Assembly: GCF_030013205.1 (NCBI RefSeq)
Contig: NZ_CP122648.1
Reading direction: 5' to 3' (one strand)
Origin: Escherichia coli
GTDB taxonomy: Bacteria > Pseudomonadota > Gammaproteobacteria > Enterobacterales > Enterobacteriaceae
DNA length: 64,000 nt
Shown here: piece by piece, positions 1 through 64,000 of the stretch
Layout of the letters: each line of letters opens with the position of its first letter
How positions within the stretch are numbered: position 1 is the stretch's first letter
Program-made: the position numbers and the translations under genes
The notes under the pieces: model-generated
Seen by the model: only the letters and a program-made list of their open reading frames with translations
Told to the model about the DNA's origin: nothing
Database searches by the model: none

Positions 1-99
1 CAACGCGGCACGTTGCGGTTCAAAGGCCCAGTCGACTTTATTCTGCGGAATATCGTGAGACTCCGGCAGTGCGTAAGCCTGTAATTTTGGAATAGCCAT
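1..99 (-). CDS. entB: EntB isochorismatase / aryl carrier protein, first 33 codons only (gene runs off the window start)
   Basis: Reverse complement of 1-99 translates MAIPKLQAYALPESHDIPQNKVDWAFEPQRAAL with ATG at 97-99; lies directly downstream of entE as in the entCEBA operon. Confidence 0.85.
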   Translation of the reverse strand, partial: MAIPKLQAYALPESHDIPQNKVDWAFEPQRAAL

Positions 100-112
100 C
101 GTGTTCTCTCCT

Positions 113-1723
113 TCAGGCTGATGCGCGTGACGCCAGCCACTGACGTAATTGTTTTTTCTCGACTTTCCCGACCGCCGTCAGCGGAAGTGAATCCACACAC
201 TCCACGCGATCCGGTAATTTAAATTCGGCAATACCCTGTTCACGCAGGAAACGACGCACCTGCACCGCGCGTAGAGGCTCTTTTACCACCAGATAAGCAC
301 AGCTTTTTTCGCCCATCAGCTCATCTTCCATGCTCACCAGTGCGGCGTAGATCACCGCCGGATGGCGCAGCAGCAGGTTTTCGATCTCTTCGGCAGCGAT
401 CTTCTCGCCGCCACGGTTGATCTGATCTTTCTCGCGCCCCTGCACGGTGATGTACCCCTCTGGATCAATAGAGATCAGATCACCAGAACAGTAAAAACCG
501 TTGGCATCAAAGGCGCTGGCATTGTGCTGCGGGCTTTTGTAATAGCCGCGGAAGGTGTACGGACCGCGCGTCATCAGGCGTCCGACTTCCCCTTGCGGCA
601 GTGGATTTCCTTCGGCATCGGCAACCCACACTTCATCGTCCGGACACATTGGATAGCCCTGGGTATGGATTATTTTCTCCGCGCTATCATCAAGTCGGGT
701 GTAGTTCACCAGTCCTTCCGCCATGCCGAATACCTGCTGTAACTGGCAGCCAATCTCTGCGGGAATACGCGCCGCAAGCGTGGCAGAAAGACGTGCACCA
801 CCGACCTGTAACAGTTTCAGCGAGGCAAGCTGCGCCCGGCTTTCGCCTTCGGTCAGCGCCTGTAACCACAGGCTGACTGCGGGTGGCACCAGCGCGGTGA
901 CGTTCACCTGATGTTTTTCAATCAATGGGAAGCAGAGCGTGGCGCTGGGGTCGGCAGCCAGAACGACAGTGCCGCCAGCGAGAAATACGCCCAGCGATCC
1001 TGGCGAACTCATGGCGTAGTTATGAGCCGCCGGGATCGCGCACAGGTAGCGTGTCTGTTGTGTGAACTGACAAATCTCGACGCTACGACGCACGCTGTAG
1101 TAGTAGTCGTTATGAGTGCGCGGGATCAGTTTCGGTGTGCCGGTGGTGCCGCCGGAAAGCTGGAAATAGGCCACTTCATCAGCAGGTGACGGCGTGGCAG
1201 TAAAATCCTCAGCCGGATGGTTAATCGCATCCTGCAAGTTATGCTCACCGCTGTCGTTGTGCAGTTGCACCACGCGAATGGAGGAATGCTCTGCAACAAA
1301 TGTATTGAGGAAATCATCTCCGCTAAACAGCGCATGCTGGCGATCGGCAATCAGTAACGCCGGTTCAATCTGGCTGGCATAGGCGTTCAGTTCACTACGC
1401 TGATGGCTGAACAGCGCCAGCACCGGCGCAACGCCCAGTTTCAGCAGTGCGAAAAAGGTAATGTAAAGTTCAGCGACGTTACCCAGTTGTACCAGCGCGG
1501 TTTCACCAGGTTTAATGCCCTGACGGCGTAAACTACACGCGAGGTTATCCGCCGCCTGATTCAGCTCTCGGTAACTCAACTGCCGCTCGCCGTCGATAAC
1601 CGCGATGCTGTCACTCGCAGCGTGGCGGGTCAGAATATCGGTCAGTGGCAAATCCTGCCAGTAGCCTTTTTCCCGATAGCGACGGGAAAACTCTTCCGGC
1701 CAGCGGGTGAATGGAATGCTCAT
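113..1723 (-). CDS. entE: 2,3-dihydroxybenzoate-AMP ligase EntE
   Basis: ORF 113..1729; translation from [12 protein letters not shown] recognised as EntE (536 aa, adenylation domain with SGGTTGTPK motif); start taken at the internal ATG. Confidence 0.95.
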
Positions 1724-1732
1724 CCTCACTCC

Positions 1733-2908
<1,176 letters not shown>

Positions 2909-2936
2909 ATCATCCTCCACAAAATGATAAAGGATT

Positions 2937-2957
2937 TAATAATGATTATCATTTATA
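2937..2957. promoter_or_regulatory. Fur box in the divergent entC / fepB promoter region
   Basis: Sequence aataatgattatcatttat closely matches the Fur consensus GATAATGATAATCATTATC; sits between divergent iron-regulated genes. Confidence 0.75.
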
Positions 2958-3096
2958 TTTTCGGTAGCTAACCTAAAAGCAAACGCGCACTATGTCAACT
3001 CTTGAGGTAACGCAATCTGCAACTCGGGGTTGCATCTGGTTGTGGTTACAATGAAAATGAGAAGCATTAACTTCATTAATAACAGGAAGCTGACTT

Positions 3097-4053
3097 GTGA
3101 GACTCGCCCCGCTCTACCGCAACGCCCTTCTATTAACAGGACTTTTGCTTTCAGGAATAGTCGCAGTTCAGGCCGCCGACTGGCCGCGTCAGATTACTGA
3201 CAGCCGGGGCACTCATACCCTGGAAAGCCAGCCGCAGCGTATTGTTTCCACCAGCGTCACCCTGACCGGCTCACTGCTGGCGATTGATGCTCCGGTGATC
3301 GCCAGCGGCGCGACCACGCCAAATAACCGCGTCGCGGATGACCAGGGCTTTTTACGCCAGTGGAGCAAGGTGGCGAAAGAACGCAAACTGCAACGGCTCT
3401 ATATCGGCGAACCGAGTGCAGAAGCCGTTGCCGCGCAAATGCCGGATCTGATTTTAATTAGCGCAACTGGCGGGGATTCGGCGCTGGCGCTGTATGATCA
3501 GCTTTCCACCATAGCCCCGACATTAATCATCAATTACGACGACAAAAGCTGGCAGGCGCTGTTAACGCAACTTGGCGAAATTACCGGGCATGAGAAACAA
3601 GCGGCAGAGCGGATTGCACAGTTTGATAAGCAACTGGCGGCGGCGAAAGAGCAAATCAAATTACCGCCGCAGCCGGTCACTGCCATTGTCTATACCGCCG
3701 CTGCACACAGTGCCAATCTCTGGACGCCGGAATCAGCACAAGGGCAGATGCTGGAACAACTCGGCTTTACGTTGGCGAAATTGCCCGCAGGGTTAAACGC
3801 CAGCCAAAGCCAGGGCAAACGCCATGACATCATTCAGCTTGGTGGAGAAAATCTGGCTGCAGGGTTAAATGGCGAGTCACTATTCCTGTTCGCCGGTGAT
3901 CAGAAAGATGCCGATGCGATTTATGCTAATCCGCTGCTCGCGCACCTGCCTGCAGTACAAAACAAGCAGGTTTATGCGCTGGGAACCGAGACGTTCCGTC
4001 TGGATTACTACAGCGCCATGCAAGTGCTGGAACGGCTTAAGGCGCTGTTTTAA
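3097..4053 (+). CDS. fepB: periplasmic ferric-enterobactin binding protein FepB
   Basis: 318-aa ORF with GTG start at 3097, signal peptide (…[10 protein letters not shown]) and recognised FepB sequence. Confidence 0.95.
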
Positions 4054-4056
4054 GCA

Positions 4057-5307
4057 TTAACTGTCGGACGCTGTCACCTGCGGCGGCGTCTGGCGAAAAC
4101 GCCGCAACTCCACCAGCACCAGCAATAACAACACGCCGATAATCAACAAACCAAAACCGCTCGCGCTTGCGGAAGCAACCGGTGTCATCATCGCGCCCAA
4201 ACCGCCCAGCAGCGCCGCGCCTATGGCATCACCCGTCACGTTTTGTGCCGTCCACAAACCGTTAATCCGCCCTAACATCGCTTCCGGGGTTTGCGTTTGC
4301 AGCATTGTATATTGCAGCAACGAACTAACCGCGCTCAGCCAGCCGAACAGCGCCAGACAAACCACGCCTAAAATCCACATCGGCATCAAGCCAAACAGCC
4401 CAATGGCGAGGAACGATCCCAGCGTGGAGAGCAGCATCAATAACCCTGGTCGCGCGCTATGTGCCAGCTTCCCGCTGGTTAACGCGCCAATAGCCGCGCC
4501 GAGCGGGATCGCCGCATAGAGAAAACCAATCTGTGCCGCCGACATCTGCCAGTTGTCAGCCAGCGCCGGATACAGTACCCGCACCGCGCTCGCCATCGTC
4601 AATAAACCACCCAACAGCGCAATCCCTCCTACCAGCGGGCTGGCGAGCAGAAAACGAAATCCTGCCAGTAATGATTTCAACGGATGCTCACGCGGCTGCG
4701 GTGGCGGTGGCAACGCCGGAAGGCTTAACAACGGTAGCAAGGTAATAAACGTGCCCGCCGCCGCCAGCCCGTAGTTCCAGGCTACGCCGCCAGTCGCCAG
4801 CAGTAAACCACCAATCATAGGCGAAATCACCGATCCCAGGCGCACAGTCAACATGGTGATCGCCCCGGCCTGCATTAAGTTTTCACGCCCTACCAGTGCA
4901 GGTGTCGCCGCCAGTAGCGCCGTAACGCCAAGTGATGCGAAAAAACCATCCCATAAACCAAGTAAATAGATTGCCAACAATGACGGCTCCGGCAGCAGTG
5001 CATTAAGGCACAGTCCAATGAAGCCAATGCCACAGGTGCCGCGCGCCAGCAAAATCACTTTTTTGCGTTCATAGCGATCCGCCAGCACACCGCCGACCAT
5101 CAGGCCAACAAACATCGCGCCGCCGGTCAGCGTCACCGAAAGCCCCACCTGCCAGGTAGAATGCGTCATCATCTGGATCTGCACCGGCACCGCGACGCCG
5201 AGCAAACCCAGAGACACAATTGAGATAAAACGAGCGAGGAATACTGCACGAAACGCCGGGTGCGTTTTCAACAGGCTGAGGTTAAGCAGCCAGGATTGTT
5301 TATTCAT
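4057..5307 (-). CDS. entS: enterobactin exporter EntS (MFS transporter)
   Basis: 416-aa polytopic membrane [30 protein letters not shown]… recognised as EntS/YbdA. Confidence 0.95.
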
Positions 5308-5380
5308 TACAATGCCTTGCCATCAAATATTTTAAATACCTATTTTTAGGCTGCACATGCTAACATATCCAAATAAGATC

Positions 5381-5405
5381 GATAACGATAATTAATTTCA
5401 TTATC
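5381..5405. promoter_or_regulatory. Fur box in the divergent entS / fepD promoter region
   Basis: gataacgataattaatttcattatc contains overlapping GATAAT/ATTATC Fur hexamers. Confidence 0.7.
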
Positions 5406-5417
5406 ATGGAAGTTCGT

Positions 5418-6422
5418 ATGTCTGGTTCTATTGCCGTGACACGCGCCATTGCCGTGCCCGGATTGCTGTTATTACTGATTATCGCGACGGCATTAAGCCT
5501 GCTCATTGGGGCAAAATCACTCCCCGCTTTCGTAGTGCTGGAGGCCCTCTCCGGCACCTGCCAGAGCGCCGACTGCACCATCGTGCTCGACGCGCGACTG
5601 CCGCGCACCCTTGCCGGTTTACTAGCCGGCGGTGCGCTTGGCCTTGCCGGGGCGTTGATGCAAACCCTCACCCGAAACCCACTTGCCGACCCCGGCTTGC
5701 TTGGTGTGAACGCCGGAGCCAGCTTTGCCATTGTGCTGGGTGCGGCGCTGTTTGGTTACTCATCCGCGCAGGAACAACTGGCGATGGCCTTCGCCGGGGC
5801 GCTGGTGGCCTCATTGATTGTTGCCTTTACCGGCAGCCAGGGCGGCGGGCAGTTAAGTCCGGTGCGTTTAACCCTGGCGGGCGTGGCACTGGCGGCGGTG
5901 CTGGAAGGGCTGACCAGCGGCATCGCCCTGCTTAATCCTGACGTCTACGATCAGTTGCGTTTCTGGCAAGCCGGTTCGCTGGATATTCGCAATCTACATA
6001 CCTTAAAAGTGGTGCTGATCCCGGTGCTGATCGCCGGAGCAACCGCACTATTACTGAGCCGCGCGCTGAACAGTTTAAGCCTCGGCAGTGACACCGCGAC
6101 GGCGCTGGGTAGTCGCGTGGCGCGCACACAGTTGATTGGTCTGCTGGCGATTACCGTGCTTTGTGGTAGTGCGACGGCGGTAGTTGGCCCGATTGCCTTT
6201 ATTGGCCTGATGATGCCGCACATGGCGCGCTGGCTGGTAGGTGCCGATCATCGCTGGTCGCTGCCCGTCACGCTACTCGCCACCCCTGCCCTGCTGCTGT
6301 TTGCCGATATCATCGGGCGGGTGATTGTGCCCGGCGAACTGCGCGTTTCTATAGTCAGTGCCTTTATTGGCGCACCGGTGCTGATCTTCCTCGTGCGACG
6401 TAAAACGCGAGGTGGCGCATGA
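5418..6422 (+). CDS. fepD: ferric-enterobactin ABC transporter permease FepD
   Basis: ORF 5406..6422; start chosen at MSGSIAVTR (334 aa); FecCD-family permease sequence. Confidence 0.93.
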   Translation: MSGSIAVTRAIAVPGLLLLLIIATALSLLIGAKSLPAFVVLEALSGTCQSADCTIVLDARLPRTLAGLLAGGALGLAGALMQTLTRNPLADPGLLGVNAGASFAIVLGAALFGYSSAQEQLAMAFAGALVASLIVAFTGSQGGGQLSPVRLTLAGVALAAVLEGLTSGIALLNPDVYDQLRFWQAGSLDIRNLHTLKVVLIPVLIAGATALLLSRALNSLSLGSDTATALGSRVARTQLIGLLAITVLCGSATAVVGPIAFIGLMMPHMARWLVGADHRWSLPVTLLATPALLLFADIIGRVIVPGELRVSIVSAFIGAPVLIFLVRRKTRGGA

Positions 6423-7411
6423 TTTACGTCTCTCGCCGATTAATCATCACCTGTTTGCTGCTAATTACCGCCTGTGTGGTTGCAGGTATCTGGGGATTAC
6501 GCAGCGGTACCGTCACGCTGGAAACCTCGCAGGTATTCGCCGCGCTGATGGGCGATGCGCCGCGCAGTATGACGATGGTGGTCACCGAATGGCGTTTACC
6601 ACGCGTGCTGATGGCGCTGTTGATTGGCGCGGCACTGGGCGTCAGCGGCGCGATTTTTCAGTCGCTGATGCGTAACCCGCTCGGTAGCCCTGACGTAATG
6701 GGCTTTAACACCGGGGCGTGGAGCGGCGTGCTGGTGGCGATGGTGCTGTTTGGTCAGGACCTGACGGCTATCGCGCTGGCAGCAATGGCGGGCGGCATTG
6801 TCACCTCGCTGCTGGTCTGGCTGCTCGCCTGGCGTAACGGCATCGACACCTTTCGGTTGATTATTATTGGTATCGGCGTTCGCGCCATGCTGGTGGCCTT
6901 TAATACCTGGCTGTTGCTGAAAGCGTCTTTAGAAACGGCGCTAACAGCGGGTTTGTGGAATGCCGGATCGCTCAACGGCCTGACGTGGGCAAAAACCTCG
7001 CCCTCCGCACCCATCATTATATTGATGCTCATTGCCGCCGCCTTGCTGGTGCGGCGGATGCGCTTGCTGGAGATGGGTGATGATACCGCATGTGCGCTGG
7101 GCGTCAGCGTCGAACGTTCGCGTCTGTTAATGATGCTGGTTGCAGTGGTGCTTACCGCTGCGGCAACGGCGCTTGCCGGGCCGATTTCTTTTATTGCTTT
7201 AGTCGCGCCGCACATTGCCCGACGCATTAGCGGCACCGTTCGCTGGGGGCTGACCCAGGCGGCGCTGTGCGGGGCGCTGTTACTGCTGGCGGCCGATCTC
7301 TGCGCCCAACAACTGTTTATGCCGTATCAACTTCCGGTTGGCGTCGTTACCGTCAGCCTCGGTGGTATTTACCTTATCGTCTTGTTAATTCAGGAGTCTC
7401 GCATAAAATGA
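6419..7411 (+). CDS. fepG: ferric-enterobactin ABC transporter permease FepG
   Basis: 330-aa ORF MIYVSRRLIITCLLLITACV…; start overlaps the fepD stop by 4 nt. Confidence 0.93.
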   Translation: MIYVSRRLIITCLLLITACVVAGIWGLRSGTVTLETSQVFAALMGDAPRSMTMVVTEWRLPRVLMALLIGAALGVSGAIFQSLMRNPLGSPDVMGFNTGAWSGVLVAMVLFGQDLTAIALAAMAGGIVTSLLVWLLAWRNGIDTFRLIIIGIGVRAMLVAFNTWLLLKASLETALTAGLWNAGSLNGLTWAKTSPSAPIIILMLIAAALLVRRMRLLEMGDDTACALGVSVERSRLLMMLVAVVLTAAATALAGPISFIALVAPHIARRISGTVRWGLTQAALCGALLLLAADLCAQQLFMPYQLPVGVVTVSLGGIYLIVLLIQESRIK

Positions 7412-8223
7412 CCGAATCAGTAGCCCGTTTGCGCGGCGAACAGTTAACCCTCGGATATGGCAAATATACCGTTGCAGAAAATCTGACTGTAGAAATACCT
7501 GATGGTCACTTCACGGCAATTATCGGGCCAAATGGCTGCGGTAAATCCACGTTACTGCGTACCTTAAGCCGCCTGATGACGCCTGCTCACGGGCATGTCT
7601 GGCTGGATGGTGAGCACATTCAACATTACGCCAGTAAAGAAGTTGCCCGGCGGATTGGCCTGTTGGCGCAAAACGCCACCACGCCGGGAGATATCACCGT
7701 GCAGGAGCTGGTGGCGCGTGGGCGTTACCCGCATCAACCGCTGTTTACCCGCTGGCGCAAAGAAGATGAAGAAGCGGTAACGAAAGCGATGCAGGCCACG
7801 GGAATCACTCATCTGGCAGGTCAAAGCGTGGATACCCTTTCTGGCGGACAACGCCAGCGAGCGTGGATCGCGATGGTGCTGGCCCAGGAAACGGCAATTA
7901 TGCTGCTCGATGAACCAACGACCTGGCTGGATATCAGTCATCAGATTGATCTCCTGGAACTGTTAAGCGAACTGAACCGCGAGAAAGGCTATACCCTGGC
8001 GGCGGTGCTGCACGATCTTAATCAGGCCTGTCGTTACGCCAGCCATTTGATTGCATTGCGGGAAGGGAAAATTGTTGCTCAGGGAGCGCCGAAGGAGATT
8101 GTCACTGCTGAATTGATCGAGCGCATTTATGGTCTGCGCTGCATGATTATTGACGTTCCGGTAGCCGGAACTCCGCTCGTGGTGCCGCTCGGACGAACGG
8201 CACCTTCAACTGCCAAGATTTAA
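7408..8223 (+). CDS. fepC: ferric-enterobactin ABC transporter ATPase FepC
   Basis: Start at MTESVARLRGEQ inside ORF 7267..8223 (271 aa); Walker A GPNGCGKST and ABC signature LSGGQRQR present. Confidence 0.95.
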   Translation: MTESVARLRGEQLTLGYGKYTVAENLTVEIPDGHFTAIIGPNGCGKSTLLRTLSRLMTPAHGHVWLDGEHIQHYASKEVARRIGLLAQNATTPGDITVQELVARGRYPHQPLFTRWRKEDEEAVTKAMQATGITHLAGQSVDTLSGGQRQRAWIAMVLAQETAIMLLDEPTTWLDISHQIDLLELLSELNREKGYTLAAVLHDLNQACRYASHLIALREGKIVAQGAPKEIVTAELIERIYGLRCMIIDVPVAGTPLVVPLGRTAPSTAKI

Positions 8224-9353
8224 ACTAAGTGCTCTTCCATCACGGCATCCTGTTTTCTGGATGCCATCGCATGGCGCAACAGCACGCCACCACAAGCCAC
8301 CATCCCGCCGATCATCGCAGAAAGGATCACAATAATCGCCTTACCCGGACCGTCTTTTTTCACTGGCAATGACGGGCTTAACTGATATTTAAACGGCGTA
8401 AAATTCACATCGTTGATATTTGCTTTTGTTAGCTGCTCAACAAGATACTGGCGATTACGTAATTCACCGTTCAGTTCCGCAACGTCAGTAACCGCTTTTT
8501 CAATTTCCAGTTTGCGTTCAATACCGTCTGCGCCGAGAGAAATAGAGAAATCGGGGTCGTCTTTAACAGCCTGACCATTACTGTAAACGGGCTTTTTAAT
8601 TCCTGCCGCGTTAGCAATGTCGAGTGAATAATTGAGGCGCTGAATGTTTGCATCAAGTTGATTTTTCATTTTAATGCGGTCCTGAGCCAGTTTTTCTTTT
8701 TCAAACTGGGTTTTAAGCTCCAGTCTATTGCGCTCATTTTCTATCGACTCTTTCACCACCAGAGCAGAGATATAATCGATATACCCGCTCAAAACGGTTT
8801 GCGCCTCTTCATTGGTTGGCGCGGTAAAACTTAGCGTCCAGGAGGTATAAAGTGACGGTTCATCTTTTTTCTTACTGGCATTGTCATCAACCGCTTTCAT
8901 TTTTTCGCTCAATGCGACAATTGCGCGATGCAAATCCAGTTCGTCGATTTTCGCCTCTTTTAATTGGTCCATCACATAAGGTGTTGAGCGCAGGTACTCT
9001 TCCAGCAAGCTAACCGACTGAAACTTCTTGATAAACAGGTTAAATGCTTCTGTACGATCAATTTTGATATCCAGATCCAGCACTCGAAGCTTAGTGAATG
9101 TTTTCTCCAGCTCTTGCCACTGAACAGGTTCTGGAGGCGTGACAACCGCCGCGCTGGTCCATTTTTGCGGCAGGATGAAAGAGATCAGCAAGCCTGCGCA
9201 GGCAAACGCAAAAATGACCGCCATGACCGTTTTTTTGGCCCGCCATAAAACTGCGATTAGATTAAGTAAATCAATTTCATTATTACTGGGCGACGCCAGA
9301 GGATACTCAGGAAAATGAGCGTCACTTCCCTGTTTAATATTCAGTGATGACAT
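8220..9353 (-). CDS. fepE: polysaccharide co-polymerase FepE (O-antigen chain length regulator, Wzz family)
   Basis: ORF 8220..9404; start chosen at MSSLNIKQGSDAHF (377 aa). Confidence 0.93.
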   Translation of the reverse strand: MSSLNIKQGSDAHFPEYPLASPSNNEIDLLNLIAVLWRAKKTVMAVIFAFACAGLLISFILPQKWTSAAVVTPPEPVQWQELEKTFTKLRVLDLDIKIDRTEAFNLFIKKFQSVSLLEEYLRSTPYVMDQLKEAKIDELDLHRAIVALSEKMKAVDDNASKKKDEPSLYTSWTLSFTAPTNEEAQTVLSGYIDYISALVVKESIENERNRLELKTQFEKEKLAQDRIKMKNQLDANIQRLNYSLDIANAAGIKKPVYSNGQAVKDDPDFSISLGADGIERKLEIEKAVTDVAELNGELRNRQYLVEQLTKANINDVNFTPFKYQLSPSLPVKKDGPGKAIIVILSAMIGGMVACGGVLLRHAMASRKQDAVMEEHLV

Positions 9354-9567
9354 GGGGTATAACCTGAAAATGAGTCCAATAGGGGAAATCTCCACGGCGC
9401 TCACTTTACCAGTTGGTGATAATTATCCGAAGCTGAAGTTTGTAAATTCCTTCCACTGAATGCAACATTCACTCTATTTAAGAGAAATATTCATCAAACC
9501 TATAAATCAAACAAATAAAAAACCCATAATTATTTTCTGTAATTATGGGTTTATAGATAATGTTAAT

Positions 9568-12500
9568 TTATCTGTTTAGCGTTGCGCGAATAATCGGCCC
9601 AATTTTTTCAAATGCCCCTGGAGAGATAATATCCACATGCGCACAATCCTGACGATAGATATCCAGCTCGGCTATCCACGGCGACCAGACGCGTTCGGGA
9701 TTCATACCTTCCTGAAGCGTGCGTTCAGCAACAAACAGCGTCGCTTTACCGTCAAACGGTACGCTATGAGCAGTCGTCAGCAGGCGCACAGCATCAGCGT
9801 AGTTGCCTTCAATGGTGGTAAACAACTCCGTTGAAGTACTTCCCTGCTGTGCCGCCAGGAAGGCCTCGCGCTCGCGGTTAATCTCCGCCAGCACTTCCGG
9901 GTCCAGGCCATTAGCCTCTTTTTCCTGCCAGTTTTGCGTTTCTGGCGGCCAGGTATCCAGCAAGCCAAGAAATGCCACCTGTTCGCCACGGGCACGCAGC
10001 CGCGCCGCAATACCCTGCGCCAGCGTACCGCCCAGCGAATAACCCAGCAGGTAATAAGGGCCGTGCGGTTGATGCTCAAGTAACGTTGCCAGATGCGCTT
10101 CGCAGACTTCATCCAGATTTGCCGCGGTCTGCATGGGGCCATTGGGGCGCGGCGACTGAATGCCGATAATCGACCATTGTGGATCGAGATAACGCGAGAG
10201 CACGCTGAACTGCCAGGCAAAACCGGACGCAGGATGGAAACAAAACAGCGTCGGGCCATTACCTTCACGCAACGGCAGAATGGTTTCGAATCCCATGCGC
10301 CGGGAGCTGTCTTCTTCACCATCAATAATCGTTGCCAGTTTGGCGACAGTTGACGCGACCATCACCTGCCCCGGCGTCACCTGGCGGGTAAACTGCCGAC
10401 TTAACTGCGCAGCCAGTTTCATTGCCAGTAGCGAATGACCGCCAAGCGCGAAGAAATCAGCATCGGCATCCTGCACGTCACAACCCAGCAACGACGAGAA
10501 TGCCGCGGCGATAATCGTTTCACTGCCCGCTTTCGGCGCACGCCCCGGCGCTTGTGCCTTCAGTTCAGGCAACGGTAAGGCTTTGCGATCCAGCTTGCCG
10601 TTGGCGCTAAGCGGCAACTGCGGAAGTTGCAGCAGAACCACGGGCACCATATGCGGTGGCAATGTTTCGCGCAACTGCGCCTGCAATGCAGTGGTATCCA
10701 ACGGCAGGCCTGATTGCGACACCAGATACCCAACCAACTGACGCGCATCGCCTCCCGTTGCGGCAGCCTGGTTAATAACGCAGGCGTGGGTCACGGCCTG
10801 TTCAACGTCCGGCAGCGCCTGCATCACGCGATCGATTTCGCCCAGTTCGATACGCTGCCCGCGAATTTTTAGCTGATCGTCACTGCGCCCGAGGTACTCC
10901 ACCGCGCCGTTATCCAGCCAGCGGGCAACGTCTCCGGTACGGTACATCCGTTCGCCAGGGGCAAAAGGATTGGCAATAAAGCGGCTGGCGGTCAGATCGG
11001 GTCGTCCGAGATAGCCCTGCGCCAGTTGTATGCCAGTGAGATAGAGATCTCCCGCCACACCCGGCGGCACCGGATGCATCATCGCATCAAGAATACGCAG
11101 GCCCGTATTCCACACCGGATAACCAATCGGCACACTGCTGCCGCGCACCTGAGCCAGTTCCTCGCCAAAAGCCGGATACCAGCTGACATCTACCGCCGCT
11201 TCCGTCGGGCCATATAGATTATGCAACGGCACGCCGGTTAACTGTTGCCATTCGCGGCATAAATCAGCCGGTAAGGCCTCACCACTACAGAAAACCTGTT
11301 TTAACGTCGCGCAATTCTGGCGAGCGGTTTGCGGAGTCAGCGATGCAACAAATGCCGCCAGCATCGACGGCACAAAGTGCGTGGTCGTTACGCCATATTC
11401 GGCAAAGAATTGCTGCATAGCGAGCGGGTCGCGGTGCGCTTCCGGTTCAGCCATCACCAGTTTAGCCCCGGCAATAAACGGCCAGAAAAACTCCCACACC
11501 GAGACATCAAAACTGCACGGCGTTTTTTGGGCAACGACATCTTCGCCTGTAAGCGGGTAGTGGTTTTGCATCCAAAGCAGGCGGTTAACGATAGCCGTCT
11601 GCCCGACCATTACCCCTTTCGGCCTGCCGGTGGAGCCAGAGGTAAAGATGATATAAGCCGTGTGGTGCGGTTGTGAAAGTTGCAGCGGCGCACTGCCCTG
11701 CGGTGTAAGCGGGGCGTTATAGCAAAGGCTGGTTAAATCTGGAACATCGGCAAAGCGCGGCAGTTGATCGTCGGTGGTGATTAACAGCGACGGACGCGCA
11801 TCTTCCAGCATCATTTTCAGGCGATCGTCCGGATAGCCGGTATCCAGCGGTAACCAGGCCGCACCTGTTTCAACAATCGCATGTAGCGCCAGAGTCAAAA
11901 ATACCGAGCGCGGTAGCGCCACCGCCACGCTGTCGCCTGGTTTAACGCCGCGCTCACGCAGCAGATTCGCCAGCGCCACCACCTGCTCGCGCATTTCCAG
12001 ATAGCTGAACTGGTAACGCGCATCTGCCAGCGCCGGAGCATCCGGTGTTTTTGCCGCTTGTTCTGCCACCAGCGCGCTCAGCGTGGTTTCTGGAATCTCA
12101 ACCTGAGTGGCGTTGATCTGCGCTAACTGCGCATACTCACCTGGCAGCATAATATCGACATCGCCGCACAACAGCGCAGGATCCGCGGCGAACTGGGCAA
12201 TCAGCATTTTCAGGCGTTCAGCGTGGTGAATTAACGTTGGCTCATCGTAACGCTGTTTATTGGCGAGGATCTCAATACTCAAATCACCGTGTTCATCCGG
12301 GAACAGGGCCAGTTCAAGGTCATTAACCGGACCGGTTGCCAGGGTATGGGTTCGCGTCTGAACACCAGGAATATCCAGTTGGTAATCAAATACCTTGATA
12401 TTGAGTACCGGACCGAACAGCGGTTCCTCTCCTGCCGCTCGCCCGCTGTCACGGACAATTTGTTCGGCATCGTAACGTTGATGACGACGCATTTTTTTCA

Positions 12501-13449
12501 GTTGTGCTGCCAGTCGGGTTGCCAGTTCCGGCAGCGTTTCTTGCGCCTCAATATGAATACCCAACGGCAAAACGTTGAGCACGGGTCCGGTAGCCGTCAG
12601 CGCCGCCGAGCCCAGTCGACGCATAAAGATAAATCCGGCAGCGTAGTCCATGCGATTGCACAATCGCCCCAGCCACAAGGCTGCCAACGCAAGGGCTAAA
12701 TCGGTACGCTGCACACCTGAAAGTTGCGTAGCCAGCTGGCGGAATTCCCCGTCAGTAAATTCCAGTTTCAGGCGAAGAATATCTGCCGAAGCGCTGCGCC
12801 CCGGTAAAGGTGCCGGAGAAAGTGACGCGGGCGGTGGCAGTTGACGACGCTGTTCCGCCCAGAATGCCGCATCACGCTGCCAGGCTTCACTTTCGCGGTA
12901 CTGCTGATACTCTTCCACTACATCAGCGAAAGGCGTAAACGGCGAAGCAGGCGTTGGTTCGCCACGCAGCCATGCGCAGTAAATATTGGCGATCTGGCGG
13001 GTAATGGCCGGGAAACTGAAGCCATCGACCAGCAAATGGTGATAACGCTGATACCAGTACCAGCGGTTATCCGCCACCAGTATCAACTGATGAAAGACCA
13101 GTGGTTTACCGCTATCGACGCGCAGATCTTGTTGCAATTCCGCCTGCATTAATGCCCGCGCAGTACCGTGCGGATCAATGTTGGTTCGCAGGTCGATAAT
13201 TTCTGGCAGTTCGAACGTCAGCGCATCATCGACCCACTGCCAGACTTCGCCGTTATCTTCCGTAAAACGCATCCGCAGCGTATCTGCTTGCGCTAATCCG
13301 GCAACCACCGCGCGGGCCAGTAATGGCGCATCAACCTCTCCGGTTAACTCAACGTAATGCGCCACGCTCCAGGCGGAGGGTAAATCCGACAGTTTTTCTG
13401 CCATCCAGATGCCGGGCTGTGCAGCGACCAAAGGTAAATGCTGGCTCAT
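9568..13449 (-). CDS. entF: enterobactin non-ribosomal peptide synthetase EntF (C-A-PCP-TE)
   Basis: ORF 9568..13587; start chosen at MSQHLPLVAAQPGIWMAEKL (1293 aa); adenylation motif TSGSTGRPKG and thioesterase GYSLGG seen. Confidence 0.95.
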   Translation of the reverse strand: MSQHLPLVAAQPGIWMAEKLSDLPSAWSVAHYVELTGEVDAPLLARAVVAGLAQADTLRMRFTEDNGEVWQWVDDALTFELPEIIDLRTNIDPHGTARALMQAELQQDLRVDSGKPLVFHQLILVADNRWYWYQRYHHLLVDGFSFPAITRQIANIYCAWLRGEPTPASPFTPFADVVEEYQQYRESEAWQRDAAFWAEQRRQLPPPASLSPAPLPGRSASADILRLKLEFTDGEFRQLATQLSGVQRTDLALALAALWLGRLCNRMDYAAGFIFMRRLGSAALTATGPVLNVLPLGIHIEAQETLPELATRLAAQLKKMRRHQRYDAEQIVRDSGRAAGEEPLFGPVLNIKVFDYQLDIPGVQTRTHTLATGPVNDLELALFPDEHGDLSIEILANKQRYDEPTLIHHAERLKMLIAQFAADPALLCGDVDIMLPGEYAQLAQINATQVEIPETTLSALVAEQAAKTPDAPALADARYQFSYLEMREQVVALANLLRERGVKPGDSVAVALPRSVFLTLALHAIVETGAAWLPLDTGYPDDRLKMMLEDARPSLLITTDDQLPRFADVPDLTSLCYNAPLTPQGSAPLQLSQPHHTAYIIFTSGSTGRPKGVMVGQTAIVNRLLWMQNHYPLTGEDVVAQKTPCSFDVSVWEFFWPFIAGAKLVMAEPEAHRDPLAMQQFFAEYGVTTTHFVPSMLAAFVASLTPQTARQNCATLKQVFCSGEALPADLCREWQQLTGVPLHNLYGPTEAAVDVSWYPAFGEELAQVRGSSVPIGYPVWNTGLRILDAMMHPVPPGVAGDLYLTGIQLAQGYLGRPDLTASRFIANPFAPGERMYRTGDVARWLDNGAVEYLGRSDDQLKIRGQRIELGEIDRVMQALPDVEQAVTHACVINQAAATGGDARQLVGYLVSQSGLPLDTTALQAQLRETLPPHMVPVVLLQLPQLPLSANGKLDRKALPLPELKAQAPGRAPKAGSETIIAAAFSSLLGCDVQDADADFFALGGHSLLAMKLAAQLSRQFTRQVTPGQVMVASTVAKLATIIDGEEDSSRRMGFETILPLREGNGPTLFCFHPASGFAWQFSVLSRYLDPQWSIIGIQSPRPNGPMQTAANLDEVCEAHLATLLEHQPHGPYYLLGYSLGGTLAQGIAARLRARGEQVAFLGLLDTWPPETQNWQEKEANGLDPEVLAEINREREAFLAAQQGSTSTELFTTIEGNYADAVRLLTTAHSVPFDGKATLFVAERTLQEGMNPERVWSPWIAELDIYRQDCAHVDIISPGAFEKIGPIIRATLNR

Positions 13450-13664
13450 TGCGCCTCCTGCAACTGGGTGAAATTCGACGGTGTCAGAGTACGCCAGTGG
13501 GCTTCCAGCCACTGCTGGCAGGACGCCTGTGACTGCGGCTGACACACAACGTCCCAGCCTGCCGGTAAGGCGCATTGTTGCGGCCACAGACTGAATTGCC
13601 CCTGCGCATTGCGCAAAATGTAAAACGCTCCCTGCGGATCATCGAAGGGATTACTGAATGCCAT
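13446..13664 (-). CDS. ybdZ: MbtH-like protein YbdZ
   Basis: 72-aa product MAFSNPFDDPQGAFYILRNAQGQFSLWP…; overlaps the entF start by 4 nt. Confidence 0.93.
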   Translation of the reverse strand: MAFSNPFDDPQGAFYILRNAQGQFSLWPQQCALPAGWDVVCQPQSQASCQQWLEAHWRTLTPSNFTQLQEAQ

Positions 13665-13666
13665 AT

Positions 13667-14869
13667 TCAACTCCTGTCATGGAAAAGTGGTTGCCAGAGG
13701 TCGATTAGCCCCTGCATCAAGCCACCGCGCCAACAAAGCGCATCATGTCCGCCGTCAACCTGACGCCAGAAAATGGATTCTTTTATGGGGTGTAATTGCG
13801 CATACAGCGCCTGATTGGCCCGCATGATCATCGGCTCGCGAATACCCGCTTCCAGCACAATGCGCAGACCTTCGGCGCTAACTTCACCAGCTTTAAGTTG
13901 CTCAAGTAACACGCCCTCTTGCTGCCCGCCCCGATGCGGCCACCAGTACGATCCTGACTGGCTTAATACACAGCCAAAGCGTTCAGGCCAGTTTAGTCCG
14001 GCATACAGCGCAGAAAGCCCACCAAAACTCTGCCCGGCGACCACGGTGCGATCGGCGCGATCGCTAAAAGGGGCAATAGCTTTCACCAGGGGTAATAACT
14101 CTTGCTGTACTGCCAGCCAGAAATCCGCATTACACGGCAGTTCGTGGGCGCGGTGCGGGGTGTCGATAGCGTCGATCAACACATACACGGCGGGAGGAAG
14201 TTGCTGACGATGGGTCAGCGAAGTTAGCGCAGGCCAGACGGGCATACTCTGCGCCCAAAATTCGCCATCAAGCAAAACTGCCAGCGGGCGTTCTTCTGCT
14301 GTTGCATCGCCGGTGGTAAAAATCCATACACGGCGTGAATTTTTCAGCCGCTCACTTTTCCAGATAATTTCTTTGACAGGCGTTTCTGGCGCTTGCGGAC
14401 AATCCCATCCCGGTTGCAGAGGCGCTTGCGGCATTTCGAGTGCAGAAACAGCGTGCCCTCGCCCGCCTTTCCAGCTTTGTGGATTCAGCGGATCGGCTAT
14501 CGCCTGGGGTAATAGTTTTCGCCAGCCTTCACGTAATTCGAGGCGATCGGGGGATGGTGCAGAAAAAATGTCATCGCGTTCGGTGGGAATAAAACAGTAG
14601 CTGCCGCGCCAGTTGGCATTAAGTTGTGTCGTCCACTGCCAGACGTTGGTACCTGCAATTCGCTGCATCGACTGGGGCTGGCTGTTCTGATGGTGATCGG
14701 TCACACCAGTGATGTAGACCCATACGCGCTTTATCGTCGAGTATTCTTCAGAACCTTGGGGATCACGCCACCAGAAAGTGACCTCAAACATTTCGTCATT
14801 CAGACGCTGCCATTCCGGGCCATGTTTCGACTGCCACCAGCTCTCACTTCCTACTTTTAACGCCGTCAC
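13667..14869 (-). CDS. fes: enterochelin esterase Fes
   Basis: 400-aa ORF MTALKVGSESWWQSKHGPEWQRLNDEMFEV…; esterase GQSFGG motif. Confidence 0.95.
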   Translation of the reverse strand: MTALKVGSESWWQSKHGPEWQRLNDEMFEVTFWWRDPQGSEEYSTIKRVWVYITGVTDHHQNSQPQSMQRIAGTNVWQWTTQLNANWRGSYCFIPTERDDIFSAPSPDRLELREGWRKLLPQAIADPLNPQSWKGGRGHAVSALEMPQAPLQPGWDCPQAPETPVKEIIWKSERLKNSRRVWIFTTGDATAEERPLAVLLDGEFWAQSMPVWPALTSLTHRQQLPPAVYVLIDAIDTPHRAHELPCNADFWLAVQQELLPLVKAIAPFSDRADRTVVAGQSFGGLSALYAGLNWPERFGCVLSQSGSYWWPHRGGQQEGVLLEQLKAGEVSAEGLRIVLEAGIREPMIMRANQALYAQLHPIKESIFWRQVDGGHDALCWRGGLMQGLIDLWQPLFHDRS

Positions 14870-14914
14870 ACCATAACCCCATGTTTACTGTGCAATTTTT
14901 CATTGATTGCAGAA

Positions 14915-14957
14915 ATATATTGATAATATTATTGATAACTATTTGCATTTGCAATAG
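14915..14957. promoter_or_regulatory. overlapping Fur boxes in the divergent fes / fepA promoter region
   Basis: attgataatattattgataactatttgcatttgcaatag carries tandem GATAAT…ATTATC-like hexamers. Confidence 0.75.
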
Positions 14958-15111
14958 CGTAATGGCGCGCCGTGGGAAGCGCGGACATTAATTAACCAAC
15001 TGCACTACGTGTCTTTCAGGATCAAAGGTTTTCGCGGTAGCGGGATGCGTCGTGTTGATGACGACCATGCCCGACAGTTGCAATTCGTGGCAAAAATGCA
15101 GGAATAAAACA

Positions 15112-17352
15112 ATGAACAAGAAGATTCATTCCCTGGCCTTGTTGGTCAATCTGGGGATTTATGGGGTAGCACAGGCACAAGAGCCAACCGATACTCCTGT
15201 TTCACATGACGATACCATTGTCGTTACCGCCGCCGAGCAGAACTTGCAAGCGCCTGGCGTTTCGACCATCACCGCAGATGAAATCCGCAAAAACCCCGTT
15301 GCCCGCGATGTGTCGGAGATCATCCGTACCATGCCAGGCGTTAACCTGACCGGTAACTCCACCAGTGGTCAGCGTGGGAATAACCGACAGATTGATATTC
15401 GCGGTATGGGTCCGGAAAACACGCTGATTTTGATTGACGGCAAGCCGGTAAGCAGCCGTAACTCGGTGCGCCAGGGCTGGCGTGGCGAGCGCGATACCCG
15501 TGGTGATACCTCCTGGGTGCCACCTGAAATGATTGAACGTATTGAAGTTCTGCGTGGTCCGGCAGCGGCGCGTTATGGCAACGGCGCGGCGGGCGGCGTG
15601 GTTAACATCATCACCAAAAAAGGCAGCGGCGAGTGGCACGGCTCCTGGGACGCATATTTCAATGCGCCAGAACATAAAGAGGAAGGTGCCACCAAACGCA
15701 CTAACTTTAGCCTCACCGGTCCGCTGGGCGACGAATTCAGCTTCCGCTTGTATGGCAACCTCGACAAAACTCAGGCTGACGCGTGGGATATCAACCAGGG
15801 CCATCAGTCCGCGCGTGCCGGAACGTATGCCACGACGTTACCAGCCGGGCGCGAAGGGGTAATTAACAAAGATATTAATGGCGTGGTGCGCTGGGACTTC
15901 GCGCCTCTGCAATCACTCGAACTGGAAGCGGGCTACAGCCGCCAGGGTAACCTGTATGCGGGCGATACCCAGAACACCAACTCTGACTCCTATACCCGCT
16001 CGAAATATGGCGATGAAACCAACCGTCTGTATCGCCAGAACTACTCGCTGACATGGAACGGCGGCTGGGATAACGGCGTGACCACCAGCAACTGGGTGCA
16101 GTACGAACACACCCGTAACTCGCGTATTCCGGAAGGTCTGGCGGGCGGTACCGAAGGGAAATTTAACGAAAAAGCGACACAGGATTTCGTCGATATCGAT
16201 CTCGATGATGTGATGCTGCACAGCGAAGTTAACCTGCCGATTGATTTCCTCGTTAACCAGACGCTGACGCTGGGTACGGAGTGGAATCAGCAACGGATGA
16301 AGGACTTGAGTTCCAATACCCAGGCGCTGACCGGGACGAATACCGGCGGTGCTATTGATGGTGTGAGTGCCACCGACCGTAGCCCGTATTCAAAAGCAGA
16401 AATTTTCTCGCTGTTTGCCGAAAACAACATGGAGCTGACTGACAGCACCATCGTAACGCCGGGGCTGCGTTTCGATCATCACAGCATTGTTGGCAATAAC
16501 TGGAGTCCGGCGCTGAACATCTCGCAAGGTTTAGGCGATGACTTCACTCTGAAAATGGGCATTGCCCGTGCTTATAAAGCGCCGAGTCTGTACCAGACTA
16601 ACCCGAACTACATTCTCTACAGTAAAGGTCAGGGCTGCTATGCCAGCGCGGGCGGCTGCTATCTGCAAGGTAATGATGACCTGAAAGCGGAAACCAGCAT
16701 CAACAAAGAGATTGGTCTGGAGTTCAAACGCGACGGCTGGCTGGCGGGCGTCACCTGGTTCCGTAACGATTATCGCAATAAGATTGAAGCGGGCTATGTG
16801 GCTGTAGGGCAAAACGCAGTCGGCACCGATCTCTATCAGTGGGATAACGTACCGAAAGCGGTGGTTGAAGGTCTGGAAGGATCGTTAAACGTACCGGTTA
16901 GCGAAACGGTGATGTGGACCAATAACATCACTTATATGCTGAAGAGTGAAAACAAAACCACGGGCGACCGTTTGTCGATCATCCCGGAGTATACGTTGAA
17001 CTCAACGCTGAGCTGGCAGGCACGGGAAGATTTGTCGATGCAAACAACCTTCACCTGGTACGGCAAGCAGCAGCCGAAGAAGTACAACTATAAAGGTCAG
17101 CCAGCGGTTGGACCGGAAACCAAAGAAATCAGCCCGTACAGCATTGTTGGCCTGAGCGCGACCTGGGATGTGACGAAGAATGTCAGTCTGACCGGCGGCG
17201 TGGACAACCTGTTCGACAAACGTTTGTGGCGTGCAGGTAATGCCCAGACCACGGGCGATCTGGCAGGAGCCAACTATATCGCCGGTGCCGGGGCGTATAC
17301 CTATAACGAGCCGGGACGTACGTGGTATATGAGCATTAATACTCACTTTTGA
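15112..17352 (+). CDS. fepA: TonB-dependent ferric-enterobactin outer membrane receptor FepA
   Basis: ORF 15052..17352; start chosen at MNKKIHSLALLVNLGIYGVAQA (746 aa); C-terminal aromatic residue (…SINTHF). Confidence 0.95.
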   Translation: MNKKIHSLALLVNLGIYGVAQAQEPTDTPVSHDDTIVVTAAEQNLQAPGVSTITADEIRKNPVARDVSEIIRTMPGVNLTGNSTSGQRGNNRQIDIRGMGPENTLILIDGKPVSSRNSVRQGWRGERDTRGDTSWVPPEMIERIEVLRGPAAARYGNGAAGGVVNIITKKGSGEWHGSWDAYFNAPEHKEEGATKRTNFSLTGPLGDEFSFRLYGNLDKTQADAWDINQGHQSARAGTYATTLPAGREGVINKDINGVVRWDFAPLQSLELEAGYSRQGNLYAGDTQNTNSDSYTRSKYGDETNRLYRQNYSLTWNGGWDNGVTTSNWVQYEHTRNSRIPEGLAGGTEGKFNEKATQDFVDIDLDDVMLHSEVNLPIDFLVNQTLTLGTEWNQQRMKDLSSNTQALTGTNTGGAIDGVSATDRSPYSKAEIFSLFAENNMELTDSTIVTPGLRFDHHSIVGNNWSPALNISQGLGDDFTLKMGIARAYKAPSLYQTNPNYILYSKGQGCYASAGGCYLQGNDDLKAETSINKEIGLEFKRDGWLAGVTWFRNDYRNKIEAGYVAVGQNAVGTDLYQWDNVPKAVVEGLEGSLNVPVSETVMWTNNITYMLKSENKTTGDRLSIIPEYTLNSTLSWQAREDLSMQTTFTWYGKQQPKKYNYKGQPAVGPETKEISPYSIVGLSATWDVTKNVSLTGGVDNLFDKRLWRAGNAQTTGDLAGANYIAGAGAYTYNEPGRTWYMSINTHF

Positions 17353-17390
17353 TGCTAACGTCAGATTGTTGACAAAGTGCGCGTAGTTCA

Positions 17391-17490
17391 TGCCGGATGC
17401 GGCGTGAACGCCTTATCCGGCCTACAAAAATCTTGCCAATTCAATATATTGCAGGACCACGTAGGCCTGATAAGCGTAGCGCATCAGGCA
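17391..17490. repeat. REP / BIME-type extragenic palindromic repeats between fepA and entD
   Basis: tgccggatgcggcgtgaacgccttatccggcctac and inverted gtaggcctgataagcgtagcgcatcaggca are typical REP units. Confidence 0.7.
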
Positions 17491-17526
17491 GTTTTGCGTT
17501 TGTCATCAGTCTCTAATATGGTCGAC

Positions 17527-18147
17527 ATGAAAACTACGCATACCGCCCTCCCCTTTGCCGGACATACGCTGCATTTTGTTAAGTTCGATCCGGCGAGTTT
17601 TTGTGAGCAGGATTTACTCTGGCTGCCACACTACGCGCAACTGCAACACGCTGGACGTAAACGTAAAACAGAGCATTTAGCCGGACGGATCGCTGCAGTT
17701 TATGCGCTGCGGGAATATGGCTATAAATGTGTGCCCGCAATCGGCGAGCTACGCCAACCTGTGTGGCCTGCGGGGGTATACGGCAGCATTAGTCACTGTG
17801 GGACTACGGCATTAGCCGTGGTATCTCGTCAACCAATTGGCATTGATATCGAAGAGATTTTCTCTGTACAAACCGCAAGAGAATTGACAAACAACATTAT
17901 TACACCAGCAGAACACGAGCGACTCGCAGAATGCGGTTTAACCTTTTCTCTGGCGCTGACACTGGCATTTTCCGCCAAAGAGAGCGCATTTAAGGCATCG
18001 GAGAGACAAACTGATGCAGGATTTCTGGATTATCAGATAATTAGCTTGAATAAACAGCAGATCATCATTCGACTAGAGGATGAGCAGTTTGCTGTGCACT
18101 GGCAGATAAAAGAAAAGATAGTCATAACGCTGTGCCAACACGATTAA
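17527..18147 (+). CDS. entD: phosphopantetheinyl transferase EntD
   Basis: ORF 17377..18147; start chosen at MKTTHTALPFAGHTLHFVKF (206 aa); the upstream part of the ORF lies inside the REP repeats; alternative start MVDM at 17518. Confidence 0.9.
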   Translation: MKTTHTALPFAGHTLHFVKFDPASFCEQDLLWLPHYAQLQHAGRKRKTEHLAGRIAAVYALREYGYKCVPAIGELRQPVWPAGVYGSISHCGTTALAVVSRQPIGIDIEEIFSVQTARELTNNIITPAEHERLAECGLTFSLALTLAFSAKESAFKASERQTDAGFLDYQIISLNKQQIIIRLEDEQFAVHWQIKEKIVITLCQHD

Positions 18148-18268
18148 TTGACAATACCCGGAGCGATTCGCCCGCAGCCAATGCTGACTGCGGGCGAAAG
18201 TGTAAAGCAGGTGCCTTACTACTCTGACCTGACAACCGGATATGCGGGGATTACTCCCCGCACAACGG

Positions 18269-18421
18269 CTACTTCTTCGGTTCGTAAGCGAGAACAGCCT
18301 TAAACTCAATATTACGTTCCTTCACCGTAAACTCACACAGCGAGTCTCCGACCAGAAGCGTAAATCCCAGCACCGTTAAACACAGCACTATGACTGCCAC
18401 AAGGGCATATTTCGTCAGCAT
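18269..18421 (-). CDS. hokE: Hok-family type I toxin (HokE-like), copy 1
   Basis: 50-aa product [50 protein letters not shown]. Confidence 0.88.
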
Positions 18422-18566
18422 GTTTATATTGCCTCCATGCGAAGAAGGGACTACCATCCGAGTTGTTGAGGTTCGGAGTGGCAGCCCCAGGATTGATAGA
18501 AATATCTCCTGGGGCTTCATCTTTCCAGACCTCAGAGTTAACCTGAAACCGGAAAGCTTCAGGCAC
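18333..18566 (-). CDS. mok-like overlapping reading frame (modulator of killing), copy 1
   Basis: 77-codon [35 protein letters not shown]… starting upstream of hok and ending inside it in a different frame, as expected for mok. Confidence 0.5.
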
Positions 18567-18600
18567 CCGCTGTTATCTTACCCTTCCTTAGCAAAATAAC
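18530..18600 (+). ncRNA. candidate Sok antisense RNA, copy 1 (position approximate)
   Basis: Inferred from hok/sok architecture only: antisense to the mok translation-initiation region; no promoter or terminator mapped. Confidence 0.25.
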
Positions 18601-18771
18601 TGTTTATTTATACAGCAAGTCCTGTTTCGGACTTCTGTTGGCAACACTCGTTATTGCTCGTAAAACGAAATCGCCCGCAGCCATCACTGACCACGGGCGA
18701 AAGTGTAAAGCAGGTGCCTTACCACCCTGACCTGACAACCGGATATGCGGGGATTACTCCCCGCACAACGG

Positions 18772-18924
18772 CTACTTCTTCGGTTCGTAAGCGAGAACAG
18801 CCTTAAACTCAATATTACGTTCCTTCACCGTAAACTCACACAGCGAGTCTCCGACTAGAAGCGTAAATCCCAGTACCGTCAAACACAGCACTATGACTGC
18901 CACAAGGGCATATTTCGTCAGCAT
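18772..18924 (-). CDS. Hok-family type I toxin, copy 2 (identical protein)
   Basis: Same 50-aa Hok sequence; here the upstream mok frame is fused in frame, giving a 98-codon ORF 18772..19068. Confidence 0.8.
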
Positions 18925-19029
18925 GTTTATATTGCCTCCATGCGAAGAAGGGACTACCATCCAAATTGTCTGGTTTGGAGTGGCAGCCCCAGGGTTGATA
19001 GAAATATCTCCTGGGGCTTCATCTTTCCA

Positions 19030-19100
19030 GACCTCAGAGTTAACCTGAAACCGGAAAGCTTCAGGCACCCGCCGTTATCTTACCCTTCTTCAGCAAAATA
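19030..19100 (+). ncRNA. candidate Sok antisense RNA, copy 2 (position approximate)
   Basis: Inferred by analogy with copy 1. Confidence 0.2.
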
Positions 19101-19355
19101 GCTGTTTATTTATACAGTGAGTCCTGTTTCGGACTTCTCACTCCTCATTTGATCAACTGAAGCTGAACCCGTTTTTTTCTGCATGCCTCAATCGTCAAAA
19201 TTCTTCGCCACCAGTCCGCACTGCCATAACTTGTCATATTGCAAAATGTAGCCAATTTGCTTCAGTCACCATCATCAAAAAAAGAAACATTCCAGAACTT
19301 CCGCATCTCGCCCAGTCGCTCCCACTTCTATACTGAATAGAAAACGCCAACATAA

Positions 19356-20483
<1,128 letters not shown>

Positions 20484-20548
20484 GCCGGGAATTGCCTTAC
20501 AGAAGAATATCCCTGACAATGGTGTTTTAACTTACATTTAACAATGTT

Positions 20549-20797
20549 ATGAAACACCCTTTAGAAACCTTGACCACCGCAGCAGGCATTTTGCTGATGG
20601 CTTTCCTTTCTTGCCTGCTGCTGCCCGCCCCCGCACTGGGGCTGACGCTGGCACAAAAACTGGTGACCATGTTCCATCTGATGGATCTTAGCCAGCTTTA
20701 CACTTTATTGTTTTGTCTGTGGTTTTTAGTGCTGGGCGCTATTGAGTATTTTGTTCTGCGCTTTATCTGGCGACGCTGGTTCTCGCTGGCGGATTAA
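20549..20797 (+). CDS. ybdJ: small inner-membrane protein YbdJ
   Basis: 82-aa ORF with two hydrophobic helices ([28 protein letters not shown]…). Confidence 0.85.
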
Positions 20798-20861
20798 ACG
20801 TCGATTATCGCCGAACTTCGCGGCATACTTTGCTTATTCTCCTTCGCCTAAAGGAACGTTT

Positions 20862-21230
20862 ATGGATAAGCAATCACTGCACGAAACGGCGAAACGCCTG
20901 GCCCTTGAGTTACCCTTTGTCGAGCTTTGCTGGCCTTTTGGCCCGGAGTTCGATGTTTTTAAAATTGGCGGCAAGATTTTTATGCTGTCGTCGGAGCTGC
21001 GCGGCGTCCCCTTTATCAATCTGAAGTCCGATCCACAAAAATCCCTGTTAAATCAGCAGATATACCCGAGCATTAAACCAGGATATCACATGAATAAAAA
21101 GCACTGGATTTCGGTTTATCCCGGCGAGGAAATCTCCGAAGCGTTACTTAGCGATCTGATCAACGATTCGTGGAATCTGGTGGTTGATGGTCTGGCTAAA
21201 CGCGATCAAAAAAGAGTGCGTCCAGGCTAA
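20862..21230 (+). CDS. ybdF: uncharacterized protein YbdF
   Basis: Start chosen at [30 protein letters not shown] (122 aa) inside ORF 20742..21230. Confidence 0.85.
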
Positions 21231-21323
21231 AGCGGAAATCTATAGCGCATTTTTCTCGCTTACCATTTCTCGTTGAACCTTGTAATCTGCTGGCACGCAA
21301 AATTACTTTCACATGGAGTCTTT

Positions 21324-21977
21324 ATGGATATCATTTCTGTCGCCTTAAAGCGTCATTCCACTAAGGCATTTGATGCCAGCAAAAAACTTACCCCGGAACA
21401 GGCCGAGCAGATCAAAACGCTACTGCAATACAGCCCATCCAGCACTAACTCCCAGCCGTGGCATTTTATTGTTGCCAGCACGGAAGAAGGTAAAGCGCGT
21501 GTTGCCAAATCCGCTGCCGGTAATTACGTGTTCAACGAGCGTAAAATACTTGATGCCTCGCACGTCGTGGTGTTCTGTGCAAAAACCGCGATGGACGATG
21601 CCTGGCTGAAGCTGGTTGTTGACCAGGAAGATGCCGATGGCCGCTTTGCCACGCCGGAAGCGAAAGCCGCGAACGATAAAGGTCGCAAGTTCTTCGCCGA
21701 TATGCACCGTAAAGATCTGCATGATGATGCGCAGTGGATGGCAAAACAGGTTTATCTCAACGTCGGTAACTTCCTGCTCGGCGTGGCGGCGCTGGGTCTG
21801 GACGCGGTGCCCATCGAAGGTTTTGACGCCGCCATCCTCGATGAAGAATTTGGTCTGAAAGAGAAAGGCTACACCAGTCTGGTGGTTGTTCCGGTAGGTC
21901 ATCACAGCGTTGAAGATTTTAACGCTACGCTGCCGAAATCTCGTCTGCCGCAAAACATCACCTTAACCGAAGTGTAA
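21324..21977 (+). CDS. nfsB: oxygen-insensitive NAD(P)H nitroreductase NfsB
   Basis: Start chosen at [30 protein letters not shown] (217 aa) inside ORF 21273..21977. Confidence 0.95.
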
Positions 21978-22036
21978 TTCTCTCTTGCCGGGCATCTGCC
22001 CGGCTATTTCCCCTCAGATTCTCCTGATTTGCATAA

Positions 22037-23332
<1,296 letters not shown>

Positions 23333-23341
23333 TTAAAAAAA

Positions 23342-23368
23342 CCGCTCTCATCGAATGGATGAGAGCGG
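23342..23368. terminator. bidirectional intrinsic terminator between mscM and pheP
   Basis: ccgctctcat-cgaatgg-atgagagcgg hairpin (10-bp stem) flanked by an A-run on one side and a T-rich tract on the other. Confidence 0.7.
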
Positions 23369-23399
23369 ACATCGTTTTGTCGGATGTAGCGTGAATGCC

Positions 23400-24776
23400 T
23401 TATTTCCGACGCAGCGTTTTAAATGCCACAAACAGGAATACAATCCACACCGGCAGCAGGATCGCTGACAAGCGCATATCATCCATCGTGCACATCAGCA
23501 GCAAAATCATGCCGAGGAAGGCAATACAAAGATAGTTGCCGAACGGATAAAGCAGCGCCTTAAACTGTGTTTCACGTCCCTGACGTCGCATCGCCGCGCG
23601 AAAACGCAGATGCGCCAGGCAGATCATAATCCAGTTCAACAGCAGCGTTGCTACCACCAGCGCCATCAGCAGACCAAACGCTTTTTGCGGCAGCAGATAG
23701 TTGATTAACACCACCAGCGAAGTGATCGCTCCGGAAAGCATCAGCGAGTTAATCGGCACGCCGCGACGGCTGACGCGAGTCAAAAACTTCGGCGCATTAC
23801 CCTGCACAGAAAGGCCAAACAGCATGCGGCTGTTAGAGTAAACCCCGCTGTTATACACTGACAGCGATGCTACCAGAATGACGAAGTTCAGCGCAGAAGC
23901 TACCACGTTGCTGTCGAGATTATGGAAAATCATCACAAACGGGCTACTGTTGGATTTCACTTCCACCCACGGATAGAGCGCCAGTAAAACTACCAGTGAA
24001 CCGATATAAAACAGCAGGATGCGATACACTACCTGATTTACCGCTTTCGGAATGCTTTTTTCCGGATCGCGCGCTTCAGCGGCAGTAATCCCAATCAGCT
24101 CCAGACCGCCGAAGGAGAACATAATCACCGCCAGCGACAAAATCAGCCCATTCCAGCCGGTGGCAAAGAAACCACCGTAGCGCCAGAGGTTGTCGATACT
24201 GGCTTTCTCGCCGCCGTGCCCAGAAAACAGCAGCCACAGGCCAAAGCCGATCATACCGATGATCGCCAGCACTTTAATCAGCGCAAACCAGAATTCGGTT
24301 TCGCCATATAAGCGCACGTTTACCAGGTTAACGGCGTTGATGATAATAAAGAAGGCGGCAGCCCAAATCCACGTTGGAACATCCGGGAACCAGTACTGCA
24401 TATAGATGCCCGCAGCGGTCAGCTCTGCCATTCCCACCAGCACGAACATCACCCAGTAGTTCCAGCCGGAGAGGAACCCGGCGAACGGTCCCCAGTATTT
24501 ATAGGCAAAGTGGGCAAATGAACCGGATACCGGCTCTTCGACCACCATCTCGCCGAGCTGGCGCATAATCAGGAAAGCGATGATCCCGGCGACGCCGTAG
24601 CCCAGTAATACAGCCGGACCCGCCATCTGAATCGCCGGGCCAATGCCAAGAAACAGACCAGTACCAATTGCGCCACCCAGCGCAATCAGTTGAATATGAC
24701 GGTTATGTAATCCGCGATGAAGCGTCGGCTCTTGATTCGACGCAGTATCTTCCGATACGGTTGACGCGTTTTTCAC
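23400..24776 (-). CDS. pheP: phenylalanine-specific permease PheP
   Basis: ORF 23400..24812; GTG start chosen at V-KNASTVSEDTASNQEPTLHRGLHNRHIQ (458 aa); APC-family transporter. Confidence 0.93.
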   Translation of the reverse strand: MKNASTVSEDTASNQEPTLHRGLHNRHIQLIALGGAIGTGLFLGIGPAIQMAGPAVLLGYGVAGIIAFLIMRQLGEMVVEEPVSGSFAHFAYKYWGPFAGFLSGWNYWVMFVLVGMAELTAAGIYMQYWFPDVPTWIWAAAFFIIINAVNLVNVRLYGETEFWFALIKVLAIIGMIGFGLWLLFSGHGGEKASIDNLWRYGGFFATGWNGLILSLAVIMFSFGGLELIGITAAEARDPEKSIPKAVNQVVYRILLFYIGSLVVLLALYPWVEVKSNSSPFVMIFHNLDSNVVASALNFVILVASLSVYNSGVYSNSRMLFGLSVQGNAPKFLTRVSRRGVPINSLMLSGAITSLVVLINYLLPQKAFGLLMALVVATLLLNWIMICLAHLRFRAAMRRQGRETQFKALLYPFGNYLCIAFLGMILLLMCTMDDMRLSAILLPVWIVFLFVAFKTLRRK

Positions 24777-24877
24777 GCCTTTCCCCTGTGTGTCTTTTTT
24801 GTTGAGGGGCACCTTTTAACATTTAGTGCCCATCGTCGCAAGACACAATCCACACGGTTAAACCGGGTATCCTGCTT

Positions 24878-27800
24878 TTATTTCCGTACCCGATGTCGGT
24901 GTAGCCACATCAGCTTATACGCCGCCGGGATAATAAACAGCGACAGCAAAGGCGCGGTGATCATGCCGCCAATCATCGGCGCGGCAATCCGGCTCATCAC
25001 CTCTGATCCTGCCCCCGTTCCCCACAGAATCGGCAGCAGACCAGCGATAATCACCGCCACCGTCATCGCTTTCGGGCGCACGCGCAGTACCGCGCCGTGA
25101 TACAACGCCTCATCCAGCTTCTGCTCGCTGAATGTTTGCGGATTATTCAACGACGGCTCGGCCTCTATGGCGTGACGTAAATACATCAGCATCACCACGC
25201 CAAATTCGGCGGCAACCCCGGCAAGGGCAATAAAACCGGTGCCCGTCGCCACAGAAAGATGAAAGCCCATCCACCACAGCAACCAGATGCCGCCCACCAG
25301 CGCAAACGGTACGCTGCTGATAATCAGCAACGCTTCGCCCACCCGACGGAACGCCAGATACAACAGCACGAAGATGATCATCAACGTCATCGGCACCATG
25401 AGTTTCAGCTTATGGTTGGCGCGCTCCAGTAGCTCGAACTGCCCGGAGAATGCCACGCTGGTGCCCGGTTTTAACTGCACTTTTTCGGCAATCGCTTTTT
25501 GCAGATCGTGAACCACCGACACCATGTCACGATCGCGGGCATCGATATAAATCCAGCTCGTCGGGCGCGCATTCTCGGTTTTCAGCATCGACGGTCCGGT
25601 AGAGACTTTAACGTCGGCCACGTCTGCTAGGGTGATTTGCTGCTTCATCGGCGTCAGGATCGGCAACTGGCGCAGCGCCTGCGGACTATCGCGCCAGCTT
25701 TGCGGATAACGCAGATTAATTGGATAACGGGCAATCCCTTCCACCGTTTCGCCAACCATCGCCCCGCCCACCGCAGAAGTCACAAACAATTGCACATCCG
25801 CCACCGTCATACCGTAACGCGCGGCTTTTTCACGGTTAATCTCAACGTTGATATAGCGCCCACCTTCCAGACGCTCAGCAAGCGCAGAAGCCACGCCTGG
25901 CACCGTTCGCGCCACTTCTTCAATTTGCTCCGCCATCGCGTCGATATCCGCCAGCACAGTGCCGGAAACTTTAATGCCGATGGGGCTTTTAATGCCGGTT
26001 GAGAGCATATCGATACGGTTACGAATTGGCGGCACCCACAGATTCGCCAGCCCCGGCAGACGCACGGTGTTATCCAGTTCCTCAATGATTTTGTCCATCG
26101 TCATGCCTGGCCGCCACTGATCCTGCGGCTTAAGCTGGATGGTCGTTTCTACCATCTCCAGCGGAGCAGAATCGGTGGCGGTTTCCGCTTTCCCGGTTTT
26201 GCCAAATACCCGCGCCACTTCAGGTACGCTCATAATCAGCTTGTCGGTTTTTTGCAGCATACTCGCCGCCTCTGCTGCGGAAATCCCCGGCAGCGTCGAT
26301 GGCATATACAACAAGTCGCCTTCATTGATCTGCGGTAAAAATTCCCCGCCAACTTTATTGAGCGGCCAGAGAACCGTCAGCACCGAAAGCGCCGCCACCA
26401 GCAGCGTGGTTTTCGGCCAGTGCAGTACTTTCAGCAACAGCGGATGATAAACACGAATCAAAAAGCGATTGAGCGGGTTACTGCTTTCCGGCGGAATTTT
26501 GCCACGGATCCAGTAACCCATCAGGATAGGGATCACTACGATCGCCAGCAGCGCCGCACCCGCCATCGCATACGTTTTGGTGAACGCCAGCGGGCCAAAC
26601 AGACGCCCTTCCTGCCCTTCCAGGGTGAAGATCGGGATAAACGACAACGTGATAATCAGCAGACTGATAAACAGCGCCGGCCCCACTTCAACAGATGCAT
26701 CGGTGATCACCTGCCAGCGCGTTTTATTATCCAGCGTGGCGTCAGGATGCTGGTGCTGCCACTCTTCCAGCCGTTTATGTGCATTCTCGATCATGACGAT
26801 AGCGGCATCGACCATCGCCCCGACGGCAATCGCAATACCGCCCAGCGACATAATATTGGCGTTCAGTCCCTGAAAGTGCATGACAATAAAAGCAATACAC
26901 AACCCCAGCGGCAACGAAATAATCGCCACCAGCGCCGAGCGCACATGCCAGAGAAACAGCGCACAGACTACCGCCACCACAATAAACTCTTCCAGCAACT
27001 TGCCGCTGAGGTTGTCGATGGCGCGGTCAATGAGCTGGCTGCGATCGTATGTTGTAACTATCTCCACGCCTTCCGGCAGACTGCTTTTCAGCGTTTCCAG
27101 TTTGTCTTTCACGGCGGCGATCACTTCTCGGGCGTTTTTGCCGGAGCGCAGGATCACCACCCCGCCCGCCACTTCGCCTTCGCCGTTCAGTTCGGCAATG
27201 CCCCGGCGCATCTCCGGGCCAATCTGGACCTTCGCAACATCGCGCAGATAAACGGGCACGCCATTTTCACTGGCTTTTAAAACGATGTGATTAAAGTCGT
27301 CGAGCGTTTGCAGATAGCCGCTGGCGCGCACCATATATTCCGCTTCCGCCAGTTCGATCGACGAACCGCCCGCTTCCTGGTTTGAAGCATCCAGCGCGCT
27401 TTTTACTTCGGCGAGACTGATGCCATATTGCGCCAGGCGCTGGGGATCGATAACCACCTGATACTCTTTCACCACACCGCCCACCGACGCCACTTCCGCA
27501 ACGTCAGGGATGGTTTTTAGCTCATATTTGAGAAACCAGTCCTGCAATGAGCGTAAATCGGCCAGATCGTGCTTACCGCTGCGATCCACCAGTGCATATT
27601 CATAGATCCAGCCAACACCCGTGGCATCTGGCCCCAGCTCAGCGCTGACTCCCGCAGGCAGCTTACCCTGTACCTGGTTGAGGTACTCCAGCACCCGCGA
27701 GCGCGCCCAGTATGGATCGGTGCCATCTTCGAAAATGACATACACATAAGAGTCGCCAAACTGCGAGAAACCGCGCACAGTCTTCGCGCCAGGCACCGAC

Positions 27801-28021
27801 AACATAGTGGTGGTTAGCGGATAAGTCACCTGATTTTCAACGATTTGCGGTGCCTGACCGGGATAGCTGGTTTTAATAATCACCTGCACATCAGAGAGAT
27901 CCGGCAGTGCATCCACTGGCGTGTTAATGATGGTCCAGGTGCCCCAGATACTCAGAAACAACGCGCCCATCAGCACCAGAAAACGGTTCGCCACCGAGCG
28001 ACGAATAATCCATTCAATCAT
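24878..28021 (-). CDS. cusA: Cu(I)/Ag(I) efflux RND pump CusA
   Basis: 1047-aa [32 protein letters not shown]…. Confidence 0.96.
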
Positions 28022-28032
28022 TGGTTATTCCC

Positions 28033-29256
28033 TCAATGCGCATGGGTAGCACTTTCAGAGCGCATCCGCTCCAGTGCGCCAGAAATATTGGCTTCGGAAT
28101 CAATCAGGAACAGGCCGCTGGAAACCACCTTTTCACCTTCCGCCAGACCAGAGCGTAATGCGGTGACGCCTTGCGATGCCTGGAAAACGGCAACGCGTTT
28201 CGGTACAAAGCGCCCGTCGGCATCAACGGTAATCACCCGCTGTTCGCTGCCGGTATCAATCAGCGCTTGTGACGGAATGAGCAGCATCGGTTCGCTGGCG
28301 GTGTTGAGTTGCAACCAGGCGTTCATTCCCGGCTTTAGCGCCTCGTCGGTGTTGTCGACTTCCAGGCGCAGCTGCAGCGTGCGGGTTGCGGCATCCACGC
28401 CGGGTAGCAGCGTCCATTTGCGGATGGTGAGTGTTTTATCAGGTCGTGCCGGAACGGTGAGCGTAAACTGCGAGGCATCTTTCACCAGCCAGGCGATGGA
28501 CTCCGGGATCGCGGCAGTGATCCACACCGGATCCATACCCTGAATTTTCGCGACCACGTTATCTTTGGCGATATTCATTCCCGCGCGCAGATCAAACGCG
28601 GTGATCACGCCATCAATGGGCGCTTTGAGCGTAAAGCGAGTCTGGATTTTTTGCGTGGCGATCAGGCGGCGAATATCCGCCTCCGGCATTCCCGCCAGTC
28701 TCAGCCGCTCAAGAATGCCTTCAGTCTGGGTCGCCGTACCGCCAGTTTCGCGCAGCAGTAAATACTCACTCTGCGCTTCCACCCAGTCGGGAATGGTCAG
28801 GTCGAGAAGCGGCGCGCCCTTTTGTACTTTATCGCCCACGGTAAGCGGATACACCTTGTCGATAAACCCGGCGGCGCGGGCCTGCACAATGGCATACTGA
28901 TACTCGTTGTAACTGACATTCGCCGGGAAACTTTGGGCAAAAGTCAGCGGCCCGCGCGTGACGGTCGCCGTTTTCACCCCCAGATTCTGCGTCTGAGTCG
29001 GGTCAATGCGCACACCAGACGCAGAACTCTCTTCATCGGCATATTTCGGCACCAGATCCATATCCATAAACGGCGATTTACCTGGTTTATCGAACCGCGT
29101 ATTGGGATACATCGGGTCGTACCAGAATAAGATTTTACGTTCTGCGGTCGACGTTTTTTCTGCGGGCGGTTCCGCCTTTGCAAACCAGGTAAAACCTGCC
29201 GCAGAAATAATACCGCCCGCGATCATGCTGCCGATAATAAGCGCGATTTTTTTCAT
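28033..29256 (-). CDS. cusB: Cu(I)/Ag(I) efflux membrane fusion protein CusB
   Basis: 407-aa ORF MKKIALIIGSMIAGGIISAAGFTWF…. Confidence 0.95.
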   Translation of the reverse strand: MKKIALIIGSMIAGGIISAAGFTWFAKAEPPAEKTSTAERKILFWYDPMYPNTRFDKPGKSPFMDMDLVPKYADEESSASGVRIDPTQTQNLGVKTATVTRGPLTFAQSFPANVSYNEYQYAIVQARAAGFIDKVYPLTVGDKVQKGAPLLDLTIPDWVEAQSEYLLLRETGGTATQTEGILERLRLAGMPEADIRRLIATQKIQTRFTLKAPIDGVITAFDLRAGMNIAKDNVVAKIQGMDPVWITAAIPESIAWLVKDASQFTLTVPARPDKTLTIRKWTLLPGVDAATRTLQLRLEVDNTDEALKPGMNAWLQLNTASEPMLLIPSQALIDTGSEQRVITVDADGRFVPKRVAVFQASQGVTALRSGLAEGEKVVSSGLFLIDSEANISGALERMRSESATHAH

Positions 29257-29271
29257 CTCATTAAACCTGGG

Positions 29272-29604
29272 TTACTGGCTGACTTTAATATCCTGTAATA
29301 AAGAAAGGTTGCCCTGCTGGACAAAATTAAACGCCACTTTGTCGCCGGTTTTTATTTCGCCCATCTTCGTCTGCGGGGTGATGGTAAAGCGCATGGTCAT
29401 CTCCGGCCAGTTCACGGCAGCAATCGGATCGTGATGGATAGTGATTTTTTTGCTTTCCAGATCAATACCTTTTACCACCCCTGTGGCACTAATGACCTGC
29501 GGTTGTGCTTCGCTCATGGTTTCATGATGATGTTCGTTAGCCTGGGCATTAAAGCCAATAACGGTAAACAGACTGAACATTGCGACTTGCAGTGCTTTTT
29601 TCAT
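29272..29604 (-). CDS. cusF: periplasmic copper chaperone CusF
   Basis: 110-aa ORF with signal peptide and NEHHHETM / MTMRF region. Confidence 0.95.
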   Translation of the reverse strand: MKKALQVAMFSLFTVIGFNAQANEHHHETMSEAQPQVISATGVVKGIDLESKKITIHHDPIAAVNWPEMTMRFTITPQTKMGEIKTGDKVAFNFVQQGNLSLLQDIKVSQ

Positions 29605-29627
29605 TTATTCTCTCCTGGAGTTAAAAA

Positions 29628-31010
29628 TTATTGCTGCCAACCGCCACCAAGTGCGGTATATAAAGAAATTTCGTTAACCTGACGGGCATAATTCAGGTCA
29701 AGTAAAGTTTGTCGGGTTGCAAATAAAGAACGTTCGGCATCCAGCACTTCCAGATAACTGACTGCGCCGTGCTGATATAATGCCCGCGCCCGTTGCAAAG
29801 TAATTTGCAGCGATGCCAGATAACGCTGCTGGGCGCTAATTTGATCGTTCAGGCTTTGACGTAATGCCAGCGCATCTGCCACTTCTTTAAAGGCATTCTG
29901 GATTTTCTGTTCATAATTCACCACCGACTGCTGCTGGCGAATTTCGGCGATATCCAGATTGGCCTGGTTGCGTCCGGCATTAAAAATGGGGATCTCAATT
30001 TTGGGAATAAAATTCCACATCCCGCTGCTGGCGTTAAATAAGGACGACAGATCGCTGCTGGCGGTCGATATTCCGCTGGTCAGACTGATAGACGGGAAAA
30101 ATGCCGCGCGTGCAGCGCCAATATTGGCATTAGCCGCCATCAACGCGTGTTCAGCTTCCATAATATCCGGGCGCTGCAATAAGATTTGCGACGACAAGCC
30201 CGCCGGTAATTTAACGCTTTGCAGGCTGTCGCTGTTTACTGTTTGCGCTTGCGGCAGCTTGCCGTAGCTTCCCAGCAACAGTTGCAATGCATTATTCGCC
30301 TGCGCCAGTTCCCCCTGACGTTTAGCGATGTCGCTGCGGGTACTTTCTATCACCCCGCGAGCCTGTTCCAGCGCCAGAACATTGCTGCTACCGGTCAACA
30401 GTTGTTTTTCGACAAACGCATATGACTGCTGATAATTACGCAGCGTTTCTTCGGCTATTTGCAATTGCGCATACGCCAGTTGCTGATTGAAATAGCTTTG
30501 CGCGACATTAGAAACCAGCAGAATATGCACCGCGCGCTGGGCTTCCTCAGTGGCTAAATAATTTTGGCGCTCGGCTTCGCTCATGTTCTTTAAGCGACCG
30601 AAAAAATCGAGATCAAAGCTGGCGTTAAGGCCGGTCGAAAACTCCCGTGTCGTGGCGGTATTCCCTTTAAGATTACCGCTCCAGCTGCCGCTGCCCTCGC
30701 CATTGAGCTGTGGGTAGCGGTCGGCATCGGTCAGACGATATTGCGCCCGTGCCTCCTGCACTTTCAGCGTCGCCATGCGCAAATCCCGGTTATTCACCAG
30801 CGCCTCGCTAATCAGCGTCTTCACCTGATTATCAATAAAAAAGGTGCGCCAGCCCGCGTTCTGGTAGTTATCTGCTGCGTTAACCAGGCCGTTCTGGCTG
30901 AGTGAGAACTGCTTCGGTACGGGCATTGCCGGACGCTGATAATCCGGTGCCAATGAACAACCGGTTAGCGCAAGGGCCACACAAAATGGCAGAAGTTTAC
31001 AAGGAGACAT
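29628..31010 (-). CDS. cusC: Cu(I)/Ag(I) efflux outer membrane factor CusC (lipoprotein)
   Basis: ORF 29628..31016; start chosen at MSPCKLLPFCVALALTGCSLAPDYQRP (lipobox LTGC). Confidence 0.93.
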   Translation of the reverse strand: MSPCKLLPFCVALALTGCSLAPDYQRPAMPVPKQFSLSQNGLVNAADNYQNAGWRTFFIDNQVKTLISEALVNNRDLRMATLKVQEARAQYRLTDADRYPQLNGEGSGSWSGNLKGNTATTREFSTGLNASFDLDFFGRLKNMSEAERQNYLATEEAQRAVHILLVSNVAQSYFNQQLAYAQLQIAEETLRNYQQSYAFVEKQLLTGSSNVLALEQARGVIESTRSDIAKRQGELAQANNALQLLLGSYGKLPQAQTVNSDSLQSVKLPAGLSSQILLQRPDIMEAEHALMAANANIGAARAAFFPSISLTSGISTASSDLSSLFNASSGMWNFIPKIEIPIFNAGRNQANLDIAEIRQQQSVVNYEQKIQNAFKEVADALALRQSLNDQISAQQRYLASLQITLQRARALYQHGAVSYLEVLDAERSLFATRQTLLDLNYARQVNEISLYTALGGGWQQ

Positions 31011-31079
31011 AGGCACATAATTTCTGGTGATTTTATGCCGCCAACTTTACCCGCCAGGCTCTGATTTTCCGGTGACAGG

Positions 31080-31101
31080 AAAATGACAAAATTGTCATTT
31101 T
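31080..31101. promoter_or_regulatory. CusR box (copper box) in the divergent cusC / cusR promoter region
   Basis: Perfect palindrome aaaatgacaaaattgtcatttt between the divergent cus operons. Confidence 0.8.
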
Positions 31102-31166
31102 ACCAATAAGCGATTGCCATCTGATCCCGCTACTCTAGAATTGCCCGGGCAACATGTGGAGGAAAT

Positions 31167-31850
31167 ATGAAACTGTTGATTGTCGAAGATGAAAAGAAAA
31201 CCGGAGAATACTTGACCAAAGGGTTAACCGAAGCCGGTTTTGTGGTCGATTTGGCCGACAACGGGCTGAATGGCTACCATCTGGCGATGACCGGAGATTA
31301 TGATCTGATAATCCTCGATATTATGCTGCCGGACGTGAACGGCTGGGATATCGTGCGCATGTTGCGTTCCGCCAATAAAGGGATGCCGATTCTGTTGCTT
31401 ACCGCGCTTGGTACCATTGAACATCGCGTCAAGGGGCTGGAGTTGGGGGCGGATGACTATCTGGTGAAGCCGTTCGCTTTTGCTGAACTGCTGGCGCGGG
31501 TGCGCACTCTACTGCGGCGCGGGGCGGCGGTAATTATCGAAAGTCAGTTTCAGGTTGCCGATCTGATGGTCGATCTCGTCAGCCGCAAAGTCACCCGCAG
31601 CGGCACGCGCATCACTCTGACCAGTAAAGAATTTACTCTGCTGGAGTTTTTCCTCCGCCATCAAGGCGAAGTGCTGCCCCGCTCGCTTATCGCCTCGCAG
31701 GTGTGGGACATGAATTTCGACAGCGATACCAACGCCATTGATGTGGCAGTGAAGCGGCTGCGCGGCAAAATCGACAACGACTTTGAGCCGAAGCTGATTC
31801 AAACCGTGCGCGGCGTGGGTTACATGCTTGAGGTGCCGGATGGTCAGTAA
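31167..31850 (+). CDS. cusR: copper-responsive response regulator CusR (OmpR family)
   Basis: 227-aa [36 protein letters not shown]…. Confidence 0.96.
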
Positions 31851-33288
31851 GCCATTTCAGCGCCCGTTTTCGCTGGCAACCCGCCTGACCTTTTTTATCA
31901 GCCTGGCCACCATCGCGGCGTTTTTCGCCTTTGCCTGGATCATGATTCACTCGGTAAAAGTGCATTTTGCTGAGCAGGATATTAATGATTTAAAAGAGAT
32001 TAGCGCCACACTCAAGCGCGTTCTTAATCATCCCGAAGAGACACAAGCCCGACGCTTAATGACGCTGGAAGATATCGTCAGTGGTTATTCCAATGTGTTG
32101 ATTTCCCTGGCAGATAGCCAGGGTAAAACGGTGTATCACTCCCCCGGTGCGCCGGATATCCGCGAGTTTACGCGTGACGCCATACCCGATAAAGACACGC
32201 GGGGCGGCGAGGTGTATCTCCTTTCCGGCCCGACGATTATGATGCCGGGCCACGGTCACGGGCATATGGAACACAGCAACTGGCGGATGATTAACTTGCC
32301 GGTTGGCCCGTTGGTGGACGGCAAACCGATTTATACGCTCTACATCGCGCTTTCGATCGATTTTCATCTTCATTACATAAATGATTTGATGAATAAACTT
32401 ATTATGACCGCATCGATCATCAGCATCCTGATCGTCTTTATCGTGCTGTTGGCGGTACATAAAGGTCACGCACCGATCCGCAGCGTCAGCCGTCAAATCC
32501 AGAACATTACCTCGAAAGATCTCGACGTTCGCCTTGACCCGCAGACCGTGCCGATTGAGCTGGAACAGCTGGTACTGTCGTTCAACCATATGATCGAGCG
32601 TATTGAGGATGTCTTTACTCGCCAGTCCAATTTCTCAGCGGATATCGCTCACGAAATTCGTACACCAATTACGAATCTCATAACGCAAACCGAAATCGCC
32701 CTCAGCCAGTCACGCAGCCAGAAGGAGCTGGAAGATGTGCTCTACTCTAATCTCGAAGAGCTGACGCGAATGGCGAAAATGGTCAGCGATATGCTGTTTC
32801 TCGCCCAGGCCGATAACAACCAGCTAATCCCCGAAAAGAAAATGCTCAACCTGGCGGATGAAATCGGCAAAGTGTTCGATTTTTTCGAGGCGCTAGCGGA
32901 AGATCGCGGCGTGGAACTGCGGTTTGTTGGTGACGAGTGTCAGGTTGCGGGCGATCCGCTGATGCTGCGTCGGGCGTTAAGCAACCTGCTTTCGAACGCC
33001 CTGCGTTATACGCCGCCCGGAGAGGCGATTGTAGTGCGCTGCCAGACGGTCGATCACCAGGTGCAAGTTTCCGTCGAAAACCCCGGTACGCCCATTGCGC
33101 CCGAGCACTTACCGCGATTGTTTGACCGTTTCTACCGCGTTGACCCCTCCCGCCAGCGAAAAGGCGAAGGTAGCGGTATTGGGCTGGCGATAGTGAAATC
33201 GATTGTTGTCGCGCATAAAGGCACGGTTGCAGTAACGTCAGATGCTCGGGGGACAAGGTTTGTGATTATGCTGCCGGAGAGAGAGTGA
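31840..33288 (+). CDS. cusS: copper-sensing histidine kinase CusS
   Basis: Start chosen at [19 protein letters not shown] inside ORF 31828..33288, overlapping the cusR stop; HisKA/HATPase motifs. Confidence 0.93.
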
Positions 33289-33644
33289 TTATTAAGTTCA
33301 AATTCAGGGCGTGGTGCATCACCTCCTGGTATTGTTGATCAACAAATTAGAGAAAAACTTATTAAACATATGAAATATCGAAGGCTTTTATTTTTCAAAG
33401 TTTCACGAGATGTTTGTATATGAAACTTAGTTAAATCTGTGTTTCTTCCAATTGTAGATCACAATGCCCTTTCTAAATTTTCATCGTTATAAACAAGCCA
33501 TCTATCATATAAAGCAATGAATAATTTAATCGCGATTAATCATCATTAATTGTTATATTATTCACTCAATCTATTTATCAAGTGAATTTGATAAATTCCT
33601 AATTTAAAATATCCACTATTGAGCCAGTATTTAACAACGTTAAG

Positions 33645-33672
33645 ATGTGCAATGTGCAATGTGCAATGTGCA
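33645..33672. repeat. tandem heptanucleotide repeat (ATGTGCA)x4
   Basis: atgtgcaatgtgcaatgtgcaatgtgca read directly in the AT-rich region upstream of vgrG. Confidence 0.9.
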
Positions 33673-34038
33673 GATCATGTTATCAGGGTGGAGCGGTAGC
33701 ATATATTTCTTATGCAATCATTCATTTTAATAATGTTAATTGGATTATTTATTGCTGTGAATAAAAATATATTATGAATATTGGTTTAACTTTGCGTTTT
33801 TGTTACTCGTTGTGATATGCGTACCTGTCCTGAATAACGCCAAGAAACAAGAGGTTGAGCTTGTGATTATTTTTTTGACTGAACAGACACCCGTTTCTGT
33901 AAAGTAATATTTAAACAAAATTCTCACATAACCATAGCATTTTCTGTTCCTTCCCTAATAACGTCTGAAGTCGTCCCGCTTATCACATTATCCGCAGTTG
34001 TACGGTACGGATCATTATTCATTTTACTGGAGGTTGCT

Positions 34039-35925
34039 ATGTCAACCGGATTACGTTTCACACTGGAAGTGGACGGCCTGCCGCCGGATGCTTTTGCGGT
34101 GGTTTCCTTTCATCTGAACCAGTCACTCTCTTCGCTCTTTTCCCTCGATCTCTCCCTGGTCAGCCAGCAGTTTCTCTCCCTTGAATTTGCGCAGGTGCTG
34201 GACAAAATGGCCTACCTGACGATATGGCAGGGCGATGAAGTACAGCGCCGGGTGAAAGGCGTGGTGACCTGGTTTGAACTCGGGGAGAACGACAAAAACC
34301 AGATGCTGTACAGCATGAAGGTGCACCCGCCGCTGTGGCGTGCCGGTCTGCGCCAGAACTTCCGTATCTTCCAGAACGAGGACATCAAAAGCATCCTCGG
34401 CACGATGTTGCAGGAAAACGGGGTGACCGAATGGAGTCCGCTGTTCAGCGAGCCGCATCCTTCCCGTGAGTTTTGTGTCCAGTACGGTGAGACTGATTAC
34501 GATTTCCTGTGCCGGATGGCGGCGGAGGAAGGCATCTTCTTTTATGAGGAGCATGCTTACAAAAGTACCGACCAGAGCCTGGTGCTGTGCGACACAGTCC
34601 GCCATCTGCCCGAATCTTTTGAAATCCCATGGAACCCGAACACCCGTACCGAGGTGAGCACCCTCTGCATCAGCCAGTTCCGCTACAGCGCACAAATCCG
34701 CCCTTCTTCCGTGGTGACCAAAGACTACACCTTTAAACGCCCCGGCTGGGCCGGACGTTTTGAACAGGAAGGCCAGCACCAGGACTACCAGCGCACGCAG
34801 TATGAAGTGTATGACTACCCCGGACGTTTCAAGGGTGCCCACGGGCAGAACTTTGCCCGCTGGCAGATGGACGGCTGGCGAAACAATGCAGAAACCGCGC
34901 GGGGAATGAGTCGTTCGCCGGAGATATGGCCGGGACGACGAATTGTGCTGACGGGGCATCCGCAGGCGAACCTGAACCGGGAATGGCAGGTGGTGGCAAG
35001 TGAACTGCACGGCGAACAGCCACAGGCGGTGCCAGGACGGCAGGGAGCGGGGACGGCGCTGGAGAACCATTTTGCGGTGATCCCGGCAGACAGAACATGG
35101 CGACCACAGCCGTTGCTGAAACCGCTGGTCGACGGCCCGCAGAGCGCTGTCGTGACAGGACCGGCAGGCGAGGAAATCTTCTGCGACGAACATGGTCGCG
35201 TGCGGGTGAAGTTCAACTGGGACCGTTATAACCCGGCAGACCAAGACAGTTCGTGCTGGATCCGTGTGGCACAGGCGTGGGCAGGCACCGGTTTTGGCCA
35301 CCTGGCGATACCACGTGTGGGTCAGGAAGTCATTGTGGACTTCCTCAACGGCGATCCGGACCAGCCGATCATTATGGGGCGCACCTACCACCAGGAAAAC
35401 CGCCCCCCCGGCAGCCTGCCGGGAACAAAGACGCAGATGACCATCCGCTCCAAAACGTACATGGGCAGCGGATTTAATGAGCTGAAGTTTGATGATGCGA
35501 CAGGGAGAGAACAGGTCTACATCCACGCGCAGAAGAACATGGATACCGAAGTGCTCAACGACCGTACCACCACCGTAAAACACGATCACCGCGAAACCGT
35601 AAAAAATGACCAGACGGTCACGATCCAGGAAGGTAACCGCCTTCTTACGGTGGAAAAAGGCCACAAGATCACCGGAGTACTGAAAGGGTCTTTATCTGAG
35701 GATGTCTTTCAGGACAGAGGCACGATTGCCGGTTCGGTGCATGTTGACGCTGTAAACAATGGTGGCGAAGGCGACGGTATACAGGCTTATACGGCGATTA
35801 AGGAAATTTTGCTGGCCGTGGAGGAAAGCAAAATTGCGCTGACGCCGGATGGCATTCAGCTACAGGTCGGGGAATCGACGGTACCGGATCACAGGTGTCA
35901 GTCACACCGACGGGATCCGGCTTAA
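34039..35925 (+). CDS. vgrG: VgrG (Rhs-element Vgr protein / T6SS spike), 3' end replaced out of frame at a deletion junction near 35880
   Basis: 628-aa ORF with gp27/gp5-like VgrG sequence (…GRVRVKFNWDRYNPADQDSSCWIRVAQAWAG…IALTPDGIQLQVGESTV) ending in an unrelated 15-aa tail PDHRCQSHRRDPA. Confidence 0.8.
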   Translation: MSTGLRFTLEVDGLPPDAFAVVSFHLNQSLSSLFSLDLSLVSQQFLSLEFAQVLDKMAYLTIWQGDEVQRRVKGVVTWFELGENDKNQMLYSMKVHPPLWRAGLRQNFRIFQNEDIKSILGTMLQENGVTEWSPLFSEPHPSREFCVQYGETDYDFLCRMAAEEGIFFYEEHAYKSTDQSLVLCDTVRHLPESFEIPWNPNTRTEVSTLCISQFRYSAQIRPSSVVTKDYTFKRPGWAGRFEQEGQHQDYQRTQYEVYDYPGRFKGAHGQNFARWQMDGWRNNAETARGMSRSPEIWPGRRIVLTGHPQANLNREWQVVASELHGEQPQAVPGRQGAGTALENHFAVIPADRTWRPQPLLKPLVDGPQSAVVTGPAGEEIFCDEHGRVRVKFNWDRYNPADQDSSCWIRVAQAWAGTGFGHLAIPRVGQEVIVDFLNGDPDQPIIMGRTYHQENRPPGSLPGTKTQMTIRSKTYMGSGFNELKFDDATGREQVYIHAQKNMDTEVLNDRTTTVKHDHRETVKNDQTVTIQEGNRLLTVEKGHKITGVLKGSLSEDVFQDRGTIAGSVHVDAVNNGGEGDGIQAYTAIKEILLAVEESKIALTPDGIQLQVGESTVPDHRCQSHRRDPA

Positions 35926-38900
35926 ACTGACGTACCACGCCAGCGGCTACCTGAAAGCCATTCACCGCACGGATAACGGCATACAGACGCTGGCGACCTA
36001 CGAACAGGATGCGCGGGGGCGGCTGACAGAAGCGGATGCGCGGCTGGACTACCACCTGTTTTATGAGTACGACGCTGCGGACCGGATCATCCGCTGGTCC
36101 GATAACGACCAGACGTGGAGCCGTTTCACCTACGATGAACAGGGCCGGTGCGTGAATGTCACCGGGGCGGAGGGCTATTACAACGCCACGCTGGACTATG
36201 GTGACGGCTGCACCACCGTGACGGACGGCAAGGGCATTCACCGTTATTACTATGATCCTGACGGCAATATTCTGCGGGAAGCAGCGCCGGACGGCAGCAC
36301 CACCATGTATGAATGGGATGAATTCCATCACCTGCTGGCCCGTCACTCCCCTGCCGGGCGGGTGGAGAAATTTGAATACAACGCCGCACACGGTCAGTTA
36401 AGCCGTTACACGGCGGCAGACGGCGCGGAGTGGCAGTACCGCTATGATGAGCGCGGCCTGCTCAGCAACATCACCGACCCTGCCGGGCAGACGTGGACAC
36501 AGCAGTGTGATGAACGCGGCCTGCCGGTAAGTCTGGTGTCGCCACAGGGCGAAGAGACCCGGCTGGCATACACCGCTCAGGGGCTGCTGTCGGGAATATT
36601 CCGCCAGGATGAACGGCGTCTGGGCATAGAGTACGACCACCACAACCGGCCGGAAACACTCACCGACGTGATGGGCCGTGAACACCACACCGAATACAGC
36701 GGTCACGACCTGCCGGTGAAGATGCGCGGCCCCGGCGGTCAGTCAGTGCGGTTACAGTGGCAGCAGCACCATAAACTGAGCGGCATTGAACGTGCTGGAA
36801 CCGGCGCGGAAGGATTCCGCTACGACCGCCACGGCAACCTGCTGGCCTGGACGGACGGCAACGGCGTTGTCTGGACAATGGAATACGGCCCGTTTGATTT
36901 GCCGGTGGCGCGAACGGACGGTGAAGGCCACCGCTGGCAGTACCGCTACGATAAAGACACGCTGCAACTGACAGAAGTCATTAACCCGCAGGGTGAGTCA
37001 TATCTTTATGTTCTGGATAACTGCGGCCGGGTGACGGAAGAGCATGACTGGGGCGGCGTGGTCTGGCGTTACCGCTATGACGCCGATGGCCTGTGTACCG
37101 CCAGGGTCAACGGCCTGGAGGAAACCATCCTCTACAGCCGGGACGCCGCAGGCCGCCTGGCAGAAGTCATCACGCCGGAAGGCAAAACGCAGTATGCGTA
37201 TGACAAATCCGGCAGGCTTACGGGTATCTTCAGCCCGGACGGCACATCACAGCGCACCGGCTATGACGAACGCGGGCGGGTGAATGTCACCACTCAGGGC
37301 CGACGGGCCATTGAATACCACCACCCCGATGAACACACCGTCATCCGCTGTATCCTGCCACCGGAAGATGAACGCGACAGACACCCCGGTGAATCCCTGC
37401 TGAAAACCACGTACCGCTACAACGCCGCCGGAGAACTGACGGAGGTTATCCTGCCGGGGGATGAGACGCTGACGTTCAGCCGTGATGAGGCAGGACGTGA
37501 AGTGCTCCGGCACAGTAACCGGGGTTTTGCCTGTGAACAGGGCTGGAATGCAGCCGGCCAGTCTGTCAGCCAGCGCGCCGGATTTTTCCCGGAAGAAGCC
37601 ACATGGGGCGGGCTGGTTCCGTCACTGGCGCGGGAATACCGTTATGACAGCGCGGGCAATGTGTCGGCTGTCACCAGCCGGGAAGATTACGGACGGGAAA
37701 CACGGCGGGAATACCGGCTGGACCGGAACGGCCAGGTCACGGCGGTGACAGCCTCAGGCACCGGGCTGGGCTATGGCGAAGGCGATGAGTCCTATGGCTA
37801 TGACAGCTGCGGCTACCTGAAGGCGCAGTCTGCGGGCTGGCACCGGATAAGTGAAGAGACTGACCAGTATGCCGGAGGCCACCGGCTGAAACAGGCCGGA
37901 AACACGCAGTATGACTATGACGCCGCAGGCCGGATGGTCAGCCGCACCAGACACCGTGACGGCTATCGCCCGGAAACAGAGCGGTTCCGGTGGGACAGCC
38001 GTGACCAGCTGACCGGGTATTGCAGCGCACAGGGTGAGCAGTGGGAATACCGCCACGACGCCAGCGGCAGACGAACAGAGAAACGCTGCGACCGGAAGAA
38101 AATCCGCTTCACGTATCTGTGGGACGGCGACAGTATTGCGGAAATCCGGGAATACCGCGATGATAAACTGTACAGCGTACGGCACCTGGTGTTTAACGGC
38201 TTTGAGCTGATAAGCCAGCAGTTCAGCCGGGTACGGCAGGCGCATCCGTCGGTGGCCCCGCAGTGGGTGACACGGACGAATCATGCGGTGAGCGACCTGA
38301 CGGGCCGTCCGCTGATGCTCTTTAACAGTGAAGGTAAAACCGTCTGGCGACCGGGACAGACCAGCCTGTGGGGGCTGGCACTCAGCCTGCCCGCAGACAC
38401 CGGCTACCCGGACCCGCGCGGGGAACTGGACCCGGAAGCCGACCCCGGCCTGCTGTATGCGGGACAGTGGCAGGATGCAGAATCCGGGCTGTGCTATAAC
38501 CGGTTCCGGTATTACGAGCCGGAAACCGGGATGTACCTGGTGAGTGATCCGCTGGGGTTGCTGGGGGGTGAGCAGACTTACCGGTATGTGCCAAATCCGT
38601 GTGGGTGGGTTGATCCGCTGGGATTGGCTGCAAGTTCTAAAATCAGCAGTTTGATGGACTATATTGGCGATGGTCGTCGTGTTAGTGGGCATACGGGTTT
38701 CCTGGATGGGGTTCGTTTATCACGTAGTCAAATAAACAATATTGCTAAAGAAATGGAGAAGCTAGGAATTAAAGTAATAAGGAAAGCAGATAAATATTTG
38801 CCACCAAATGCTAGGGCAGCTTTTGATTATGGCCTTCGCAATATTTATCTTAGGAAAAATGCCACCTTATATGAGGTGTATCATGAAGTGATTCATGCTA

Positions 38901-39079
38901 AGCAATTTGCGAAAATTGGACGAGAAGCATACGAAGCACTAGGACGTTTATCTAGGGAGGAACACGTTCTAAATGAAATATTAAAAAGTAAAAATTTATT
39001 CAATGAAGCGGAAATAGCTCATGCCATAAAATATGTTGAGGGATTGAGAGAAAAATTCATGATGGGACTAATAAATTGA
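35849..39079 (+). CDS. Rhs protein remnant: YD-repeat core (5'-truncated, no PAAR/N-terminal region) plus a 150-aa variable C-terminal toxin domain
   Basis: 1076-aa ORF rich in YD repeats, core-end motif YVPNPCGWVDPLGL at about 38585-38626, then a low-GC C-terminal tail containing HEVIH; the only ATG is a fortuitous one inside vgrG-derived sequence. Confidence 0.8.
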   Translation: MAFSYRSGNRRYRITGVSHTDGIRLKLTYHASGYLKAIHRTDNGIQTLATYEQDARGRLTEADARLDYHLFYEYDAADRIIRWSDNDQTWSRFTYDEQGRCVNVTGAEGYYNATLDYGDGCTTVTDGKGIHRYYYDPDGNILREAAPDGSTTMYEWDEFHHLLARHSPAGRVEKFEYNAAHGQLSRYTAADGAEWQYRYDERGLLSNITDPAGQTWTQQCDERGLPVSLVSPQGEETRLAYTAQGLLSGIFRQDERRLGIEYDHHNRPETLTDVMGREHHTEYSGHDLPVKMRGPGGQSVRLQWQQHHKLSGIERAGTGAEGFRYDRHGNLLAWTDGNGVVWTMEYGPFDLPVARTDGEGHRWQYRYDKDTLQLTEVINPQGESYLYVLDNCGRVTEEHDWGGVVWRYRYDADGLCTARVNGLEETILYSRDAAGRLAEVITPEGKTQYAYDKSGRLTGIFSPDGTSQRTGYDERGRVNVTTQGRRAIEYHHPDEHTVIRCILPPEDERDRHPGESLLKTTYRYNAAGELTEVILPGDETLTFSRDEAGREVLRHSNRGFACEQGWNAAGQSVSQRAGFFPEEATWGGLVPSLAREYRYDSAGNVSAVTSREDYGRETRREYRLDRNGQVTAVTASGTGLGYGEGDESYGYDSCGYLKAQSAGWHRISEETDQYAGGHRLKQAGNTQYDYDAAGRMVSRTRHRDGYRPETERFRWDSRDQLTGYCSAQGEQWEYRHDASGRRTEKRCDRKKIRFTYLWDGDSIAEIREYRDDKLYSVRHLVFNGFELISQQFSRVRQAHPSVAPQWVTRTNHAVSDLTGRPLMLFNSEGKTVWRPGQTSLWGLALSLPADTGYPDPRGELDPEADPGLLYAGQWQDAESGLCYNRFRYYEPETGMYLVSDPLGLLGGEQTYRYVPNPCGWVDPLGLAASSKISSLMDYIGDGRRVSGHTGFLDGVRLSRSQINNIAKEMEKLGIKVIRKADKYLPPNARAAFDYGLRNIYLRKNATLYEVYHEVIHAKQFAKIGREAYEALGRLSREEHVLNEILKSKNLFNEAEIAHAIKYVEGLREKFMMGLIN

Positions 39080-39327
39080 TAAAACATAACAAAATAACTA
39101 TCGAAATGGCTCTTGACTTGGCTCGGCGTGAGTTAGAGTTAAGGGAAATTCCTTATATTAAAAATAGTCTACATGCCAATTACAGCTATAAATCTATTAG
39201 TATTGGTTCTAAGCAAGGTTGGTTAATTTCAGCGAAATTAAAAGTCCCTGAAACTTTTGAGCCTGATATGATATTTATTGAGATATCTGACCCAGAAGGT
39301 TTTATTAATATTCCTGATGTATTATAA
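39076..39327 (+). CDS. candidate Rhs immunity protein (small acidic protein encoded directly after the rhs CT)
   Basis: 83-codon ORF overlapping the rhs stop (TTGA); low-GC like the CT domain; start ambiguous (TTG at 39076 or ATG at 39106). Confidence 0.55.
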   Translation: MIKHNKITIEMALDLARRELELREIPYIKNSLHANYSYKSISIGSKQGWLISAKLKVPETFEPDMIFIEISDPEGFINIPDVL

Positions 39328-39441
39328 ACTACGTTAGAGGTTTTGTTATAAGGTAATCGGTTTCTTTACAGACCGCTGGCGTACATCGCACAGAGGCTGC
39401 TAACAGGGATATTCCTGCCTGGATGAACGCAAGGCAAGATC

Positions 39442-39753
39442 ATGGAAATAGTGATATACATCACTATTTCCATCCTGATTTTAGCTATCGCATTAATAAA
39501 ACAGCGGATGTTAGCCAATATCGAAACCAGTAACCCGTATCACGCCCAGTACATCCTGCGCCGCCGCGATGATTACCTGGTGCTGTTCGACCGTGATGCC
39601 CTGAGCTGCCGCTTCTTTTATGACGCCTTTCCGGGAATGCGTCTGCGCCACCAGGTGACCGGCGATACCGACGATGACCGCCTGGCACACAGCCCCGCAG
39701 ACCGGATGTATACAGGGAAAGATCATCAGAAGTACACTTTTTGTACTAAATAA
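39442..39753 (+). CDS. hypothetical small protein, possibly a chimeric or orphan fragment
   Basis: 103-codon ORF: hydrophobic AT-rich N-terminus joined to a GC-rich 3' portion (39530-39720) that looks displaced from another gene. Confidence 0.3.
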   Translation: MEIVIYITISILILAIALIKQRMLANIETSNPYHAQYILRRRDDYLVLFDRDALSCRFFYDAFPGMRLRHQVTGDTDDDRLAHSPADRMYTGKDHQKYTFCTK

Positions 39754-39779
39754 TTCACATTTTATGTTTAAAAATTGAG

Positions 39780-41060
39780 ATATTCCTCATTACCTGAAGC
39801 TGTTTTTTATTGCTTATACATGATCAAATACTCCTTACATAATTAAGGAGAACAAAATGGAACTTAAAAAATTGATGGAACATATTTCTATTATTCCCGA
39901 TTACAGACAAGCCTGGAAAGTGGAACATAAATTATCGGATATTCTATTGTTGACTATTTGTGCCGTTATTTCTGGTGCGGAAGATTGGGAAGATATAGAG
40001 GATTTTGGGGAAACACATCTCGATTTTTTGAAGCAATATGGTGATTTTGAAAATGGTATTCCTGTTCACGATACCATTGCCAGAGTTGTATCCTGTATCA
40101 GTCCTGCAAAATTTCACGAGTGCTTTATTAACTGGATGCGTGACTGCCATTCTTCAGATGATAAAGACGTCATTGCAATTGATGGAAAAACGCTCCGGCA
40201 CTCTTATGACAAGAGTCGCCGCAGGGGAGCGATTCATGTCATTAGTGCGTTCTCAACAATGCACAGTCTGGTCATCGGACAGATCAGGACGGATGAGAAA
40301 TCCAATGAGATTACAGCTATCCCAGAACTTCTTAACATGCTGGATATTAAAGGAAAAATCATCACAACTGATGCGATGGGTTGCCAGAAAGATATTGCAG
40401 AGAAGATACAAAAACAGGGAGGTGATTATTTATTCGCGGTAAAAGGAAACCAGGGGCGGCTAAATAAAGCCTTCGAGGAAAAATTTCCGCTGAAAGAATT
40501 AAATAATCCAGAGCATGACAGTTACGCAATGAGTGAAAAGAGTCACGGCAGAGAAGAAATCCGTCTTCACATTGTTTGCGATGTCCCTGATGAACTTATT
40601 GATTTCACGTTTGAATGGAAAGGTCTGAAGAAATTATGCGTGGCAGTCTCCTTTCGGTCAATAATAGCAGAACAAAAGAAAGAGCCAGAAATGACGGTCA
40701 GATATTATATTAGTTCTGCTGATTTAACCGCAGAGAAGTTCGCCACAGCAATCCGAAACCACTGGCACGTGGAGAATAAGCTGCACTGGCGTCTGGACGT
40801 GGTAATGAATGAAGACGACTGCAAAATAAGAAGAGGAAATGCAGCAGAATTATTTTCAGGGATACGGCACATCGCTATTAATATTTTGACGAATGATAAG
40901 GTATTCAAGGCAGGGTTAAGACGTAAGATGCGAAAAGCAGCCATGGACAGAAACTATCTGGCGTCAGTCCTTGCGGGGAGCGGGCTTTCGTAATCTTGCC
41001 CTGCCTGCTCACCTCCTCCAGGCACTTCCACTACATGATGACCTGCTCGGTGCCACCGCT
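39780..41060 (+). mobile_element. H-repeat (ISAs1-family) insertion element; boundaries approximate
   Basis: Contains the 378-aa H-repeat-associated transposase ORF typical of Rhs-linked H-rpt elements; terminal repeats not resolved. Confidence 0.5.
39857..40993 (+). CDS. H-repeat-associated protein / ISAs1-family transposase
   Basis: 378-aa [54 protein letters not shown]… recognised as the YhhI/YdcC/YbfD H-rpt protein family. Confidence 0.85.
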
Positions 41061-41263
41061 CCTTTTCACTATGACGTTAACCTCCCTGTCCCAGGACACC
41101 ATGCTTTTGTCTACATTCTACGCAAACGGCAACTTTTATAACCAGTGTAAAAATAACGTGCCGCAATAGTCATACCTATTAATGGTAAAAAGCTGTCACA
41201 ATTCATAAAAAACCTTAATATACGCCACCCTAAACATAACCAGCGTTAATGTAAGGTTTTTGT

Positions 41264-43501
41264 GTGGACTGGCTTCTTGATGTTTTTGCTACCTGGCTCT
41301 ACGGCTTAAAAGTAATCGCGATAACGTTAGCGGTCATCATGTTCATCAGCGGGCTGGACGATTTTTTTATTGATGTCGTCTACTGGGTACGCCGCATTAA
41401 ACGCAAGTTGAGTGTTTATCGCCGCTACCCGCGAATGAGTTACCGCGAACTGTATAAACCAGATGAAAAACCGTTAGCGATTATGGTTCCGGCGTGGAAT
41501 GAAACGGGCGTCATCGGCAATATGGCCGAGCTGGCGGCGACCACGCTCGACTATGAAAACTATCATATCTTTGTTGGCACCTACCCCAACGACCCCGATA
41601 CTCAGCGTGATGTTGACGAAGTGTGCGCTCGCTTCCCGAATGTGCATAAGGTAGTCTGCGCGCGACCTGGCCCCACCAGCAAAGCCGACTGCCTGAACAA
41701 CGTGCTGGACGCCATCACCCAGTTTGAGCGTAGCGCCAATTTCGCTTTTGCTGGTTTTATTCTGCATGACGCCGAAGATGTGATTTCACCGATGGAATTG
41801 CGTCTGTTCAACTATCTGGTCGAGCGTAAAGATCTGATTCAGATCCCGGTGTATCCGTTCGAACGCGAATGGACGCACTTCACCAGCATGACTTACATTG
41901 ATGAGTTTTCAGAACTGCATGGCAAAGATGTTCCGGTGCGTGAAGCCCTCGCCGGACAAGTGCCCAGCGCAGGCGTCGGTACCTGTTTCAGCCGCCGCGC
42001 CGTGACCGCACTGTTAGCTGACGGTGACGGTATTGCTTTCGACGTGCAGAGTCTTACTGAAGATTACGACATTGGTTTCCGCCTGAAAGAAAAAGGTATG
42101 ACGGAAATTTTTGTCCGTTTTCCGGTGGTGGACGAAGCCAAAGAACGCGAGCAGCGTAAATTTTTACAGCACGCGCGGACGTCAAACATGATCTGCGTGC
42201 GCGAATATTTCCCCGATACCTTTTCGACTGCGGTTCGACAAAAATCTCGCTGGATCATCGGCATTGTTTTCCAGGGCTTTAAAACCCACAAATGGACCTC
42301 CAGCCTGACGCTGAACTACTTTCTCTGGCGCGACCGCAAAGGGGCAATCAGTAACTTTGTCAGCTTCCTCGCGATGCTGGTGATGATCCAGCTTTTGCTG
42401 TTACTGGCGTATGAAAGTTTGTGGCCCGATGCCTGGCATTTCCTTTCTATTTTCAGCGGCAGCGCATGGTTAATGACCCTGCTGTGGCTAAACTTTGGTT
42501 TAATGGTTAACCGCATCGTGCAGCGGGTGATTTTTGTCACTGGCTACTACGGTCTGACGCAGGGGCTGCTATCTGTCCTGCGTCTTTTCTGGGGCAACCT
42601 GATTAACTTCATGGCCAACTGGCGCGCGTTAAAACAGGTACTTCAACACGGCGATCCACGTCGCGTCGCGTGGGATAAAACAACGCATGACTTCCCCAGC
42701 GTGACTGGCGATACCCGCTCGTTGCGTCCGTTAGGTCAAATCCTGCTGGAAAATCAGGTCATCACTGAAGAACAACTCGATACAGCACTGCGTAATCGCG
42801 TCGAAGGTCTACGCCTGGGCGGTTCAATGCTGATGCAGGGGCTGATTAGCGCCGAACAGCTGGCACAGGCGCTGGCAGAGCAAAACAGCGTGGCGTGGGA
42901 GTCGATCGACGCCTGGCAGATCCCTTCATCACTGATTGCCGAAATGCCGGCCTCCGTGGCGCTGCATTATGCAGTGCTGCCGCTGCGTCTGGAAAATGAT
43001 GAGTTAATTGTCGGCAGTGAAGATGGTATTGACCCGGTTTCGCTGGCAGCCCTGACGCGTAAAGTCGGACGCAAAGTGCGTTACGTCATTGTTCTGCGGG
43101 GACAAATTGTCACGGGGTTACGCCACTGGTATGCGCGCCGACGCGGTCACGATCCGCGGGCAATGTTGTACAATGCGGTTCAGCATCAGTGGCTCACGGA
43201 ACAGCAGGCCGGTGAAATCTGGCGGCAATATGTGCCGCATCAGTTCCTGTTCGCCGAAATACTGACCACGCTCGGTCATATTAATCGTTCAGCAATTAAC
43301 GTGTTGTTATTGCGCCATGAACGTAGTTCTCTGCCGCTCGGCAAGTTTTTGGTCACCGAAGGCGTTATCAGCCAGGAAACGTTGGATCGCGTCCTGACAA
43401 TTCAACGCGAATTACAAGTTTCGATGCAATCACTATTACTCAAAGCAGGTTTAAACACAGAACAGGTTGCGCAACTGGAGTCCGAAAATGAAGGAGAATA
43501 A
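41264..43501 (+). CDS. nfrB: NfrB (phage N4 adsorption protein B; family-2 glycosyltransferase with c-di-GMP-binding C-terminal domain)
   Basis: 745-aa ORF with GTG start, MDWLLDVFATWLYGLKVIAITLAVIMF…. Confidence 0.93.
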   Translation: MDWLLDVFATWLYGLKVIAITLAVIMFISGLDDFFIDVVYWVRRIKRKLSVYRRYPRMSYRELYKPDEKPLAIMVPAWNETGVIGNMAELAATTLDYENYHIFVGTYPNDPDTQRDVDEVCARFPNVHKVVCARPGPTSKADCLNNVLDAITQFERSANFAFAGFILHDAEDVISPMELRLFNYLVERKDLIQIPVYPFEREWTHFTSMTYIDEFSELHGKDVPVREALAGQVPSAGVGTCFSRRAVTALLADGDGIAFDVQSLTEDYDIGFRLKEKGMTEIFVRFPVVDEAKEREQRKFLQHARTSNMICVREYFPDTFSTAVRQKSRWIIGIVFQGFKTHKWTSSLTLNYFLWRDRKGAISNFVSFLAMLVMIQLLLLLAYESLWPDAWHFLSIFSGSAWLMTLLWLNFGLMVNRIVQRVIFVTGYYGLTQGLLSVLRLFWGNLINFMANWRALKQVLQHGDPRRVAWDKTTHDFPSVTGDTRSLRPLGQILLENQVITEEQLDTALRNRVEGLRLGGSMLMQGLISAEQLAQALAEQNSVAWESIDAWQIPSSLIAEMPASVALHYAVLPLRLENDELIVGSEDGIDPVSLAALTRKVGRKVRYVIVLRGQIVTGLRHWYARRRGHDPRAMLYNAVQHQWLTEQQAGEIWRQYVPHQFLFAEILTTLGHINRSAINVLLLRHERSSLPLGKFLVTEGVISQETLDRVLTIQRELQVSMQSLLLKAGLNTEQVAQLESENEGE

Positions 43502-53452: not shown

Positions 53453-54018
53453 GCGTTAGTTTCTCCACAACCAGAAGCAATCGACGCCACGACGCCCGGA
53501 GCTGCACACTCGCGGGCGTCATTACTTTCTGAAATGCAAAAAATTTTGTAGACAAGTGCTGCATGCTCCTGCAGCTTCGAAATTGAGAGATACAGCTCGT
53601 CGTTAATTGCTGTCTTCTCATGCGGTTCCACTACACCGTCTTCGATTGCTGAACGAATCTGTTTTGAATAACTGCCGATCTGTTCAATGACTTCCAGCAG
53701 ACGCTGGTTAATATCGGCGTTGTCCACATCCTCGACGTCAGGAAGAGACACAAAGACGCCATTTGCAGACTGCGCCACAGCATCAGCAATGAAGTGAGTG
53801 CCACCAGCACGCTGTAAAACCATTGCCCATCCCAGCGGGAAAATCTGATCGCCATCTGCACGAAGGCGGTTGAATAAAGCGTTTTCTGTTACATCGAGCC
53901 AGTCAGCCGCTTCAGCGTAACCACCCGGCAACGCCGCGATAGTTTTTCTGACAGCTTTCACGTACCACTCAGGCTGTTTTTCTATTTTCCAGTGATGCTT
54001 ACCCACGATTAGCCTCAT
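53449..54018 (-). CDS. phage regulatory protein in the cII position (CII-like, function not verified)
   Basis: 189-codon ORF directly downstream of the cro-like gene on the same strand; assignment by gene order, family not confirmed. Confidence 0.5.
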
Positions 54019-54049
54019 CGTTCTGTGGTTAAAAATTGAAAGTGTTCTG

Positions 54050-54250
54050 CTAATCTTTCGGATAGATATCCGGTCTTAAGTCAGATTTCGTAATTGCACC
54101 TGACGTGCATTGCTCAAGTTTTTTAGCCAGCACAAAACTGGCTTTTTTATAGCCATTGAAAACCAGCCGTAAGTAGCCAGGTGTTGAGCCAACTTTTCCG
54201 GCCAACTCGCCCTGCTGTTCTTTGGTTAAAGAGTCCCAATACGCTTTCAT
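54050..54250 (-). CDS. Cro-like HTH repressor
   Basis: 66-aa product MKAYWDSLTKEQQGELAGKVGSTPGYLRLVFNGYKKASF… with GGAGG 10 nt upstream; divergent from cI across a palindromic operator region. Confidence 0.7.
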   Translation of the reverse strand: MKAYWDSLTKEQQGELAGKVGSTPGYLRLVFNGYKKASFVLAKKLEQCTSGAITKSDLRPDIYPKD

Positions 54251-54340
54251 ACAATATGTACCTCCGATGTACATATCACATGATTAAAATGAACCTTCAA
54301 GATACTTGTACCTTAACGGTACAAGGGTTTTAATTTCGTT
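54251..54340. promoter_or_regulatory. OR-like operator/promoter region between the cro-like gene and cI
   Basis: Two palindromes sharing a TGTACC half-site: atatgtac-ctccgat-gtacatat (54254-54276) and cttgtacc-ttaac-ggtacaag (54306-54326). Confidence 0.65.
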
Positions 54341-55015
54341 ATGAAAACAATCCATGACATCCGGCGGTCTAACGCCAGAAAACTGAGAGATGGTGTTGGC
54401 GGGAATTCTTCCTTTGCCACTATGATTGATCGCGAGCCAACCCAGACCAGCAGGTTTATGGGAGATGGTGCTACTAAAAATATCGGTGACAGCATGGCAC
54501 GACACATCGAAAAATGTTTCGACCTGCCTGTCGGATGGCTCGATCAAGAACACCAGACAACGAACATCACAAAAAAACCTGATGTTTCAATCACTAATAA
54601 ACAAATCACATTAGTCCCTGTCATATCATGGGTACAGGCCGGAGCATGGAAAGAAGTTGGATATTCTGAGGTTGATTTGAGCACAGCAGAAACGTATCCC
54701 TGCCCTGTACCCTGTGGGGAAATGACTTATATCCTGCGGGTGATAGGTGATTCAATGATTGATGAGTACCGCCCGGGAGACATGATTTTTGTCGATCCTG
54801 AAGTACCTGCCTGCCACGGTGACGACGTTATTGCATTGATGCACGATACAGGTGAAACCACCTTCAAAAGGTTGATAGAAGATGGGACACAGCGTTATCT
54901 CAAAGCGTTAAACCCAAACTGGCCTGAGCCTTACATTAAGATCAACGGTAATTGCTCTATAATTGGAACTGTGATTTTCTCAGGAAAACCAAGAAGATAC
55001 AAAATCAAAGCCTAA
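54341..55015 (+). CDS. CI-like phage repressor (N-terminal HTH, C-terminal LexA/S24-type autopeptidase)
   Basis: 224-aa ORF with the S24 serine motif (VIGDSM) and a downstream lysine (TFKRL). Confidence 0.85.
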   Translation: MKTIHDIRRSNARKLRDGVGGNSSFATMIDREPTQTSRFMGDGATKNIGDSMARHIEKCFDLPVGWLDQEHQTTNITKKPDVSITNKQITLVPVISWVQAGAWKEVGYSEVDLSTAETYPCPVPCGEMTYILRVIGDSMIDEYRPGDMIFVDPEVPACHGDDVIALMHDTGETTFKRLIEDGTQRYLKALNPNWPEPYIKINGNCSIIGTVIFSGKPRRYKIKA

Positions 55016-55026
55016 TCAATGTTTAT

Positions 55027-55050
55027 GAACCTGCTTCGGCAGGTTTTTTT
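55027..55050 (+). terminator. intrinsic terminator after cI
   Basis: gaacctgc-ttcg-gcaggtt followed by ttttttt. Confidence 0.75.
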
Positions 55051-55054
55051 ATAC

Positions 55055-55095
55055 TTGACAATGTACCTTTGAGATACATAATGTACCCAAGAGAA
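55055..55095 (+). promoter_or_regulatory. pL-like sigma70 promoter with OL-like operator half-sites
   Basis: TTGACA (55055-55060), 16 bp, CATAAT (55077-55082); two AATGTACC motifs overlap it, matching the TGTACC half-site of the OR palindromes. Confidence 0.55.
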
Positions 55096-55229
55096 ACAAC
55101 AAACAGGCAGGACCCCCACGAAGTATCCGCCTGGGGCATATGAAGTTCAGGATGATTCGTTAGCAACAAAAAAGCGCCCTACAGGACGCTTAGCTCTTTA
55201 ACAATCTGGATATCCACAACAGTAGTAAT

Positions 55230-55721
55230 CTACAGATTGCCGTTAAGTTTTCTGGACAACTCCTCAATGGATGGAGGCGATACGTAATCCGGATTTTTAT
55301 TCATCAGAAACTTATTTTCACAGTGGAGGCACCTGCTTTTATGAAAAAGCTCATCTTCGCTAACCGGGAATGGTTGAAGTATCGATACTATCTTTTGTCC
55401 AAAACATTTTGGGCAAAGATGCATGGTTATGCTGCCACCGTTCACGATTACCTCCTTCGAGTATACAAAAGTACCCGACTCAAGTTGGTTAAGGATATAG
55501 CCTTCCGTCTGAGCCTCAAAGTTTTCGAATTCTGCAATTTTAGCTTTGAGAGAAGCATTTATTTCTTGATAAGAGCCCACCAGTTCAACGAGAGACACGC
55601 ATTCGCGCTGAATAGACGCAAGCTTTGAGTTCAGCTCACCAATAGCCGCATTTACTTCAGCTTGAGTTTTTGCCTCGTTCATTAGTTTTGCAATCTGGGC
55701 TGTTTCACGAATAGCCGTCAT
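55230..55721 (-). CDS. prophage moron: coiled-coil protein with C-terminal C4 zinc ribbon, function unknown
   Basis: 163 aa from MTAIRETAQIAKLMNEAKTQAEVNAAIGELNSKL…; CPKCF…(18 aa)…CLHCE; AT-rich; start uncertain (alternative GTG at about 55754). Confidence 0.55.
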   Translation of the reverse strand: MTAIRETAQIAKLMNEAKTQAEVNAAIGELNSKLASIQRECVSLVELVGSYQEINASLKAKIAEFENFEAQTEGYILNQLESGTFVYSKEVIVNGGSITMHLCPKCFGQKIVSILQPFPVSEDELFHKSRCLHCENKFLMNKNPDYVSPPSIEELSRKLNGNL

Positions 55722-55789
55722 TGCTGCCGTTAATTCAGCGATCACATTGAATACTCTTATTGTTGTTGGGGATATCCAGATTAACCGAA

Positions 55790-56214
55790 TCCTTGTTGTT
55801 GGGGAATAACCAGGTCCACCTCGCCTGATGTGGCTAAAAGCAGGCACATAACAGCTAAGTATTTTCAACCAGAGAGAATCCTTAGCGTTGTGGTGAATGC
55901 GGCTCAGCGCACGCGGGTTAAGGTTGAGGCTGACAGTCGACCTTCTGTGGATACCCACCCGCCTGGTGTGCAACCTTCGCCAGGCACCGGGAGGCACCCG
56001 GCACCACAACTTTATGCTGTGTGTAGTCCTGGCGGTACCAGCTTGTACCCTTGCTTCCGGCTGGTACCGTCCTTTTTACAAAACAGAGAAGAGCATCACC
56101 GGACGACGGGCTCATAACCCAATCCATCCGGGCGGCGGCCACCACAGGTGTTCTTCTCTGTTTTGTGGAGAAACTAATCGGCCTTGCAGGGTCGATATGA
56201 TGAGGAGCAGCAAA
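55790..56214 (+). other. GC-rich, highly structured non-coding region (candidate structured RNA or recombination remnant)
   Basis: Nested inverted repeats: gcctgg/ccaggc, ccggg/cccgg, ggtaccagc/gctggtacc (9 bp), and caaaacagagaaga…tcttctctgttttg (about 15-17 bp); ORFs here lack plausible starts. Confidence 0.4.
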
Positions 56215-56577
56215 ATGGCTAGCGAACGCAGTACTGATGTGCAGGCATTTATCGGGGAGCTGGACGGCGGCGTATTTGAAACCAAAATCGGCGCAGTTCT
56301 CAGTGAAGTCGCTTCCGGTGTGATGAACACGAAAACCAAAGGTAAGGTCTCACTCAACCTGGAAATCGAACCATTTGATGAGAACCGTGTGAAAATCAAA
56401 CACAAACTCTCATATATTCGCCCGACTAACCGCGGGAAAATTTCCGAAGAAGACACCACCGAAACGCCGATGTATGTCAATCGCGGTGGTCGCCTGACTA
56501 TTCTGCAGGAAGACCAGGGACAATTACTGACTCTTGCCGGTGAACCTGACGGAAAACTCCGCGCAGCAGGTCGTTAA
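56215..56577 (+). CDS. yfdP: YfdP-like prophage protein (CPS-53 homologue as I recall)
   Basis: 120-aa product MASERSTDVQAFIGELDGGVFETKIGAVLSEV… with GAGGAG 9 nt upstream of the ATG. Confidence 0.7.
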   Translation: MASERSTDVQAFIGELDGGVFETKIGAVLSEVASGVMNTKTKGKVSLNLEIEPFDENRVKIKHKLSYIRPTNRGKISEEDTTETPMYVNRGGRLTILQEDQGQLLTLAGEPDGKLRAAGR

Positions 56578-56642
56578 TATCGTTCGTAATAAACTGATTA
56601 TTTATCTCATCACTGAATATCTTTATATAGTGAGGACTTATT

Positions 56643-57467
56643 ATGTCTCAGAACTTAGACGCAACCGCAATTAATCAAATCCATGCCCTTATTTCTGCTC
56701 AGGGTGTTAATGAAATTATCAGTAAGATTGGTGCCGATGCTGTGGCATTGCCTGAGAATTTCCGCATTCATGATCTGGAAAAATTTAATTTAAATCGCTT
56801 CCGTTTCCGTGGTGCACTTTCCACTGCCAGCATCGATGATTTTACCCGTTATTCTAAAGATCTTGCAGATGAAGGCACCCGCTGCTTTATCGATGCCGAT
56901 AATATGCGTGCCGTCAGTGTGCTTAACCTGGGTACTATTGATGAGCCAGGTCACGCAGATAACACTGCCACTCTCAAACTGAAAAAGACAGCACCGTTCT
57001 CTGCTCTGTTGTCTGTTAACGGCGAGCGTAACTCCCAGAAGTCACTGGCAGAATGGATCGAAGACTGGGCCGACTACCTTGTGGGCTTTGATGCTAATGG
57101 TGACGCCATTCAAGCAACAAAAGCGGCTGCGGCAGTCCGTAAAATCACGATTGAAGCAAACCAGACCGCTGATTTTGAAGATAATGACTTCAGCGGCAAA
57201 CGCTCCCTGATGGAGTCTGTCGAAGCGAAGACCAAAGACATTATGCCAGTGGCATTTGAATTTAAATGCGTTCCGTTTGAAGGTCTGAAAGAACGTCCGT
57301 TTAAATTACGCCTCAGCATTATCACTGGCGATCGTCCTGTACTGGTTCTGCGCATTATTCAGCTGGAAGCGGTGCAGGAAGAAATGGCTAACGAATTTCG
57401 TGATCTGCTTGTTGAGAAATTCAAAGACAGCAAAGTAGAAACCTTTATTGGTACTTTCACCGCCTGA
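56643..57467 (+). CDS. yfdQ: YfdQ-like prophage protein (unknown function)
   Basis: 274-aa [33 protein letters not shown]…. Confidence 0.7.
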
Positions 57468-57594
57468 TTTCATTACTGCAAATGCCCCTGCGGGGGCATT
57501 TATGGAAACGTAATTAACTCAATAATCACCGGATGGTGAGGGCTTCCTTTTACCAGAATTCAGCGCGGTGCAGTGCATATACGTGGAGAACAAA

Positions 57595-58656
57595 ATGTCA
57601 TTTATTAAAACTTTTTCCGGGAAGCATTTTTATTATGACAAGATAAATAAAGACGACATCGATATTAACGATATCGCGGTTTCCCTTTCAAATATCTGTC
57701 GCTTTGCCGGTCATCTTTCGCACTTCTACAGCGTCGCCCAACATGCGGTTCTTTGCAGCCAGCTGGTGCCGCAGGAATTTGCTTTTGAAGCGTTAATGCA
57801 TGATGCAACAGAAGCGTATTGCCAGGACATTCCCGCACCACTGAAACGCCTTCTTCCTGACTATAAACGGATGGAAGAAAAAATAGACGCCGTAATCCGT
57901 GAGAAATACGGGTTATCAACTCAGACAAAGGCAAAGCATCTTGCCATGATAAAGGCCATTCTCCGTGCTGCAGAACGCGACTGGAAGTGGCTGGAAAAAG
58001 CGCCTGTCATCAAGATACCAGCGGTCAGAAACAAGCGAGTCAGATGGCTGGAAAAGGAGGAAGCAAAACGCCTTATTGATGAGTGCCCCGAACCACTGAA
58101 ATCTGTCGTCAAGTTTGCGCTGGCAACTGGTCTGAGAAAGTCGAACATCATAAATCTGGAATGGCAACAAATCGACATGCAGCGACGAGTTGCCTGGGTG
58201 AATCCAGAAGAGAGCAAATCAAACCGCGCCATTGGTGTGGCGCTGAACGATACCGCCTGTAAAGTGTTGCGTGATCAAATAGGCAAGCATCACAAATGGG
58301 TGTTTGTACATACCAAGGCGGCTAAGCGAGCAGATGGAACATCAACGCCTGCGGTCAGGAAGATGCGCATCGACAGCAAGACATCATGGCTATCAGCTTG
58401 TCGTCGTGCAGGAATTGAAGATTTCCGTTTCCATGACCTCAGACACACCTGGGCAAGCTGGCTGATCCAGTCAGGCGTCCCATTATCTGTGCTTCAGGAA
58501 ATGGGCGGATGGGAGTCCATAGAAATGGTTCGTAGGTATGCTCACCTTGCGCCTAATCATTTGACAGAGCATGCAAGGAAAATAGACGACATTTTTGGTG
58601 ATAATGTCCCAAATATGTCCCACTGTGGAATTATGGAGGATATAAAGAAGGCGTAA
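57595..58656 (+). CDS. chimeric ORF: HD-domain phosphohydrolase N-terminus (YfdR-like) fused in frame to a tyrosine-recombinase catalytic domain (IntD-like)
   Basis: N-terminal 115 aa [15 protein letters not shown]…AGHLSHFY…[14 protein letters not shown] (HD motifs); the rest (…[19 protein letters not shown]…[10 protein letters not shown]…VRRYAHL…) is an integrase C-terminal domain with R/H-x-x-R/Y residues; ends 15 bp from argU. Confidence 0.8.
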
Positions 58657-58671
58657 CTGATTGAATTGTAA

Positions 58672-58748
58672 TGGCGCGCCCTGCAGGATTCGAACCTGCG
58701 GCCCACGACTTAGAAGGTCGTTGCTCTATCCAACTGAGCTAAGGGCGC
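58672..58748 (-). tRNA. argU: tRNA-Arg (anticodon UCU), argU
   Basis: Reverse complement reads GCGCCCTTAGCTCAGTTGGATAGAGCAACGACCTTCTAAGTCGTGGGCCGCAGGTTCGAATCCTGCAGGGCGCGCCA (77 nt, encoded CCA). Confidence 0.95.
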
Positions 58749-58990
58749 GTTGATACCGCAATGCGGTGTAATCGCGTGAATTATACGGTCAACCCTTGCT
58801 GAGTCAATGGCTTTTGATCTGGTTGCTGAACAAGTGAACGACCGCGTCTGATTTTCTGATTTATTTCGCTATAGCGGCAAACAAACGCACATCGCTGCGC
58901 GTCTGAATCAAGAAAACCCGTATTTTCATGTATCAAAGTACAATTTCCCGCCCTAACGGAAAATTGTCCGATCCAATGAGACTGGTAACT

Positions 58991-59623
58991 ATGAAACCAA
59001 CGTCGGTGATCATTATGGATACTCATCCTATCATCAGAATGTCTATTGAAGTTCTGTTGCAAAAAAACAATGAATTGCAAATTGTCCTGAAAACGGATGA
59101 TTATCGCATAACCATCGATTATCTCCGAACCCGTCCTGTTGATTTAATCATTATGGATATAGACTTGCCCGGAACAGACGGTTTTACCTTCCTGAAAAGG
59201 ATCAAACAAATCCAGAGCACAGTGAAAGTATTATTTTTATCATCGAAATCAGAATGCTTTTATGCTGGCAGAGCGATACAAGCTGGTGCTAACGGTTTTG
59301 TCAGTAAATGCAATGATCAAAATGATATTTTTCACGCCGTTCAGATGATCCTCTCCGGATACACTTTTTTCCCCAGCGAAACGCTCAACTATATAAAAAG
59401 CAATAAATGCAGTACGAATAGTTCAACGGTCACGGTGCTATCTAATCGTGAAGTGACCATATTACGTTATCTGGTTAGCGGATTATCCAATAAAGAAATT
59501 GCCGATAAGTTATTACTTAGCAATAAAACAGTTAGTGCGCATAAATCTAATATTTATGGCAAGCTAGGTTTGCATTCAATTGTAGAGCTTATCGACTATG
59601 CCAAATTATATGAATTAATATAA
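58991..59623 (+). CDS. fimZ: LuxR/NarL-family response regulator FimZ
   Basis: Start chosen at MKPTSVIIMDTHPIIRMSIEVLLQKN (210 aa) inside ORF 58928..59623. Confidence 0.93.
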   Translation: MKPTSVIIMDTHPIIRMSIEVLLQKNNELQIVLKTDDYRITIDYLRTRPVDLIIMDIDLPGTDGFTFLKRIKQIQSTVKVLFLSSKSECFYAGRAIQAGANGFVSKCNDQNDIFHAVQMILSGYTFFPSETLNYIKSNKCSTNSSTVTVLSNREVTILRYLVSGLSNKEIADKLLLSNKTVSAHKSNIYGKLGLHSIVELIDYAKLYELI

Positions 59624-59625
59624 TA

Positions 59626-60141
59626 TTAATTATAATTGATCATAAATATCGCATCCGCTTTCGCCACACCTGGCTGAACACCGCTGGCTAACGCTCGATA
59701 ATTGGCAAAAAAGTTTAGTGTGACATTGCCATTTGCATCTACTTCCTCAGTCGGGCTCGCCTCCCCCAGTGCGAGCCGGGAGCGATCGCTATTACGTAAT
59801 TCGATGGCGACGGTTTGTGCCATTGCGGGATCATCCAGAGCCAGCAGGTTGGCATCAGATGCCGGCGTTCCCGTAAATAAAATCGCAACTGAACCCGGAG
59901 GACATCCCTCCAGCCGCAGGCTAAAAGGGACGAGTGCCGTGGTATCGCCAGCGCTCAGTAATTGTGTCGTAGGCCATCTGCCTAAATCTACCGTCTTATC
60001 CTTATCCGCTGTGTTTACGGTACAGGAGAAATCAACAACGTTACCGTGCAAATTGATATTAATCGTTCCTAAAGGGTCAACTGCCCATCCACTGGAACTC
60101 CACAGTAGCCCGCAGAAACAGCTAAAGAGTACTCTTCTCAT
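59626..60141 (-). CDS. sfmF: fimbrial-like protein SfmF
   Basis: Start chosen at MRRVLFSCFCGLLWSSSGWA (171 aa) inside ORF 59626..60336. Confidence 0.9.
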   Translation of the reverse strand: MRRVLFSCFCGLLWSSSGWAVDPLGTININLHGNVVDFSCTVNTADKDKTVDLGRWPTTQLLSAGDTTALVPFSLRLEGCPPGSVAILFTGTPASDANLLALDDPAMAQTVAIELRNSDRSRLALGEASPTEEVDANGNVTLNFFANYRALASGVQPGVAKADAIFMINYN

Positions 60142-60151
60142 TCTCCGTACC

Positions 60152-61159
60152 TCATTGATAATCGACGCGTAAATACCCCAGCGCGCTAAACGGCCCTTCG
60201 GTCGGTTTTTGACCGGTAATACTGATAGGCCAGGCGCGAAGTGTGACATTGGCTGCCGCAGCTGCATCCAGACGGAAAGGAATAACGCTATTGAGATCGT
60301 TAGGCGTGATCGGCGTATCGTTCTGATCGGCCACAATAAAACCTAAATCCTGATTGTCCGACACCATCGCCTGACCAGAAACGGCACTGGCTTCCAGACG
60401 CATTGTTAAATAAGCCTGCGCAGCAACATTCGTACATTTGATCGCAATGCTCTTGGTTTGCGGCATGACACCAGCTGGTCGATTCCCCGGCCCTGCCGCA
60501 CTAAATAACGATGCGCCGATATCACCAAAATCAAATTCAACAATTTGCCCGGCATTTAATTCGCAGTTTTGCGGTACTTCAACCCGGCCACCAAAACTAA
60601 TGGTATAAACAGGTGTAACCAACGGATCGTTAGGCGTTGATGTCACATACACGGTAAACATCACCTGTCTGGGGATCTCCACCATGTTAATAAAGGGACG
60701 AATAACCTTTAAACGAAATATCAAACGAGAATCCATAACCCCGAACGGAAGGTTTTGCGAAACGTTAGGATCTGTTCCCATACGAATATAATTTTGCGGA
60801 GGGAATTGAATATCCATCACGCTATCAACCAGACTCATCGCACCTAATAGATAATCATTTAATTGCATATATTTATAATTATCGATAGTTTCCTGAACAA
60901 TAAAGTTGGTGACATAACTACGGTATGTATAATTCACCAGCGTGCCGGGTGGACAAATTGCTGACACACCTACCCAGCCGGATTTTTCCGGTAAAACAAC
61001 AATCTGCCCTGGCTGGTTATTGGTGCTATTAAAGACATTTGAGAGATCATAGTGTTCATCTTCTGCTACGCCAGTACTATTTGCACAAACAGTAGCCCAG
61101 GATATGTTTGCCAGACACAAACATGCCATTGCCAATAATAATCTGCAGATTATCTTCAT
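60152..61159 (-). CDS. sfmH: fimbrial adhesin-like protein SfmH
   Basis: 335-codon ORF MKIICRLLLAMACLCLANISWA…; the true start may be a few codons downstream. Confidence 0.88.
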   Translation of the reverse strand: MKIICRLLLAMACLCLANISWATVCANSTGVAEDEHYDLSNVFNSTNNQPGQIVVLPEKSGWVGVSAICPPGTLVNYTYRSYVTNFIVQETIDNYKYMQLNDYLLGAMSLVDSVMDIQFPPQNYIRMGTDPNVSQNLPFGVMDSRLIFRLKVIRPFINMVEIPRQVMFTVYVTSTPNDPLVTPVYTISFGGRVEVPQNCELNAGQIVEFDFGDIGASLFSAAGPGNRPAGVMPQTKSIAIKCTNVAAQAYLTMRLEASAVSGQAMVSDNQDLGFIVADQNDTPITPNDLNSVIPFRLDAAAAANVTLRAWPISITGQKPTEGPFSALGYLRVDYQ

Positions 61160-61171
61160 TGATAATTTCCT

Positions 61172-64000: not shown

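Follow-up and report, generated by a model that had tools for sequence, protein, structure and literature searches.

An Escherichia coli enterobactin cluster carries four Fur operators in three intergenic regions, two of them shared between divergent promoters

Four Fur operators are distributed over three intergenic regions in the enterobactin cluster of the Escherichia coli DNA analyzed here, a stretch of 64,000 nucleotides that we call the window. The arrangement is already known and is that of an ordinary E. coli enterobactin locus. These sites are almost certainly the Fur operators controlling the genes for enterobactin synthesis and transport. Occupancy by Fur, the positions of the transcription starts, and repression by iron are inferred for this strain from K-12 data, namely ChIP-seq and transcriptomes (PMC10219339) together with footprints and gel shifts (PMC2189734). 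The preliminary description had proposed three bidirectional Fur-box promoters. This applies to the fes/fepA and entS/fepD regions, each of which contains one shared site cluster, but not to the entC/fepB region, which contains two clusters serving separate promoters.

The window is a segment of E. coli chromosome with the gene order entE-entC / fepB / entS / fepDGC / fepE / entF-ybdZ-fes / fepA-entD. Its sequence identity is 99.9-100% with swine ETEC-type chromosomes and 96.7% with K-12, relative to which the ent/fep cluster runs in reverse orientation. Gene coordinates were taken from the RefSeq annotation of a 99.9% identical genome. Intact reading frames for entE (113-1723) and entC (1733-2908) lie on the minus strand, which also carries entS (4057-5307), fepE (8220-9353), entF (9568-13449), ybdZ (13446-13664), and fes (13667-14869). 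The plus strand encodes fepB (3097-4053), fepD (5418-6422), fepG (6419-7411), fepC (7408-8223), fepA (15112-17352), and entD (17527-18147). These 13 complete ent/fep genes all have their K-12 lengths, but the claim of an intact locus holds only in part for the window: entB, on the minus strand, begins at position 99 and runs off the left edge, so that most of this gene and all of entA and entH fall outside. The fur gene itself is also outside the window.

We constructed a 21-mer Fur weight matrix from 19 ChIP-supported E. coli sites outside the ent cluster (Table S6, PMC10219339) and scanned both strands of the 64-kb window (63,980 positions). The best match was on the entC side (2934-2954, 25.5 bits), followed by fes/fepA (14930-14950, 21.5 bits), entS/fepD (5383-5403, 21.0 bits), a second entC register (2940-2960, 19.4 bits), and the fepB side (3049-3069, 14.6 bits). 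Together, the four operators filled ranks 1 to 5, with no ent site in the training set. The training sites themselves scored 10.3 to 29.0 bits, a span that includes the 14.6 to 25.5 bits of the ent operators. Each of the intervals originally singled out as Fur-box-like (2937-2957, 5381-5405, and 14915-14957) holds a core site scoring far above chance, and these three sites account for ranks 1-4 of the ~64,000 positions. When the window was shuffled 200 times with dinucleotides preserved, the highest score per shuffle averaged 14.6 bits (sd 2.2); three matches of at least 20 bits were observed compared to 0.02 expected. The observed score was reached in none of 2000 local shuffles for each intergenic region and in one of 2000 for the fepB-proximal segment. 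Taken together, the whole-window and local shuffles exclude a chance origin. The fepB operator is weak, its 14.6 bits being equal to the mean whole-window shuffle maximum and thus attained by roughly every second such shuffle. Other matrix matches, for example at 63189 (14.1 bits), 59618, and 60867, were rejected as chance-level, with ~0.8 matches of at least 14 bits occurring per shuffle.

In an accompanying census, we counted matches to the classical Fur consensus 19-mer (GATAATGATWATCATTATC). The entS/fepD region reached 16/19 at 5387-5405 and 15/19 at 5381-5399, both entC (2938-2956) and fepB (3053-3071) reached 15/19, and fes/fepA reached 13/19 at 14934-14952. A count of 13/19 is attained at about 30 further positions of the window, and the fes/fepA site would therefore fail a naive consensus-mismatch threshold; its support rests on matrix score and footprint orthology, not on the classical consensus. 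Allowing three or fewer mismatches recovered the entS/fepD site alone. This threshold is too strict for real Fur sites and was therefore replaced by the matrix and the match-count census. No Fur-like site was found in the fepA-entD and entD-hokE spacers. A weak Fur site for fepE has been listed at -137, corresponding to 9476-9496 of the window (Table S6, PMC10219339); the best match in the fepE-entF intergenic region scored 8.4 bits (p = 0.33 against shuffles), and a fifth Fur region upstream of fepE was, on this sequence evidence, not counted as an operator.

We then transferred the coordinates of the K-12 DNase I footprints (Table 3, PMC2189734) to the window through gapless alignments. The footprints map to 2914-2962, 3047-3077, 5368-5436, and 14914-14961, with matrix matches inside each. 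The fes/fepA footprint is 100% identical to that of K-12, those of entS/fepD and entC differ by one substitution each (the former at its edge), and 23 of the 31 bp of the fepB footprint are as in K-12, the remaining 8 bp being replaced. We took the offset from NC_000913.2 to NC_000913.3 coordinates to be +777, a value corroborated solely by the fit of footprints to matches. The three originally proposed sites lie inside K-12 footprint equivalents and their match centers (2944, 5393, and 14940) agree to the base with ChIP-seq-derived motif centers (Table S6, PMC10219339). Overlapping Fur sites in K-12 form arrays with 6-bp shifts, to which several Fur dimers can bind (PMC2189734). Such arrays are also present in the window at entC (2922/2934/2940), entS/fepD (5377/5383/5389), and fes/fepA (14918/14924/14930); the fepB array comprises registers at 3049 and 3055, the latter weak. 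Sigma-70-like promoter hexamers overlap the Fur sites with the spacing expected, and the start positions used here are the K-12 values. In K-12, fepA, fes, entC, fepD, entS, fepB, and fepE are classed as Fur-repressed (Table S6, PMC10219339), and all ent/fep genes are significantly down-regulated in the comparisons shown in the transcriptome supplementary tables (PMC10219339).

Two of the intergenic regions have a single site cluster lying less than 40 bp from both predicted starts, as expected of a shared operator. The fes/fepA operator (14914-14961, assigned to neither strand) contains registers at 14930-14950 (21.5 bits), 14924-14944 (11.1 bits), and 14918-14938 (10.9 bits). Its center, 14940, falls at -172 relative to fepA and -71 relative to fes, matching the published values (Table S6, PMC10219339), and the intergenic region is found in 5414 of 5426 E. 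coli genomes. A consensus scan identified fepA promoter-like hexamers on the plus strand (TTGATT and TATTAT, 18-bp spacer; 14903-14932), which imply a fepA start near 14939-14940, at the center of the Fur site; fes would start near 14931 on the minus strand. The Fur center in K-12 is at +1 and -9 from the fepA and fes starts, respectively (Table S6, PMC10219339). The entS/fepDGC operator (5368-5436, likewise unstranded) contains registers at 5383-5403 (21.0 bits), 5377-5397 (13.6 bits), and 5389-5409 (8.7 bits). Its center, 5393, is at -25 from fepD and -86 from entS, again as published (Table S6, PMC10219339), and each of the 14 loci from other species that extend this far has a site of at least 21 bits. 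Here the fepD promoter-like hexamers (TCGATA and TATCAT, 17-bp spacer; 5379-5407, plus strand; consensus scan) lie inside the Fur operator and imply a start near 5415; the K-12 center is at -22 from the fepD start (Table S6, PMC10219339). For entS, a start near 5354 is predicted.

The entC/fepB region contains two site clusters ~110 bp apart, with centers at ~2944 and 3059-3065. The first is the operator of entC (entCEBAH), at 2914-2962 on the minus strand, identified through both its K-12 footprint equivalent and the matrix scan. It comprises three overlapping registers (2934-2954, 25.5 bits; 2940-2960, 19.4 bits; 2922-2942, 14.0 bits), and its motif center is at -36 from the entC ATG, equal to the reported value (Table S6, PMC10219339). 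The entC promoter was read from the sequence as a -35 element TTGACA (2993-2998) and a -10 element TAGGTT (2970-2975) with a 17-bp spacer on the minus strand, a probable hexamer assignment that would place the start near 2962-2963 and the Fur box at ~+8 to +28, downstream of the start. This agrees with the K-12 Fur center at +18 from the entC start (Table S6, PMC10219339) and with the description of Fur box 2 as downstream of its +1/-10/-35 (PMC5020551). Across 73 distinct Enterobacteriaceae sequences, conservation is 90-100% for the operator and 100% for the -35 TTGACA, and it extends to the -10 block; the box has a median score of 23.9 bits across 90 species.

The fepB gene encodes the periplasmic ferric-enterobactin binding protein. 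Its Fur operator (3047-3077, plus strand) was located by matrix, classical 19-mer, and footprint mapping, and the box within it (3049-3071, ~110 bp from the entC box) was absent from the preliminary list. The second register, 3055-3075, scores 8.0 bits in the window compared to 17.0 in K-12 because bases 3070-3077 differ; hence, fepB might be under looser Fur control in this strain. An exact copy of the fepB 18-mer TGAAAATGAGAAGCATTA is present in ~95 Enterobacteriaceae genomes, though these cross-species loci were retrieved by that exact 18-mer and conservation of the fepB box in the set is by construction. A putative fepB promoter, also read from the sequence, has a -35 element TTGCAT (3030-3035) and a -10 element GAAAAT (3053-3058) with a 17-bp spacer on the plus strand; its -35 block is conserved across genera (73 distinct sequences). 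The predicted start near 3066 fits with the K-12 Fur center at -1 from the fepB start (Table S6, PMC10219339), and Fur box 1 has been described as overlapping its -10/-35 (PMC5020551). The 5' leader would span 3066-3096 on the plus strand (~31 nt), with a Shine-Dalgarno sequence AGGAAG at 3084-3089 and a GTG start at 3097. Thus, entC and fepB each have their own promoter, with -35 elements (2993-2998 and 3030-3035) back to back.

We considered two readings under which the sites would be fewer or of a different nature. One is that there is a single shared bidirectional Fur box per region, such that entC and fepB would both be repressed from the 2937-2957 box. In its favor, no other box of the region scores nearly as high as that of entC. 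The entC box, however, has its center at 2944, ~120 bp upstream of the predicted fepB start (~3066), and fepB has a box of its own that overlaps its -10. Footprinting of this region in K-12 showed 'two distinctly protected regions' (PMC2189734); the same region was later described as having 'two non-overlapping Fur boxes', each controlling one direction in reporter plasmids, and its promoter-operators have been reused as vectors (PMC5020551). Moreover, each of the two boxes and each of the two promoters is conserved in its own right: the 73 distinct entC-fepB regions of other Enterobacteriaceae are most conserved at the entC Fur box, the entC -10/-35, the fepB -35, and the Shine-Dalgarno sequence, while the spacer is variable. 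A single box governing both directions is thus highly improbable, and the box cited in the preliminary description serves entC rather than a shared bidirectional operator. Less probable still is that AT-rich promoter DNA gave rise to the matches incidentally, without their being specific Fur operators, the Fur consensus resembling -10 and UP-element-like sequence. Local dinucleotide shuffles retain AT-richness but fail to reach the scores, and the AT-rich fepE-entF region (33% G+C) is at chance level. The sites are also orthologous to footprinted K-12 DNA and conserved across genera, whereas the adjoining AT-rich spacer is not. These observations outweigh the low G+C content of the three intergenic regions (30-42%), the overlap of matrix matches with -10-like hexamers, and the modest consensus match of fes/fepA.

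With four operators favored over three, it can still be asked whether that of fepB is functional. The change at 3070-3077 may have degraded it, leaving fepB weakly or not regulated by Fur and only three operators effective. The K-12 fepB oligonucleotide binds two Fur dimers (Lavrrar and McIntosh, tabulated in PMC2189734), and the register scoring 17.0 bits there falls to 8.0 in the window; fepB is also one of the more weakly regulated ent genes in K-12 itself (log2 -1.6 to -2.4 compared to -3.7 to -4.9 for entC; PMC10219339). However, we regard such a loss as unlikely. The 14.6-bit register, which overlies the -10, is intact and conserved exactly, and conservation across genera amounts to 60-80% even at bases 3070-3076. 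Furthermore, the short form is found in 2678 E. coli genomes, with the long form in 2721, and short spacing (~45 nt) occurs in most other genera. A strain-specific deletion was therefore rejected as the origin of the short leader, which, being common to about half of E. coli and most other Enterobacteriaceae, is the ancestral state. A tentative possibility is that control of fepB in K-12, with its ~217-nt leader, HPGQ/boxC-like hairpin, and two-register operator, was derived via an insertion exactly at the fepB start. The window would represent the ancestral form (~31 nt, single strong Fur register), and measurable differences between the two alleles might exist in how fepB is repressed by Fur and controlled post-transcriptionally.

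A model consistent with K-12 experiments is that, when iron is plentiful, Fe2+-Fur dimers would bind overlapping 6-bp-shifted registers of these AT-rich arrays, preventing transcription. Under iron scarcity, Fur would be released and six units would fire, namely entCEBAH, fepB, entS, fepDGC, fes-ybdZ-entF, and fepA-entD. At fes/fepA, a single operator would act on both divergent promoters, covering the fepA start and lying just upstream of the fes start. At entS/fepD, a single operator would likewise cover the fepD -35 to -10 and the entS -35 region. Two independent back-to-back units are predicted at entC/fepB, one with its operator at ~+8 to +28 of entC and the other with a weaker operator over the fepB -10 and start.

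For the window, these findings serve as a sanity check alone, in that a simple matrix scan recovers the Fur operators as its top matches. For annotation pipelines and readers alike, the number of Fur operators to look for in the enterobactin cluster is four instead of three. In addition, what has been described for the fepB leader and operator in K-12 does not carry over to about half of E. coli strains, whose leader is the short ancestral one.

Comparison with K-12 shows close agreement in the two shared regions. The fes-fepA intergenic regions are equal in length (242 bp), with the footprinted 48 bp unchanged and a single substitution between the two genes, at 15007, that falls outside the operator. 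The fepDGC-entS (ybdA) regions are also equal in length (110 bp) and share an identical core operator, with two substitutions outside the core, at 5345 and 5430. There are no notable differences in either case. Both regions reportedly form bidirectional promoter-operators in K-12, the former as described by Hunt, Pettis and McIntosh in 1994 and Escolar et al. in 1998, and the latter by Christoffersen et al. in 2001 and Lavrrar et al. in 2002.

The fepB-entC region, said to have been described by Brickman, Ozenberger and McIntosh in 1990 as divergent promoter-operator regions, likewise has a pair of separate Fur boxes and a pair of promoters standing back to back in K-12. The entC side is identical except for two substitutions (2934 and 2966), one of which lifts the matrix score from 22.1 bits in K-12 to 25.5 in the window, and the fepB -35, -10, and inner Fur register are also identical. 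In contrast, the intergenic length is 188 bp in the window compared to 374 bp in K-12, where a 186-bp insertion with an HPGQ/boxC-like repeat, at the equivalent of 3069/3070, begins exactly at the fepB start region; HPGQ no. 17 has been placed between fepB and entC (PMC5100583). The locus therefore departs from the K-12 reference in a fepB leader that is 186 bp shorter and in the outer 8 bp of the fepB footprint. More broadly, the Fur operators of fhuA, cirA, fecA, fiu, tonB, fhuF, and others have the same 19- to 21-bp AT-rich palindromic motif, likewise in 6-bp-shifted registers overlapping core promoters. Unlike these, two ent operators out of four each act on a pair of divergent promoters simultaneously, and that of entC is downstream of the transcription start.

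The ent and fep genes of the window make up the K-12 enterobactin cluster in reversed orientation. Gene order in window coordinates follows the RefSeq record of a genome with 99.9% identity. On this basis, entB (1-99, minus strand) runs off the left edge and is followed by entE (113-1723, minus), entC (1733-2908, minus), fepB (3097-4053, plus), entS (4057-5307, minus), fepD (5418-6422, plus), fepG and then fepC (both plus, the latter ending at 8223), fepE (8220-9353, minus), entF (9568-13449, minus), ybdZ (13446-13664, minus), fes (13667-14869, minus), fepA (15112-17352, plus) and entD (17527-18147, plus). The preliminary description had called the enterobactin locus intact; all complete cluster genes indeed have their K-12 lengths, but because the left edge cuts off most of entB and excludes entA and entH entirely, the window alone is insufficient for that statement. 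Positions 2700-5600 are 100% identical to swine-derived E. coli chromosomes (K_EC180, O139:H1, and ETEC strains) and are present in 5417 of 5426 complete E. coli genomes.

We scanned both strands of all 64 kb with a 21-column Fur weight matrix built from 19 sites of non-ent genes in a ChIP-seq study (Table S6, PMC10219339), i.e., mntH, fhuA, yqjH, fecA, cirA, exbB, sufA, yncE, fiu, tonB, fecI, yojI, fhuE, bfd, ydeN, gpmA, yncD, ybaN, and ydiE; since the ent sites were left out of training, the test is non-circular. The four top-ranking matches fell in the three divergent intergenic regions where Fur boxes had been proposed: entC (2934-2954, 25.5 bits), fes/fepA (14930-14950, 21.5 bits), entS/fepD (5383-5403, 21.0 bits), and a second, overlapping register at entC (2940-2960, 19.4 bits). 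The fifth was at fepB (3049-3069, 14.6 bits). Across 200 dinucleotide shuffles of the whole window, the best score averaged 14.6 bits (sd 2.2), and 0.02 matches of at least 20 bits were expected compared to three observed. When the AT-rich intergenic regions were shuffled singly, the observed score was reached in none of 2000 trials each, and in 1 of 2000 for the fepB-proximal segment.

Agreement with the classical Fur 19-mer was 16/19 and 15/19 at entS/fepD and 15/19 each at the entC and fepB sites, and nowhere else in the window reached 15/19. The fes/fepA site matched at only 13/19, a value equaled by about 30 unrelated places in the window, so a naive consensus count would wrongly place it below threshold; under the matrix, no proposed region scored below threshold and fes/fepA passed clearly.

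For comparison with mapped Fur sites, K-12 footprint coordinates were moved to NC_000913.3 by +777, which we take to be the correct offset. This value fits the quoted (PMC5020551) and annotated entC/fepB start coordinates. By pairwise alignment to K-12, the DNase I footprints (Table 3, PMC2189734) of fepA-fes (611868-611915), fepB (623939-623969), entC (624054-624102), and fepD-entS (621394-621462) map to window positions 14914-14961, 3047-3077, 2914-2962, and 5368-5436, respectively. These intervals contain the matrix matches and the originally proposed positions (2937-2957, 5381-5405, and 14915-14957). As an independent check, published motif centers (entC -36, fepA -172, fes -71, fepD -25, entS -86; Table S6, PMC10219339) are the exact centers of the matrix matches at 2944, 14940, and 5393. 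Identity to K-12 is 100% over the fes/fepA footprint and complete over the entS/fepD operator core; the entC footprint carries one substitution, at 2934. This substitution changes AAAG in K-12 to AAAT (minus strand) at the edge of the Fur box and gives the site 25.5 bits by the matrix, compared to 22.1 in K-12.

Promoter hexamers were assigned from sequence and published motif-to-start distances. At fes/fepA, a promoter-like hexamer pair, TTGATT and TATTAT with an 18-bp spacer (14903-14932), suggests a fepA start near 14940; since this is the center of the Fur site and the fes start is 9 bp from that center (Table S6, PMC10219339), one operator would cover both promoters. At entS/fepD, TCGATA and TATCAT (17-bp spacer, 5379-5407) lie within the operator, about 39 bp separate the Fur center from the entS start on the side opposite to fepD, and the two genes share a single operator. 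The published distances and the TATCAT -10 place the fepD start at about 5415, some 3 nt before the annotated ATG (5418), and another in-frame ATG (5406) lies upstream of this predicted start; unless either the start codon or the start site differs, the fepD mRNA would have almost no leader.

The entC/fepB region is organized differently from the single shared operators of the other two. The minus-strand entC promoter has a perfect TTGACA -35 (2993-2998) and a TAGGTT -10 (2970-2975), and its predicted start near 2962 would place the strong entC Fur array downstream of the start. For fepB, with hexamers TTGCAT (3030-3035) and GAAAAT (3053-3058), a separate, weaker Fur box appears to cover its own -10 and start. 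This layout matches earlier work: Brickman et al. described "two distinctly protected regions" (relayed by PMC2189734), and PMC5020551 made use of "two non-overlapping Fur boxes". The phrase "three bidirectional Fur-box promoters", used in the preliminary description, is standard shorthand (PMC4911079); it holds for fes/fepA and entS/fepD but misses the fepB operator, and the accurate operator count is four.

The 18-mer TGAAAATGAGAAGCATTA, spanning the -10 and Fur box of fepB, has exact matches in 111 stretches of a species-representative genome collection, and entC and/or fepB adjoin it in about 95 loci, by organism name from Escherichia, Citrobacter, Salmonella, Enterobacter, Kluyvera, Kosakonia, Lelliottia, Leclercia, Atlantibacter, Cedecea, and related genera. 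In the 90 loci whose entC start could be identified, the entC-proximal Fur site had a median of 23.9 bits, and most had 142-145 bp between the entC start and the fepB box and 42-46 nt between that box and the fepB start. Among 73 distinct entC-fepB sequences, conservation peaked at the entC Fur box (2938-2960), entC -10/-35, fepB -35, Shine-Dalgarno, and start codon, and the spacers between varied freely, a profile that reads as a classical phylogenetic footprint; the fepB 18-mer itself served to retrieve the loci, which makes its conservation in this set a given. The entS/fepD site scored at least 21 bits in all 14 loci reaching that far. The fes-fepA spacer was found in 5414 of 5426 E. coli genomes, with at least 95% identity in all but two.

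Elsewhere, a weak Fur motif is reported at -137 upstream of fepE in K-12 (ChIP-seq, Table S6, PMC10219339); its equivalent in the fepE-entF spacer (9354-9567; e.g., 9476-9496) is present, but its score of about 8 bits does not exceed that of shuffled sequence (p = 0.33). The fepA-entD spacer has an Rfam match to the sRNA ES036 (CssrF; 17427-17468, 42.2 bits against a gathering score of 37.6). Two tandem copies of the hokE/sokE toxin-antitoxin locus are present (18168-18636 and 18671-19138; 503 bp apart, 95-96% identical), each with a full Rfam sok match (18413-18568 and 18916-19070), whereas the near-identical K_EC180 genome and K-12 each have one copy; the IS186 between hokE and entD in K-12 is absent from the window. 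Other features noted are a match to Rfam IS009 and a tRNA (52745-52944 and 58675-58748). The K_EC180 counterpart of the rest of the window, from which the window differs by further indels, holds the cus operon, truncated T6SS vgrG/toxin genes with an ISEc1 element, nfrAB, ompT, a prophage remnant beside tRNA-Arg, and sfm fimbrial genes.

Studies from 1990 to 2003 established Fur control of the enterobactin promoters, ChIP-seq later re-confirmed it, and we find nothing new in it here: the observation is confirmed and its interpretation, the established one, is essentially right with two corrections, i.e., that entC/fepB has two operators and that the window edge truncates the cluster. A mildly informative by-product is that K-12 is an atypical strain as to the fepB leader. 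The entC-fepB spacer is 188 bp in the window compared to 374 bp in K-12, where 186 extra bases (18539-18724 of the K-12 locus) directly follow ...GAGAAGCATTA at the fepB transcription start; the window lacks them (junction 3069/3070; corresponding leader 3066-3096). It follows that the leader is about 31 nt rather than about 217 nt, and that the outer fepB Fur register scores 8.0 bits rather than 17.0; the inner register is unchanged at 14.6 bits. The insertion holds a G/C-rich hairpin repeat (HPGQ/boxC-like; median six places per genome), catalogued between fepB and entC as hairpin-G-quadruplex element no. 17 (PMC5100583). Complete E. coli genomes split about evenly between forms with (2721) and without the insertion (2678, including 536, EC958, and O157:H7). 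Escherichia whittamii has a 101-bp version (5360-5530 of its locus, L081) with the same flanks but lacking the central ~85 bp, which argues that the insertion is old; it either expanded internally in K-12 or was deleted internally in E. whittamii. Since E. albertii, Salmonella, Citrobacter, Enterobacter, and others have the short spacing and window-like sequence, the short form of the window appears ancestral and the K-12 form derived.

What the first reader, a model, noticed from the sequence alone, without database searches (positions are those of the whole stretch)
17353..17526. REP/BIME palindromes fill the fepA-entD spacer
The 174-bp spacer between fepA and entD contains two inverted REP-like units, so any internal promoter or processing signal for entD must overlap them. 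The first in-frame start candidates for entD (the track ORF begins at 17377) lie inside the repeats; the start at 17527 (MKTTH) or 17518 (MVDM) is more plausible.
Basis: seen in the sequence. Interest (0 to 1): 0.2.

Follow-up and report, generated by a model that had tools for sequence, protein, structure and literature searches.

The report
Known BIME-1 repeat between fepA and entD
The gap between the E. coli iron-uptake genes fepA and entD is almost entirely filled by one copy of a well-known dispersed palindromic repeat (a BIME-1 element), and entD starts just after it, at the ATG the public annotation already uses, so the finding is correct but ordinary.

Summary
The window is E. coli. 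The fepA stop ends at 17352 and the annotated entD ATG is at 17527, so the spacer is 174 bp. It holds two inverted REP units (17391-17425 on +, 17461-17490 on -), where shuffled sequence gives none. They flank a 35-nt linker that matches Rfam ES036 above its gathering score and carries an IHF-like motif. Ten other copies show that the repeat also has two arms, so the element spans 17362-17513, or 152 of 174 bp.

This is a canonical single-copy BIME-1 (RIP/RIB type). It is present in 5345 of 5426 complete E. coli genomes and in every Escherichia species recovered here, but in no other genus. Other genera have a 38-70 bp spacer with a GC-rich hairpin instead.

In 61 of 71 non-Escherichia loci an ATG aligns with MKTTH, which supports 17527 as the start. 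The ATG at 17518 is found only in Escherichia and is ATA in four contigs whose entD is intact. The ORF from 17377 is broken in relatives.

The likely role, inferred rather than shown, is an intercistronic stem-loop that stabilises or attenuates the fepA-entD mRNA, plus an IHF site on DNA. Already known; low interest.

The parts
15112..17352 (+). fepA coding sequence (context); stop TGA at 17350-17352
   Evidence: ORF list. RefSeq annotation of the 100%-identical genome and of K-12.
17353..17526 (+). fepA-entD intercistronic spacer, 174 bp
   Evidence: The length is 173-174 bp in all 8 Escherichia-type sequences.
17362..17513 (+). Full-length BIME-1 element (left arm, z1 REP, L linker, y REP, right arm), 152 bp
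   Evidence: The boundaries come from an alignment with 10 BIME-1 sequences from other chromosomal loci (representing 9 distinct loci) recovered from metagenome contigs. Similarity to L086, L094 and L097 begins at CAGATTGT and ends at CAGTCTC.
17362..17390 (+). Left arm of the element (CAGATTGTTGACAAAGTGCGCGTAGTTCA). It contains GTG 17377, the start of the mechanical 256-aa ORF.
   Evidence: It forms a 14-nt imperfect inverted repeat with the right arm (17363-17376 / 17499-17512).
17391..17425 (+). REP unit 1, z1-type (TGCCGGATGCGGCGTGAACGCCTTATCCGGCCTAC)
   Evidence: Exact pattern match with 0 expected by chance. Hairpin of -21.3 kcal/mol. Matches the REP part of Rfam naRNA4 below threshold. 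Near-identical in 9 of the 10 other copies.
17426..17460 (+). L linker of BIME-1. Includes the IHF-like motif ATTCAATATATTG at 17439-17451.
   Evidence: Rfam RF02751 ES036 scores 42.2 bits against a gathering score of 37.6 at 17427-17468. 12 of 13 positions match WATCAANNNNTTR. The core TGCNAATTCAATANATTGCAGG is shared with the other copies.
17461..17490 (-). REP unit 2, y-type, inverted (TGCCTGATGCGCTACGCTTATCAGGCCTAC on the - strand)
   Evidence: Hairpin of -12.9 kcal/mol in the mRNA sense.
17491..17513 (+). Right arm of the element (GTTTTGCGTTTGTCATCAGTCTC). Its U-rich start directly follows the REP2 hairpin in the mRNA sense.
   Evidence: The terminator-like look is my reading of the sequence; the strict terminator scan did not call it.
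17518..17520 (+). Alternative in-frame ATG (MVDM start, the older 209-aa model)
   Evidence: Present in all Escherichia loci, absent outside the genus, and ATA in 4 contigs with intact entD. No SD (duplex +0.9 kcal/mol). The NCBIfam profile NF007604 is 209 long and starts here.
17527..18147 (+). entD coding sequence as best supported (206 aa, MKTTH...), phosphopantetheinyl transferase
   Evidence: RefSeq start. ATG aligned to residue 1 in 61 of 71 non-Escherichia loci, 42 of them with no alternative upstream in-frame start. NCBIfam EntD equivalog at 425 bits.

Best explanation
The fepA-entD spacer of Escherichia is occupied by one full-length, single-copy BIME-1 element (also called RIP or RIB). 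Its order is left arm, z1-type REP, 35-nt L linker with an IHF-type site, inverted y-type REP, right arm. It is non-coding. EntD starts at ATG 17527, 13 nt after the element ends, and has essentially no Shine-Dalgarno sequence.

Shown here: what the element is, where it begins and ends, its strong predicted RNA structure, its fixation in the genus, and the position of the orthologous start codon.

Inferred from what is established for REP/BIME elements in general: on the Fur-controlled fepA-entD transcript the element folds into very stable stem-loops. These shield the upstream fepA segment from 3'-to-5' exonucleases and/or stop part of the transcription (the REP2 hairpin is followed by UUUUGCGUUUGU). 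The result would be abundant FepA message and little EntD message. On DNA the linker is a probable IHF binding site.

Other Enterobacteriaceae have a 38-70 bp spacer with a single GC-rich hairpin at the same place. The BIME-1 therefore appears to have taken over the position, and probably the job, of an older intercistronic hairpin.
For: Identity of the element:
- Exact REP matches, with 0 expected by chance.
- Linker above the Rfam ES036 gathering score.
- Alignment with 10 other BIME-1 copies, including the arms.
- The published definition of BIME-1 is z1 + y REPs, single copy, with a long conserved L linker that often carries an IHF site (PMC3333891).

RNA structure:
- -21.3, -12.9 and -44.8 kcal/mol for REP1, REP2 and the whole BIME, with z = -4.6 to -6.2.
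- Inter-REP pairing probability is about 1.0 in all sequence contexts tried.

Conservation:
- The locus is present across 5345 of 5426 E. coli genomes.
- It is present in all 5 other Escherichia species-level genomes recovered.
- The spacer is 95.4-97.7% identical between these lineages, which is more than fepA (91-96%) or entD (84-93%).
- The locus-specific linker variant TTGCCAATTC is kept in six of the seven Escherichia sequences aligned (E. albertii has TTGCTAATTC).

Ancestral state:
- 40 distinct short spacers from other genera fold with a median of -23.9 kcal/mol, and 38 of 40 have z < -2.

Start codon:
-.

General roles of REP/BIME (terminators, mRNA stabilisers, IHF binding): PMC3333891. 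fepA-entD as a Fur-regulated operon: PMC10763504.
Against: - No experiment at this locus was accessible. mRNA stabilisation, attenuation and IHF binding are all inferred from family membership.
- The IHF motif match (12 of 13) is weak evidence by itself. Matches of that quality occur 1.1 times per kb in the window.
- The strict terminator scan did not call REP2 plus its U-tract.
- The predicted fold is ambiguous between separate REP hairpins and one long inter-REP hairpin.
- PMC10763504 states that entD has 'its own promoters', which would lessen the importance of read-through.
- The high conservation could partly reflect sequence homogenisation among BIME copies rather than selection at this locus.
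Confidence: 0.8

Rival explanations
1. EntD is translated from ATG 17518 (MVDMKTTH..., 209 aa), as in the older annotation, rather than from 17527.
For: The ATG at -9 is present in all 8 Escherichia-type sequences. The three polymorphic sites within ATGGTCGAC all fall on third codon positions of this frame. The NCBIfam EntD profile has 209 positions and begins at this Met.
Against: Four metagenome contigs have ATA here with an intact 206-aa entD. No non-Escherichia locus has this codon, and many have an in-frame stop 6-9 nt upstream of the MKTTH-equivalent ATG. The SD duplex energy is +0.9 against -2.2 kcal/mol for 17527. RefSeq uses 17527. Three third-position sites arise by chance at about p = 0.04, and one of them destroys the start codon.
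Confidence: 0.12
2. The 256-aa ORF from GTG 17377 is real, so the BIME encodes an N-terminal extension of EntD.
For: The frame is open from 17377 in the window, in K-12 and in one other Escherichia lineage.
Against: There is an in-frame stop at -69 in E. coli SCPM-O-B-8794 and at -87 in E. albertii, and the frame is shifted in the two lineages with 173-bp spacers. The same sequence occurs as a non-coding repeat at 9 or more other loci. The SD duplex energy is +0.4. The EntD family profile covers only residues 48-256. Orthologues lack the extension.
Confidence: 0.01
3. The BIME acts as an efficient terminator of the fepA transcript, and entD is expressed mainly from its own promoter, either overlapping the element or in the 3' end of fepA.
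For: PMC10763504 says entD 'possess[es] its own promoters'. The REP2 hairpin is followed by a U-rich tract. A perfect TTGACA lies in the left arm at 17369-17374. RIB-type elements are described as lying at the 3' ends of transcription units (title of Boccard & Prentki 1993, listed).
Against: No sigma-70-like -35/-10 pair was found anywhere from 14933 to 18400, and there is no -10 at the proper spacing from the TTGACA. The strict terminator scan did not call it. The literature treats fepA-entD as one Fur-regulated operon, and a fepA promoter-up mutation is described there as raising the operon.
Confidence: 0.12
4. The element is a selfish or neutral repeat with no selected role at this locus, and it merely displaced the older hairpin.
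For: BIME-1 copies are dispersed and occur in many unrelated intergenic sites. The locus tolerates an IS3-family insertion in REP1 in one contig.
Against: The element is fixed in every Escherichia lineage sampled and in 98.5% of E. coli genomes. The spacer is more conserved than both flanking genes, and the locus-specific linker variant is kept in nearly all lineages, which argues against simple homogenisation. Almost every other genus keeps a stable hairpin at the same position.
Confidence: 0.2
5. The linker region encodes a free-standing small RNA (Rfam ES036 / CssrF) with a function of its own.
For: The Rfam hit is above the gathering score at 17427-17468 on the + strand.
Against: The 43-nt model coincides with the BIME-1 L linker plus the first bases of the y REP. 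Any BIME-1 copy would therefore match. There are no promoter or terminator calls around it, and it lies inside an operon transcript, so a stable decay fragment is the simpler reading. I found no literature on it in the library.
Confidence: 0.04

Closest known systems
BIME-1 (bacterial interspersed mosaic element type 1; also RIP / RIB, the IHF-binding REP doublets of E. coli)
   Same: It has a z1-type and a y-type REP in inverse orientation, occurs as a single copy, and has a long conserved L linker with the TGCAAATTCAATATATTGCAGG core and an IHF-type motif. It is extragenic, lies downstream of a gene, and belongs to a family with many copies per genome.
   Different: Nothing essential differs. 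The linker has a locus-specific C (TGCCAATTC where most other copies have TGCAAATTC). It sits between two genes of one operon rather than at the end of a transcription unit.
Intercistronic REPs of the malE-malF and hisJ-hisQ operons, the classic mRNA-stabilising REP elements (from my own knowledge: Higgins 1982; Newbury 1987; Higgins 1988, the last listed)
   Same: REP hairpins lie between a highly expressed upstream gene for a binding or receptor protein and a weakly expressed downstream gene. The expected effect is differential segment stability within one transcript.
   Different: Those cases were tested experimentally and this locus was not. Those elements are not BIME-1 with an IHF linker.
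REPIN (a REP doublet forming a long hairpin, the proposed mobile unit of RAYT / TnpA-REP)
   Same: Two inverted REPs are predicted to pair with each other into one long hairpin (probability about 1.0). Terminal arms form an imperfect inverted repeat.
   Different: No RAYT/TnpA-REP gene lies nearby in the window. Mobility was not tested.
Rfam RF02751 ES036 (CssrF)
   Same: Scores 42.2 bits, above the gathering score of 37.6, over the full model.
   Different: The model is simply the BIME-1 linker. The match identifies the repeat family, not an sRNA gene at this locus.
GC-rich CCCTCTCC...GGAGAGGG hairpin in the fepA-entD spacer of Citrobacter, Salmonella, Klebsiella, Enterobacter and other genera
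   Same: Same position, 0-12 nt after the fepA stop and 0-14 nt before the entD ATG. It is a stable stem-loop, and some copies are followed by a T-run.
   Different: The sequence is unrelated and it is 22-45 nt long instead of 152. It has no linker and no IHF motif. It may itself belong to a repeat family (boxC-like, from memory), since Enterobacter and Lelliottia carry 1-5 tandem composite units. That was not tested.

Membership tests
BIME-1 (RIP/RIB) | Two REP units in inverse orientation | tested here: met
   17391-17425 (+) and 17461-17490 (-). Exact pattern matches with 0 expected in 100 shuffles. Inverted-repeat pairs I1, I3 and I5.
BIME-1 (RIP/RIB) | One z1-type and one y-type REP (definition in PMC3333891) | tested here: met
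   REP1 is GCCGGATGCGGCGTGAACGCCTTATCCGGCCTAC (G/C at the diagnostic positions, GTGAAC loop). REP2 is GCCTGATGCG...CTTATCAGGCCTAC (T/A). The same pairing is seen in 9 of the 10 other copies. Which sequence type is called z1 and which y rests on my memory of Bachellier/Gilson, because the paper's figure is not held.
BIME-1 (RIP/RIB) | Long, well-conserved L linker between the REPs | tested here: met
   35-nt linker. Rfam ES036 at 42.2 bits against a gathering score of 37.6. The core is shared with copies at 9 or more other loci.
BIME-1 (RIP/RIB) | IHF binding site in the linker | tested here: inconclusive
   ATTCAATATATTG matches WATCAANNNNTTR at 12 of 13 positions, but matches of that quality occur 1.1 per kb by chance. 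Binding itself cannot be tested here. The ChIP supplement and the RIB paper were not held.
BIME-1 (RIP/RIB) | Single copy at the locus (not a tandem array as in BIME-2) | tested here: met
   These are the only two REP matches in the 64-kb window. All Escherichia loci have one unit and a 173-174 bp spacer.
BIME-1 (RIP/RIB) | Extragenic, and dispersed in many copies per genome | tested here: met
   It lies between the fepA stop and the entD start. There are 206,322 matching places in 5425 genomes, with a capped median of 40 per genome. Distinct loci were recovered.
REP as mRNA 3'-end protector or partial terminator | Stable stem-loop in the sense of the transcript, downstream of the protected gene | tested here: met
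   -21.3, -12.9 and -44.8 kcal/mol, z down to -6.2. REP2 is followed by a U-rich tract.
REP as mRNA 3'-end protector or partial terminator | Upstream segment more stable or more abundant than the downstream segment; RNA 3' ends at the REP | not testable with these tools
   No transcript data were available. The literature searches found nothing for this locus.
REP-mediated translational down-regulation (REP within 15 nt of the stop codon; criterion quoted in PMC12306157) | REP stem-loop begins no more than 15 nt after the stop codon | tested here: not met
   REP1 starts 39 nt after the fepA stop (17352 to 17391/2). The left arm starts 10 nt after the stop, but its pairing with the right arm is not robust: probability is above 0.9 for the isolated spacer and about 0 with coding flanks.
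EntD (Sfp-type phosphopantetheinyl transferase), N-terminus | Family profile and orthologues begin at the chosen start | tested here: met
   The NF007604 equivalog scores 425 bits and covers residues 48-256 of the long ORF. An ATG aligns with MKTTH in 61 of 71 non-Escherichia loci. The RefSeq protein is 206 aa.

The most novel reading that the evidence does not exclude
The BIME-1 replaced an ancestral intercistronic hairpin while keeping the same layout: stop codon, about 10 nt, structured element, about 13 nt, ATG. If the 152-nt element folds on itself with its arms paired, the fepA stop codon and the SD-less entD start codon come within about 24 single-stranded nucleotides of each other. EntD synthesis in Escherichia would then depend on ribosomes terminating at fepA and re-initiating across the base of the folded repeat. 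That would make a dispersed repeat an integral part of a translational-coupling device, and it would explain why entD has no Shine-Dalgarno sequence. Supporting facts: no SD, a comparable geometry in other genera, and a spacer more conserved than its flanking genes. Against it: the arm pairing vanishes when coding flanks are included in the fold.
Probability: 0.07. Interest if true: 0.4.

Novelty: already known. Interest (0 to 1): 0.1.

Why it matters
It matters little beyond careful annotation. It confirms that the 256-aa ORF from 17377 is an artefact of reading through a repeat, and that entD should start at 17527.

The comparative side result is mildly useful. Every enterobacterial genus sampled keeps some stable hairpin between fepA and entD. 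Escherichia swapped a roughly 30-nt hairpin for a 152-bp BIME-1 that is now more conserved than the genes around it. That makes this locus a clean natural test case for whether BIME-1 elements set the expression ratio of neighbouring genes in an operon, here an abundant outer-membrane receptor against a trace-level modifying enzyme.

Tried and rejected
- My first REP pattern had a fixed, wrong loop length and found nothing. A variable-gap pattern replaced it.
- Literature searches for REP in fepA-entD, for ES036 and for an entD promoter or start codon returned nothing relevant. The 1989 entD sequence papers (Armstrong et al.; Coderre and Earhart), which as I recall first noted REP sequences here, are not in the library, so that attribution rests on memory.
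- Boccard & Prentki 1993 is not held. The IHF ChIP-seq paper has no supplements held and does not mention fepA or entD. A second IHF genome-wide paper has nothing on this locus either.
- The scan of viral contigs only re-found the same locus.
- RNAalifold on a MAFFT alignment of the non-Escherichia spacers failed because the hairpins were not aligned in register. I did not use it as covariation evidence and used per-sequence folding against shuffles instead.
- I considered that the 14-nt inverted repeat flanking the BIME might be the remnant of a pre-existing hairpin. This was rejected because the arms are part of the repeat family.
- I looked for a flanking direct repeat (target duplication) at this copy and found none (z = -0.3).
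- I considered the rule that a REP within 15 nt of the stop codon affects translation. It is not met (REP1 starts 39 nt after the stop).
- The PDB search only showed a distant EntD homologue and says nothing about the N-terminus.

Full report
**What is there.** The window is Escherichia coli. A 374-nt query centred on the finding is 100% identical to strain CFSAN018748. It is found at full length in 5345 of 5426 complete E. coli genomes, always under the annotations fepA and entD. In the window, fes lies on the minus strand (13667-14869). fepA runs 15112-17352 and entD follows on the same strand. RefSeq starts entD at the ATG that corresponds to 17527, both in the identical genome and in K-12 MG1655 (NP_415115.2, 621 bp). 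This gives a 174-bp spacer in both. The coordinates in the finding are therefore exact.

**Checking the observation.** A REP pattern with a variable loop matches exactly twice in the 64 kb, at 17391-17425 (+) and 17461-17490 (-). None of 100 dinucleotide-preserving shuffles gave any match. The repeat finder reports the corresponding palindromes and the inter-unit inverted repeat. In the mRNA sense the two units fold at -21.3 and -12.9 kcal/mol. The pair with its linker folds at -44.8 kcal/mol (z = -6.2), and the spacer with short flanks at -75.2 (z = -4.6). The 35 nt between the units match Rfam RF02751 (ES036/CssrF) at 42.2 bits, above its gathering score of 37.6. REP1 also matches the REP portion of naRNA4 below threshold.

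**Identity.** Ton-Hoang et al. (PMC3333891) define BIME-1 as a z1 and a y REP in inverse orientation, occurring singly. The two are separated by a long, well-conserved L linker that frequently carries an IHF site. The window element fits each of these points. To see the family directly I scanned metagenome contigs for the linker core, TGCNAATTCAATANATTGCAGG. After merging duplicates, this gave 10 further BIME-1 sequences (representing 9 distinct loci) from other E. coli-type loci.

The alignment shows near-identical z1 REPs, the conserved linker and y REPs. It also shows two flanking arms in the full-length copies: CAGATTGTTGACAAAGTGCGCGTTGTTCAT on the left and GTTTTGCGTTTGTCATCAGTCTC on the right. 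The 14-nt inverted repeat at 17363-17376 / 17499-17512 is therefore the two ends of the repeat, not a locus feature. The element spans 17362-17513, or 152 of 174 bp. Only 9 nt after the fepA stop and 13 nt before the entD ATG are specific to this locus.

The IHF-like motif ATTCAATATATTG (17439-17451) matches the consensus WATCAANNNNTTR at 12 of 13 positions. Such matches occur 1.1 times per kb in the window. The case for IHF binding therefore rests on family membership, not on the motif.

**Evolution of the spacer.** A FepA-based scan of one genome per species returned 80 loci. In all five other Escherichia-lineage genomes the spacer is 173-174 bp and carries the same BIME-1. These are E. albertii, E. 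whittamii, two unnamed Escherichia species and a divergent E. coli. In 71 non-Escherichia loci that have both genes, no REP motif lies in a contiguous fepA-entD spacer (the only matches, in L071 and L077, are where entD is displaced 1.7-2.6 kb).

Most of those spacers are 38-70 bp and consist essentially of one GC-rich hairpin, typically CCCTCTCC-loop-GGAGAGGG, sometimes followed by a T-run. Forty distinct short spacers fold with a median of -23.9 kcal/mol, and 38 of them have z < -2 against shuffles. Enterobacter, Lelliottia and relatives carry one to five tandem composite units built around the same palindrome.

So a stable stem-loop between fepA and entD is the rule across the family, and Escherichia has a BIME-1 in its place. 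Within Escherichia the spacer is 95.4-97.7% identical to the window. That is more conserved than fepA (91.1-95.8%) or entD (84.1-92.9%). The locus-specific linker variant TTGCCAATTC is retained, which argues against simple homogenisation by other copies.

**The entD start.** The mechanical ORF begins at GTG 17377, in the left arm of the element. The comparisons rule it out as a start:
- The frame is stopped 69 nt upstream of the ATG in one E. coli lineage and 87 nt upstream in E. albertii. It is shifted where the spacer is 173 bp.
- The EntD family profile covers only residues 48-256 of that ORF.
- The same DNA is a non-coding repeat at other loci.

Outside Escherichia, an ATG aligns with residue 1 of MKTTH in 61 of 71 loci, with a conserved M-x-T-x-H N-terminus. 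In 42 of these there is no alternative in-frame start before the next upstream stop, which is often only 6-9 nt away.

The ATG at 17518 (MVDM) exists only in Escherichia. It reads ATA in four metagenome contigs whose 206-aa entD is intact. All three polymorphisms in the 9 nt between the two ATGs fall on third codon positions. That is a weak hint that 17518 may be used where present, but it is far from significant.

Neither ATG has a usable Shine-Dalgarno sequence. The duplex with the anti-SD is +0.9 kcal/mol for 17518 and -2.2 for 17527, against -6 to -10 for most orthologues. The NCBIfam model is 209 positions long, a relic of the older 209-aa model.

**How it most likely works.** The identity, extent, structure, conservation and start position are shown above. 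The function is inferred. REP/BIME elements are documented as partial terminators, as barriers to 3'-to-5' exonucleases that stabilise upstream mRNA, and as IHF, gyrase and Pol I binding sites (PMC3333891). fepA-entD is treated as one Fur-regulated operon (PMC10763504).

The most economical reading has three parts:
- The element decouples the abundance of the fepA segment from that of the entD segment.
- The REP2 hairpin followed by UUUUGCGUUUGU adds some termination.
- The missing SD keeps EntD translation low.

The fact that other genera keep a hairpin at the same position supports a conserved need for a stem-loop here. Against this reading:
- The strict terminator scan does not call the site, and no promoter-like site is found in the spacer.
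- One paper states that entD has its own promoters.
- The predicted fold is ambiguous. Thermodynamically the two REPs pair with each other (probability about 1.0) rather than each forming its own hairpin. The arm-arm helix appears only when the spacer is folded in isolation.

**Comparison with what is known, and verdict.** This is a textbook BIME-1, and the start codon agrees with current annotation. As far as I recall, REP sequences in this spacer were already noted when entD was sequenced in 1989, but I could not retrieve those papers. The finding is correct and ordinary. The only mildly new points are comparative: a hairpin replaced by a BIME-1 in the Escherichia lineage, a spacer more conserved than its neighbouring genes, and an entD without an SD. 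The rule that a REP within 15 nt of the stop codon affects translation does not apply, because REP1 begins 39 nt after the stop.

Noticed in passing
L086, L089, L094, L097 (metagenome loci; about 110 nt either side of the linker match listed): Four of nine other distinct BIME-1 loci are flanked on both sides by direct repeats of a GC-rich terminator-like hairpin of 20-37 nt (local alignment z = 3.6-14.2 against shuffles). This looks as if the element sits between duplicated copies of the neighbouring terminator. The fepA-entD copy has no such duplication (z = -0.3). I do not know whether this has been described.
   Followed up: partly
L194: 3100-4560: In one gut-metagenome contig an IS3-family element is inserted in the loop of REP1 between fepA and entD. 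Its ORFs are orfA 3160-3690 and orfB 3795-4517 (NF033516, 291 bits). The junctions are ...GCGGCGTGAA / ACTGAACTGCACCCC and GGGGTTCAGTTCAG / AACGCCTTATCC. This fits the known targeting of REP loops by some IS3-family elements.
   Followed up: partly
L147: 1091-5269: A contig joins mscK (kefA, 1120 aa) to entD through the BIME-1, with the fepA-entD-type linker. This is either an inversion or recombination between two BIME-1 copies or a chimeric assembly across the 150-bp repeat.
   Followed up: no
window 18269-19070: There are two tandem hokE/sok toxin-antitoxin copies (Rfam sok at 18413-18568 and 18916-19070, about 82 bits each; two hokE genes in the RefSeq record of the identical strain). K-12 has one hokE/sokE followed by IS186 at this position.
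   Followed up: partly
L031, L034, L042, L053, L061, L069, L079, L081 (fepA-entD spacers, about 5240-5750 in each locus): In Enterobacter, Lelliottia and related genera the same spacer is expanded to 160-490 bp. It holds 1-5 tandem composite units: a terminator-like AAAACGGCAACC..GTTGCCGTTTT hairpin, the CCCTCTCCC..GGGAGAGGG palindrome, and GGGGTGAGGGC. This suggests the spacer is a hotspot for a different family of small palindromic repeats (boxC-like, from memory).
   Followed up: partly
window 17527-18147 compared with NCBIfam NF007604: The NCBIfam EntD equivalog profile is 209 positions long and starts at the MVD extension, while RefSeq proteins are 206 aa. The model keeps a superseded start.
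   Followed up: yes
L054, L071, L072, L077 (and no entD hit in L025, L027, L030, L043): In a few genera entD is displaced 1.7-2.6 kb downstream of fepA, or was not found within the stretch fetched, so the fepA-entD adjacency is not universal.
   Followed up: no
window 52745-52944 (-) and 58675-58748 (-): There is an Rfam IS009 match (133.7 bits) and a tRNA gene elsewhere in the window. Both are unrelated to the finding.
   Followed up: no

Follow-up and report, generated by a model that had tools for sequence, protein, structure and literature searches.

The stretch of Escherichia coli DNA analysed here (64,000 nucleotides, referred to below as the window) carries two closely similar copies of a hok/sok type I toxin locus between entD and ybdK. 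The original prediction was that this is a tandem duplication in which a one-nucleotide indel has fused an upstream frame, mok, to hok in the second copy, with consequences for the control of the toxin. The locus raises the question of what these two copies are, and of whether the long reading frame found in one of them has any part in how its toxin is made. It is highly probable that the region holds two complete paralogous hokE/sokE type I modules in the same orientation, that their number is a common copy-number polymorphism, and that the 98-codon open reading frame (ORF) of copy 2 is not a mok-hok fusion.

Two hokE/sokE units in the entD-ybdK intergenic region

The two units lie head to tail on the minus strand between entD (17527-18147) and ybdK (19365-20483), both of which are annotated on the plus strand, and each is about 470 bp long. 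Unit 1, the entD-proximal unit (18168-18636), runs from a terminator hairpin to about position -68 of the hok promoter region, and unit 2, the ybdK-proximal unit, occupies 18671-19138. These limits are taken from direct repeats, from alignment and from the RefSeq hokE annotation of an identical strain. The repeats 18168-18466 and 18671-18969 share 96% identity at a spacing of 503, while the repeats 18470-18636 and 18972-19138 share 95% identity at a spacing of 502. When the two units are aligned they differ by clustered substitutions and a single 1-nt gap, which lies within such a cluster. Strain CFSAN018748 is 100% identical to the window over this stretch, and RefSeq annotates two 50-aa hokE genes there, without mok. 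The direct repeats and the two RefSeq genes agree with the predicted tandem duplication, and the absence of IS186 from this locus is confirmed as well, both units being intact and free of insertion sequences.

The toxin is the same in both units. Copy 1 of hokE (18269-18421, minus strand, stop codon included) and copy 2 (18772-18924, minus strand) both appear in the ORF list and, as had been claimed, encode an identical protein of 50 residues (MLTKYALV...EPKK), which corresponds in each case to RefSeq WP_000956465.1, “toxin HokE”. It is one residue apart from K-12 HokE, with V8 here and A8 in K-12. Both ORFs have the features of the Hok/Gef family, namely a length of about 50 residues, an N-terminal transmembrane helix and a conserved cysteine. 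The NCBIfam Hok-family and HokA models give E-values of 3e-10 to 4e-13, with scores under their curated cut-offs (49 bits versus 89; 40 versus 73), and membership in HokE therefore rests on identity to the RefSeq protein. In both units hokE is preceded by its own GGAGG Shine-Dalgarno sequence. The Tyr46 codon of copy 1 is TAC followed by G (18283-18286), which is the context reported for TadA editing (bioRxiv 10.1101/2025.08.07.668861). Toxicity of HokE has been reported in the same work.

Upstream of each toxin gene lies a structured leader. Despite its name, “sok”, the model RF01794 matches the hok-sense strand, covering the stretch between the mRNA 5′ end and the hok AUG; its consensus opens with a conserved GGGUGC and closes at the hok AUG. 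It matches the leader of copy 1 (18413-18568, minus strand) over the full model (1-157) at 81.9 bits and that of copy 2 (18916-19070, minus strand) at 81.7 bits, compared to a gathering score of 59, and it also matches K-12 hokE, hokB and hokC. These full-length matches give both copies the tac stem, the upstream hairpins and the Sok-target hairpin that characterize a structured hok leader. Judged from the model and by analogy, the hok mRNA would begin at GGGUGCC, which places its 5′ end at 18568 in copy 1, with the tac element at approximately 18559-18568, and at 19070 in copy 2.

Each unit would give rise to a hok mRNA of about 400 nt. In the predicted minimum free energy (MFE) fold of both copies, the GGGUGCC of tac pairs with an fbi-like box, AGGCACC, in the 3′ UTR (18210-18216 in copy 1 and 18713-18719 in copy 2, minus strand), a long-range 5′-3′ interaction that would keep the full-length RNA closed. 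Both boxes are invariant in the 23 natural units, from 15 genomes, in which leader alleles and reading frames were compared. At the 3′ end, copy 1 has a 13-bp GC-rich hairpin (18168-18197, minus strand), located by the direct repeats, a terminator scan and folding, with no U tract after it. The terminator hairpin of copy 2 (18671-18700, minus strand) is followed by TTTCGTTTTA and is the only terminator-like site in the scan.

The missing U tract in copy 1 could suggest that one copy is a duplicate in decay and no longer functional. In keeping with this, chromosomal hok loci are often inactivated, and in some strains an insertion sequence has entered this very locus (IS186 in K-12, IS150 in CRE10 and GMF054); they have also been reported not to mediate post-segregational killing (bioRxiv 10.1101/2025.08.07.668861). 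Decay of one copy is nevertheless very unlikely when set against the rest of the evidence. Both Hok ORFs are intact and identical, both leaders exceed the RF01794 gathering threshold, and tac, fbi, the hok Shine-Dalgarno sequence and the Sok promoter and terminator boxes are conserved in both copies. Both full hok mRNAs are predicted to be far more stably folded than their shuffled counterparts (z-scores of -6.3 and -6.8), and the first and second codon positions of hok are strongly constrained, with a diversity (pi) of 0.009 compared to 0.064 at third positions among the 23 units.

On the plus strand, each unit is predicted to encode a SokE antisense RNA of about 60 nt that would be complementary to leader nt 45-104. 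SokE-1 (18465-18524) was placed by transfer from the K-12 sokE annotation and by folding, and SokE-2 (18968-19026) by folding. The predicted Sok1 begins GUUGAGGUUC, and the predicted Sok2 begins with the 5′ tail GUCUGGUUU; the two differ at three positions and one indel within the first 10 nt and at one position elsewhere. [quoted passage not shown] A putative sokE-1 promoter (TTGCCT-17 nt-TACCAT; 18429-18434 and 18452-18457, plus strand; 8/12 matches) is placed solely from the 5′ end of K-12 sokE and scores below threshold in a sigma-70 promoter scan. That scan gave no site at threshold for hok or sok. By analogy, Sok is probably expressed at both units.

The counterpart of the Sok 5′ tail is a hairpin in the hok leader. 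In copy 1, which carries allele A, this target hairpin spans 18447-18488 (minus strand; mRNA nt 81-122), has an 11-nt loop, ACCUCAACAAC, and holds the variable patch discussed below. It was delimited by a fold of -23.3 kcal/mol, by the whole-mRNA MFE structure and by the diversity peak, and allele comparison places a conserved AUG (18455-18457, minus strand) in its 3′ arm. In copy 2, which carries allele B, alignment and allele folds place the hairpin at 18950-18990 (minus strand); it holds the indel, its loop is one nucleotide shorter, and a G-C pair in the upper stem is swapped for A-U. Fold prediction gives the same shape in eight of eight alleles, at -18 to -26 kcal/mol, the swap in the upper stem included.

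Each unit would make the 50-aa membrane toxin HokE from its own GGAGG Shine-Dalgarno sequence. By analogy with plasmid R1, 3′ processing would open the closed mRNA, and Sok would pair with the leader, its single-stranded 5′ tail meeting the loop of the target hairpin, which would lead to decay. While the repeat, the ORFs, the leader match, the allele distribution and the predicted folds are shown directly, the transcript ends, Sok expression and any use of the conserved AUG are inferred, and the mechanism is put forward by homology with R1.

A two-copy hokE locus is already known, and it is annotated in thousands of RefSeq genomes. A 121-nt junction query across the unit boundary, counted at 80% coverage or more (single-copy loci cover at most 72% of it), found the tandem junction in at least 2,103 of 5,426 complete E. 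coli genomes, O157:H7 among them. In the sampled loci, the entD-ybdK region carries one to three units depending on the strain: one in K-12, O55:H7 DEC5A and others, two in O157:H7, M9, AR_0086 and others, and three in strain 104. Type I loci are known for duplicating in tandem (PMC2887945), and tandem hok “islets” of 2-6 copies formed by local duplication have been described (bioRxiv 10.1101/2025.08.07.668861).

Reading frames upstream of hokE and the place of mok

Copy 1 contains a 77-aa ORF that starts at GTG and is out of frame with hok (18333-18566, minus strand), and copy 2 contains a 98-codon ORF that also starts at GTG and is in frame with hok (18772-19068, minus strand). Both are present in the ORF list as originally reported. 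Their frames differ because of the 1-nt gap within the substitution cluster, and the indel does create the in-frame 98-codon ORF. A further ORF in copy 1, of 83 aa and in the hok frame, starts at ATG 18520 (ATG49 of the leader, minus strand) and had been missed. The interpretation placed on the GTG ORFs was that they are real mok frames, so that the indel fuses mok to hok in copy 2 and yields a 98-aa Mok-Hok protein with altered translational coupling and altered control by Sok. Superficially like mok of plasmid R1, the GTG ORF of the 147-nt leader alleles runs into hok in the +1 frame and stops after 86 nt of it, and leaderless-type initiation exists, so translation from a 5′-proximal GUG is conceivable. 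Even so, an in-frame mok would in itself be nothing abnormal, which speaks against this interpretation: K-12 mokC is in frame with hokC and shares its stop codon, while mokB is out of frame with hokB.

The position of the GTG argues against this interpretation. In both copies (18566 and 19068) it corresponds to hok mRNA nt 3-5 and to RF01794 positions 3-5, inside the conserved GGGUGC tac element, which K-12 hokB and hokC carry as well, and it has no Shine-Dalgarno sequence. The curated AUGs of K-12 mokC and mokB are found at RF01794 positions 97-99 and 95-97, respectively, 8-10 nt past a GAGG Shine-Dalgarno sequence (84-87) and about 95 nt downstream of this GTG. In addition, the 5′ ends of K-12 sokC and sokB overlap the first 9 and 11 nt of mokC and mokB, while the GTG lies outside leader nt 45-104, the Sok-complementary segment, and so is not within the reach of Sok. 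The GUG at mRNA nt 3-5 is part of the tac element and very probably no translation start, and the identification of the copy-1 GTG ORF as mok fails on this ground.

The canonical mok position in hokE is without a start. Model positions 84-87 of hokE read GGGG, and positions 95-99 contain neither AUG nor GUG nor UUG; a start lying 8-10 nt after GAGG within the 5′ arm of the target hairpin, where the Sok 5′ end would overlap it, is not found. Since the locus has every other hok/sok feature tested, this absence is a peculiarity of the hokE subfamily. The chromosomal hok loci hokA-E and their mok frames were reportedly first described by Pedersen and Gerdes in 1999.

Comparison of natural alleles bears on the same point. 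Among the 23 units, the leader that precedes the hok AUG measures 146, 147 or 148 nt, and the length variation is confined to one hairpin loop. The 146-nt alleles place the GTG ORF in the hok frame and the 147-nt alleles place it in the +1 frame, and in all ten 148-nt units it stops before the hok initiation region, which leaves it without the open frame expected of mok. Because its frame varies with leader length, no coding constraint ties the GTG ORF to hok. The 77-aa product itself has no family match in a profile search and is absent from the protein collection.

By its own terms, the original prediction would be refuted if the indel were a sequencing error or if the in-frame arrangement were the common form of the locus. 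Comparison of hokE loci in other genomes found the in-frame allele to be common, which goes against the prediction on the second count. Allele B, the 146-nt in-frame form, occupies the ybdK side in the window and in O157:H7 and the entD side in GN05505, AR_0086, STN0717-11, SK1144 and 446, and is the sole copy in O55:H7 DEC5A. Short allele-specific BLAST queries are permissive, and only exact-match counts (the 99%-or-higher band) were used; on this basis a 41-nt sequence of allele B is matched exactly in 770 complete genomes, relatives of O157:H7 and O55:H7 among them, and an A-family allele in 1,688. Because the identical 41-nt allele recurs in that many complete genomes, the indel cannot be put down to faulty sequencing.

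What was read as a mok-hok fusion is an ORF artefact, produced at a hairpin loop that varies in length. The 98-codon ORF exists in copy 2 because the target-hairpin loop is one nucleotide shorter in allele B, which would bring the GUG at nt 3-5 into the hok frame by chance; it is simply the longest ORF that can be drawn from mRNA nt 3. A true fusion of mok to hok is extremely improbable, and the allele sequences appear to have largely refuted it already. The exact 98-aa product has been deposited in GenBank on 208 contigs as “Hok family toxin”, and O157:H7, O55:H7 and E. fergusonii contribute variants of it. Deposits under this name also include the extended ORFs of 83 and 62 aa, the 62-aa form on 312 contigs. 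In the sampled genomes, RefSeq PGAP calls the 50-aa hokE twice and not the extended ORFs.

Other possible mok starts were considered. ATG49, which opens the 83-aa ORF, was rejected, as that ORF is closed in the 146-nt alleles and its frame varies. UUG 107-109, which would give an R1-like overlap in the +1 frame, was rejected as a general mok start; it is missing from the A alleles.

A single upstream start is retained and open throughout the 23 units: the AUG at nt 111-113 (AUG 112; 18457 in copy 1 and 18960 in copy 2), which begins a 62-codon ORF in frame with hok, 12 codons upstream of it (18269-18457 and 18772-18960, minus strand). The 38 nt from AUG 112 to hok (leader nt 110-147) are nearly invariant, with pi of 0.004 among the 23 units. 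AUG 112 has no clear Shine-Dalgarno sequence and sits in the 3′ arm of the target hairpin. Because the Sok duplex ends 8 nt short of it, bound Sok could block it, and it is the best candidate for a mok-like leader start. It may also go unused, and hokE may have no mok at all; the K-12 annotation gives sokE and hokE and no mokE. As this only conserved upstream AUG is in frame in both copies, 8 nt past the Sok duplex, the same translational control is expected of both. The anatomy of the leaders predicts no difference in translational coupling, contrary to what had been proposed for the indel. The two copies differ in the sequence of the Sok tail and of the target loop, not in expected translational control.

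Loop alleles and the Sok recognition interface

The differences between the two copies are unevenly distributed. Six of the 19 transcribed differences fall within mRNA nt 95-109 (P of about 5e-5 per 15-nt window, or about 0.02 after correction for the scan). Among the 23 units, nt 86-109 form the diversity peak of the whole locus, with pi of 0.194 compared to 0.064 at hok third positions and 0.023 in leader nt 1-79, and far above the segment at nt 110-147 that follows. This variable patch comprises the loop and the 5′ arm of the target hairpin, which pair with the first nucleotides of Sok. The paralogs therefore differ in their antisense recognition element, as the differences cluster in the Sok tail and the target loop.

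These observations raise the possibility that the two units are functionally insulated paralogs, in which selection has concentrated divergence in the Sok 5′ tail and the hok loop. Changes in the stem of the target hairpin keep its structure, as would be expected in that case, and the predicted duplexes of the first 12 nt of Sok are far stronger for cognate pairs (-21.9 and -21.1 kcal/mol) than for cross pairs (-7.8 and -11.5 kcal/mol). Discrimination by a few nucleotides has been shown in Sib/Ibs (PMC2943612) and OrzO/OrzP (PMC3919570). The predicted energies of the full duplexes are closer, at -133.4 and -132.7 kcal/mol for cognate and -114.6 and -120.5 kcal/mol for cross pairs. About 50 nt of near-perfect complementarity is left between non-cognate pairs, and because of this cross-repression by Sok may stay efficient. 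Such insulation of the two units is rather unlikely, although the divergence could, from the sequences, partly insulate each Sok/hok pair.

The distribution of loop alleles can be read in both directions. Of 13 intact multi-copy arrays, 12 have a different loop allele in each of their units, strain 104 having A, D and C′, which favours insulation. The excess of hetero-allelic tandem pairs over random pairing is, however, not significant (P of about 0.1) in genomes that are phylogenetically non-independent, the sample is small (25 genomes), and the same allele diversity is found in single-copy genomes. The loop could merely be the least constrained part of a structured RNA, and the pattern is equally compatible with this. 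It can be suggested only tentatively that the kissing interface, formed by the Sok 5′ tail and the hok loop, has diversified into at least four allele families with the hairpin kept, and that co-resident units are independently regulated, each by its own Sok.

hokE among the type I systems

The closest relative of the two units is the K-12 hokE/sokE locus (b4415/b4835), which shares with them its position between ybdK and entD, its RF01794 leader and the position of sokE. K-12 has one unit with loop allele C (147-nt leader), whereas the window has two, with alleles A (147 nt) and B (146 nt). The statement that K-12 has a single hokE interrupted by IS186 is correct as to the single unit and the presence of IS186B, but the coding sequence of K-12 hokE (607836-607988) is intact. 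IS186B (608007-609351) starts 19 nt past the stop codon and so cuts off the 3′ UTR rather than the coding sequence. It removes the fbi box and the terminator in K-12, while both units of the window are intact and without an insertion sequence.

Compared to hok/sok/mok of plasmid R1, the hokE units have the same toxin family and, by prediction, the same tac-fbi pairing, leader target hairpin and cis-antisense Sok with a single-stranded 5′ tail and terminator hairpin. R1 has a defined mok that is out of frame with hok, with its Shine-Dalgarno sequence GAGG at nt 104-107, the mok AUG at 116-118 and the hok AUG at 174-176 (PMC9841398). The homologous position in hokE reads GGGG and offers no start codon; the only upstream AUG conserved in hokE, unlike R1 mok, shares the hok frame and is located in the 3′ arm of the hairpin. 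The hokE locus is also chromosomal and, in contrast to the R1 plasmid locus, is not expected to mediate post-segregational killing.

In its arrangement the locus resembles the hok “islets”, ibs/sib, ldr/rdl and zorO-orzO/zorP-orzP, which are likewise head-to-tail duplicates within one intergenic region and vary in copy number between strains. In these tandem type I arrays, as in the hokE units, paralogs differ most in the antisense recognition region. Discrimination between paralogs is an experimental result for Sib/Ibs (PMC2943612) and Orz/Zor (PMC3919570), whereas for the hokE units it is a possibility suggested by sequence.

The two-copy locus and its “fusion” ORF are in themselves of little import, since the locus is widely annotated, tandem islets have been published and the over-extended gene call is known. 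They do call for caution in annotation: ORFs of 98, 83 and 62 aa across hok leaders hinge on a loop-length polymorphism and should not be taken for Mok or for Mok-Hok fusions. Also of note are the absence of a start codon at the canonical mok position of hokE and the finding that the most variable segment of the locus is the interface recognized by Sok. If the divergence does insulate the paralogs, Hok/Sok would join the few type I systems for which discrimination between cognate and non-cognate pairs has been demonstrated. If the co-resident units are indeed independently regulated, they would represent natural orthogonal antisense pairs evolving within a single duplicated locus.

Predicted leader pairing and the antisense call

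The hok leader of both tandem hokE/sokE units, copy 1 (18168-18636) and copy 2 (18671-19138), contains a conserved mini-ORF, AUG GAG GCA AUA UAA, on the minus strand at 18424-18438 and 18927-18941. This mini-ORF overlaps the hok Shine-Dalgarno sequence, ends 2 nt upstream of the hok AUG, and is kept in all 23 hokE/sokE units compared from 15 genomes. The leader also contains CUUCUUCG (nt 122-129 from the inferred mRNA 5′ end), which is a perfect complement of CGAAGAAG in the final hok codons. These two segments pair in the predicted minimum free energy (MFE) structures, forming in copy 1 a long-range helix between 18440-18447 and 18271-18278 (minus strand), and copy 2 has equivalents. The predicted CUUCUUCG-CGAAGAAG helix would close the hok coding region.

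On the plus strand, the RefSeq gene caller PGAP annotates in many genomes a “hypothetical protein” of about 89 amino acids across the hok leader (e.g., WP_009008364.1), which corresponds to 18893-19101 and also 18390-18599 of the window. In many others, including CFSAN018748, the strain identical to the window over this stretch, PGAP tags it as carrying a frameshift or an internal stop. Because it lies opposite a structured RNA of variable loop length, this antisense call is probably spurious.

Terminator hairpins and the Tyr46 codon

Differences between copy 1 and copy 2 form a second cluster at the 3′ terminator hairpin (18168-18197 in copy 1 versus 18671-18700 in copy 2, minus strand), where they lie in the loop and the 5′ arm. 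Those in the stem arm are C-to-U and A-to-G changes that preserve pairing by means of G-U wobbles. The hairpin is followed by a U tract in copy 2 only.

A-to-I editing of hokE mRNA by TadA has been reported to recode Tyr46 to Cys, which would permit a Cys29-Cys46 disulfide in HokE (bioRxiv 10.1101/2025.08.07.668861). Both copies in the window agree with the reported TadA context, UACG, in which the Tyr46 codon TAC is followed by G (18283-18286 and 18786-18789, minus strand).

Neighboring features and variation of the array

Upstream, an Rfam match to the ES036 (CssrF) sRNA (17427-17468, plus strand; 42.2 bits versus a gathering score of 37.6) lies within the fepA-entD intergenic region, shortly before the annotated entD start at 17527, and K-12 carries the same match. 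The 256-residue GTG ORF listed as entD (17377-18147) is over-extended and crosses this match. Elsewhere in the window are an Rfam match to IS009 RNA (52745-52944, minus strand; 133.7 bits) and a tRNA gene (58675-58748, minus strand).

In other strains, the array itself varies. E. coli strain 104 (NZ_CP029164.1, 4275900-4278400) has a three-copy hokE array in the entD-ybdK interval, and its three units carry three distinct alleles of the Sok-target hairpin loop (A, D, and C′). IS150 lies within or adjoining the hokE leader in some strains (CRE10, GMF054). In AR_0086, Rb-50, SK1144, and 446, an SDR-family oxidoreductase gene replaces entD as the left neighbor, and the flank of the hokE array is therefore itself polymorphic.

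What the first reader, a model, noticed from the sequence alone, without database searches (positions are those of the whole stretch)
31080..31101. Perfect 22-bp palindromic CusR box between the divergent cus operons
aaaatgacaaaattgtcatttt is a perfect inverted repeat centred between cusC and cusR, matching the copper box bound by CusR. It is a known feature, noted because it confirms the regulatory module is intact.
Basis: partly seen in the sequence, partly recalled or inferred. Interest (0 to 1): 0.15.

Follow-up and report, generated by a model that had tools for sequence, protein, structure and literature searches.

The report
Known CusR copper-response operator site
This is the already well-known DNA site where the E. 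coli copper-sensing regulator CusR binds between the copper/silver efflux genes and its own gene; it is intact and ordinary, though not quite the perfect palindrome it was reported to be.

Summary
The sequence AAAATGACAAAATTGTCATTTT is at window 31080-31101, in the 156-bp spacer between cusC (minus strand) and cusR (plus strand) of an E. coli chromosome. It is not a perfect 22-bp palindrome. It has two perfect 10-bp arms around a 2-bp centre (AA) that is not self-complementary. This matches the published CusR box AAAATGACAAnnTTGTCATTTT at all 20 specified positions. The 22 bp are identical to E. coli K-12, and the CusR protein is identical (227/227). All six cus genes are full length. Three refinements follow.

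- **Shared site:** published work shows the paralogous peroxide regulator HprR binds the same site.
- **Conserved core:** the core is a 6-4-6 repeat, ATGACA-N4-TGTCAT, at 31083-31098. The central 4 bp vary between strains and species.
- **Third half-site:** a TGAC(A) copy lies at 31073-31077, 11 bp outboard of the box on the cusC side. It is invariant in all 14 cus/sil-linked sites compared. It recurs at the paralogous hprR-hiuH site.

The third half-site mirrors the inverted-plus-direct repeat layout shown experimentally for the related regulator AgrR. Interest is low.

The parts
31080..31101 (.). CusR/HprR box, AAAATGACAA-AA-TTGTCATTTT. Two perfect 10-bp inverted arms around a non-self-complementary 2-bp centre.
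   Evidence: It matches the published consensus 20/20 and is identical to K-12.
31083..31098 (.). 6-4-6 core, ATGACA-aaat-TGTCAT. These are the two inverted half-sites recognised by the winged-helix domains. The central 4 bp (31089-31092) vary among strains and species.
   Evidence: It fits the AgrR-box consensus ATKACANNNNTGTMAT (PMC7380067). The centre varies: aaat, atac, aagc, aaac, tttc, tttt.
31073..31077 (.). Third half-site, TGACA. It is a direct repeat of the left-arm half-site (31084-31088) at an 11-bp period, on the cusC side. On the minus strand it reads TGTCATTTTCCTGTCA.
   Evidence: TGAC is invariant in 14 of 14 cus/sil-linked sites. These are the only columns outside the box with 1.9 bits or more. 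It is always on the side away from cusR. The hprR-hiuH site has the same layout. A functional role is inferred.
31114..31141 (+). Putative cusRS promoter: -35 TTGCCA (31114-31119), 16-bp spacer, -10 TAGAAT (31136-31141). The inferred transcription start is near 31148, which puts the box centre near -57.5.
   Evidence: The consensus scan scored it 10/12. TTG and TAGAAT/TAAAAT are conserved in Klebsiella cus and in sil plasmids. The start site was not measured here.
31044..31049 (-). Putative cusCFBA promoter -10 element, TAAAGT on the minus strand. The -35 position reads CCGGAA, a poor match that fits an activator-dependent promoter. The inferred start is near 31037, which puts the box centre near -53.5 and the third half-site at -36 to -40.
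   Evidence: Inferred from a position-conserved TAnnnT 30 bp from the box in the enterobacterial cus and sil spacers compared (eight of nine). The scanner did not find it, and no start-site data were available.
31167..31850 (+). cusR, an OmpR-family response regulator.
   Evidence: NF007346 scored 507.9 bits against a cut-off of 420. The protein is 227/227 identical to K-12 CusR and has D51.
31840..33288 (+). cusS, the Cu(I)/Ag(I) sensor histidine kinase.
   Evidence: NF007345 scored 984 bits. It shares 466 identical residues with K-12 CusS (480 aa), and the H271 motif is conserved.
29628..31010 (-). cusC, the outer-membrane channel and first gene of cusCFBA.
   Evidence: NF007347 scored 903 bits. 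Annotated as cusC in the matching RefSeq record.
24878..29604 (-). cusF (29272-29604), cusB (28033-29256) and cusA (24878-28021).
   Evidence: All three are above the NCBIfam cut-offs. The RefSeq annotation agrees.

Best explanation
This is the chromosomal E. coli CusR operator, the 'CusR box'. Periplasmic Cu(I) or Ag(I) activates the kinase CusS, which phosphorylates CusR at D51. A CusR dimer then binds the two inverted half-sites ATGACA and TGTCAT. From this one site it activates the two divergent promoters: cusCFBA (efflux pump) leftwards and cusRS (positive autoregulation) rightwards. The paralogous peroxide-responsive regulator HprR recognises the same sequence, so the site combines copper and oxidative signals. 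Those steps are shown in the literature for the identical K-12 sequence. I add one inference. The functional operator is probably a three-half-site unit, TGACA-N6-TGACA-N4-TGTCA. The extra direct repeat lies on the cusC side and abuts the -35 position of the cusC promoter. This would give the symmetric box a direction and favour the efflux operon. The confidence given (0.95) is for the CusR-box assignment; I rate the three-half-site addition at about 0.55.
For: - **Sequence identity:** the site matches the published box 20/20 and the 22 bp are identical to K-12.
- **Gene context:** cusR, cusS, cusC, cusF, cusB and cusA all pass curated family cut-offs. CusR is identical to K-12.
- **Conservation within E. 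coli:** the spacer is present in 5333 of 5426 complete E. coli genomes. Only 6 of 5334 records have 3 or more differences in the 50 bp around the box.
- **Conservation across species:** the box is the best-conserved block in alignments with Klebsiella cus and with sil plasmids from Salmonella and Edwardsiella, at 67% mean column identity.
- **Published binding data for K-12:** there is a single ChIP-chip CusR peak in this spacer (bioRxiv 10.1101/2020.08.17.251918). gSELEX gives a single peak for unphosphorylated CusR and for HprR here (PMC8249747). Activation of both promoters is stated in PMC10920338 and PMC12589874. Copper-dependent cusC promoter activity appears in a mutational footprinting study (PMC12132413).
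- **Third half-site:** TGAC at 31073-31076 is invariant in 14 of 14 sites and is the only highly conserved element outside the box. It is present in 10 of 10 genuine cus-linked hits against 4 of 110 other pattern matches. The hprR-hiuH site has the same arrangement.
- **Family precedent:** for the related regulator AgrR, mutating an in-phase direct repeat beside a 6-4-6 inverted repeat reduces activation (PMC7380067).
Against: - Nothing argues against the CusR-box assignment.
- No binding or expression data exist for this particular strain.
- The transcription start sites, and so the -53.5 and -57.5 positions, are inferred from consensus and conservation. They were not measured, and the cusC -10 was not picked up by the promoter scan.
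- The primary papers (Yamamoto & Ishihama 2005, Munson 2000, Urano 2015 and 2017) could not be read. I cannot say whether their footprints already cover the third half-site.
- Arm conservation among the genome-contig hits is imposed by the search pattern. Only the centre and the flanks are informative there.
- PMC8249747 describes unphosphorylated CusR as repressing cusCFBA. The site may therefore also act negatively without inducer.
Confidence: 0.95

Rival explanations
1. The inverted repeat acts as a nucleic-acid structure, such as an RNA hairpin or terminator or a DNA cruciform, rather than as a protein-binding site.
For: As single-stranded DNA, 31070-31111 folds into a hairpin of -7.4 kcal/mol, with z = -3.4 against shuffles.
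Against: The stem is almost all A-T, and no terminator-like site was found. There was no Rfam match at E up to 1. The site lies upstream of both inferred promoters, so it is probably not transcribed. The central loop bases vary while the half-site bases are fixed. A third, direct-repeat copy is also conserved, which a hairpin does not explain.
Confidence: 0.02
2. It is a chance AT-rich palindrome with no function.
For: Repeats with perfect 10-bp arms occur by chance in about 30% of simulated 64-kb windows. This window has a second one at 39446-39469.
Against: It matches a 20-position published consensus exactly, with 0 matches in 100 shuffles. About 0.001 is expected in this spacer. It is conserved in more than 5300 E. 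coli genomes and across genera, while the neighbouring spacer sequence diverges.
Confidence: 0.005
3. The site serves mainly a regulator other than CusR. Candidates are HprR alone, or another OmpR/PhoB-family protein attracted by the direct TGTCA repeats at 11-bp spacing, which from memory resemble a Pho box.
For: HprR gives its strongest gSELEX peak at this spacer (PMC8249747). On the minus strand, TTGTCATTTTCCTGTCAC matches about 14 of 18 positions of the Pho-box consensus as I remember it; this was not tested.
Against: CusR ChIP-chip and gSELEX both peak here. The site always travels with a cusR orthologue in the loci examined. Copper induction of cusC is reported as CusR/CusS-dependent. 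HprR is an additional user of the site, not a replacement.
Confidence: 0.03

Closest known systems
E. coli K-12 CusR box, AAAATGACAAnnTTGTCATTTT, in the cusC-cusR spacer (Yamamoto & Ishihama 2005, as quoted in PMC11195947)
   Same: The 22 bp are identical, as is the position (69 bp from cusC, 65 bp from cusR). The CusR protein is identical and the gene order is the same.
   Different: Only the two bases immediately flanking the box differ, plus three other spacer positions, giving 96.8% identity over 156 bp. Downstream of cusS this strain carries a type VI secretion vgrG/Rhs island instead of the K-12 gene annotated there as nrfB (known to me as nfrB).
HprR/CusR box at hprR-hiuH, CATTACAAAATTGTAATG (PMC9302797)
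   Same: It has the same 6-4-6 layout and the same central AAAT. It also has a third half-site 11 bp outboard, on the target-operon side away from the regulator gene.
   Different: The half-sites are ATTACA/TGTAAT instead of ATGACA/TGTCAT, and there are no AAA/TTT extensions. HprR is reported to bind this site with lower affinity than the cus spacer.
AgrR box of Cupriavidus metallidurans, ATKACANNNNTGTMAT, plus an in-phase direct repeat (PMC7380067)
   Same: The core 31083-31098 fits this consensus exactly. [quoted passage not shown]
   Different: It belongs to a different organism and regulator. For AgrR, the contribution of the direct repeat was shown by mutagenesis and footprinting. For the E. 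coli site it is inferred from conservation only.
silC-silR operator of sil plasmids, and the Klebsiella/Citrobacter cus operators
   Same: They have the same position between divergent efflux and regulator operons. The half-sites, the third TGAC and the cusR-side -10 TAGAAT are the same.
   Different: The outer arm differs (ATAATGACA in sil). The centre is aagc or aaac, so only 9-bp arms are symmetric. The E. coli version is the most extended palindrome of the set.

Membership tests
E. coli CusR box (CusR/HprR operator) | Sequence matches AAAATGACAAnnTTGTCATTTT | tested here: met
   It matches 20 of 20 specified positions, with nn = AA. The 22 bp are identical to K-12.
E. coli CusR box (CusR/HprR operator) | Located in the spacer between the divergent cusCFBA and cusRS operons | tested here: met
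   Gene identities come from NCBIfam and RefSeq annotation. The box is 69 bp from cusC and 65 bp from cusR.
E. coli CusR box (CusR/HprR operator) | An intact cognate regulator and kinase are encoded alongside | tested here: met
   CusR is 227/227 identical to K-12 and has D51. CusS is full length with a conserved H271 motif.
E. coli CusR box (CusR/HprR operator) | Positioned upstream of both promoters at activator distances | tested here: inconclusive
   A PcusR-like -35/-10 was found. The PcusC -10 was inferred only from conservation. No transcription start data were accessible.
E. coli CusR box (CusR/HprR operator) | Bound by phosphorylated CusR and required for copper or silver induction | not testable with these tools
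   This is reported for the identical K-12 sequence in the literature. It has not been measured for this strain.
Heavy-metal OmpR-family operator, 6-4-6 inverted repeat (cop box / AgrR box type) | Two hexamer half-sites, ATKACA and TGTMAT, separated by 4 variable bp | tested here: met
   31083-31098 reads ATGACAaaatTGTCAT. The centre varies among orthologous sites.
Heavy-metal OmpR-family operator, 6-4-6 inverted repeat (cop box / AgrR box type) | [quoted passage not shown] | tested here: met
   TGACA at 31073-31077 lies 11 bp from the left half-site. TGAC is invariant in 14 of 14 sites. The sequence is present, but its function has not been tested.
Intrinsic terminator or structured RNA | G+C-rich stem followed by a T run, or a match to an RNA family | tested here: not met
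   No terminator-like site was found and there was no Rfam match at E up to 1.

The most novel reading that the evidence does not exclude
The E. coli CusR operator may not be a simple palindrome. It may be a conserved three-half-site unit made of the inverted repeat plus an in-phase direct repeat, TGACA at 31073-31077. The extra half-site is always on the target-operon side and never on the regulator side. It would give a symmetric site a direction, for example by recruiting a further CusR protomer next to the -35 of PcusC, so that the efflux operon responds more strongly than cusRS. The same logic would apply at hprR-hiuH. I could not find this stated for E. coli CusR in the papers available to me, but it has been shown for the related regulator AgrR.
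Probability: 0.55. Interest if true: 0.3.

Novelty: already known. Interest (0 to 1): 0.12.

Why it matters
The finding shows that the copper/silver efflux regulon of this strain is wired as in K-12. This is useful for annotation and for predicting metal tolerance, but it teaches nothing new. The only point with some value beyond confirmation is the strictly conserved third half-site on the efflux-operon side. If it is functional, it would explain how one symmetric site drives two divergent promoters unequally. It would also be worth including when the PcusC promoter is cut out for copper biosensors.

Tried and rejected
- **Primary papers not held:** I tried Munson 2000 (PMC94710), Yamamoto & Ishihama 2005, and Urano 2015 and 2017. 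The published box sequence is therefore taken second-hand from PMC11195947. Mapped start sites and footprint limits could not be checked.
- **Biosensor and synthetic-biology papers:** PMC11522558 and PMC12589874 gave no promoter architecture.
- **pcoE promoter:** I looked for a third CusR target in the sil plasmid p14-120, but that plasmid has no pco cluster. This test was not done.
- **Genome-contig scan:** Most hits were unlinked matches in AT-rich genomes, and only 10 of 120 loci had a neighbouring cusR homologue. One of those 10 (L018) is a 35%-identity response regulator that overlaps the site, and I discounted it. E. coli itself was not among the rows returned.
- **Box variants across E. 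coli:** an exact count of variants across all 5333 E. coli genomes was not possible. Only identity bands and four sampled sequences were available.
- **Rejected readings:** the hairpin/terminator and RNA-family readings were tested and rejected.

Full report
**Observation.** The 22-mer AAAATGACAAAATTGTCATTTT is at window 31080-31101. It is not a perfect palindrome. Its reverse complement differs at two positions, because the innermost pair, 31090/31091, is A opposite A. The true structure is two perfect 10-bp arms (31080-31089 and 31092-31101) around a 2-bp centre that is not self-complementary. The symmetry stops at the box edges.

An inverted repeat of this quality somewhere in 64 kb is not remarkable. 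First-order Markov simulations gave a mean of 0.46 per window, 30% of windows had at least one, and this window has a second one at 39446-39469. Only about 0.001 is expected in this 156-bp spacer. No shuffle gave a match within three mismatches.

**Context.** The window is E. coli chromosome.

- The 156-bp spacer 31011-31166 occurs in 5333 of 5426 complete E. coli genomes. It is 100% identical to strain CFSAN018748 and 96.8% identical to K-12.
- To the left, on the minus strand, lie cusC (29628-31010), cusF, cusB and cusA. To the right, on the plus strand, lie cusR (31167-31850) and cusS (31840-33288). All six pass the curated NCBIfam cut-offs and agree with RefSeq annotation.
- CusR is 227/227 identical to K-12 CusR and has the phospho-acceptor D51. 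CusS is full length, with 466 residues identical to K-12 CusS (480 aa) and a conserved H271 motif.
- The box is 69 bp from the cusC ATG and 65 bp from the cusR ATG.

**Comparison with the published site.** PMC11195947 quotes the E. coli CusR site as the palindrome AAAATGACAAnnTTGTCATTTT, located between cusRS and cusC(F)BA. The window matches all 20 specified positions, and the unspecified nn corresponds to the non-palindromic AA. The 22 bp are identical in K-12; only the two bases directly flanking the box differ.

For the K-12 sequence the following are reported:

- A single genome-wide ChIP-chip CusR peak in this spacer (bioRxiv 10.1101/2020.08.17.251918).
- A single gSELEX peak for unphosphorylated CusR here, and more than 10 targets (nine high-level peaks) for phosphorylated CusR, still including this spacer (PMC8249747).
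- Activation of both divergent promoters by phospho-CusR (PMC10920338 and PMC12589874).
- Copper-dependent cusC promoter activity in a mutational footprinting screen (PMC12132413).

The same source reports that HprR gives its strongest gSELEX peak at this spacer and recognises the same sequence as CusR. The box is therefore a shared CusR/HprR operator.

**Conservation.** Alignment with the Klebsiella pneumoniae cus spacer and the silC-silR spacers of Salmonella and Edwardsiella plasmids has 67% mean column identity. The box is the best-conserved block in that alignment.

The arms are AAAATGACA / TGTCATTTT, or ATAATGACA in sil. The central four bases vary: aaat in E. coli, aagc in Klebsiella and sil, aaac in several Citrobacter, and tttc or tttt in more distant orthologues. 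Within E. coli, only 6 of 5334 records have three or more differences in the 50 bp around the box. One such strain, N96, differs within the box only in the central 4 bp (AAAATGACAATACTGTCATTTT).

The constrained unit is thus a 6-4-6 inverted repeat, ATGACA-N4-TGTCAT, at 31083-31098, with A/T-rich extensions. This fits exactly the consensus ATKACANNNNTGTMAT, determined by footprinting and interference for the related regulator AgrR (PMC7380067). One caveat applies. In the loci brought in by the genome-contig scan the arms were fixed by the search pattern, so only their centres and flanks are informative.

**Promoters (inferred).** On the plus strand, a sigma-70-like promoter scores 10/12: TTGCCA at 31114-31119, a 16-bp spacer, and TAGAAT at 31136-31141. 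Its TTG and TAGAAT/TAAAAT are conserved in Klebsiella and sil. It would start cusRS transcription near 31148, which puts the box centre at about -57.5.

On the minus strand, a TAnnnT hexamer (TAAAGT, 31049 to 31044) is conserved in position, 30 bp from the box, in eight of the nine enterobacterial cus and sil spacers compared. The corresponding -35 position reads CCGGAA, a poor match that is typical of an activator-dependent promoter. This would start cusCFBA near 31037, with the box centre at about -53.5. These positions agree with my recollection of database entries, but they were not measured here.

**A conserved third half-site.** Immediately left of the box, at 31073-31077, is TGACA. It lies exactly 11 bp from the left-arm TGACA at 31084-31088. 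Read towards cusC, the sequence is TGTCATTTTCCTGTCA, two direct TGTCA repeats one helical turn apart.

- Across 14 cus- or sil-linked sites, the only columns outside the box with 1.9 bits or more of information are 31073-31076 (TGAC, 14 of 14). The set includes orthologues with only 59-66% CusR identity (Billgrantia, a Moraxellaceae MAG with two sites, and a proteobacterial MAG), where the rest of the flank is unrelated.
- With each site oriented by its cusR gene, the extra copy is always on the side away from cusR.
- Among the scan hits, it is present in 10 of 10 genuine cus-linked sites against 4 of 110 other matches. One of those four lies 4 kb from a cusR homologue.
- The paralogous K-12 hprR-hiuH site, CATTACAAAATTGTAATG (PMC9302797), has the same feature. 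TGTAATgctgcTGTAAg repeats at an 11-bp period on the hiuH side, away from hprR.
- In the distant loci checked, the genes on that side are copper-resistance genes: an outer-membrane efflux protein in one, and a multicopper oxidase with copC and copD around the second Moraxellaceae site.

[quoted passage not shown] In the window, the third half-site would sit at about -36 to -40 of the inferred cusC promoter, abutting the -35 position. I infer that it extends CusR occupancy towards RNA polymerase at PcusC and gives a symmetric site a direction. I rate this step at about 0.55. I could not check whether the original E. coli footprints already cover it.

**Rivals.** A structural role as a hairpin, terminator or cruciform is unlikely.

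- The stem is nearly all A-T (-7.4 kcal/mol as single-stranded DNA).
- There is no terminator-like site and no Rfam match.
- The site lies upstream of both inferred promoters.
- The pattern of fixed half-sites, a variable centre and an extra direct repeat fits protein recognition, not base pairing.

Chance is excluded by the exact consensus match and the conservation. Use of the site by another regulator alone is contradicted by the CusR binding data and by the constant linkage to cusR. HprR is an additional user of the site.

**Verdict.** The feature is already known and ordinary, so interest is low (0.12). The small additions are the 10-2-10 correction (equivalently a 6-4-6 core), the shared use with HprR, and the strictly conserved third half-site on the efflux-operon side.

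Noticed in passing
window 31073-31077: A TGACA copy lies 11 bp outboard of the left arm of the box, on the cusC side. TGAC is invariant in 14 of 14 cus/sil-linked sites from several families, and the same layout occurs at hprR-hiuH in K-12. It is probably a third CusR half-site, by analogy with AgrR.
   Followed up: partly
window 31057-31063: A GGCTCTG / GACTCTG heptamer lies inside the inferred spacer of the cusC promoter, between the -35 and -10 positions. It is conserved in E. coli, Klebsiella, Citrobacter and sil plasmids although the surrounding bases diverge. Its role is unknown.
   Followed up: no
window 34039-39079: Downstream of cusS this strain carries a type VI secretion VgrG (Phage_GPD and Gp5 domains). 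This is followed by an Rhs-repeat protein with a C-terminal metallopeptidase toxin domain, Tox-MPTase4. K-12 has the gene annotated nrfB (known to me as nfrB) at this position. The closest strain, CFSAN018748, has the same kind of island.
   Followed up: partly
window 39446-39469: This is the only other inverted repeat in the window with perfect 10-bp arms: AAATAGTGAT-ATAC-ATCACTATTT. It lies just after the Rhs/toxin ORF. It was not examined.
   Followed up: no
L007 (E. coli O19:H7 strain 730V1), locus 959-2609: In this strain an IS903B element sits between the CusR box and cusC, at about window position 31057. cusC itself is truncated next to an ISKpn26 element. The box and cusRS are kept but are cut off from the efflux operon.
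   Followed up: partly
L060 3150-3171 and L096 7378-7399 (Billgrantia spp.): In these Halomonadaceae the box ends only about 24-28 bp before the cusR start codon. It cannot lie upstream of a cusR promoter as it does in E. coli. Autoregulation there must work differently, or cusR is transcribed from further upstream.
   Followed up: no
window 31016 versus 31010: The ORF finder starts cusC at a GTG at 31016, two codons upstream of the ATG at 31010 used in RefSeq. CusC here is 460 aa against 457 aa in K-12, with 455 aligned identical residues.
   Followed up: partly

Follow-up and report, generated by a model that had tools for sequence, protein, structure and literature searches.

We are confident that the extra DNA between cusS and nfrB in the window (the whole 64,000-nucleotide stretch of Escherichia coli contig NZ_CP122648.1 that was analysed) is an orphan T6SS effector island of E. 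coli, namely rhs locus 4 of clade IV, with an apparent match to the VgrG_O1 / Rhs-CT1 islands, which was disarmed by a lineage-specific deletion. The locus is already known, since Table 3 of Jackson et al. 2009 (BMC Genomics 10:584, PMC2935791) lists a clade IV rhs locus, number 4, at nfrB/cusS, and the only feature specific to this pig-associated strain is a 2229-bp deletion. The finding has little weight beyond correct annotation: the decayed vgrG and rhs genes of this copy should be left out of any tally of functional T6SS effectors, and it would be wrong to read the island, which belongs to a well-studied class of interbacterial toxin islands and is a frequent presence/absence polymorphism of E. 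coli, as a strain-specific acquisition.

Limits, composition and known relatives of the island

In K-12 MG1655 the cusS and nfrB genes are adjacent with a 149-bp spacer, just as the first-pass annotation had stated. In the window the last nucleotide of cusS is 33288 and the first of nfrB is 41264, and all the parts which that annotation had placed between them were present. The span that it had assigned to the island (33289-41263) does contain extra DNA, but the true limits defined by homology are 33269-41121. On the left, homology to K-12 and E. whittamii ends at about 33268, within the last cusS codons, and on the right it restarts at 41122, 142 bp 5' of nfrB. BLAST and direct alignment against K-12 revealed that 7.85 kb (33269-41121) stands in place of 24 bp of the empty site, the last cusS codons included. 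The gene order is a 750-bp leader, vgrG, an N-terminally truncated rhs, a putative immunity gene, rhs-core snippets and ISEc1, with the following features:

33269..41121, no strand: whole island, absent from the empty cusS-nfrB site (alignments against K-12, E. whittamii, S88 and the GTDB E. coli representative)
33269..33288, + strand: island-derived cusS 3' end (comparison with ancestral CusS)
33289..34038, + strand: AT-rich non-coding leader 5' of vgrG, 750 bp, 31.7% GC (no annotated gene, no Rfam match)
34039..35925, + strand: vgrG, T6SS spike (TIGR03361, E = 1.8e-188; comparison with the 633-aa intact VgrG)
35881..35883, no strand: breakpoint of the 2229-bp deletion, with GTA as a 3-bp microhomology (aligned with L002, the intact allele, the window lacks 6071-8299)
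35884..38626, + strand: rhs core remnant, Rhs residues 556 to ~1470 (RHS/YD repeats, Rhs_assc_core)
38627..39079, + strand: AT-rich C-terminal toxin tip, predicted Tox-MPTase4 zinc metallopeptidase (Pfam PF15640, E = 5.8e-32, full model)
39076..39327, + strand: putative immunity gene (RefSeq start 39118, 69 aa, WP_001299578.1)
39370..39483, + strand: rhs-core-like snippet (60 bp, 39370-39429) and ISAs1-family relic (55 bp, 39429-39483), from identity to the core and to L013
39442..39753, + strand: 103-aa chimeric ORF with a 180-bp dissociated rhs-core fragment in its middle
39713..41003, + strand: ISEc1 (H-repeat, ISAs1 family), 1291 bp, with limits common to three other copies
41004..41121, no strand: right-end segment of the island, 118 bp, also present in strains 550 and SW071620, which have an island of the alternative type

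The CusS protein encoded here has 482 aa and ends in IMLPERE (...VIMLPERE), as compared with 480 aa and the end ITLPA in ancestral CusS (...VITLPA in K-12). The altered 3' end was also found in strain 550, which has the alternative island, and the C-terminal peptide is variable among strains (A to V in S88). The sharp GC shifts that had been reported at the boundaries and inside the island were borne out by the GC profile, which gave 52-54% for the flanks, 31.7% for the leader, 57% for vgrG, 61.6% for the rhs core, 36.6% for the toxin tip, 31.3% for the immunity gene and 40.2% for ISEc1, the whole window having 51%. The leader is presumed to have a regulatory role; an Rfam scan of 33000-41500 at E ≤ 1 yielded no match, and promoter and terminator sites were no more frequent in the leader than in shuffled sequence. 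A search for direct repeats at the ends of the island and of ISEc1 gave none that were convincing, and we therefore claim no integration mechanism.

The vgrG gene lies directly 5' of rhs, whose core, with YD repeats and Rhs_assc_core, terminates in DPLGL-(18)-DPLGL and is followed by the AT-rich tip, so that the earlier assignment to the vgr-linked Rhs elements was sound. The HExxH motif of the predicted metallopeptidase is HEVIH at residue 1012. Further downstream, the 60-bp snippet is 80.6% identical to the rhs core at 36555-36615, and the relic, a left end from a divergent member of the ISAs1 family, is 81.8% identical to L013 at 38163-38217. The small ORF at 39442-39753 had rightly been called chimeric: its residues 31-90 come from the rhs-core fragment at 39531-39710, which has 91.7% identity with the intact allele's core and is annotated as a pseudogene fragment in RefSeq (39532-39711). 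This ORF had no NCBIfam match and is probably not a gene. The H-repeat element was identified by the NF033564 match of its transposase (39857-40993, E = 4e-125), in agreement with the ISAs1 family proposed at first, and by its 1291-bp limits. It has imperfect terminal inverted repeats (CAGGGAAAGAT... and CAGGGCAAGAT...), and no target-site duplication was found at its ends, the flanks ...GGATGTATA and CCTGCTCAC... being unlike. In strain 550 the matching right flank stands 2.4 kb away from its ISEc1, which suggests a rearrangement adjacent to the IS.

Classical K-12 Rhs elements (RhsA-E), known from the Hill laboratory, are built of a GC-rich core, an AT-rich extension, a downstream ORF, partial core repeats and H-rpt/ISEc1. 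The window island shares this composite structure. However, it has a contiguous vgrG and occupies a position at which K-12 has no island, and it belongs to clade IV, whereas the K-12 elements belong to clade I (Jackson et al. 2009, PMC2935791). With rhs locus 4 it has in common the position, the contiguous vgr, the GC-rich core, the AT-rich tip and the downstream core fragment. Both tip displacement and a dissociated core fragment downstream were presented for locus 4 in Fig. 5 of the same paper, the displacement occurring in other strains, e.g., SE11; the 5' deletion of the window is undescribed there, and the paper is older than the PAAR/Eag delivery model.

Judged by domain content rather than by direct sequence comparison, the locus seems to correspond to the island that later T6SS papers call VgrG_O1 / Rhs-MPTase4 (Rhs-CT1). 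This literature (Ma et al. 2017, as cited in PMC6730261, PMC6099711 and bioRxiv 2024.03.05.583533) reports T6SS-dependent antibacterial activity of Rhs-CT1 (MPTase4) and describes VgrG_O1-eagR-rhs islands in which the tip is MPTase4 and the immunity gene is cti1. The vgrG-eagR-PAAR-Rhs-MPTase4-immunity architecture of the VgrG_O1 island with Rhs-CT1/CTI1 is also that of the intact allele, which resembles the class I prePAAR Rhs effectors with Eag (DUF1795) chaperones in having prePAAR_I, PAAR, the Rhs cage and an upstream DcrB/DUF1795 gene. These delivery features are all deleted in the window. Its locus can be likened by domains to Rhs-CT1 of STEC004, but cannot act as such an effector because eagR and the PAAR part are missing.

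Distribution of the island and of the empty site

Among 5426 complete E. coli genomes, assigned at a threshold of 80% coverage, the empty site was found in 2326, the left junction of the island in 2438 and the right junction in 2479 (about 45%). Approximately 660 genomes matched neither the empty site nor the junctions of the window island, and at least some of these have the same outer ends with another array of cassettes between them. Collinearity of the empty site extends over K-12 (phylogroup A), S88 and ST131 (B2), the GTDB E. coli representative and the sister species E. whittamii, and these genomes share the same native cusS 3' end and 149-bp spacer. Because of this collinearity, the alignments indicate that the empty site is ancestral and the island derived. 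The idea of an insertion into conserved core genome was thus upheld by the empty state at the same site in K-12, B2 strains and E. whittamii, and the island genes are not the ancestral arrangement at this position.

The opposite direction of change, in which E. coli started out with the island and it was later deleted from K-12-type genomes, would accord with its presence in some 45% of the complete genomes and in distant lineages including O157:H7, SE11 and O139:H1. Nevertheless, we consider this highly improbable, since deletion would need to re-create the exact empty-site sequence independently, and a single collinear empty site with the native cusS 3' end and 149-bp spacer extends across E. 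whittamii, B2, K-12 and the GTDB representative. The foreign composition of the island (leader 32% GC, core 62%, whole window 51%) also speaks against ancestral presence, as does the occurrence of E. albertii rhs genes at positions 1, 5 and 6 only (Jackson et al. 2009, PMC2935791). The island would rather have entered the 149-bp spacer a single time, in some E. coli ancestor, and have since become a common presence/absence polymorphism. As about 660 genomes fit neither state, we infer the single insertion instead of observing it, and do so from the shared ends, not from a phylogeny.

Two further readings, which even taken jointly strike us as unlikely, are that cusS-nfrB is a fixed docking site for unrelated polymorphic-toxin/immunity arrays, or that the O139:H1 lineage was disarmed with retention of immunity. 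For a docking site, the conserved outer ends would be formed by the changed 3' end of cusS on the left and the 118-bp segment on the right. If true, this would imply an unrecognised cassette-exchange mechanism.

The 2229-bp deletion and its consequences

Alignment to the intact allele showed what the deletion takes out: the 18 codons at the end of vgrG, the gene for the chaperone Eag (DcrB), and codons 1-555 of rhs, which encode prePAAR, PAAR and DUF6531. Consistently, the prePAAR_I motif, PAAR and DUF6531 were matched in the intact allele only and had no match in the window copy, and the DcrB/DUF1795 (Eag) gene that lies between vgrG and rhs in L002 and SE11 is absent from the window. The first-pass annotation had recognised an rhs remnant, and the first 555 codons of rhs are indeed gone; it had overlooked the cause, a lineage-specific deletion that also clips vgrG and removes eag. 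The VgrG protein retains native residues 1-615, followed by a 13-aa frameshifted tail in place of the final 18 residues, and over its 5' 1.5 kb the vgrG gene has 92% identity with that of the aspV T6SS cluster in SE11. In RefSeq the rhs gene is annotated as a pseudogene without an N-terminus.

As a single piece the deletion junction occurs in only 13 genomes, all of them porcine ETEC/O139:H1 and nearly identical to one another; the window itself differs from the near-identical genome ETEC4067 by 2 SNPs in 64 kb. An assembly error is unlikely because 13 independent complete genomes carry the deletion, and its junction is a clean clonal marker for work on porcine oedema disease and ETEC O139:H1. 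vgrG codon 615 is joined out of frame to rhs codon 556, which rules out an in-frame VgrG-Rhs fusion protein. Descent of the remnant from an SE11-like ancestor with two rhs genes is less parsimonious, given that alignment of the window with the single-rhs allele needs just one clean gap.

Four products are encoded by the intact form: VgrG, the chaperone Eag/DcrB, a prePAAR-PAAR-Rhs protein tipped with Tox-MPTase4, and a putative immunity protein. From its domain architecture and the published work on this effector class, its working can be pictured as follows: the VgrG spike would be capped by the PAAR domain, the N-terminal transmembrane helices would be shielded by Eag, and the toxin would be held inside the Rhs cage and released by self-cleavage at DPxGL. 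On firing of the T6SS the toxin would be received by neighbouring bacteria, while sister cells would be protected by the immunity protein. An illegitimate deletion in the porcine ETEC/O139:H1 clone has removed the chaperone gene together with the whole delivery module, leaving a pseudogene whose toxin can no longer be loaded or fired and an intact immunity gene, which may still guard against relatives firing the same toxin.

Decay of the aspV T6SS cluster and retention of the putative immunity gene

The aspV T6SS cluster of ETEC4067, which was the cluster examined, lacks tssM, tssA, vasI, vgrG and one hcp, and it has a truncated clpV and an internal stop in tagH. In SE11 the aspV cluster is intact. 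The aspV rhs of the porcine O139:H1 clone is likewise 5'-truncated. With its T6SS core decaying in parallel, the O139:H1 lineage seems to have given up the use of its aspV T6SS.

It could be argued that the locus has kept its activity as a T6SS weapon, the truncated Rhs being delivered via a free PAAR protein or another T6SS, as the toxin tip, self-cleavage motif and immunity gene are intact, VgrG retains 615 of 633 residues and, the scan having covered the ETEC4067 aspV cluster, a second, intact cluster is possible. We find this hardly credible in view of the deletion of the prePAAR, the transmembrane region, PAAR, DUF6531, the first RHS repeats and the Eag chaperone gene. The junction is out of frame, the sole in-frame ATG for the remnant (35849) has no Shine-Dalgarno sequence 5' of it, rhs is a pseudogene in RefSeq and the aspV T6SS lacks tssM and tssA. 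The locus is best regarded as a non-deliverable remnant, because the PAAR part and the chaperone gene were removed and the aspV cluster of ETEC4067 is without tssM and tssA.

The immunity role of the ORF at 39076..39327 is putative, proposed from its position directly 3' of rhs, its conservation and the Rhs-CT1/CTI1 literature; the protein had no Pfam or NCBIfam match, and a second possible start, the TTG at 39076, shares nucleotides with the stop codon of rhs. It is possible, although somewhat doubtful, that the remnant is kept for this gene, as an orphan immunity locus against E. coli firing Rhs-MPTase4. The ORF is intact and the same protein accession (WP_001299578.1) is annotated in ETEC4067, MS14384 and SE11; encounters are plausible, the identical type of toxin tip with its immunity gene being found in 1163 of the 5426 complete genomes, and retained orphan immunity genes are known at E. 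coli T6SS loci. However, retention may just mean that the deletion is recent, its 13 carriers being nearly identical. This reading complements the explanation of the locus as a disarmed relic and is no true competitor to it.

The O139:H1 clone may have undergone a coordinated loss of T6SS weapons with its immunity genes retained, which would suggest selection for losing the weapon while keeping the toxin tips and immunity genes. Three separate deletions belong to that reading, affecting the present island, the aspV rhs, and tssM and tssA of the core cluster.

An insertion at the nfrB/cusS position

The window differed from the chromosome of the porcine strain ETEC4067 (NZ_CP122685.1, 3602474-3666473) by 2 SNPs in 64 kb, and its genes are ordered as ent/fep, hokE, ybdK to pheP, cusABFC, cusRS, the island, nfrBA, ybcH, envY, ompT, a prophage remnant at tRNA-Arg and the sfm fimbriae. 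The first-pass annotation had described cusS and nfrB as adjacent in K-12. This was indeed the case in MG1655, where a 149-bp spacer lies between them, whereas the window has the end of cusS at 33288 and the start of nfrB at 41264. The homology between the window and K-12 ended at about 33268 and restarted at 41122, which places the extra DNA at 33269-41121 (7.85 kb). The island has replaced 24 bp of the ancestral site, including the last cusS codons, which are now encoded by its left end (33269-33288). The resulting CusS has 482 aa and ends in ...VIMLPERE, in comparison to ...VITLPA in K-12 and 480 aa (ITLPA) at empty sites. No direct repeats were found at the island ends, and we claim no integration mechanism. 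The collinear empty site was common to the B2 strains S88 and ST131, the GTDB E. coli representative and the sister species E. whittamii. This implies that the empty state is ancestral and that the island is an insertion into the conserved core genome, as had been proposed; where the island genes could have appeared as the ancestral arrangement, the reference genomes carry the empty site instead.

Parts of the island, with GC content (flanks 52-54%)
33289-34038: leader, 750 bp between cusS and vgrG; 31.7% GC
34039-35925: vgrG (TIGR03361, E = 1.8e-188); 57% GC
to 39079: rhs reading frame with RHS/YD repeats, Rhs_assc_core and then full-length Tox-MPTase4 (E = 5.8e-32) with HEVIH; core 61.6% GC, toxin tip 36.6% GC
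39076/39118-39327: putative immunity ORF, 69- to 83-aa; 31.3% GC
103-aa ORF: its middle is a 180-bp rhs-core fragment
39713-41003: ISEc1 (ISAs1-family), 1291 bp, transposase 39857-40993; 40.2% GC

All the components named from the sequence alone (leader, vgrG, rhs with a toxin/immunity module, chimeric ORF and ISAs1 H-repeat) were thus found between cusS and nfrB, and the sharp GC switches noticed there were reproduced by the values computed for each part. In the rhs ORF, which has 1076 aa, the motif DPLGL-(18)-DPLGL was located at residues 900 and 922, and a profile search found no family match for the 69- to 83-aa ORF at 39076/39118-39327.

The position of the island, its architecture and the way it evolves are already described in the literature. 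Jackson et al. (2009, PMC2935791) recorded eleven rhs positions in E. coli, one of them being "locus 4, 591800, nfrB/cusS"; according to them, the only clade IV rhs is found there, and their Fig. 5 uses this locus as an example of C-terminal tip displacement. In SE11 the Rhs is full-length and AHH-tipped; behind it we observed a displaced fragment with an MPTase4 tip, then the same 69-aa ORF, the core fragment and ISEc1, an arrangement that exactly matches the tip-displacement picture of that study (PMC2935791). The initial observation is confirmed and its interpretation supported, the feature being a known one that has decayed in the strain of the window. The 2229-bp deletion described below and its clonal spread are the only strain-specific details.

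Decay of the delivery module

In the intact allele of strain MS14384, vgrG encodes 633 aa and is followed by a DcrB-related gene of 153 aa (Pfam DcrB, E = 1.7e-27), then by rhs with 1620 aa, the 69-aa ORF, the core fragment and lastly ISEc1. A class I prePAAR motif, a PAAR motif and DUF6531 all fall within the N-terminal 560 residues of the Rhs of this allele. When the window was aligned with this locus (L002), a single gap was revealed, corresponding to the loss of 2229 bp (L002 6071-8299) with a 3-bp microhomology, GTA, at the junction. As a consequence of this deletion, the Eag/DcrB chaperone gene is lost; VgrG retains native residues 1-615, followed by a 13-residue frameshifted tail in place of its last 18 residues, and of Rhs only residues 556-1620 remain, the junction being out of frame. 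The sole in-frame upstream ATG for the rhs remnant, at 35849, is not preceded by a ribosome-binding site, and RefSeq annotates rhs in the window as a pseudogene lacking the N-terminus. A 406-bp junction probe gave a single-piece match in only 13 genomes, all of them porcine ETEC or O139:H1, and three further genomes carried distinct, smaller deletions at the same place. In the leader, the alignment of 33289-34038 with MS14384 (L002 3490-4225) contained 14 gap positions, which account for the vgrG start being 14 bp further downstream in ETEC4067 (4240) than in MS14384 (4226) on the locus scale.

Which domains are encoded, what has been deleted and how the island is distributed among genomes are results of this analysis; the mechanism we infer from the architecture of the island and from the literature on such effectors. 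Where the island is intact, the PAAR domain would be seated on the VgrG spike, and Eag would steady the N-terminal transmembrane helices of Rhs. The toxin could be held in the Rhs shell and freed by a cut at DPxGL, T6SS contraction would drive it into adjacent cells, and the small downstream protein would shield kin. Reviews attribute to Rhs-CT1 (MPTase4) of E. coli STEC004 a T6SS-dependent antibacterial activity and state that this effector is required for intestinal colonisation, and a preprint (bioRxiv 2024.03.05.583533) reports VgrG_O1-eagR-rhs islands that combine an MPTase4 tip with the immunity gene cti1. The absence of the delivery module in the strain of the window makes the locus a disarmed relic. 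At the same time, the intact putative immunity gene may plausibly protect its carrier against attackers using this common toxin.

The first-pass annotation had also raised the question of T6SS core genes. None of these were present within the 64-kb window; in ETEC4067 a T6SS cluster is located outside it, at tRNA-Asp (aspV; L008 17215-36114, chromosome 4007215-4026114), and is decayed. It keeps eight tss genes (tssB, C, E, F, G, J, K and L) and one hcp, but tagH has an internal stop, a truncated clpV is fused to a VasL fragment, and vasI, tssA, tssM, the second hcp and vgrG are missing. The rhs of this cluster is 5'-truncated and adjoins an ISAs1 pseudogene, mirroring the deletion in the window. 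The aspV cluster of SE11 is intact and has every gene that is damaged or missing in ETEC4067. The island vgrG was 92% identical to the vgrG of the SE11 cluster over the first 1.5 kb, a similarity consistent with the aspV cluster being the cognate firing apparatus of the island.

Site states among E. coli genomes

The distribution of the island was assessed with probes run against 5426 complete E. coli genomes.

Genomes matched at >= 80% coverage
Empty-site probe: 2326
Left island junction: 2438
Right island junction (ISEc1 / nfrB upstream): 2479
MPTase4 tip and immunity gene of the window: 1152 (1163 with any match)

The carriers include O157:H7, SE11 and numerous clinical isolates. Since the island supplies the end of cusS, about 45% of E. 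coli genomes have a CusS with an altered C-terminal tail. Approximately 660 genomes matched neither the empty site nor the island at 80% coverage. The two of these that we inspected, strains 550 and SW071620, retained both a cusS end of the island type and the right segment of 118 bp (41004-41121). They represent a third site state (L014 3372-14000 in strain 550, and L015 in SW071620), in which an unrelated array lies inside the outer ends of the island. This array comprises an HNH/EndoVII toxin-2 fragment, two WD40/BNR-like proteins, PAAR-like and SUKH-3 proteins, two ISAs1 copies and several hypothetical genes; vgrG and rhs are absent from it in both strains.

ISEc1, adjoining debris and flanking genes

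The limits of ISEc1 (39713-41003) were set by three other copies; its terminal repeats are imperfect, and no target-site duplication was found at its flanks in the window. The sequence directly adjoining the IS in the window is situated, in strain 550, 2.4 kb from that strain's own ISEc1, which suggests that the right end was shaped by an IS-adjacent rearrangement. To the left of the element, 60 bp (39370-39429) are rhs-core-like (80.6% identity) and are directly followed by 55 bp (39429-39483) representing a left-end relic of a divergent ISAs1-family element (81.8% identity to the SE11 aspV locus, L013 38163-38217). The island thus contains two rhs fragments, each abutting an H-repeat left end. 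Positions 39442-39473, within the ISAs1-end relic and where the 103-aa chimeric ORF begins, form a perfect inverted repeat of 14 nt around a 4-nt loop (ATGGAAATAGTGAT ATAT ATCACTATTTCCAT).

Elsewhere in the window, the prophage remnant (about 51600-58700) adjoins tRNA-Arg at the same position as DLP12 of K-12. It carries a truncated integrase besides tail-fibre-assembly fragments, ymfL/T/K and yfdP/Q, and immediately upstream of it are ompT and an alpha/beta hydrolase gene. The hokE toxin locus is a tandem duplicate (18168-18636 and 18671-19138) of units of about 470 bp that are 95% identical, both annotated as intact; two copies are present in ST131 and one in S88.

Follow-up and report, generated by a model that had tools for sequence, protein, structure and literature searches.

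A lineage-restricted heptanucleotide microsatellite in the vgrG leader of pig-associated Escherichia coli, probably of slippage origin and likely to have little or no effect in its host strain

Short tandem repeats in front of genes raise a recurrent question: does the number of units act on the gene, or does it only drift in length? The question is posed here by a perfect heptamer array in the leader of a vgrG gene of Escherichia coli, located in a stretch of 64,000 nucleotides (hereafter referred to as the window, to which all coordinates refer unless another locus is named). A sequence-only reading of the window had proposed that the array may vary in copy number by slipped-strand mispairing and alter promoter geometry, or that its units may act as reiterated binding sites. 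Comparison of the locus across complete E. coli genomes has led us to propose a plainer answer. The tract is best explained as a lineage-restricted slippage microsatellite (VNTR), whose effect in the window strain is most likely nil or nearly neutral; we give this reading a probability of about 0.72.

The array at 33645-33672 reads ATGTGCAATGTGCAATGTGCAATGTGCA, that is, four contiguous ATGTGCA units with zero mismatches, flanked by ...CAACGTTAAG on the 5′ side and by GATCATGTTATCAGG... on the 3′ side. Tandem Repeats Finder describes it with period 7, 4.0 copies, 100% matches and a score of 56, which is the top score of the window. It is also the sole perfect tandem repeat with a unit of 4–12 nt and at least three copies in the 64 kb, and the two-unit 14-mer, with a chance expectation of 0.09 per window, occurs at the array only. 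The four perfect copies had been correctly described from the letters, as had their position about 370 bp upstream of vgrG (the end of the array lies 367 bp from the ATG) in an AT-rich region of 750 bp, the G+C content of which is 28–36% vs 50–64% in the neighbouring genes. The gene order around this region is cusCFBA/cusRS, spacer, vgrG, rhs remnant, ISEc1 and nfrBA. The features are collected in Table 1.

Table 1. Coordinates of the array and of the features around it in the window
Feature	Position	Strand	Basis or remark
cusS, upstream flanking core gene	31840..33288	+	RefSeq annotation of identical genome ETEC4067
AT-rich cusS-vgrG intergenic region (spacer)	33289..34038	.	750 bp; homology with the paralogous vgrG island starts near 33540
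Most conserved leader block	33573..33715	.	Contains the array; alignment to divergent allele and/or rhsE-locus paralog
Heptanucleotide microsatellite (ATGTGCA)x4	33645..33672	.	E. coli alleles seen: 2x, 3x, 4x, 5x
GATC (Dam site)	33673..33676	.	Abuts the 3′ end of the array; unchanged in all alleles and paralog
Candidate sigma-70 core promoter TTATCA-N16-TATATT	33680..33707	+	Predicted; 9/12 consensus match, conservation
vgrG, 628 aa, 3′ end altered by deletion junction	34039..35925	+	Phage_GPD, Phage_base_V, Gp5_trimer_C (Pfam)
Rhs remnant	35849..39079	+	RHS repeats and C-terminal Tox-MPTase4; no N-terminal/PAAR region; RefSeq pseudogene
Junction of ~2.2-kb deletion, vgrG 3′ end fused to rhs interior	35881..35883	.	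Present in exactly 13 complete genomes
Small ORF after toxin domain, 69 aa, WP_001299578.1	39118..39327	+	No Pfam match

The region had been called non-coding, and the comparison of alleles agrees with this: no open reading frame that passes through the array or starts from it retains its frame among alleles. A small-ORF reading (e.g., 33645-33764, 39 aa) was rejected, as its frame shifts between 2x, 4x and the paralog and it has no ribosome-binding site. Searched against Rfam with a permissive cut-off, the spacer gave only sub-threshold chance matches and no family. Folding of the array and of the conserved block, as single-strand DNA and as RNA, gave z-scores of +0.2 to −1.5, with nothing structured.

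The copy number was surveyed in 5,426 complete E. coli genomes with the spacer as megablast query, and 2,370 of them gave full-length matches. These matches are 736, 743, 750 or 757 bp long, corresponding to 2, 3, 4 or 5 heptamers; the flanks are identical, and the differences in length have no other cause. The 2x allele is carried by about 2,600 of the 5,426 genomes, O157:H7 included. Three units occur in 12 genomes (W13-16, P15-25, ETEC4068, ETEC4069, ETEC4070, ETEC4071, ETEC4075, ETEC6333, ETEC6334, PI7, PSJ-14, and 24AR0357), four units in 4 genomes (ETEC4067, a pig isolate identical to the window, ETEC1701, PK5, and K_EC180), and five units in 2 genomes (ETEC1748 and ETEC4079). Queries built with 1 and with 6 units detected no 1x and no ≥6x allele in the 5,426 genomes. 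In short, expanded alleles (>2x) make up ~0.7% of the leader carriers, and the 2x allele is found in about 99% of them. The variability anticipated by the sequence-only reading is thereby seen directly, in exact 7-bp steps (2, 3, 4, 5) between strains with otherwise identical flanks. Invariant copy number across strains, which had been put forward as the outcome that would speak against such a role, is not what the genomes hold: 2–5 copies were seen, and they differ also among near-isogenic isolates.

The 18 expanded genomes belong to three backgrounds, A, B, and C. Background A unites Belgian pig ETEC, French O139:H1 isolates and the Korean K_EC180, with 0 differences in 8 kb of cus DNA. Background B consists of PK5 (4x) and PSJ-14 (3x), which are closely related to each other, and background C of PI7 and 24AR0357, both 3x. 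Between backgrounds, the cus flanks differ by 0.6–2.5%. B and C each have a private spacer SNP, missing from A and from strain 600468, a 2x relative of background C whose VgrG protein has the same accession as that of PI7. Copy number also changes at much closer range. The 5x genome ETEC1748 is one unit apart from the 4x window, with 0 mismatches over 20.7 kb, and the same is true of the 5x genome ETEC4079 over 40.7 kb; the 3x genome ETEC4069 differs from the window by one unit and 1 SNP over 40.7 kb.

Differences of this size could in principle come from sequencing or assembly, and a 4x tract could be a chance feature. Nothing specific points to an artefact, and long reads underlie some of the assemblies. 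A tract of 21–35 bp with a 7-bp unit is easily resolved on any platform, however, and sister isolates agree with each other: ETEC4070/4071 and ETEC6333/6334 are 3x, and 4x as well as 5x recur in two separate genomes each. A tract of this kind would also be expected by chance at negligible frequency. We consider it practically out of the question that either origin accounts for the alleles.

By comparison of these sequences, at least six unit-step events appear to be needed among the 18 expanded genomes, vs a 2x state kept in about 2,600. Three of these events are inferred changes from 2x to 3x, with further change in A (3/4/5) and in B (3/4). A length threshold of this kind is what slipped-strand mispairing would be expected to produce, and the tract would accordingly hold at 2 copies and become unstable from 3 copies upward, which is a comparative statement and not a measured rate. 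The array also has the marks of the SSR/VNTR class, namely perfect head-to-tail units, whole-unit alleles with identical flanks, and instability that rises with length. It is an undescribed member of that class, which is itself already known. In the searchable literature, the repeat was not found as a named repeat or marker (12 of 14 unit rotations, both strands), and searches on the names of the expanded strains and on vgrG, rhs and cusS together returned nothing useful. Like the loci used for VNTR/MLVA typing, the array is short, intergenic and variable between close isolates, with no demonstrated function. Unlike such loci in general, it can separate strains only within those few lineages whose tract has grown beyond 2 copies.

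If slippage explains how the array varies, its surroundings indicate from what it arose. The block from 33573 to 33715 has an identity of 0.87–1.00 to the divergent allele and/or the rhsE-locus paralog in every sliding 30-column window (the last ends at 33715), with a maximum of 0.96–1.00 over 33656-33705, and the remaining leader is at 0.6–0.9. The two-unit region of the array shows almost no change across alleles and paralog. The divergent cusS-locus allele (strain 98218) and the leader of the yncH-vgrG-rhsE paralog both have an imperfect ATG-GCAATGTGCA. It follows that the perfect 2-unit repeat is itself derived and that arrays of ≥3 units are recent. The multi-copy array is accordingly an expansion of late date, confined to particular lineages, rather than a group of conserved sites. 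The exact 19-mer of the conserved block was absent from a one-genome-per-species search, and among 79 related vgrG loci from other genera, none had a similar leader or heptamer repeats. As the leader is undetectable outside E. coli, phylogenetic footprinting beyond this species is impossible.

The proposal that the units act as reiterated protein-binding sites, so that each added unit would add an operator site, should be weighed against this history. On the + strand, the array reads TGCAA-TG-TGCAA-TG-TGCAA, and the TGCAA pentamers, lying 2 bp apart, presumably resemble CytR half-sites; the near-invariance of the two-unit region across alleles and paralog would also suit a bound site. Yet the older and commonest states hold 1–2 units only, the multi-site array is not conserved, and the expansion is recent and rare. 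Furthermore, with a period of 7 bp, neighbouring sites would face different sides of the helix, and the Fur box and the CRP consensus are poor matches by manual comparison. This part of the sequence-only reading is left unsupported, chiefly by the imperfect older state, and we regard it as very improbable.

A different route to function would run through a promoter. On the + strand, the spacer contains a single sigma-70-like match, formed by TTATCA (33680-33685) and TATATT (33702-33707), and this core starts 8 bp beyond the 3′ end of the array. All seven aligned sequences have the two hexamers unchanged, and the 16 nt between them differ at one position in each of two divergent leaders. Since promoter-like matches in the spacer are no more frequent than in shuffled sequence, the assignment is a prediction that rests mainly on conservation. 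We take TTATCA-N16-TATATT as the candidate core promoter of the vgrG island. If this is right, the array would lie at about −42 to −69, and each extra unit shifts the conserved upstream DNA (33573-33644) 7 bp from the core, or by about two thirds of a helical turn.

Several other signals were considered in the same stretch. The TTGACT-N17-TATTAC promoter predicted in the K-12 SELEX paper for the paralogous spacer was not adopted, as it is affected by an 11-bp indel and is not conserved in the window allele. The sigma-54 consensus was likewise a poor match by manual comparison, as were the Fur-box and CRP consensus sequences already mentioned. It can be observed that the 16 nt between the hexamers (33686-33701, GGGTGGAGCGGTAGCA), which vary only by the two substitutions noted above, are GC-rich in a leader that is otherwise AT-rich; they have the GG-N10-GC spacing of sigma-54 promoters and otherwise match that consensus poorly. 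In addition, the conserved block starts with a perfect 9-bp palindrome, ATTTATCAA-N6-TTGATAAAT, at 33573-33596. It is kept in the divergent allele and degenerate in the paralog, and has an operator-like look with no known match.

Reports on relatives of the island bear on whether the predicted promoter is active. The locus corresponds to the vgrG1 island of EHEC, or S-loop 44, with the order z0707 vgrG1 - z0706 eagR - rhsF - rhsFI - rhsG (PMC7216683, PMC7618764, PMC13141884). The window shares with it the location, from cusS to nfrB, and the leader; in O157 the array is 2x and the flanking leader is 92% identical. For EHEC Sakai, it is reported that transcription from the island's upstream start site is inactive in vitro, that promoters located within rhsF and rhsG, towards their 3′ ends, are active, and that T6SS genes are repressed by H-NS (PMC7618764). 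When the vgrG1 promoter was swapped, there was still no VgrG1 or RhsF protein (PMC13141884). The paralogous spacer of K-12, between yncH and rhsE, is a SELEX site of the RpoD holoenzyme with an H-NS flag (PMC3946193). In view of these reports and of the low G+C content of the leader, its silencing by a nucleoid protein such as H-NS is plausible.

The window lineage differs from the EHEC island in what follows the leader. Codon ~615 of vgrG (35883) is joined to an internal position of rhs by a deletion of ~2.2 kb, in which about 555 N-terminal Rhs codons and the gene for the eagR/DcrB-like chaperone have been lost; the O157 spacer, for its part, is ~160 bp shorter. In relatives, the island comprises vgrG, eagR (with a DcrB-related annotation), a full-length Rhs of ~1,600 aa and an immunity gene. 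Measured against an orphan vgrG-eagR-rhs island of this kind, the window retains the VgrG domains and a toxin with a small ORF behind it, and lacks EagR and full-length Rhs. The junction is present in exactly 13 complete genomes (Belgian pig ETEC and French O139:H1), and 13/13 carry 3–5 units. In K_EC180, a larger deletion occupies this site. Expansion and operon decay coincide in backgrounds A and B, where the Rhs of B is annotated as frameshifted or with an internal stop, and do not coincide in C, where Rhs is intact. Broken operons occur among 2x strains too (e.g., 600468). The milder damage in B and the intact Rhs in C indicate that expansion does not depend on a dead operon. This truncation of the "vgrG-rhs" unit in the window lineage had escaped the sequence-only reading.

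Tox-MPTase4 occupies residues 941–1069 of the Rhs remnant, and the 69-aa ORF that trails it is a putative immunity gene. The same ORF also trails a zincin-like toxin gene downstream of full-length Rhs in O157, an order that resembles the rhsG-rhsGI gene order of Zammit et al., so that the toxin end and the 69-aa ORF may be the rhsG-rhsGI pair of these authors. As a further observation, 37582-39397 of the window is 97% identical to 18241-20056 of the O157:H7 locus, the toxin end and the 69-aa ORF corresponding in both. From this alignment, the Rhs remnant looks like a recombinant of the main Rhs core with a downstream toxin cassette.

With promoter and operon described, the most developed functional alternative can be considered, namely that the array is a contingency-type promoter repeat, in which unit number would tune or switch the vgrG island through distance and helical phase. 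The upstream partner would then be an activator site, an UP-like element or a nucleoid-protein site. The model for this is hmw1A/hmw2A of Haemophilus influenzae, where 7-bp promoter repeats of 13–38 units modulate expression (Dawid et al. 1999, as summarized in PMC2651432). The array shares several traits with the non-typeable H. influenzae hmw loci: a 7-bp unit is repeated head to tail in the promoter or leader of a virulence-associated operon, and strains differ by unit-step slippage. Both the array and, 8 bp further on, a conserved −35-like hexamer lie in the most conserved leader block, copy number shifts within a clone, expansion has recurred in three backgrounds, and 16/18 expanded genomes come from swine. 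Expression-modulating heptanucleotide promoter repeats have a precedent elsewhere (PMC2651432).

Against this, about 99% of leader carriers remain at a stable 2x, and the maximum is 5 units vs 13–38 at hmw. The hmw tract lies ~70–105 bp from its gene, whereas the array lies 367 bp from vgrG, has 2–5 units and precedes a truncated operon. Of the hmw-type features, the long tract is lacking, and the intact operon is lacking in the window lineage and present only in background C. The main expanded lineage has lost eagR and the Rhs N-terminus, Rhs in background B is frameshifted or has an internal stop, and the upstream promoter is reported to be silent in vitro (PMC7618764). We therefore regard a contingency role as unlikely. 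A further comparison is the heptanucleotide tract of neuO in E. coli K1, known as "poly-psi" (mentioned in PMC9659370). It is also a heptanucleotide tract in E. coli subject to slipped-strand mispairing, but it is intragenic and switches the translation frame on and off, whereas the ATGTGCA array is intergenic and cannot act via frame.

A stronger form of the same idea would make the array a tuning knob for a T6SS vgrG-effector island, in which unit gains alter or relieve silencing and have been selected repeatedly in swine lineages. We consider this improbable. It touches on a side observation concerning hosts: the 16 swine-derived genomes among the 18 expanded ones include isolates from wild boar and come from all three backgrounds, vs ~4/35 in a spread sample of 2x strains. 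This excess, counted post hoc over three lineages and uncorrected for sampling, could hint at selection. If the tuning-knob idea were true, the array would be the first contingency locus of the intergenic simple-sequence type to be described for a T6SS element of E. coli. More generally, if copy number affected the silent vgrG1-island promoter, it would offer a handle on the regulation of an orphan T6SS effector island, a prospect that present evidence does not support.

Near-neutral slippage thus remains the reading that we prefer, and the history it implies can be outlined as follows. The starting state would be the imperfect ATG-GCAATGTGCA of the older leader. One extra T in the common A/B1/E-type allele would have turned it into a perfect 2-unit direct repeat, which would be stable. 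A third unit would then have been gained on at least three occasions. At ≥3 units, whole-unit change would far outpace point mutation and give rise to 3x, 4x and 5x within one pig-ETEC/O139:H1 clone, of which the window would carry the 4x allele. The sole plausible functional route would be the one described above, in which each unit pushes conserved upstream DNA 7 bp away from the sigma-70-like core. We infer a near-nil effect in this strain because relatives are reported to have a silent, H-NS-associated promoter region, because the array is short, and because the operon is without eagR and the Rhs N-terminus. Neutrality has a counterpoint in the position of the array, which falls within the 50 bp of highest conservation in the leader and adjoins the strongest promoter candidate, so that an effect on transcription is possible.

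Few simple-sequence loci of E. coli change on epidemiological time scales, and the ATGTGCA array does. Within the pig ETEC/edema-disease O139:H1 clone, it is the only or nearly the only difference over 20–40 kb, and its main practical value is as a potential high-resolution marker inside this clone. It would also provide an example of a stable 2-copy direct repeat that turns hypermutable after a third copy.

Some observations concern the leader as a whole. Apart from the array and ≤1 SNP, the spacer (33289-34038) is identical between backgrounds whose cus operon (25289-33288) has diverged by 2.5%. An identical spacer beside diverged cus DNA suggests that the 5′ end of the island has recently spread, or been converted, among lineages. 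Exchange between islands is indicated by the allele of strain 98218 at the cusS locus: downstream of the array it is 0.9–1.0 identical to the rhsE-locus paralog vs 0.6–0.8 to the window allele (positions 9995-10737 of the extracted locus compared with 9658-10476 of the paralog locus, the window equivalent being 33696-34038), a pattern that indicates probable gene conversion between the two vgrG islands. In O157:H7, the part missing from the spacer (locus 9958-10550) is the cusS-proximal one, corresponding to 33312-33472 of the window, and the 2x array region is intact.

The spacer is also a target of insertion. IS1 is found within it in at least 21 complete genomes, at no fewer than two different sites, represented by Z1323PEC0011 (locus 856-1633, window ~33643) and D5 (locus from 718, window ~33510). 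One IS1 sits 1 bp upstream of a 2x array, with a CAACGTTAA target duplication, and this array-adjacent copy comes between the candidate core promoter and the conserved DNA upstream of it.

Follow-up and report, generated by a model that had tools for sequence, protein, structure and literature searches.

Organization of the island between cusS and nfrB

The window (the whole 64,000-nucleotide stretch of Escherichia coli DNA that was analyzed) carried a vgrG gene and an rhs-like open reading frame (ORF) between the chromosomal genes cusS and nfrB. According to the ORF list and the translations, vgrG (34039 to 35925, plus strand) encoded 628 aa, and the rhs-frame ORF (35849 to 39079, plus strand) encoded 1,076 aa in the +1 frame relative to vgrG, with an overlap of 77 nt. 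Parental coordinates refer to L004, the locus of genome CFSAN018748 at the same cusS-nfrB site. The features were as follows.

31840-33288, plus strand: cusS, left chromosomal flank (annotation of the identical ETEC4067 sequence)
34039-35883, plus strand: native part of the vgrG remnant, 615 of 633 codons of a vgrGO1/vgrG1-type spike gene (NCBIfam TIGR03361 VI_Rhs_Vgr; 99.4% identical to the L004 vgrG up to L004 position 4081)
35849-35880, plus strand: vgrG-derived DNA that contributes ATG 35849 to the rhs-frame ORF, together with 11 unrelated residues (the frame is closed by a stop ending at 35842 and offers GTG 36152 as its next start)
35881-35883, plus strand: deletion junction, 3-nt microhomology GTA common to the vgrG and rhs sides (the left alignment runs to 35883 and the right one from 35881; aligned three ways against the two parental flanks)
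35884-35925, plus strand: foreign VgrG tail of 13 codons and a stop codon, produced by reading rhs DNA in frame with vgrG (comparison of the window and parental translations)
35884-39079, plus strand: rhs remnant, parental residues 556 to 1620, a YD-repeat shell without the N-terminal plug, a double DPLGL motif, and the toxin (Pfam, NCBIfam, PGAP)
37198-37669, plus strand: gene-conversion-like patch inside the rhs remnant
38546-38626, plus strand: a DPLGL pair spaced by 17 residues, which constitutes the aspartyl autocleavage site and marks where the toxin domain starts (motif search; motif in PMC8636562)
38669-39055, plus strand: Tox-MPTase4 toxin domain, a zincin-like metallopeptidase, with HEVIH at 38882-38896 (Pfam PF15640, E = 5.8e-32)
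39118-39327, plus strand: presumed immunity gene, 69 aa, WP_001299578.1 (annotated in L001, L003, L004, and L005; putative function assigned from position only)
39531-39710, plus strand: older rhs relic of 180 bp beside ISEc1, present whether the locus is intact or deleted (92% identity with parental rhs nt 6071-6250)
39857-40993, plus strand: ISEc1 transposase (ISAs1 family, "H-repeat"), right edge of the island (NCBIfam NF033564, E = 4e-125; annotation)
41264-43501, plus strand: nfrB, right chromosomal flank (annotation)

The junction and the deleted interval

The gene order of L004 was cusS-vgrG-eagR-rhs(MPTase4)-immunity-ISEc1-nfrB. Window positions 33289 to 35883 aligned with L004 positions 1501 to 4081 at 99.4% identity, and window positions 35881 to 41263 aligned with L004 positions 6311 to 11693 at 99.5% identity. 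The two blocks abutted, sharing the 3-nt overlap GTA, and the loci differed by exactly one deletion. This deletion took the last 18 vgrG codons, the whole eagR/DcrB (DUF1795) chaperone gene (L004 positions 4166 to 4627; the encoded DcrB/PF08786 protein matched Pfam DcrB with E = 1.7e-27), and rhs codons 1 to 555 of 1,620. The lost part of Rhs included the prePAAR (prePAAR_I, parent residues 54 to 100), the transmembrane regions, the PAAR (PAAR_motif, 266 to 310), the DUF6531 plug region (393 to 455), and the first shell repeats.

The first-pass annotation had described an out-of-frame overlap of vgrG and rhs at a deletion junction, and had proposed that one deletion removed the vgrG 3′ end, an adaptor gene, and the rhs 5′ end; the ORFs, the abutting blocks, and the single interval separating the window from L004 bore out both statements. 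The comparison with an intact locus that it had recommended sized the interval at 2,232 bp and the junction microhomology at 3 nt only. Outside one 470-bp patch, 5 substitutions distinguished the window from L004 over about 7.5 kb, which indicated that the deletion was recent.

The VgrG and Rhs remnants

The window VgrG matched TIGR03361 over residues 7 to 517 (E = 1.8e-188) and had the gp27-like and gp5-like VgrG domains; the parent VgrG had Phage_GPD, Phage_base_V, and Gp5_trimer_C. Native sequence extended to LQVGESTV (615 residues) and was followed by PDHRCQSHRRDPA, and the parent protein continued after GESTV with IRLSKDGITIVGGSVFIN. The C-terminal end of the VgrG beta-helix was not intact because its last 18 residues were swapped for 13 unrelated ones. 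By analogy with the system in PMC8636562, the lost end would be the surface that receives PAAR. No in-frame effector fusion of the kind found in evolved VgrG proteins was seen in the window, as rhs was in the +1 frame and VgrG stopped at 35925.

The rhs-frame ORF contained ten Pfam RHS_repeat matches and Tox-MPTase4, as well as NCBIfam YD_repeat and Rhs_assc_core. Neither PAAR nor prePAAR was matched in the 1,076-aa ORF by Pfam or NCBIfam models, and both were present in the parent N terminus. A closed YD-repeat shell with an N-terminal plug was likewise absent from the ORF: DUF6531, which probably corresponds to the Rhs plug region, and about 100 shell residues before residue 556 were deleted. 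RefSeq (PGAP) flagged the remnant as a pseudogene missing its N terminus. No Shine-Dalgarno sequence was found at a usable distance from ATG 35849 (the upstream sequence is aaattgcgctgacgccgg), and a promoter and terminator scan of 33289 to 39900 yielded sites no more numerous than in shuffled sequence. The remnant may be translated from ATG 35849 or from internal starts.

The toxin end was complete. The double DPLGL lay at ORF residues 900 to 926 and Tox-MPTase4 at 941 to 1069, and the toxin domain had a G+C content of 36% compared to 62% in the core. The presumed immunity ORF, which could also be read from TTG 39076, was identical in intact and deleted loci and had no family match in Pfam or NCBIfam.

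Most of what the first-pass annotation had said about the two remnants agreed with these results. The rhs ORF lacked a detectable PAAR or N-terminal region, its only upstream start was the ATG within vgrG-derived DNA, and the toxin/immunity cassette (Tox-MPTase4, double DPLGL, HEVIH, and immunity ORF) was preserved. Two details needed correction. The VgrG tail was unrelated, as stated, but it was 13 aa long rather than 15. The rhs reading frame did begin in mid-gene, but in the true parent, a protein of 1,620 aa, the junction fell at residue 556 rather than at about residues 270 to 300; the latter figure fits distant classical Rhs proteins only (in a 1,370-aa Rhs with 24% identity, window residue 25 aligned at about residue 281).

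Signs of exchange among rhs copies were seen within the island. The patch at 37198 to 37669 accounted for 24 of the 27 positions at which the window and the parent-type allele differed. Relative to the orphan MPTase4 rhs of locus L003, the L004 allele was 99.2% identical, whereas the window allele was only 95% identical. The MPTase4 module was a displaced orphan behind another rhs in L003 but the main C-terminal toxin (CT) in L004, which indicated that the module had been exchanged by recombination earlier. A 7,975-nt query spanning the island matched 5 or 6 places per junction-related genome, and the extra places were most likely rhs paralogs.

Distribution of the junction among E. coli genomes

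A 300-nt query recovered the exact junction, aligned in one piece, from 13 of the 5,426 complete E. coli genomes; every one of the 13 came from a pig or a wild boar. Two of them each carried a single substitution relative to the window in these 300 nt, and ETEC4067 was 100% identical to the window across 7,975 bp. The 13 assemblies were independent, complete, and from two projects. The two serotyped junction isolates, W13-16 and P15-25, are O139:H1 ST1, the edema-disease type, and were sequenced with PacBio (PMC8798679). A figure of 28 genomes (at least 80% of a 1,001-nt junction query) was rejected as a junction count because it included two-piece places from other deletion alleles. The intact segment (vgrG 3′ end, eagR, and rhs start) was the norm, with 2,187 genomes compared to 110 with a partial match, and the intact effector was carried by many E. 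coli, including ETEC1731, a pig isolate from the same collection.

Two sister genomes had lost more. In K_EC180, a further 334 bp of vgrG was removed at the same spot and the right breakpoint of the window junction was shared; in EC556, the member of the EC556, EC571, and EC581 series that was inspected at this locus, rhs and the immunity gene were gone entirely. Such further loss fits neutral decay.

Other E. coli carried their own deletion alleles of the island (EM20-18-50, CT02, PSJ-22, ST540, 2017.02.03CC, M37H, S3, 13C1079T, and K_EC180). Like the window allele, these had lost some or all of eagR, of the rhs 5′ region, or of both through short-microhomology joins and had rhs genes called as pseudogenes by PGAP, but their breakpoints were different, and only K_EC180 shared the right breakpoint of the window junction. 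Among ten deletion classes at the locus, with variants found by junction-centered queries, some breakpoints were reused: eagR GTCATTA(CC) four times; the rhs site between GGTTA and ACCCGTATC three times, and once more in the ancient relic at window position 39531; and the rhs site between CAGTA and CCGGATC twice, including the window junction. It is conceivable, but improbable, that these disarming deletions are something other than random decay, reflecting either site-preferred breakage and joining or convergent selection that removes the chaperone and prePAAR-TMD region and spares the toxin/immunity end. For deletion alleles such as L007 and L006, homologous recombination was rejected as a route from one allele to another, as a junction is a single point; L007 might have come from an L020-type allele via secondary slippage between TTAACC repeats.

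The T6SS apparatus in junction genomes

The state of the T6SS was assessed in the complete genomes that best matched the window rather than in the window's own genome, and the survey covered T6SS-2 and Sci-1-type systems. Compared to CFSAN018748, ETEC4067 had two T6SS-2 deletions, one from the tssH 3′ end through vasI, tssA, and tssM to the vasL 5′ end, and one covering hcp, vgrG, and the rhs 5′ end. Both T6SS-2 junctions were present in all 13 junction genomes and in 4 more. In ETEC4067, the hcp and vgrG genes adjoining tssB were deleted, tagH had an internal stop, the rhs at the T6SS-2 locus was also 5′ truncated, and a second hcp, downstream of the VasL remnant, was still annotated. The tssBC genes of the 042-type (Sci-1-type) T6SS-1 were not found in the 13 junction genomes. 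The nesting of 13 genomes within 17 fits either loss of the apparatus first or a state in which all deletions were ancestral and the island deletion was then overwritten by larger deletions.

One of the vgrG paralog matches led to a degraded T6SS-2 at aspV, which we used as a landmark, and another led to an rhsE-type island only.

In related systems, loading onto VgrG depends on the prePAAR, PAAR, plug, and EagR (PMC8636562). With all four gone and the T6SS-2 apparatus deleted in the junction genomes, the element is probably not deliverable by a T6SS, as the first-pass annotation had supposed.

A probable inactivating deletion and its alternatives

We consider it very likely that the cusS-nfrB island of the window, which is of the vgrGO1(vgrG1)-eagR-PAAR-Rhs-CT1(MPTase4)-immunity type, was inactivated by a deletion specific to its lineage. 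No observation spoke against the deletion itself. A single illegitimate recombination event at the 3-nt microhomology would have removed the 2,232 bp and left a VgrG with a scrambled C-terminal tip, an intact presumed immunity gene, and an rhs pseudogene that is presumably untranslatable or poorly translated. This pseudogene would still encode an intact metallopeptidase toxin and the autocleavage site, along with the greater part of the shell. The toxin would no longer be mountable on a T6SS spike. Because the clone also deleted essential T6SS-2 genes, the scar would represent a stage in the decay of a weapon system that had fallen out of use.

Three other readings of the junction were weighed. 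An assembly or sequencing artefact, or an Rhs protein that naturally starts here, would have overturned the deletion, as the first-pass annotation had pointed out, and either is exceedingly improbable: nothing was found in favor of them, the junction was identical in 13 complete genomes from independent projects and platforms, a 2,232-bp gap is too large for a base-calling error, and the parent with a 555-residue longer N terminus is the common form. Equally hard to credit is +1 ribosomal frameshifting within the overlap to make an "evolved VgrG" carrying the toxin. The frames do overlap from 35849 to 35925 and differ by +1, and the overlap has the rare codons AGG, CGA, and CGG, but none of the known +1 slippery motifs (e.g., the CUU-UGA type) and no suitably placed upstream Shine-Dalgarno-like stimulator was found in it; moreover, the overlap arose by accident in a recent deletion at 3 nt of microhomology, the apparatus is deleted, and K_EC180 lacks a further 334 bp of vgrG at this very spot. 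A two-step origin from an L003-type locus (a main rhs with another toxin and a downstream orphan MPTase4), in which a 5′ deletion was combined with homologous recombination that displaced the main CT, is somewhat less far-fetched but still quite unlikely. Although the window matched both rhs copies of L003, the main one at 97.4% and the orphan at 99.2%, a one-step L004-type parent exists and is widespread, and an L004-type swine isolate had flanks and a T6SS-2 region 99.5 to 99.95% identical to those of the clone.

Two further proposals concern why the remnant persists. Selection on the immunity gene, through which a disarmed cell would still be protected against neighbors delivering Rhs-CT1, is a possibility that we hold only tentatively. 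Protection against non-self effectors by orphan immunity genes is a known theme (PMC10539506), WP_001299578.1 is unchanged in the deleted loci, and many E. coli, a pig isolate among them, carry the intact effector; against this, in EC556 the immunity gene disappeared along with the remainder of the island, promoter-like sites are at chance level, and too little time has passed since the deletion to separate retention from an absence of decay. Kin that fire Rhs-CT1 may still be resisted by means of the immunity gene, but the intact rhs reading frame most likely reflects a young deletion rather than selection. Retention as a recombination reservoir, with the orphan rhs-CT/immunity module movable by homologous recombination onto a full-length rhs elsewhere, is less likely again. 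Re-arming of orphans was reportedly described in Salmonella by Koskiniemi et al. in 2014. The patch shows exchange with another rhs copy, the probable paralogs would be potential partners, and the MPTase4 module has occupied both orphan and main positions. However, the clone has no working T6SS-2 and no T6SS-1, which would leave a re-armed toxin with no means of delivery; the rhs of the T6SS-2 locus has lost its 5′ end as well; and relatives have deleted the module entirely.

The inactivating deletion has a modest significance only. It provides a base-by-base record of the inactivation of a characterized T6SS effector island in the O139:H1 ST1 edema-disease clone, in which the loss accompanies deletion of essential T6SS-2 genes. 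Within this one clone the locus exists in three allelic states, which form a small natural time series of deletional decay. The published virulence inventory of W13-16 and P15-25 lists "T6SS, vgrG1, rhsA" (PMC8798679). Since both the apparatus and the effector locus are deletion remnants in these isolates, presence/absence inventories over-call T6SS capacity here.

Comparison with known systems

PMC6730261, reviewing Ma et al. 2017b (Environ Microbiol 19:345), describes Rhs-CT1 (MPTase4) as a T6SS effector with antibacterial activity that needs vgrGO1 and eagR/DUF1795. The vgrGO1-eagR(DUF1795)-PAAR-Rhs-CT1 island of STEC and ETEC described there has the same set of gene families, with Tox-MPTase4 followed by a small immunity ORF, and the vgrG1-eagR(z0706)-rhsF locus of EDL933 (PMC7216683) occupies the same site; the cusS-nfrB position was established here from the E. 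coli genomes inspected rather than from PMC6730261 or PMC7216683. Compared to the STEC/ETEC island, the window allele lacks eagR, the VgrG tip, and the N-terminal 555 residues of Rhs and represents an inactivated form.

Orphan rhs-CT/immunity modules, which PMC6730261 (citing Jackson et al. 2009) describes as 5′-truncated rhs fragments downstream of a main rhs, offer a second comparison. Like them, the window remnant is a promoterless, startless rhs 3′ fragment that is homologous to rhs cores and has an intact low-G+C pair of toxin and presumed immunity genes and signs of recombination with paralogs. Classical orphans, however, arise by C-terminal displacement and lie behind a full-length rhs, whereas here the 5′ half of the locus's only rhs was deleted and the rest was fused to vgrG; vgrG precedes the remnant and no full-length rhs lies upstream of it at the locus, which sets it apart from an orphan module.

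The parent resembles the VgrG-EagR-Rhs1 system of Photorhabdus laumondii (PMC8636562) in its prePAAR-TMD-PAAR-postPAAR region, plug, YD shell, double DPLGL with motifs 17 residues apart, and CT toxin, although the Rhs1 toxin is the Tre23 ADP-ribosyltransferase. The window copy lacks every element shown in PMC8636562 to be needed for mounting on VgrG. Measured against PAAR-Rhs effectors (class I prePAAR, Eag dependent, Rhs-CT1 type), it has no prePAAR/PAAR, adjacent eag gene, plugged shell, or complete T6SS, and it retains the double DPxGL and the toxin. The locus is the characterized vgrGO1-eagR-Rhs-CT1 system in an inactivated state, a case of ordinary gene decay.

Structure and origin of the vgrG-rhs junction

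The junction lies in two overlapping ORFs between cusS and nfrB, which are arranged as follows.

33288, end of cusS
34039..35925, + strand, vgrG ORF, 628 aa
35849..39079, + strand, rhs-frame ORF, 1,076 aa
41264, start of nfrB

The two ORFs share 77 nt, read in different frames; their overlap and relative frame are as the first-pass annotation described. VgrG is native up to ...LQVGESTV and then runs through 13 unrelated residues, PDHRCQSHRRDPA, to its end; a foreign tail had been recognized, but it had been counted as 15 residues. The rhs frame follows a stop ending at 35842; its first start codon is the ATG at 35849, and no other occurs in frame before the GTG at 36152. The resulting ORF opens with 11 residues that vgrG DNA encodes out of frame and continues with parental residues 556-1620. 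In RefSeq, the rhs of junction-bearing genomes already carries the annotation "incomplete; missing N-terminus".

A megablast search of 5,426 complete E. coli genomes with 35400-36400 split the query cleanly: vgrG genes covered its positions 1-484, and rhs genes covered its positions 482-1001. The 7,975 bp of a longer query were spread over about 10.2 kb in many genomes, including that of swine isolate CFSAN018748. The intact island of this strain (L004) has the order cusS, vgrG (633 aa), DcrB-related gene (153 aa), rhs (1,620 aa, zincin-like metallopeptidase toxin), 69-aa ORF, rhs fragment, ISEc1, and nfrB, and it aligned with the window in two blocks.

Window 33289-35883 = L004 1501-4081, left block, 99.4%
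Window 35881-41263 = L004 6311-11693, right block, 99.5%

In a three-way alignment, GTA joins vgrG (...GACGGTA|ATCAGG) to rhs (...CCAGTA|CCGGATC). These two blocks and their union through GTA indicated that one 2,232-bp deletion accounts for the window arrangement. It removed VgrG residues 616-633, the entire chaperone gene, and Rhs residues 1-555. Its length is divisible by three, yet the join is out of frame because the parental vgrG and rhs genes occupy different frames. A single deletion taking the vgrG 3' end, an adaptor gene, and the rhs 5' end had been proposed, together with an alignment to an intact locus to define the interval; that alignment bore the proposal out and gave both the 2,232-bp length and the GTA microhomology. 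The junction had also been placed 270-300 residues from the Rhs N-terminus. This holds for classical Rhs proteins (in a 1,370-aa member, about residue 281 pairs with window residue 25, at only 24% identity), but not for the true parent, which has a longer N-terminus and is joined at residue 556.

Domains lost and retained

The deleted chaperone gene encoded a DcrB-family protein (PF08786, formerly DUF1795), and the deleted Rhs N-terminus carried prePAAR_I (residues 54-100), PAAR_motif (266-310), and DUF6531 (393-455). Ten significant RHS repeats and the Rhs-associated core are retained, as are Tox-MPTase4 (residues 941-1069 of the rhs-frame ORF), two DPLGL motifs 17 residues apart, and the zinc motif HEVIH. 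The downstream 69-aa ORF matched no family in the Pfam/NCBIfam search; it has one protein accession common to intact and deleted loci and, judging by its position, is probably the immunity gene. The toxin/immunity cassette is preserved, as previously suggested. A low-G+C toxin/immunity end beside a G+C-rich core is typical of rhs tips, and the values here were 36% (toxin region), 32% (immunity region), and 62% (core).

Age of the deletion and states of the locus

The window remnant shows 27 differences from L004, 24 of which fall in a 470-bp patch (37198-37669). In this patch, the L004 allele was 99.2% identical to the orphan MPTase4 rhs of strain RIVM_C036569, and the window allele was 95% identical to every rhs compared; the patch resembles a gene-conversion tract whose source was a different rhs copy. 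Outside it, the roughly 4.9 kb right of the junction has 3 substitutions, and the roughly 2.6 kb left of the junction has 2 substitutions and one 14-bp indel. With so few differences, the deletion is recent, and an open reading frame is expected without any selection. The indel is an insertion in the window (33645-33658, cusS-vgrG intergenic region) of two ATGTGCA units and resembles a tandem repeat of variable copy number with a 7-bp unit.

Of the 5,426 genomes, 2,368 carry the island's left end. Coverage of the segment comprising the vgrG 3' end, eagR, and the rhs start reached 80% or more in 2,187 genomes and was merely partial in 110, so the intact form is the rule. The exact junction was recovered as a single aligned piece in 13 genomes: W13-16 and P15-25 (O139:H1, France), which are PacBio-sequenced ST1 edema-disease strains (PMC8798679), and eleven Belgian pig "ETEC" isolates. 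ETEC4067 was 100% identical to the window across 7,975 bp.

These 13 genomes belong to a 17-genome clone (see below), in which we distinguished three states of the locus across the 13, K_EC180, and EC556. The 13 genomes share the window type. In K_EC180 (L016 10779-10783), vgrG is cut 334 bp further upstream, at nt 1509, and TACCG joins it to the same rhs position as in the window (window 35548 to 35882 equivalent); its rhs remnant was 100% identical over 5,382 bp. This junction arose either by a secondary 334-bp deletion that began at the window-type junction or by a separate deletion at the same site. In EC556, from a Japanese pig (L017 27092-28916), vgrG runs at nt 927 straight into a 5'-truncated nfrB, with loss of the rhs remnant, the immunity gene, and ISEc1. 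Because three states occur within one clone, continuing neutral deletion fits better than strong retention of the toxin/immunity pair.

T6SS-2 in the clone

The aspV-yafV T6SS-2 cluster of ETEC4067 retains tssB, C, E, F, G, J, K, and L. There is an internal stop in tagH, tssH is 3' truncated and adjoins a VasL remnant, and tssA and tssM are absent from the annotation. Beside tssB, hcp and vgrG have been lost; the annotation still includes a second hcp, located downstream of the VasL remnant, and the adjoining rhs is likewise "missing N-terminus". The same region of CFSAN018748 (L014) has the full gene layout, but with an IS66 in vgrG and several annotated stops or frameshifts. Relative to it, ETEC4067 (L012 18950-34174) has two deletions of 7-8 kb each.

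L014 14797-22763, rhs 5' end, vgrG, IS66, hcp
L014 35439-42479, tssH 3' end, vasI, tssA, tssM, vasL 5' end

Both junctions were found in 17 pig genomes: the 13 plus K_EC180 (Korea) and EC556, EC571, and EC581 (Japan). Either order of T6SS-2 loss and rhs loss is compatible with these data. In each of the 13 genomes, a chimeric query containing the 1,001-nt junction anchor, ETEC4067 T6SS-2 tssB (positive control), and the Sci-1 tssBC of EAEC 042 matched at two places, versus one for the anchor alone. Hence, these genomes carry T6SS-2 tssB and, at megablast sensitivity, lack a Sci-1-type T6SS-1. PMC8798679 includes "T6SS, vgrG1, rhsA" among the virulence features of W13-16 and P15-25, despite the T6SS-2 deletions in the same genomes.

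Other deletion alleles of the island

Junction-centered queries revealed nine further island deletion alleles in unrelated strains. Among the ten alleles, the eagR breakpoint GTCATTA(CC) was used four times, and the rhs breakpoints GGTTA|ACCCGTATC and CAGTA|CCGGATC were used three times and twice, respectively; the former is also the left edge of an old relic at window 39531. The recurrent breakpoints lie at L004 4268-4278, 6066-6075, and 6309-6316, which are deleted from the window. The simulated chance of such clustering was about 5e-5 (left) and 3e-3 (right), assuming uniform independent breakpoints and for a sample ascertained by proximity to the window junction. Some alleles could be derived from others via slippage between short repeats. 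Most junction microhomologies contain TA (TTA, TACC, GTA, and TACCG), and the right hot spot includes GTTAAC.

The relic (window 39531-39710) abuts ISEc1 and is a 180-bp copy of rhs nt 6071-6250; in the intact parent, it and the rhs 5' region make up a direct repeat (92%). It lies 3' of a perfect, terminator-like palindrome with a 14-bp stem (39442-39473), located just 3' of the immunity gene. In Res13-Lact-PEB20-37-A (L002 11050-16655), the 3' part of rhs is deleted and rhs is joined toward nfrB; the PGAP label for the whole 5.6-kb stretch, "nrfB, frameshifted", looks like a misannotated rhs::nfrB deletion fusion. In RIVM_C036569 (L003 6337-14643), the main rhs has a different toxin/immunity pair and the MPTase4 module lies downstream as an orphan, an arrangement showing that this module moves by C-terminal displacement or recombination.

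Comparison with known systems

According to a review (PMC6730261), Ma et al. (2017b) characterized Rhs-CT1, an MPTase4-bearing Rhs of E. coli, as an antibacterial effector that depends on the T6SS. EDL933 has the same arrangement, vgrG1-eagR(z0706)-rhsF, with VgrGs of the T6SS-2 type (PMC7216683). In a related Rhs, loss of prePAAR alone abolishes attachment to VgrG, and an N-terminal plug closes the shell (PMC8636562). Judged by these homologous systems, the window copy would be unable to mount on a spike, in line with the earlier proposal that it is probably not deliverable by a T6SS. The feature is real and, apart from minor numbers, as first described: an inactivated copy of a known, characterized effector island, in a clone in which T6SS-2 itself is deleted, and a fresh instance of the familiar rhs pseudogene or orphan-remnant kind.
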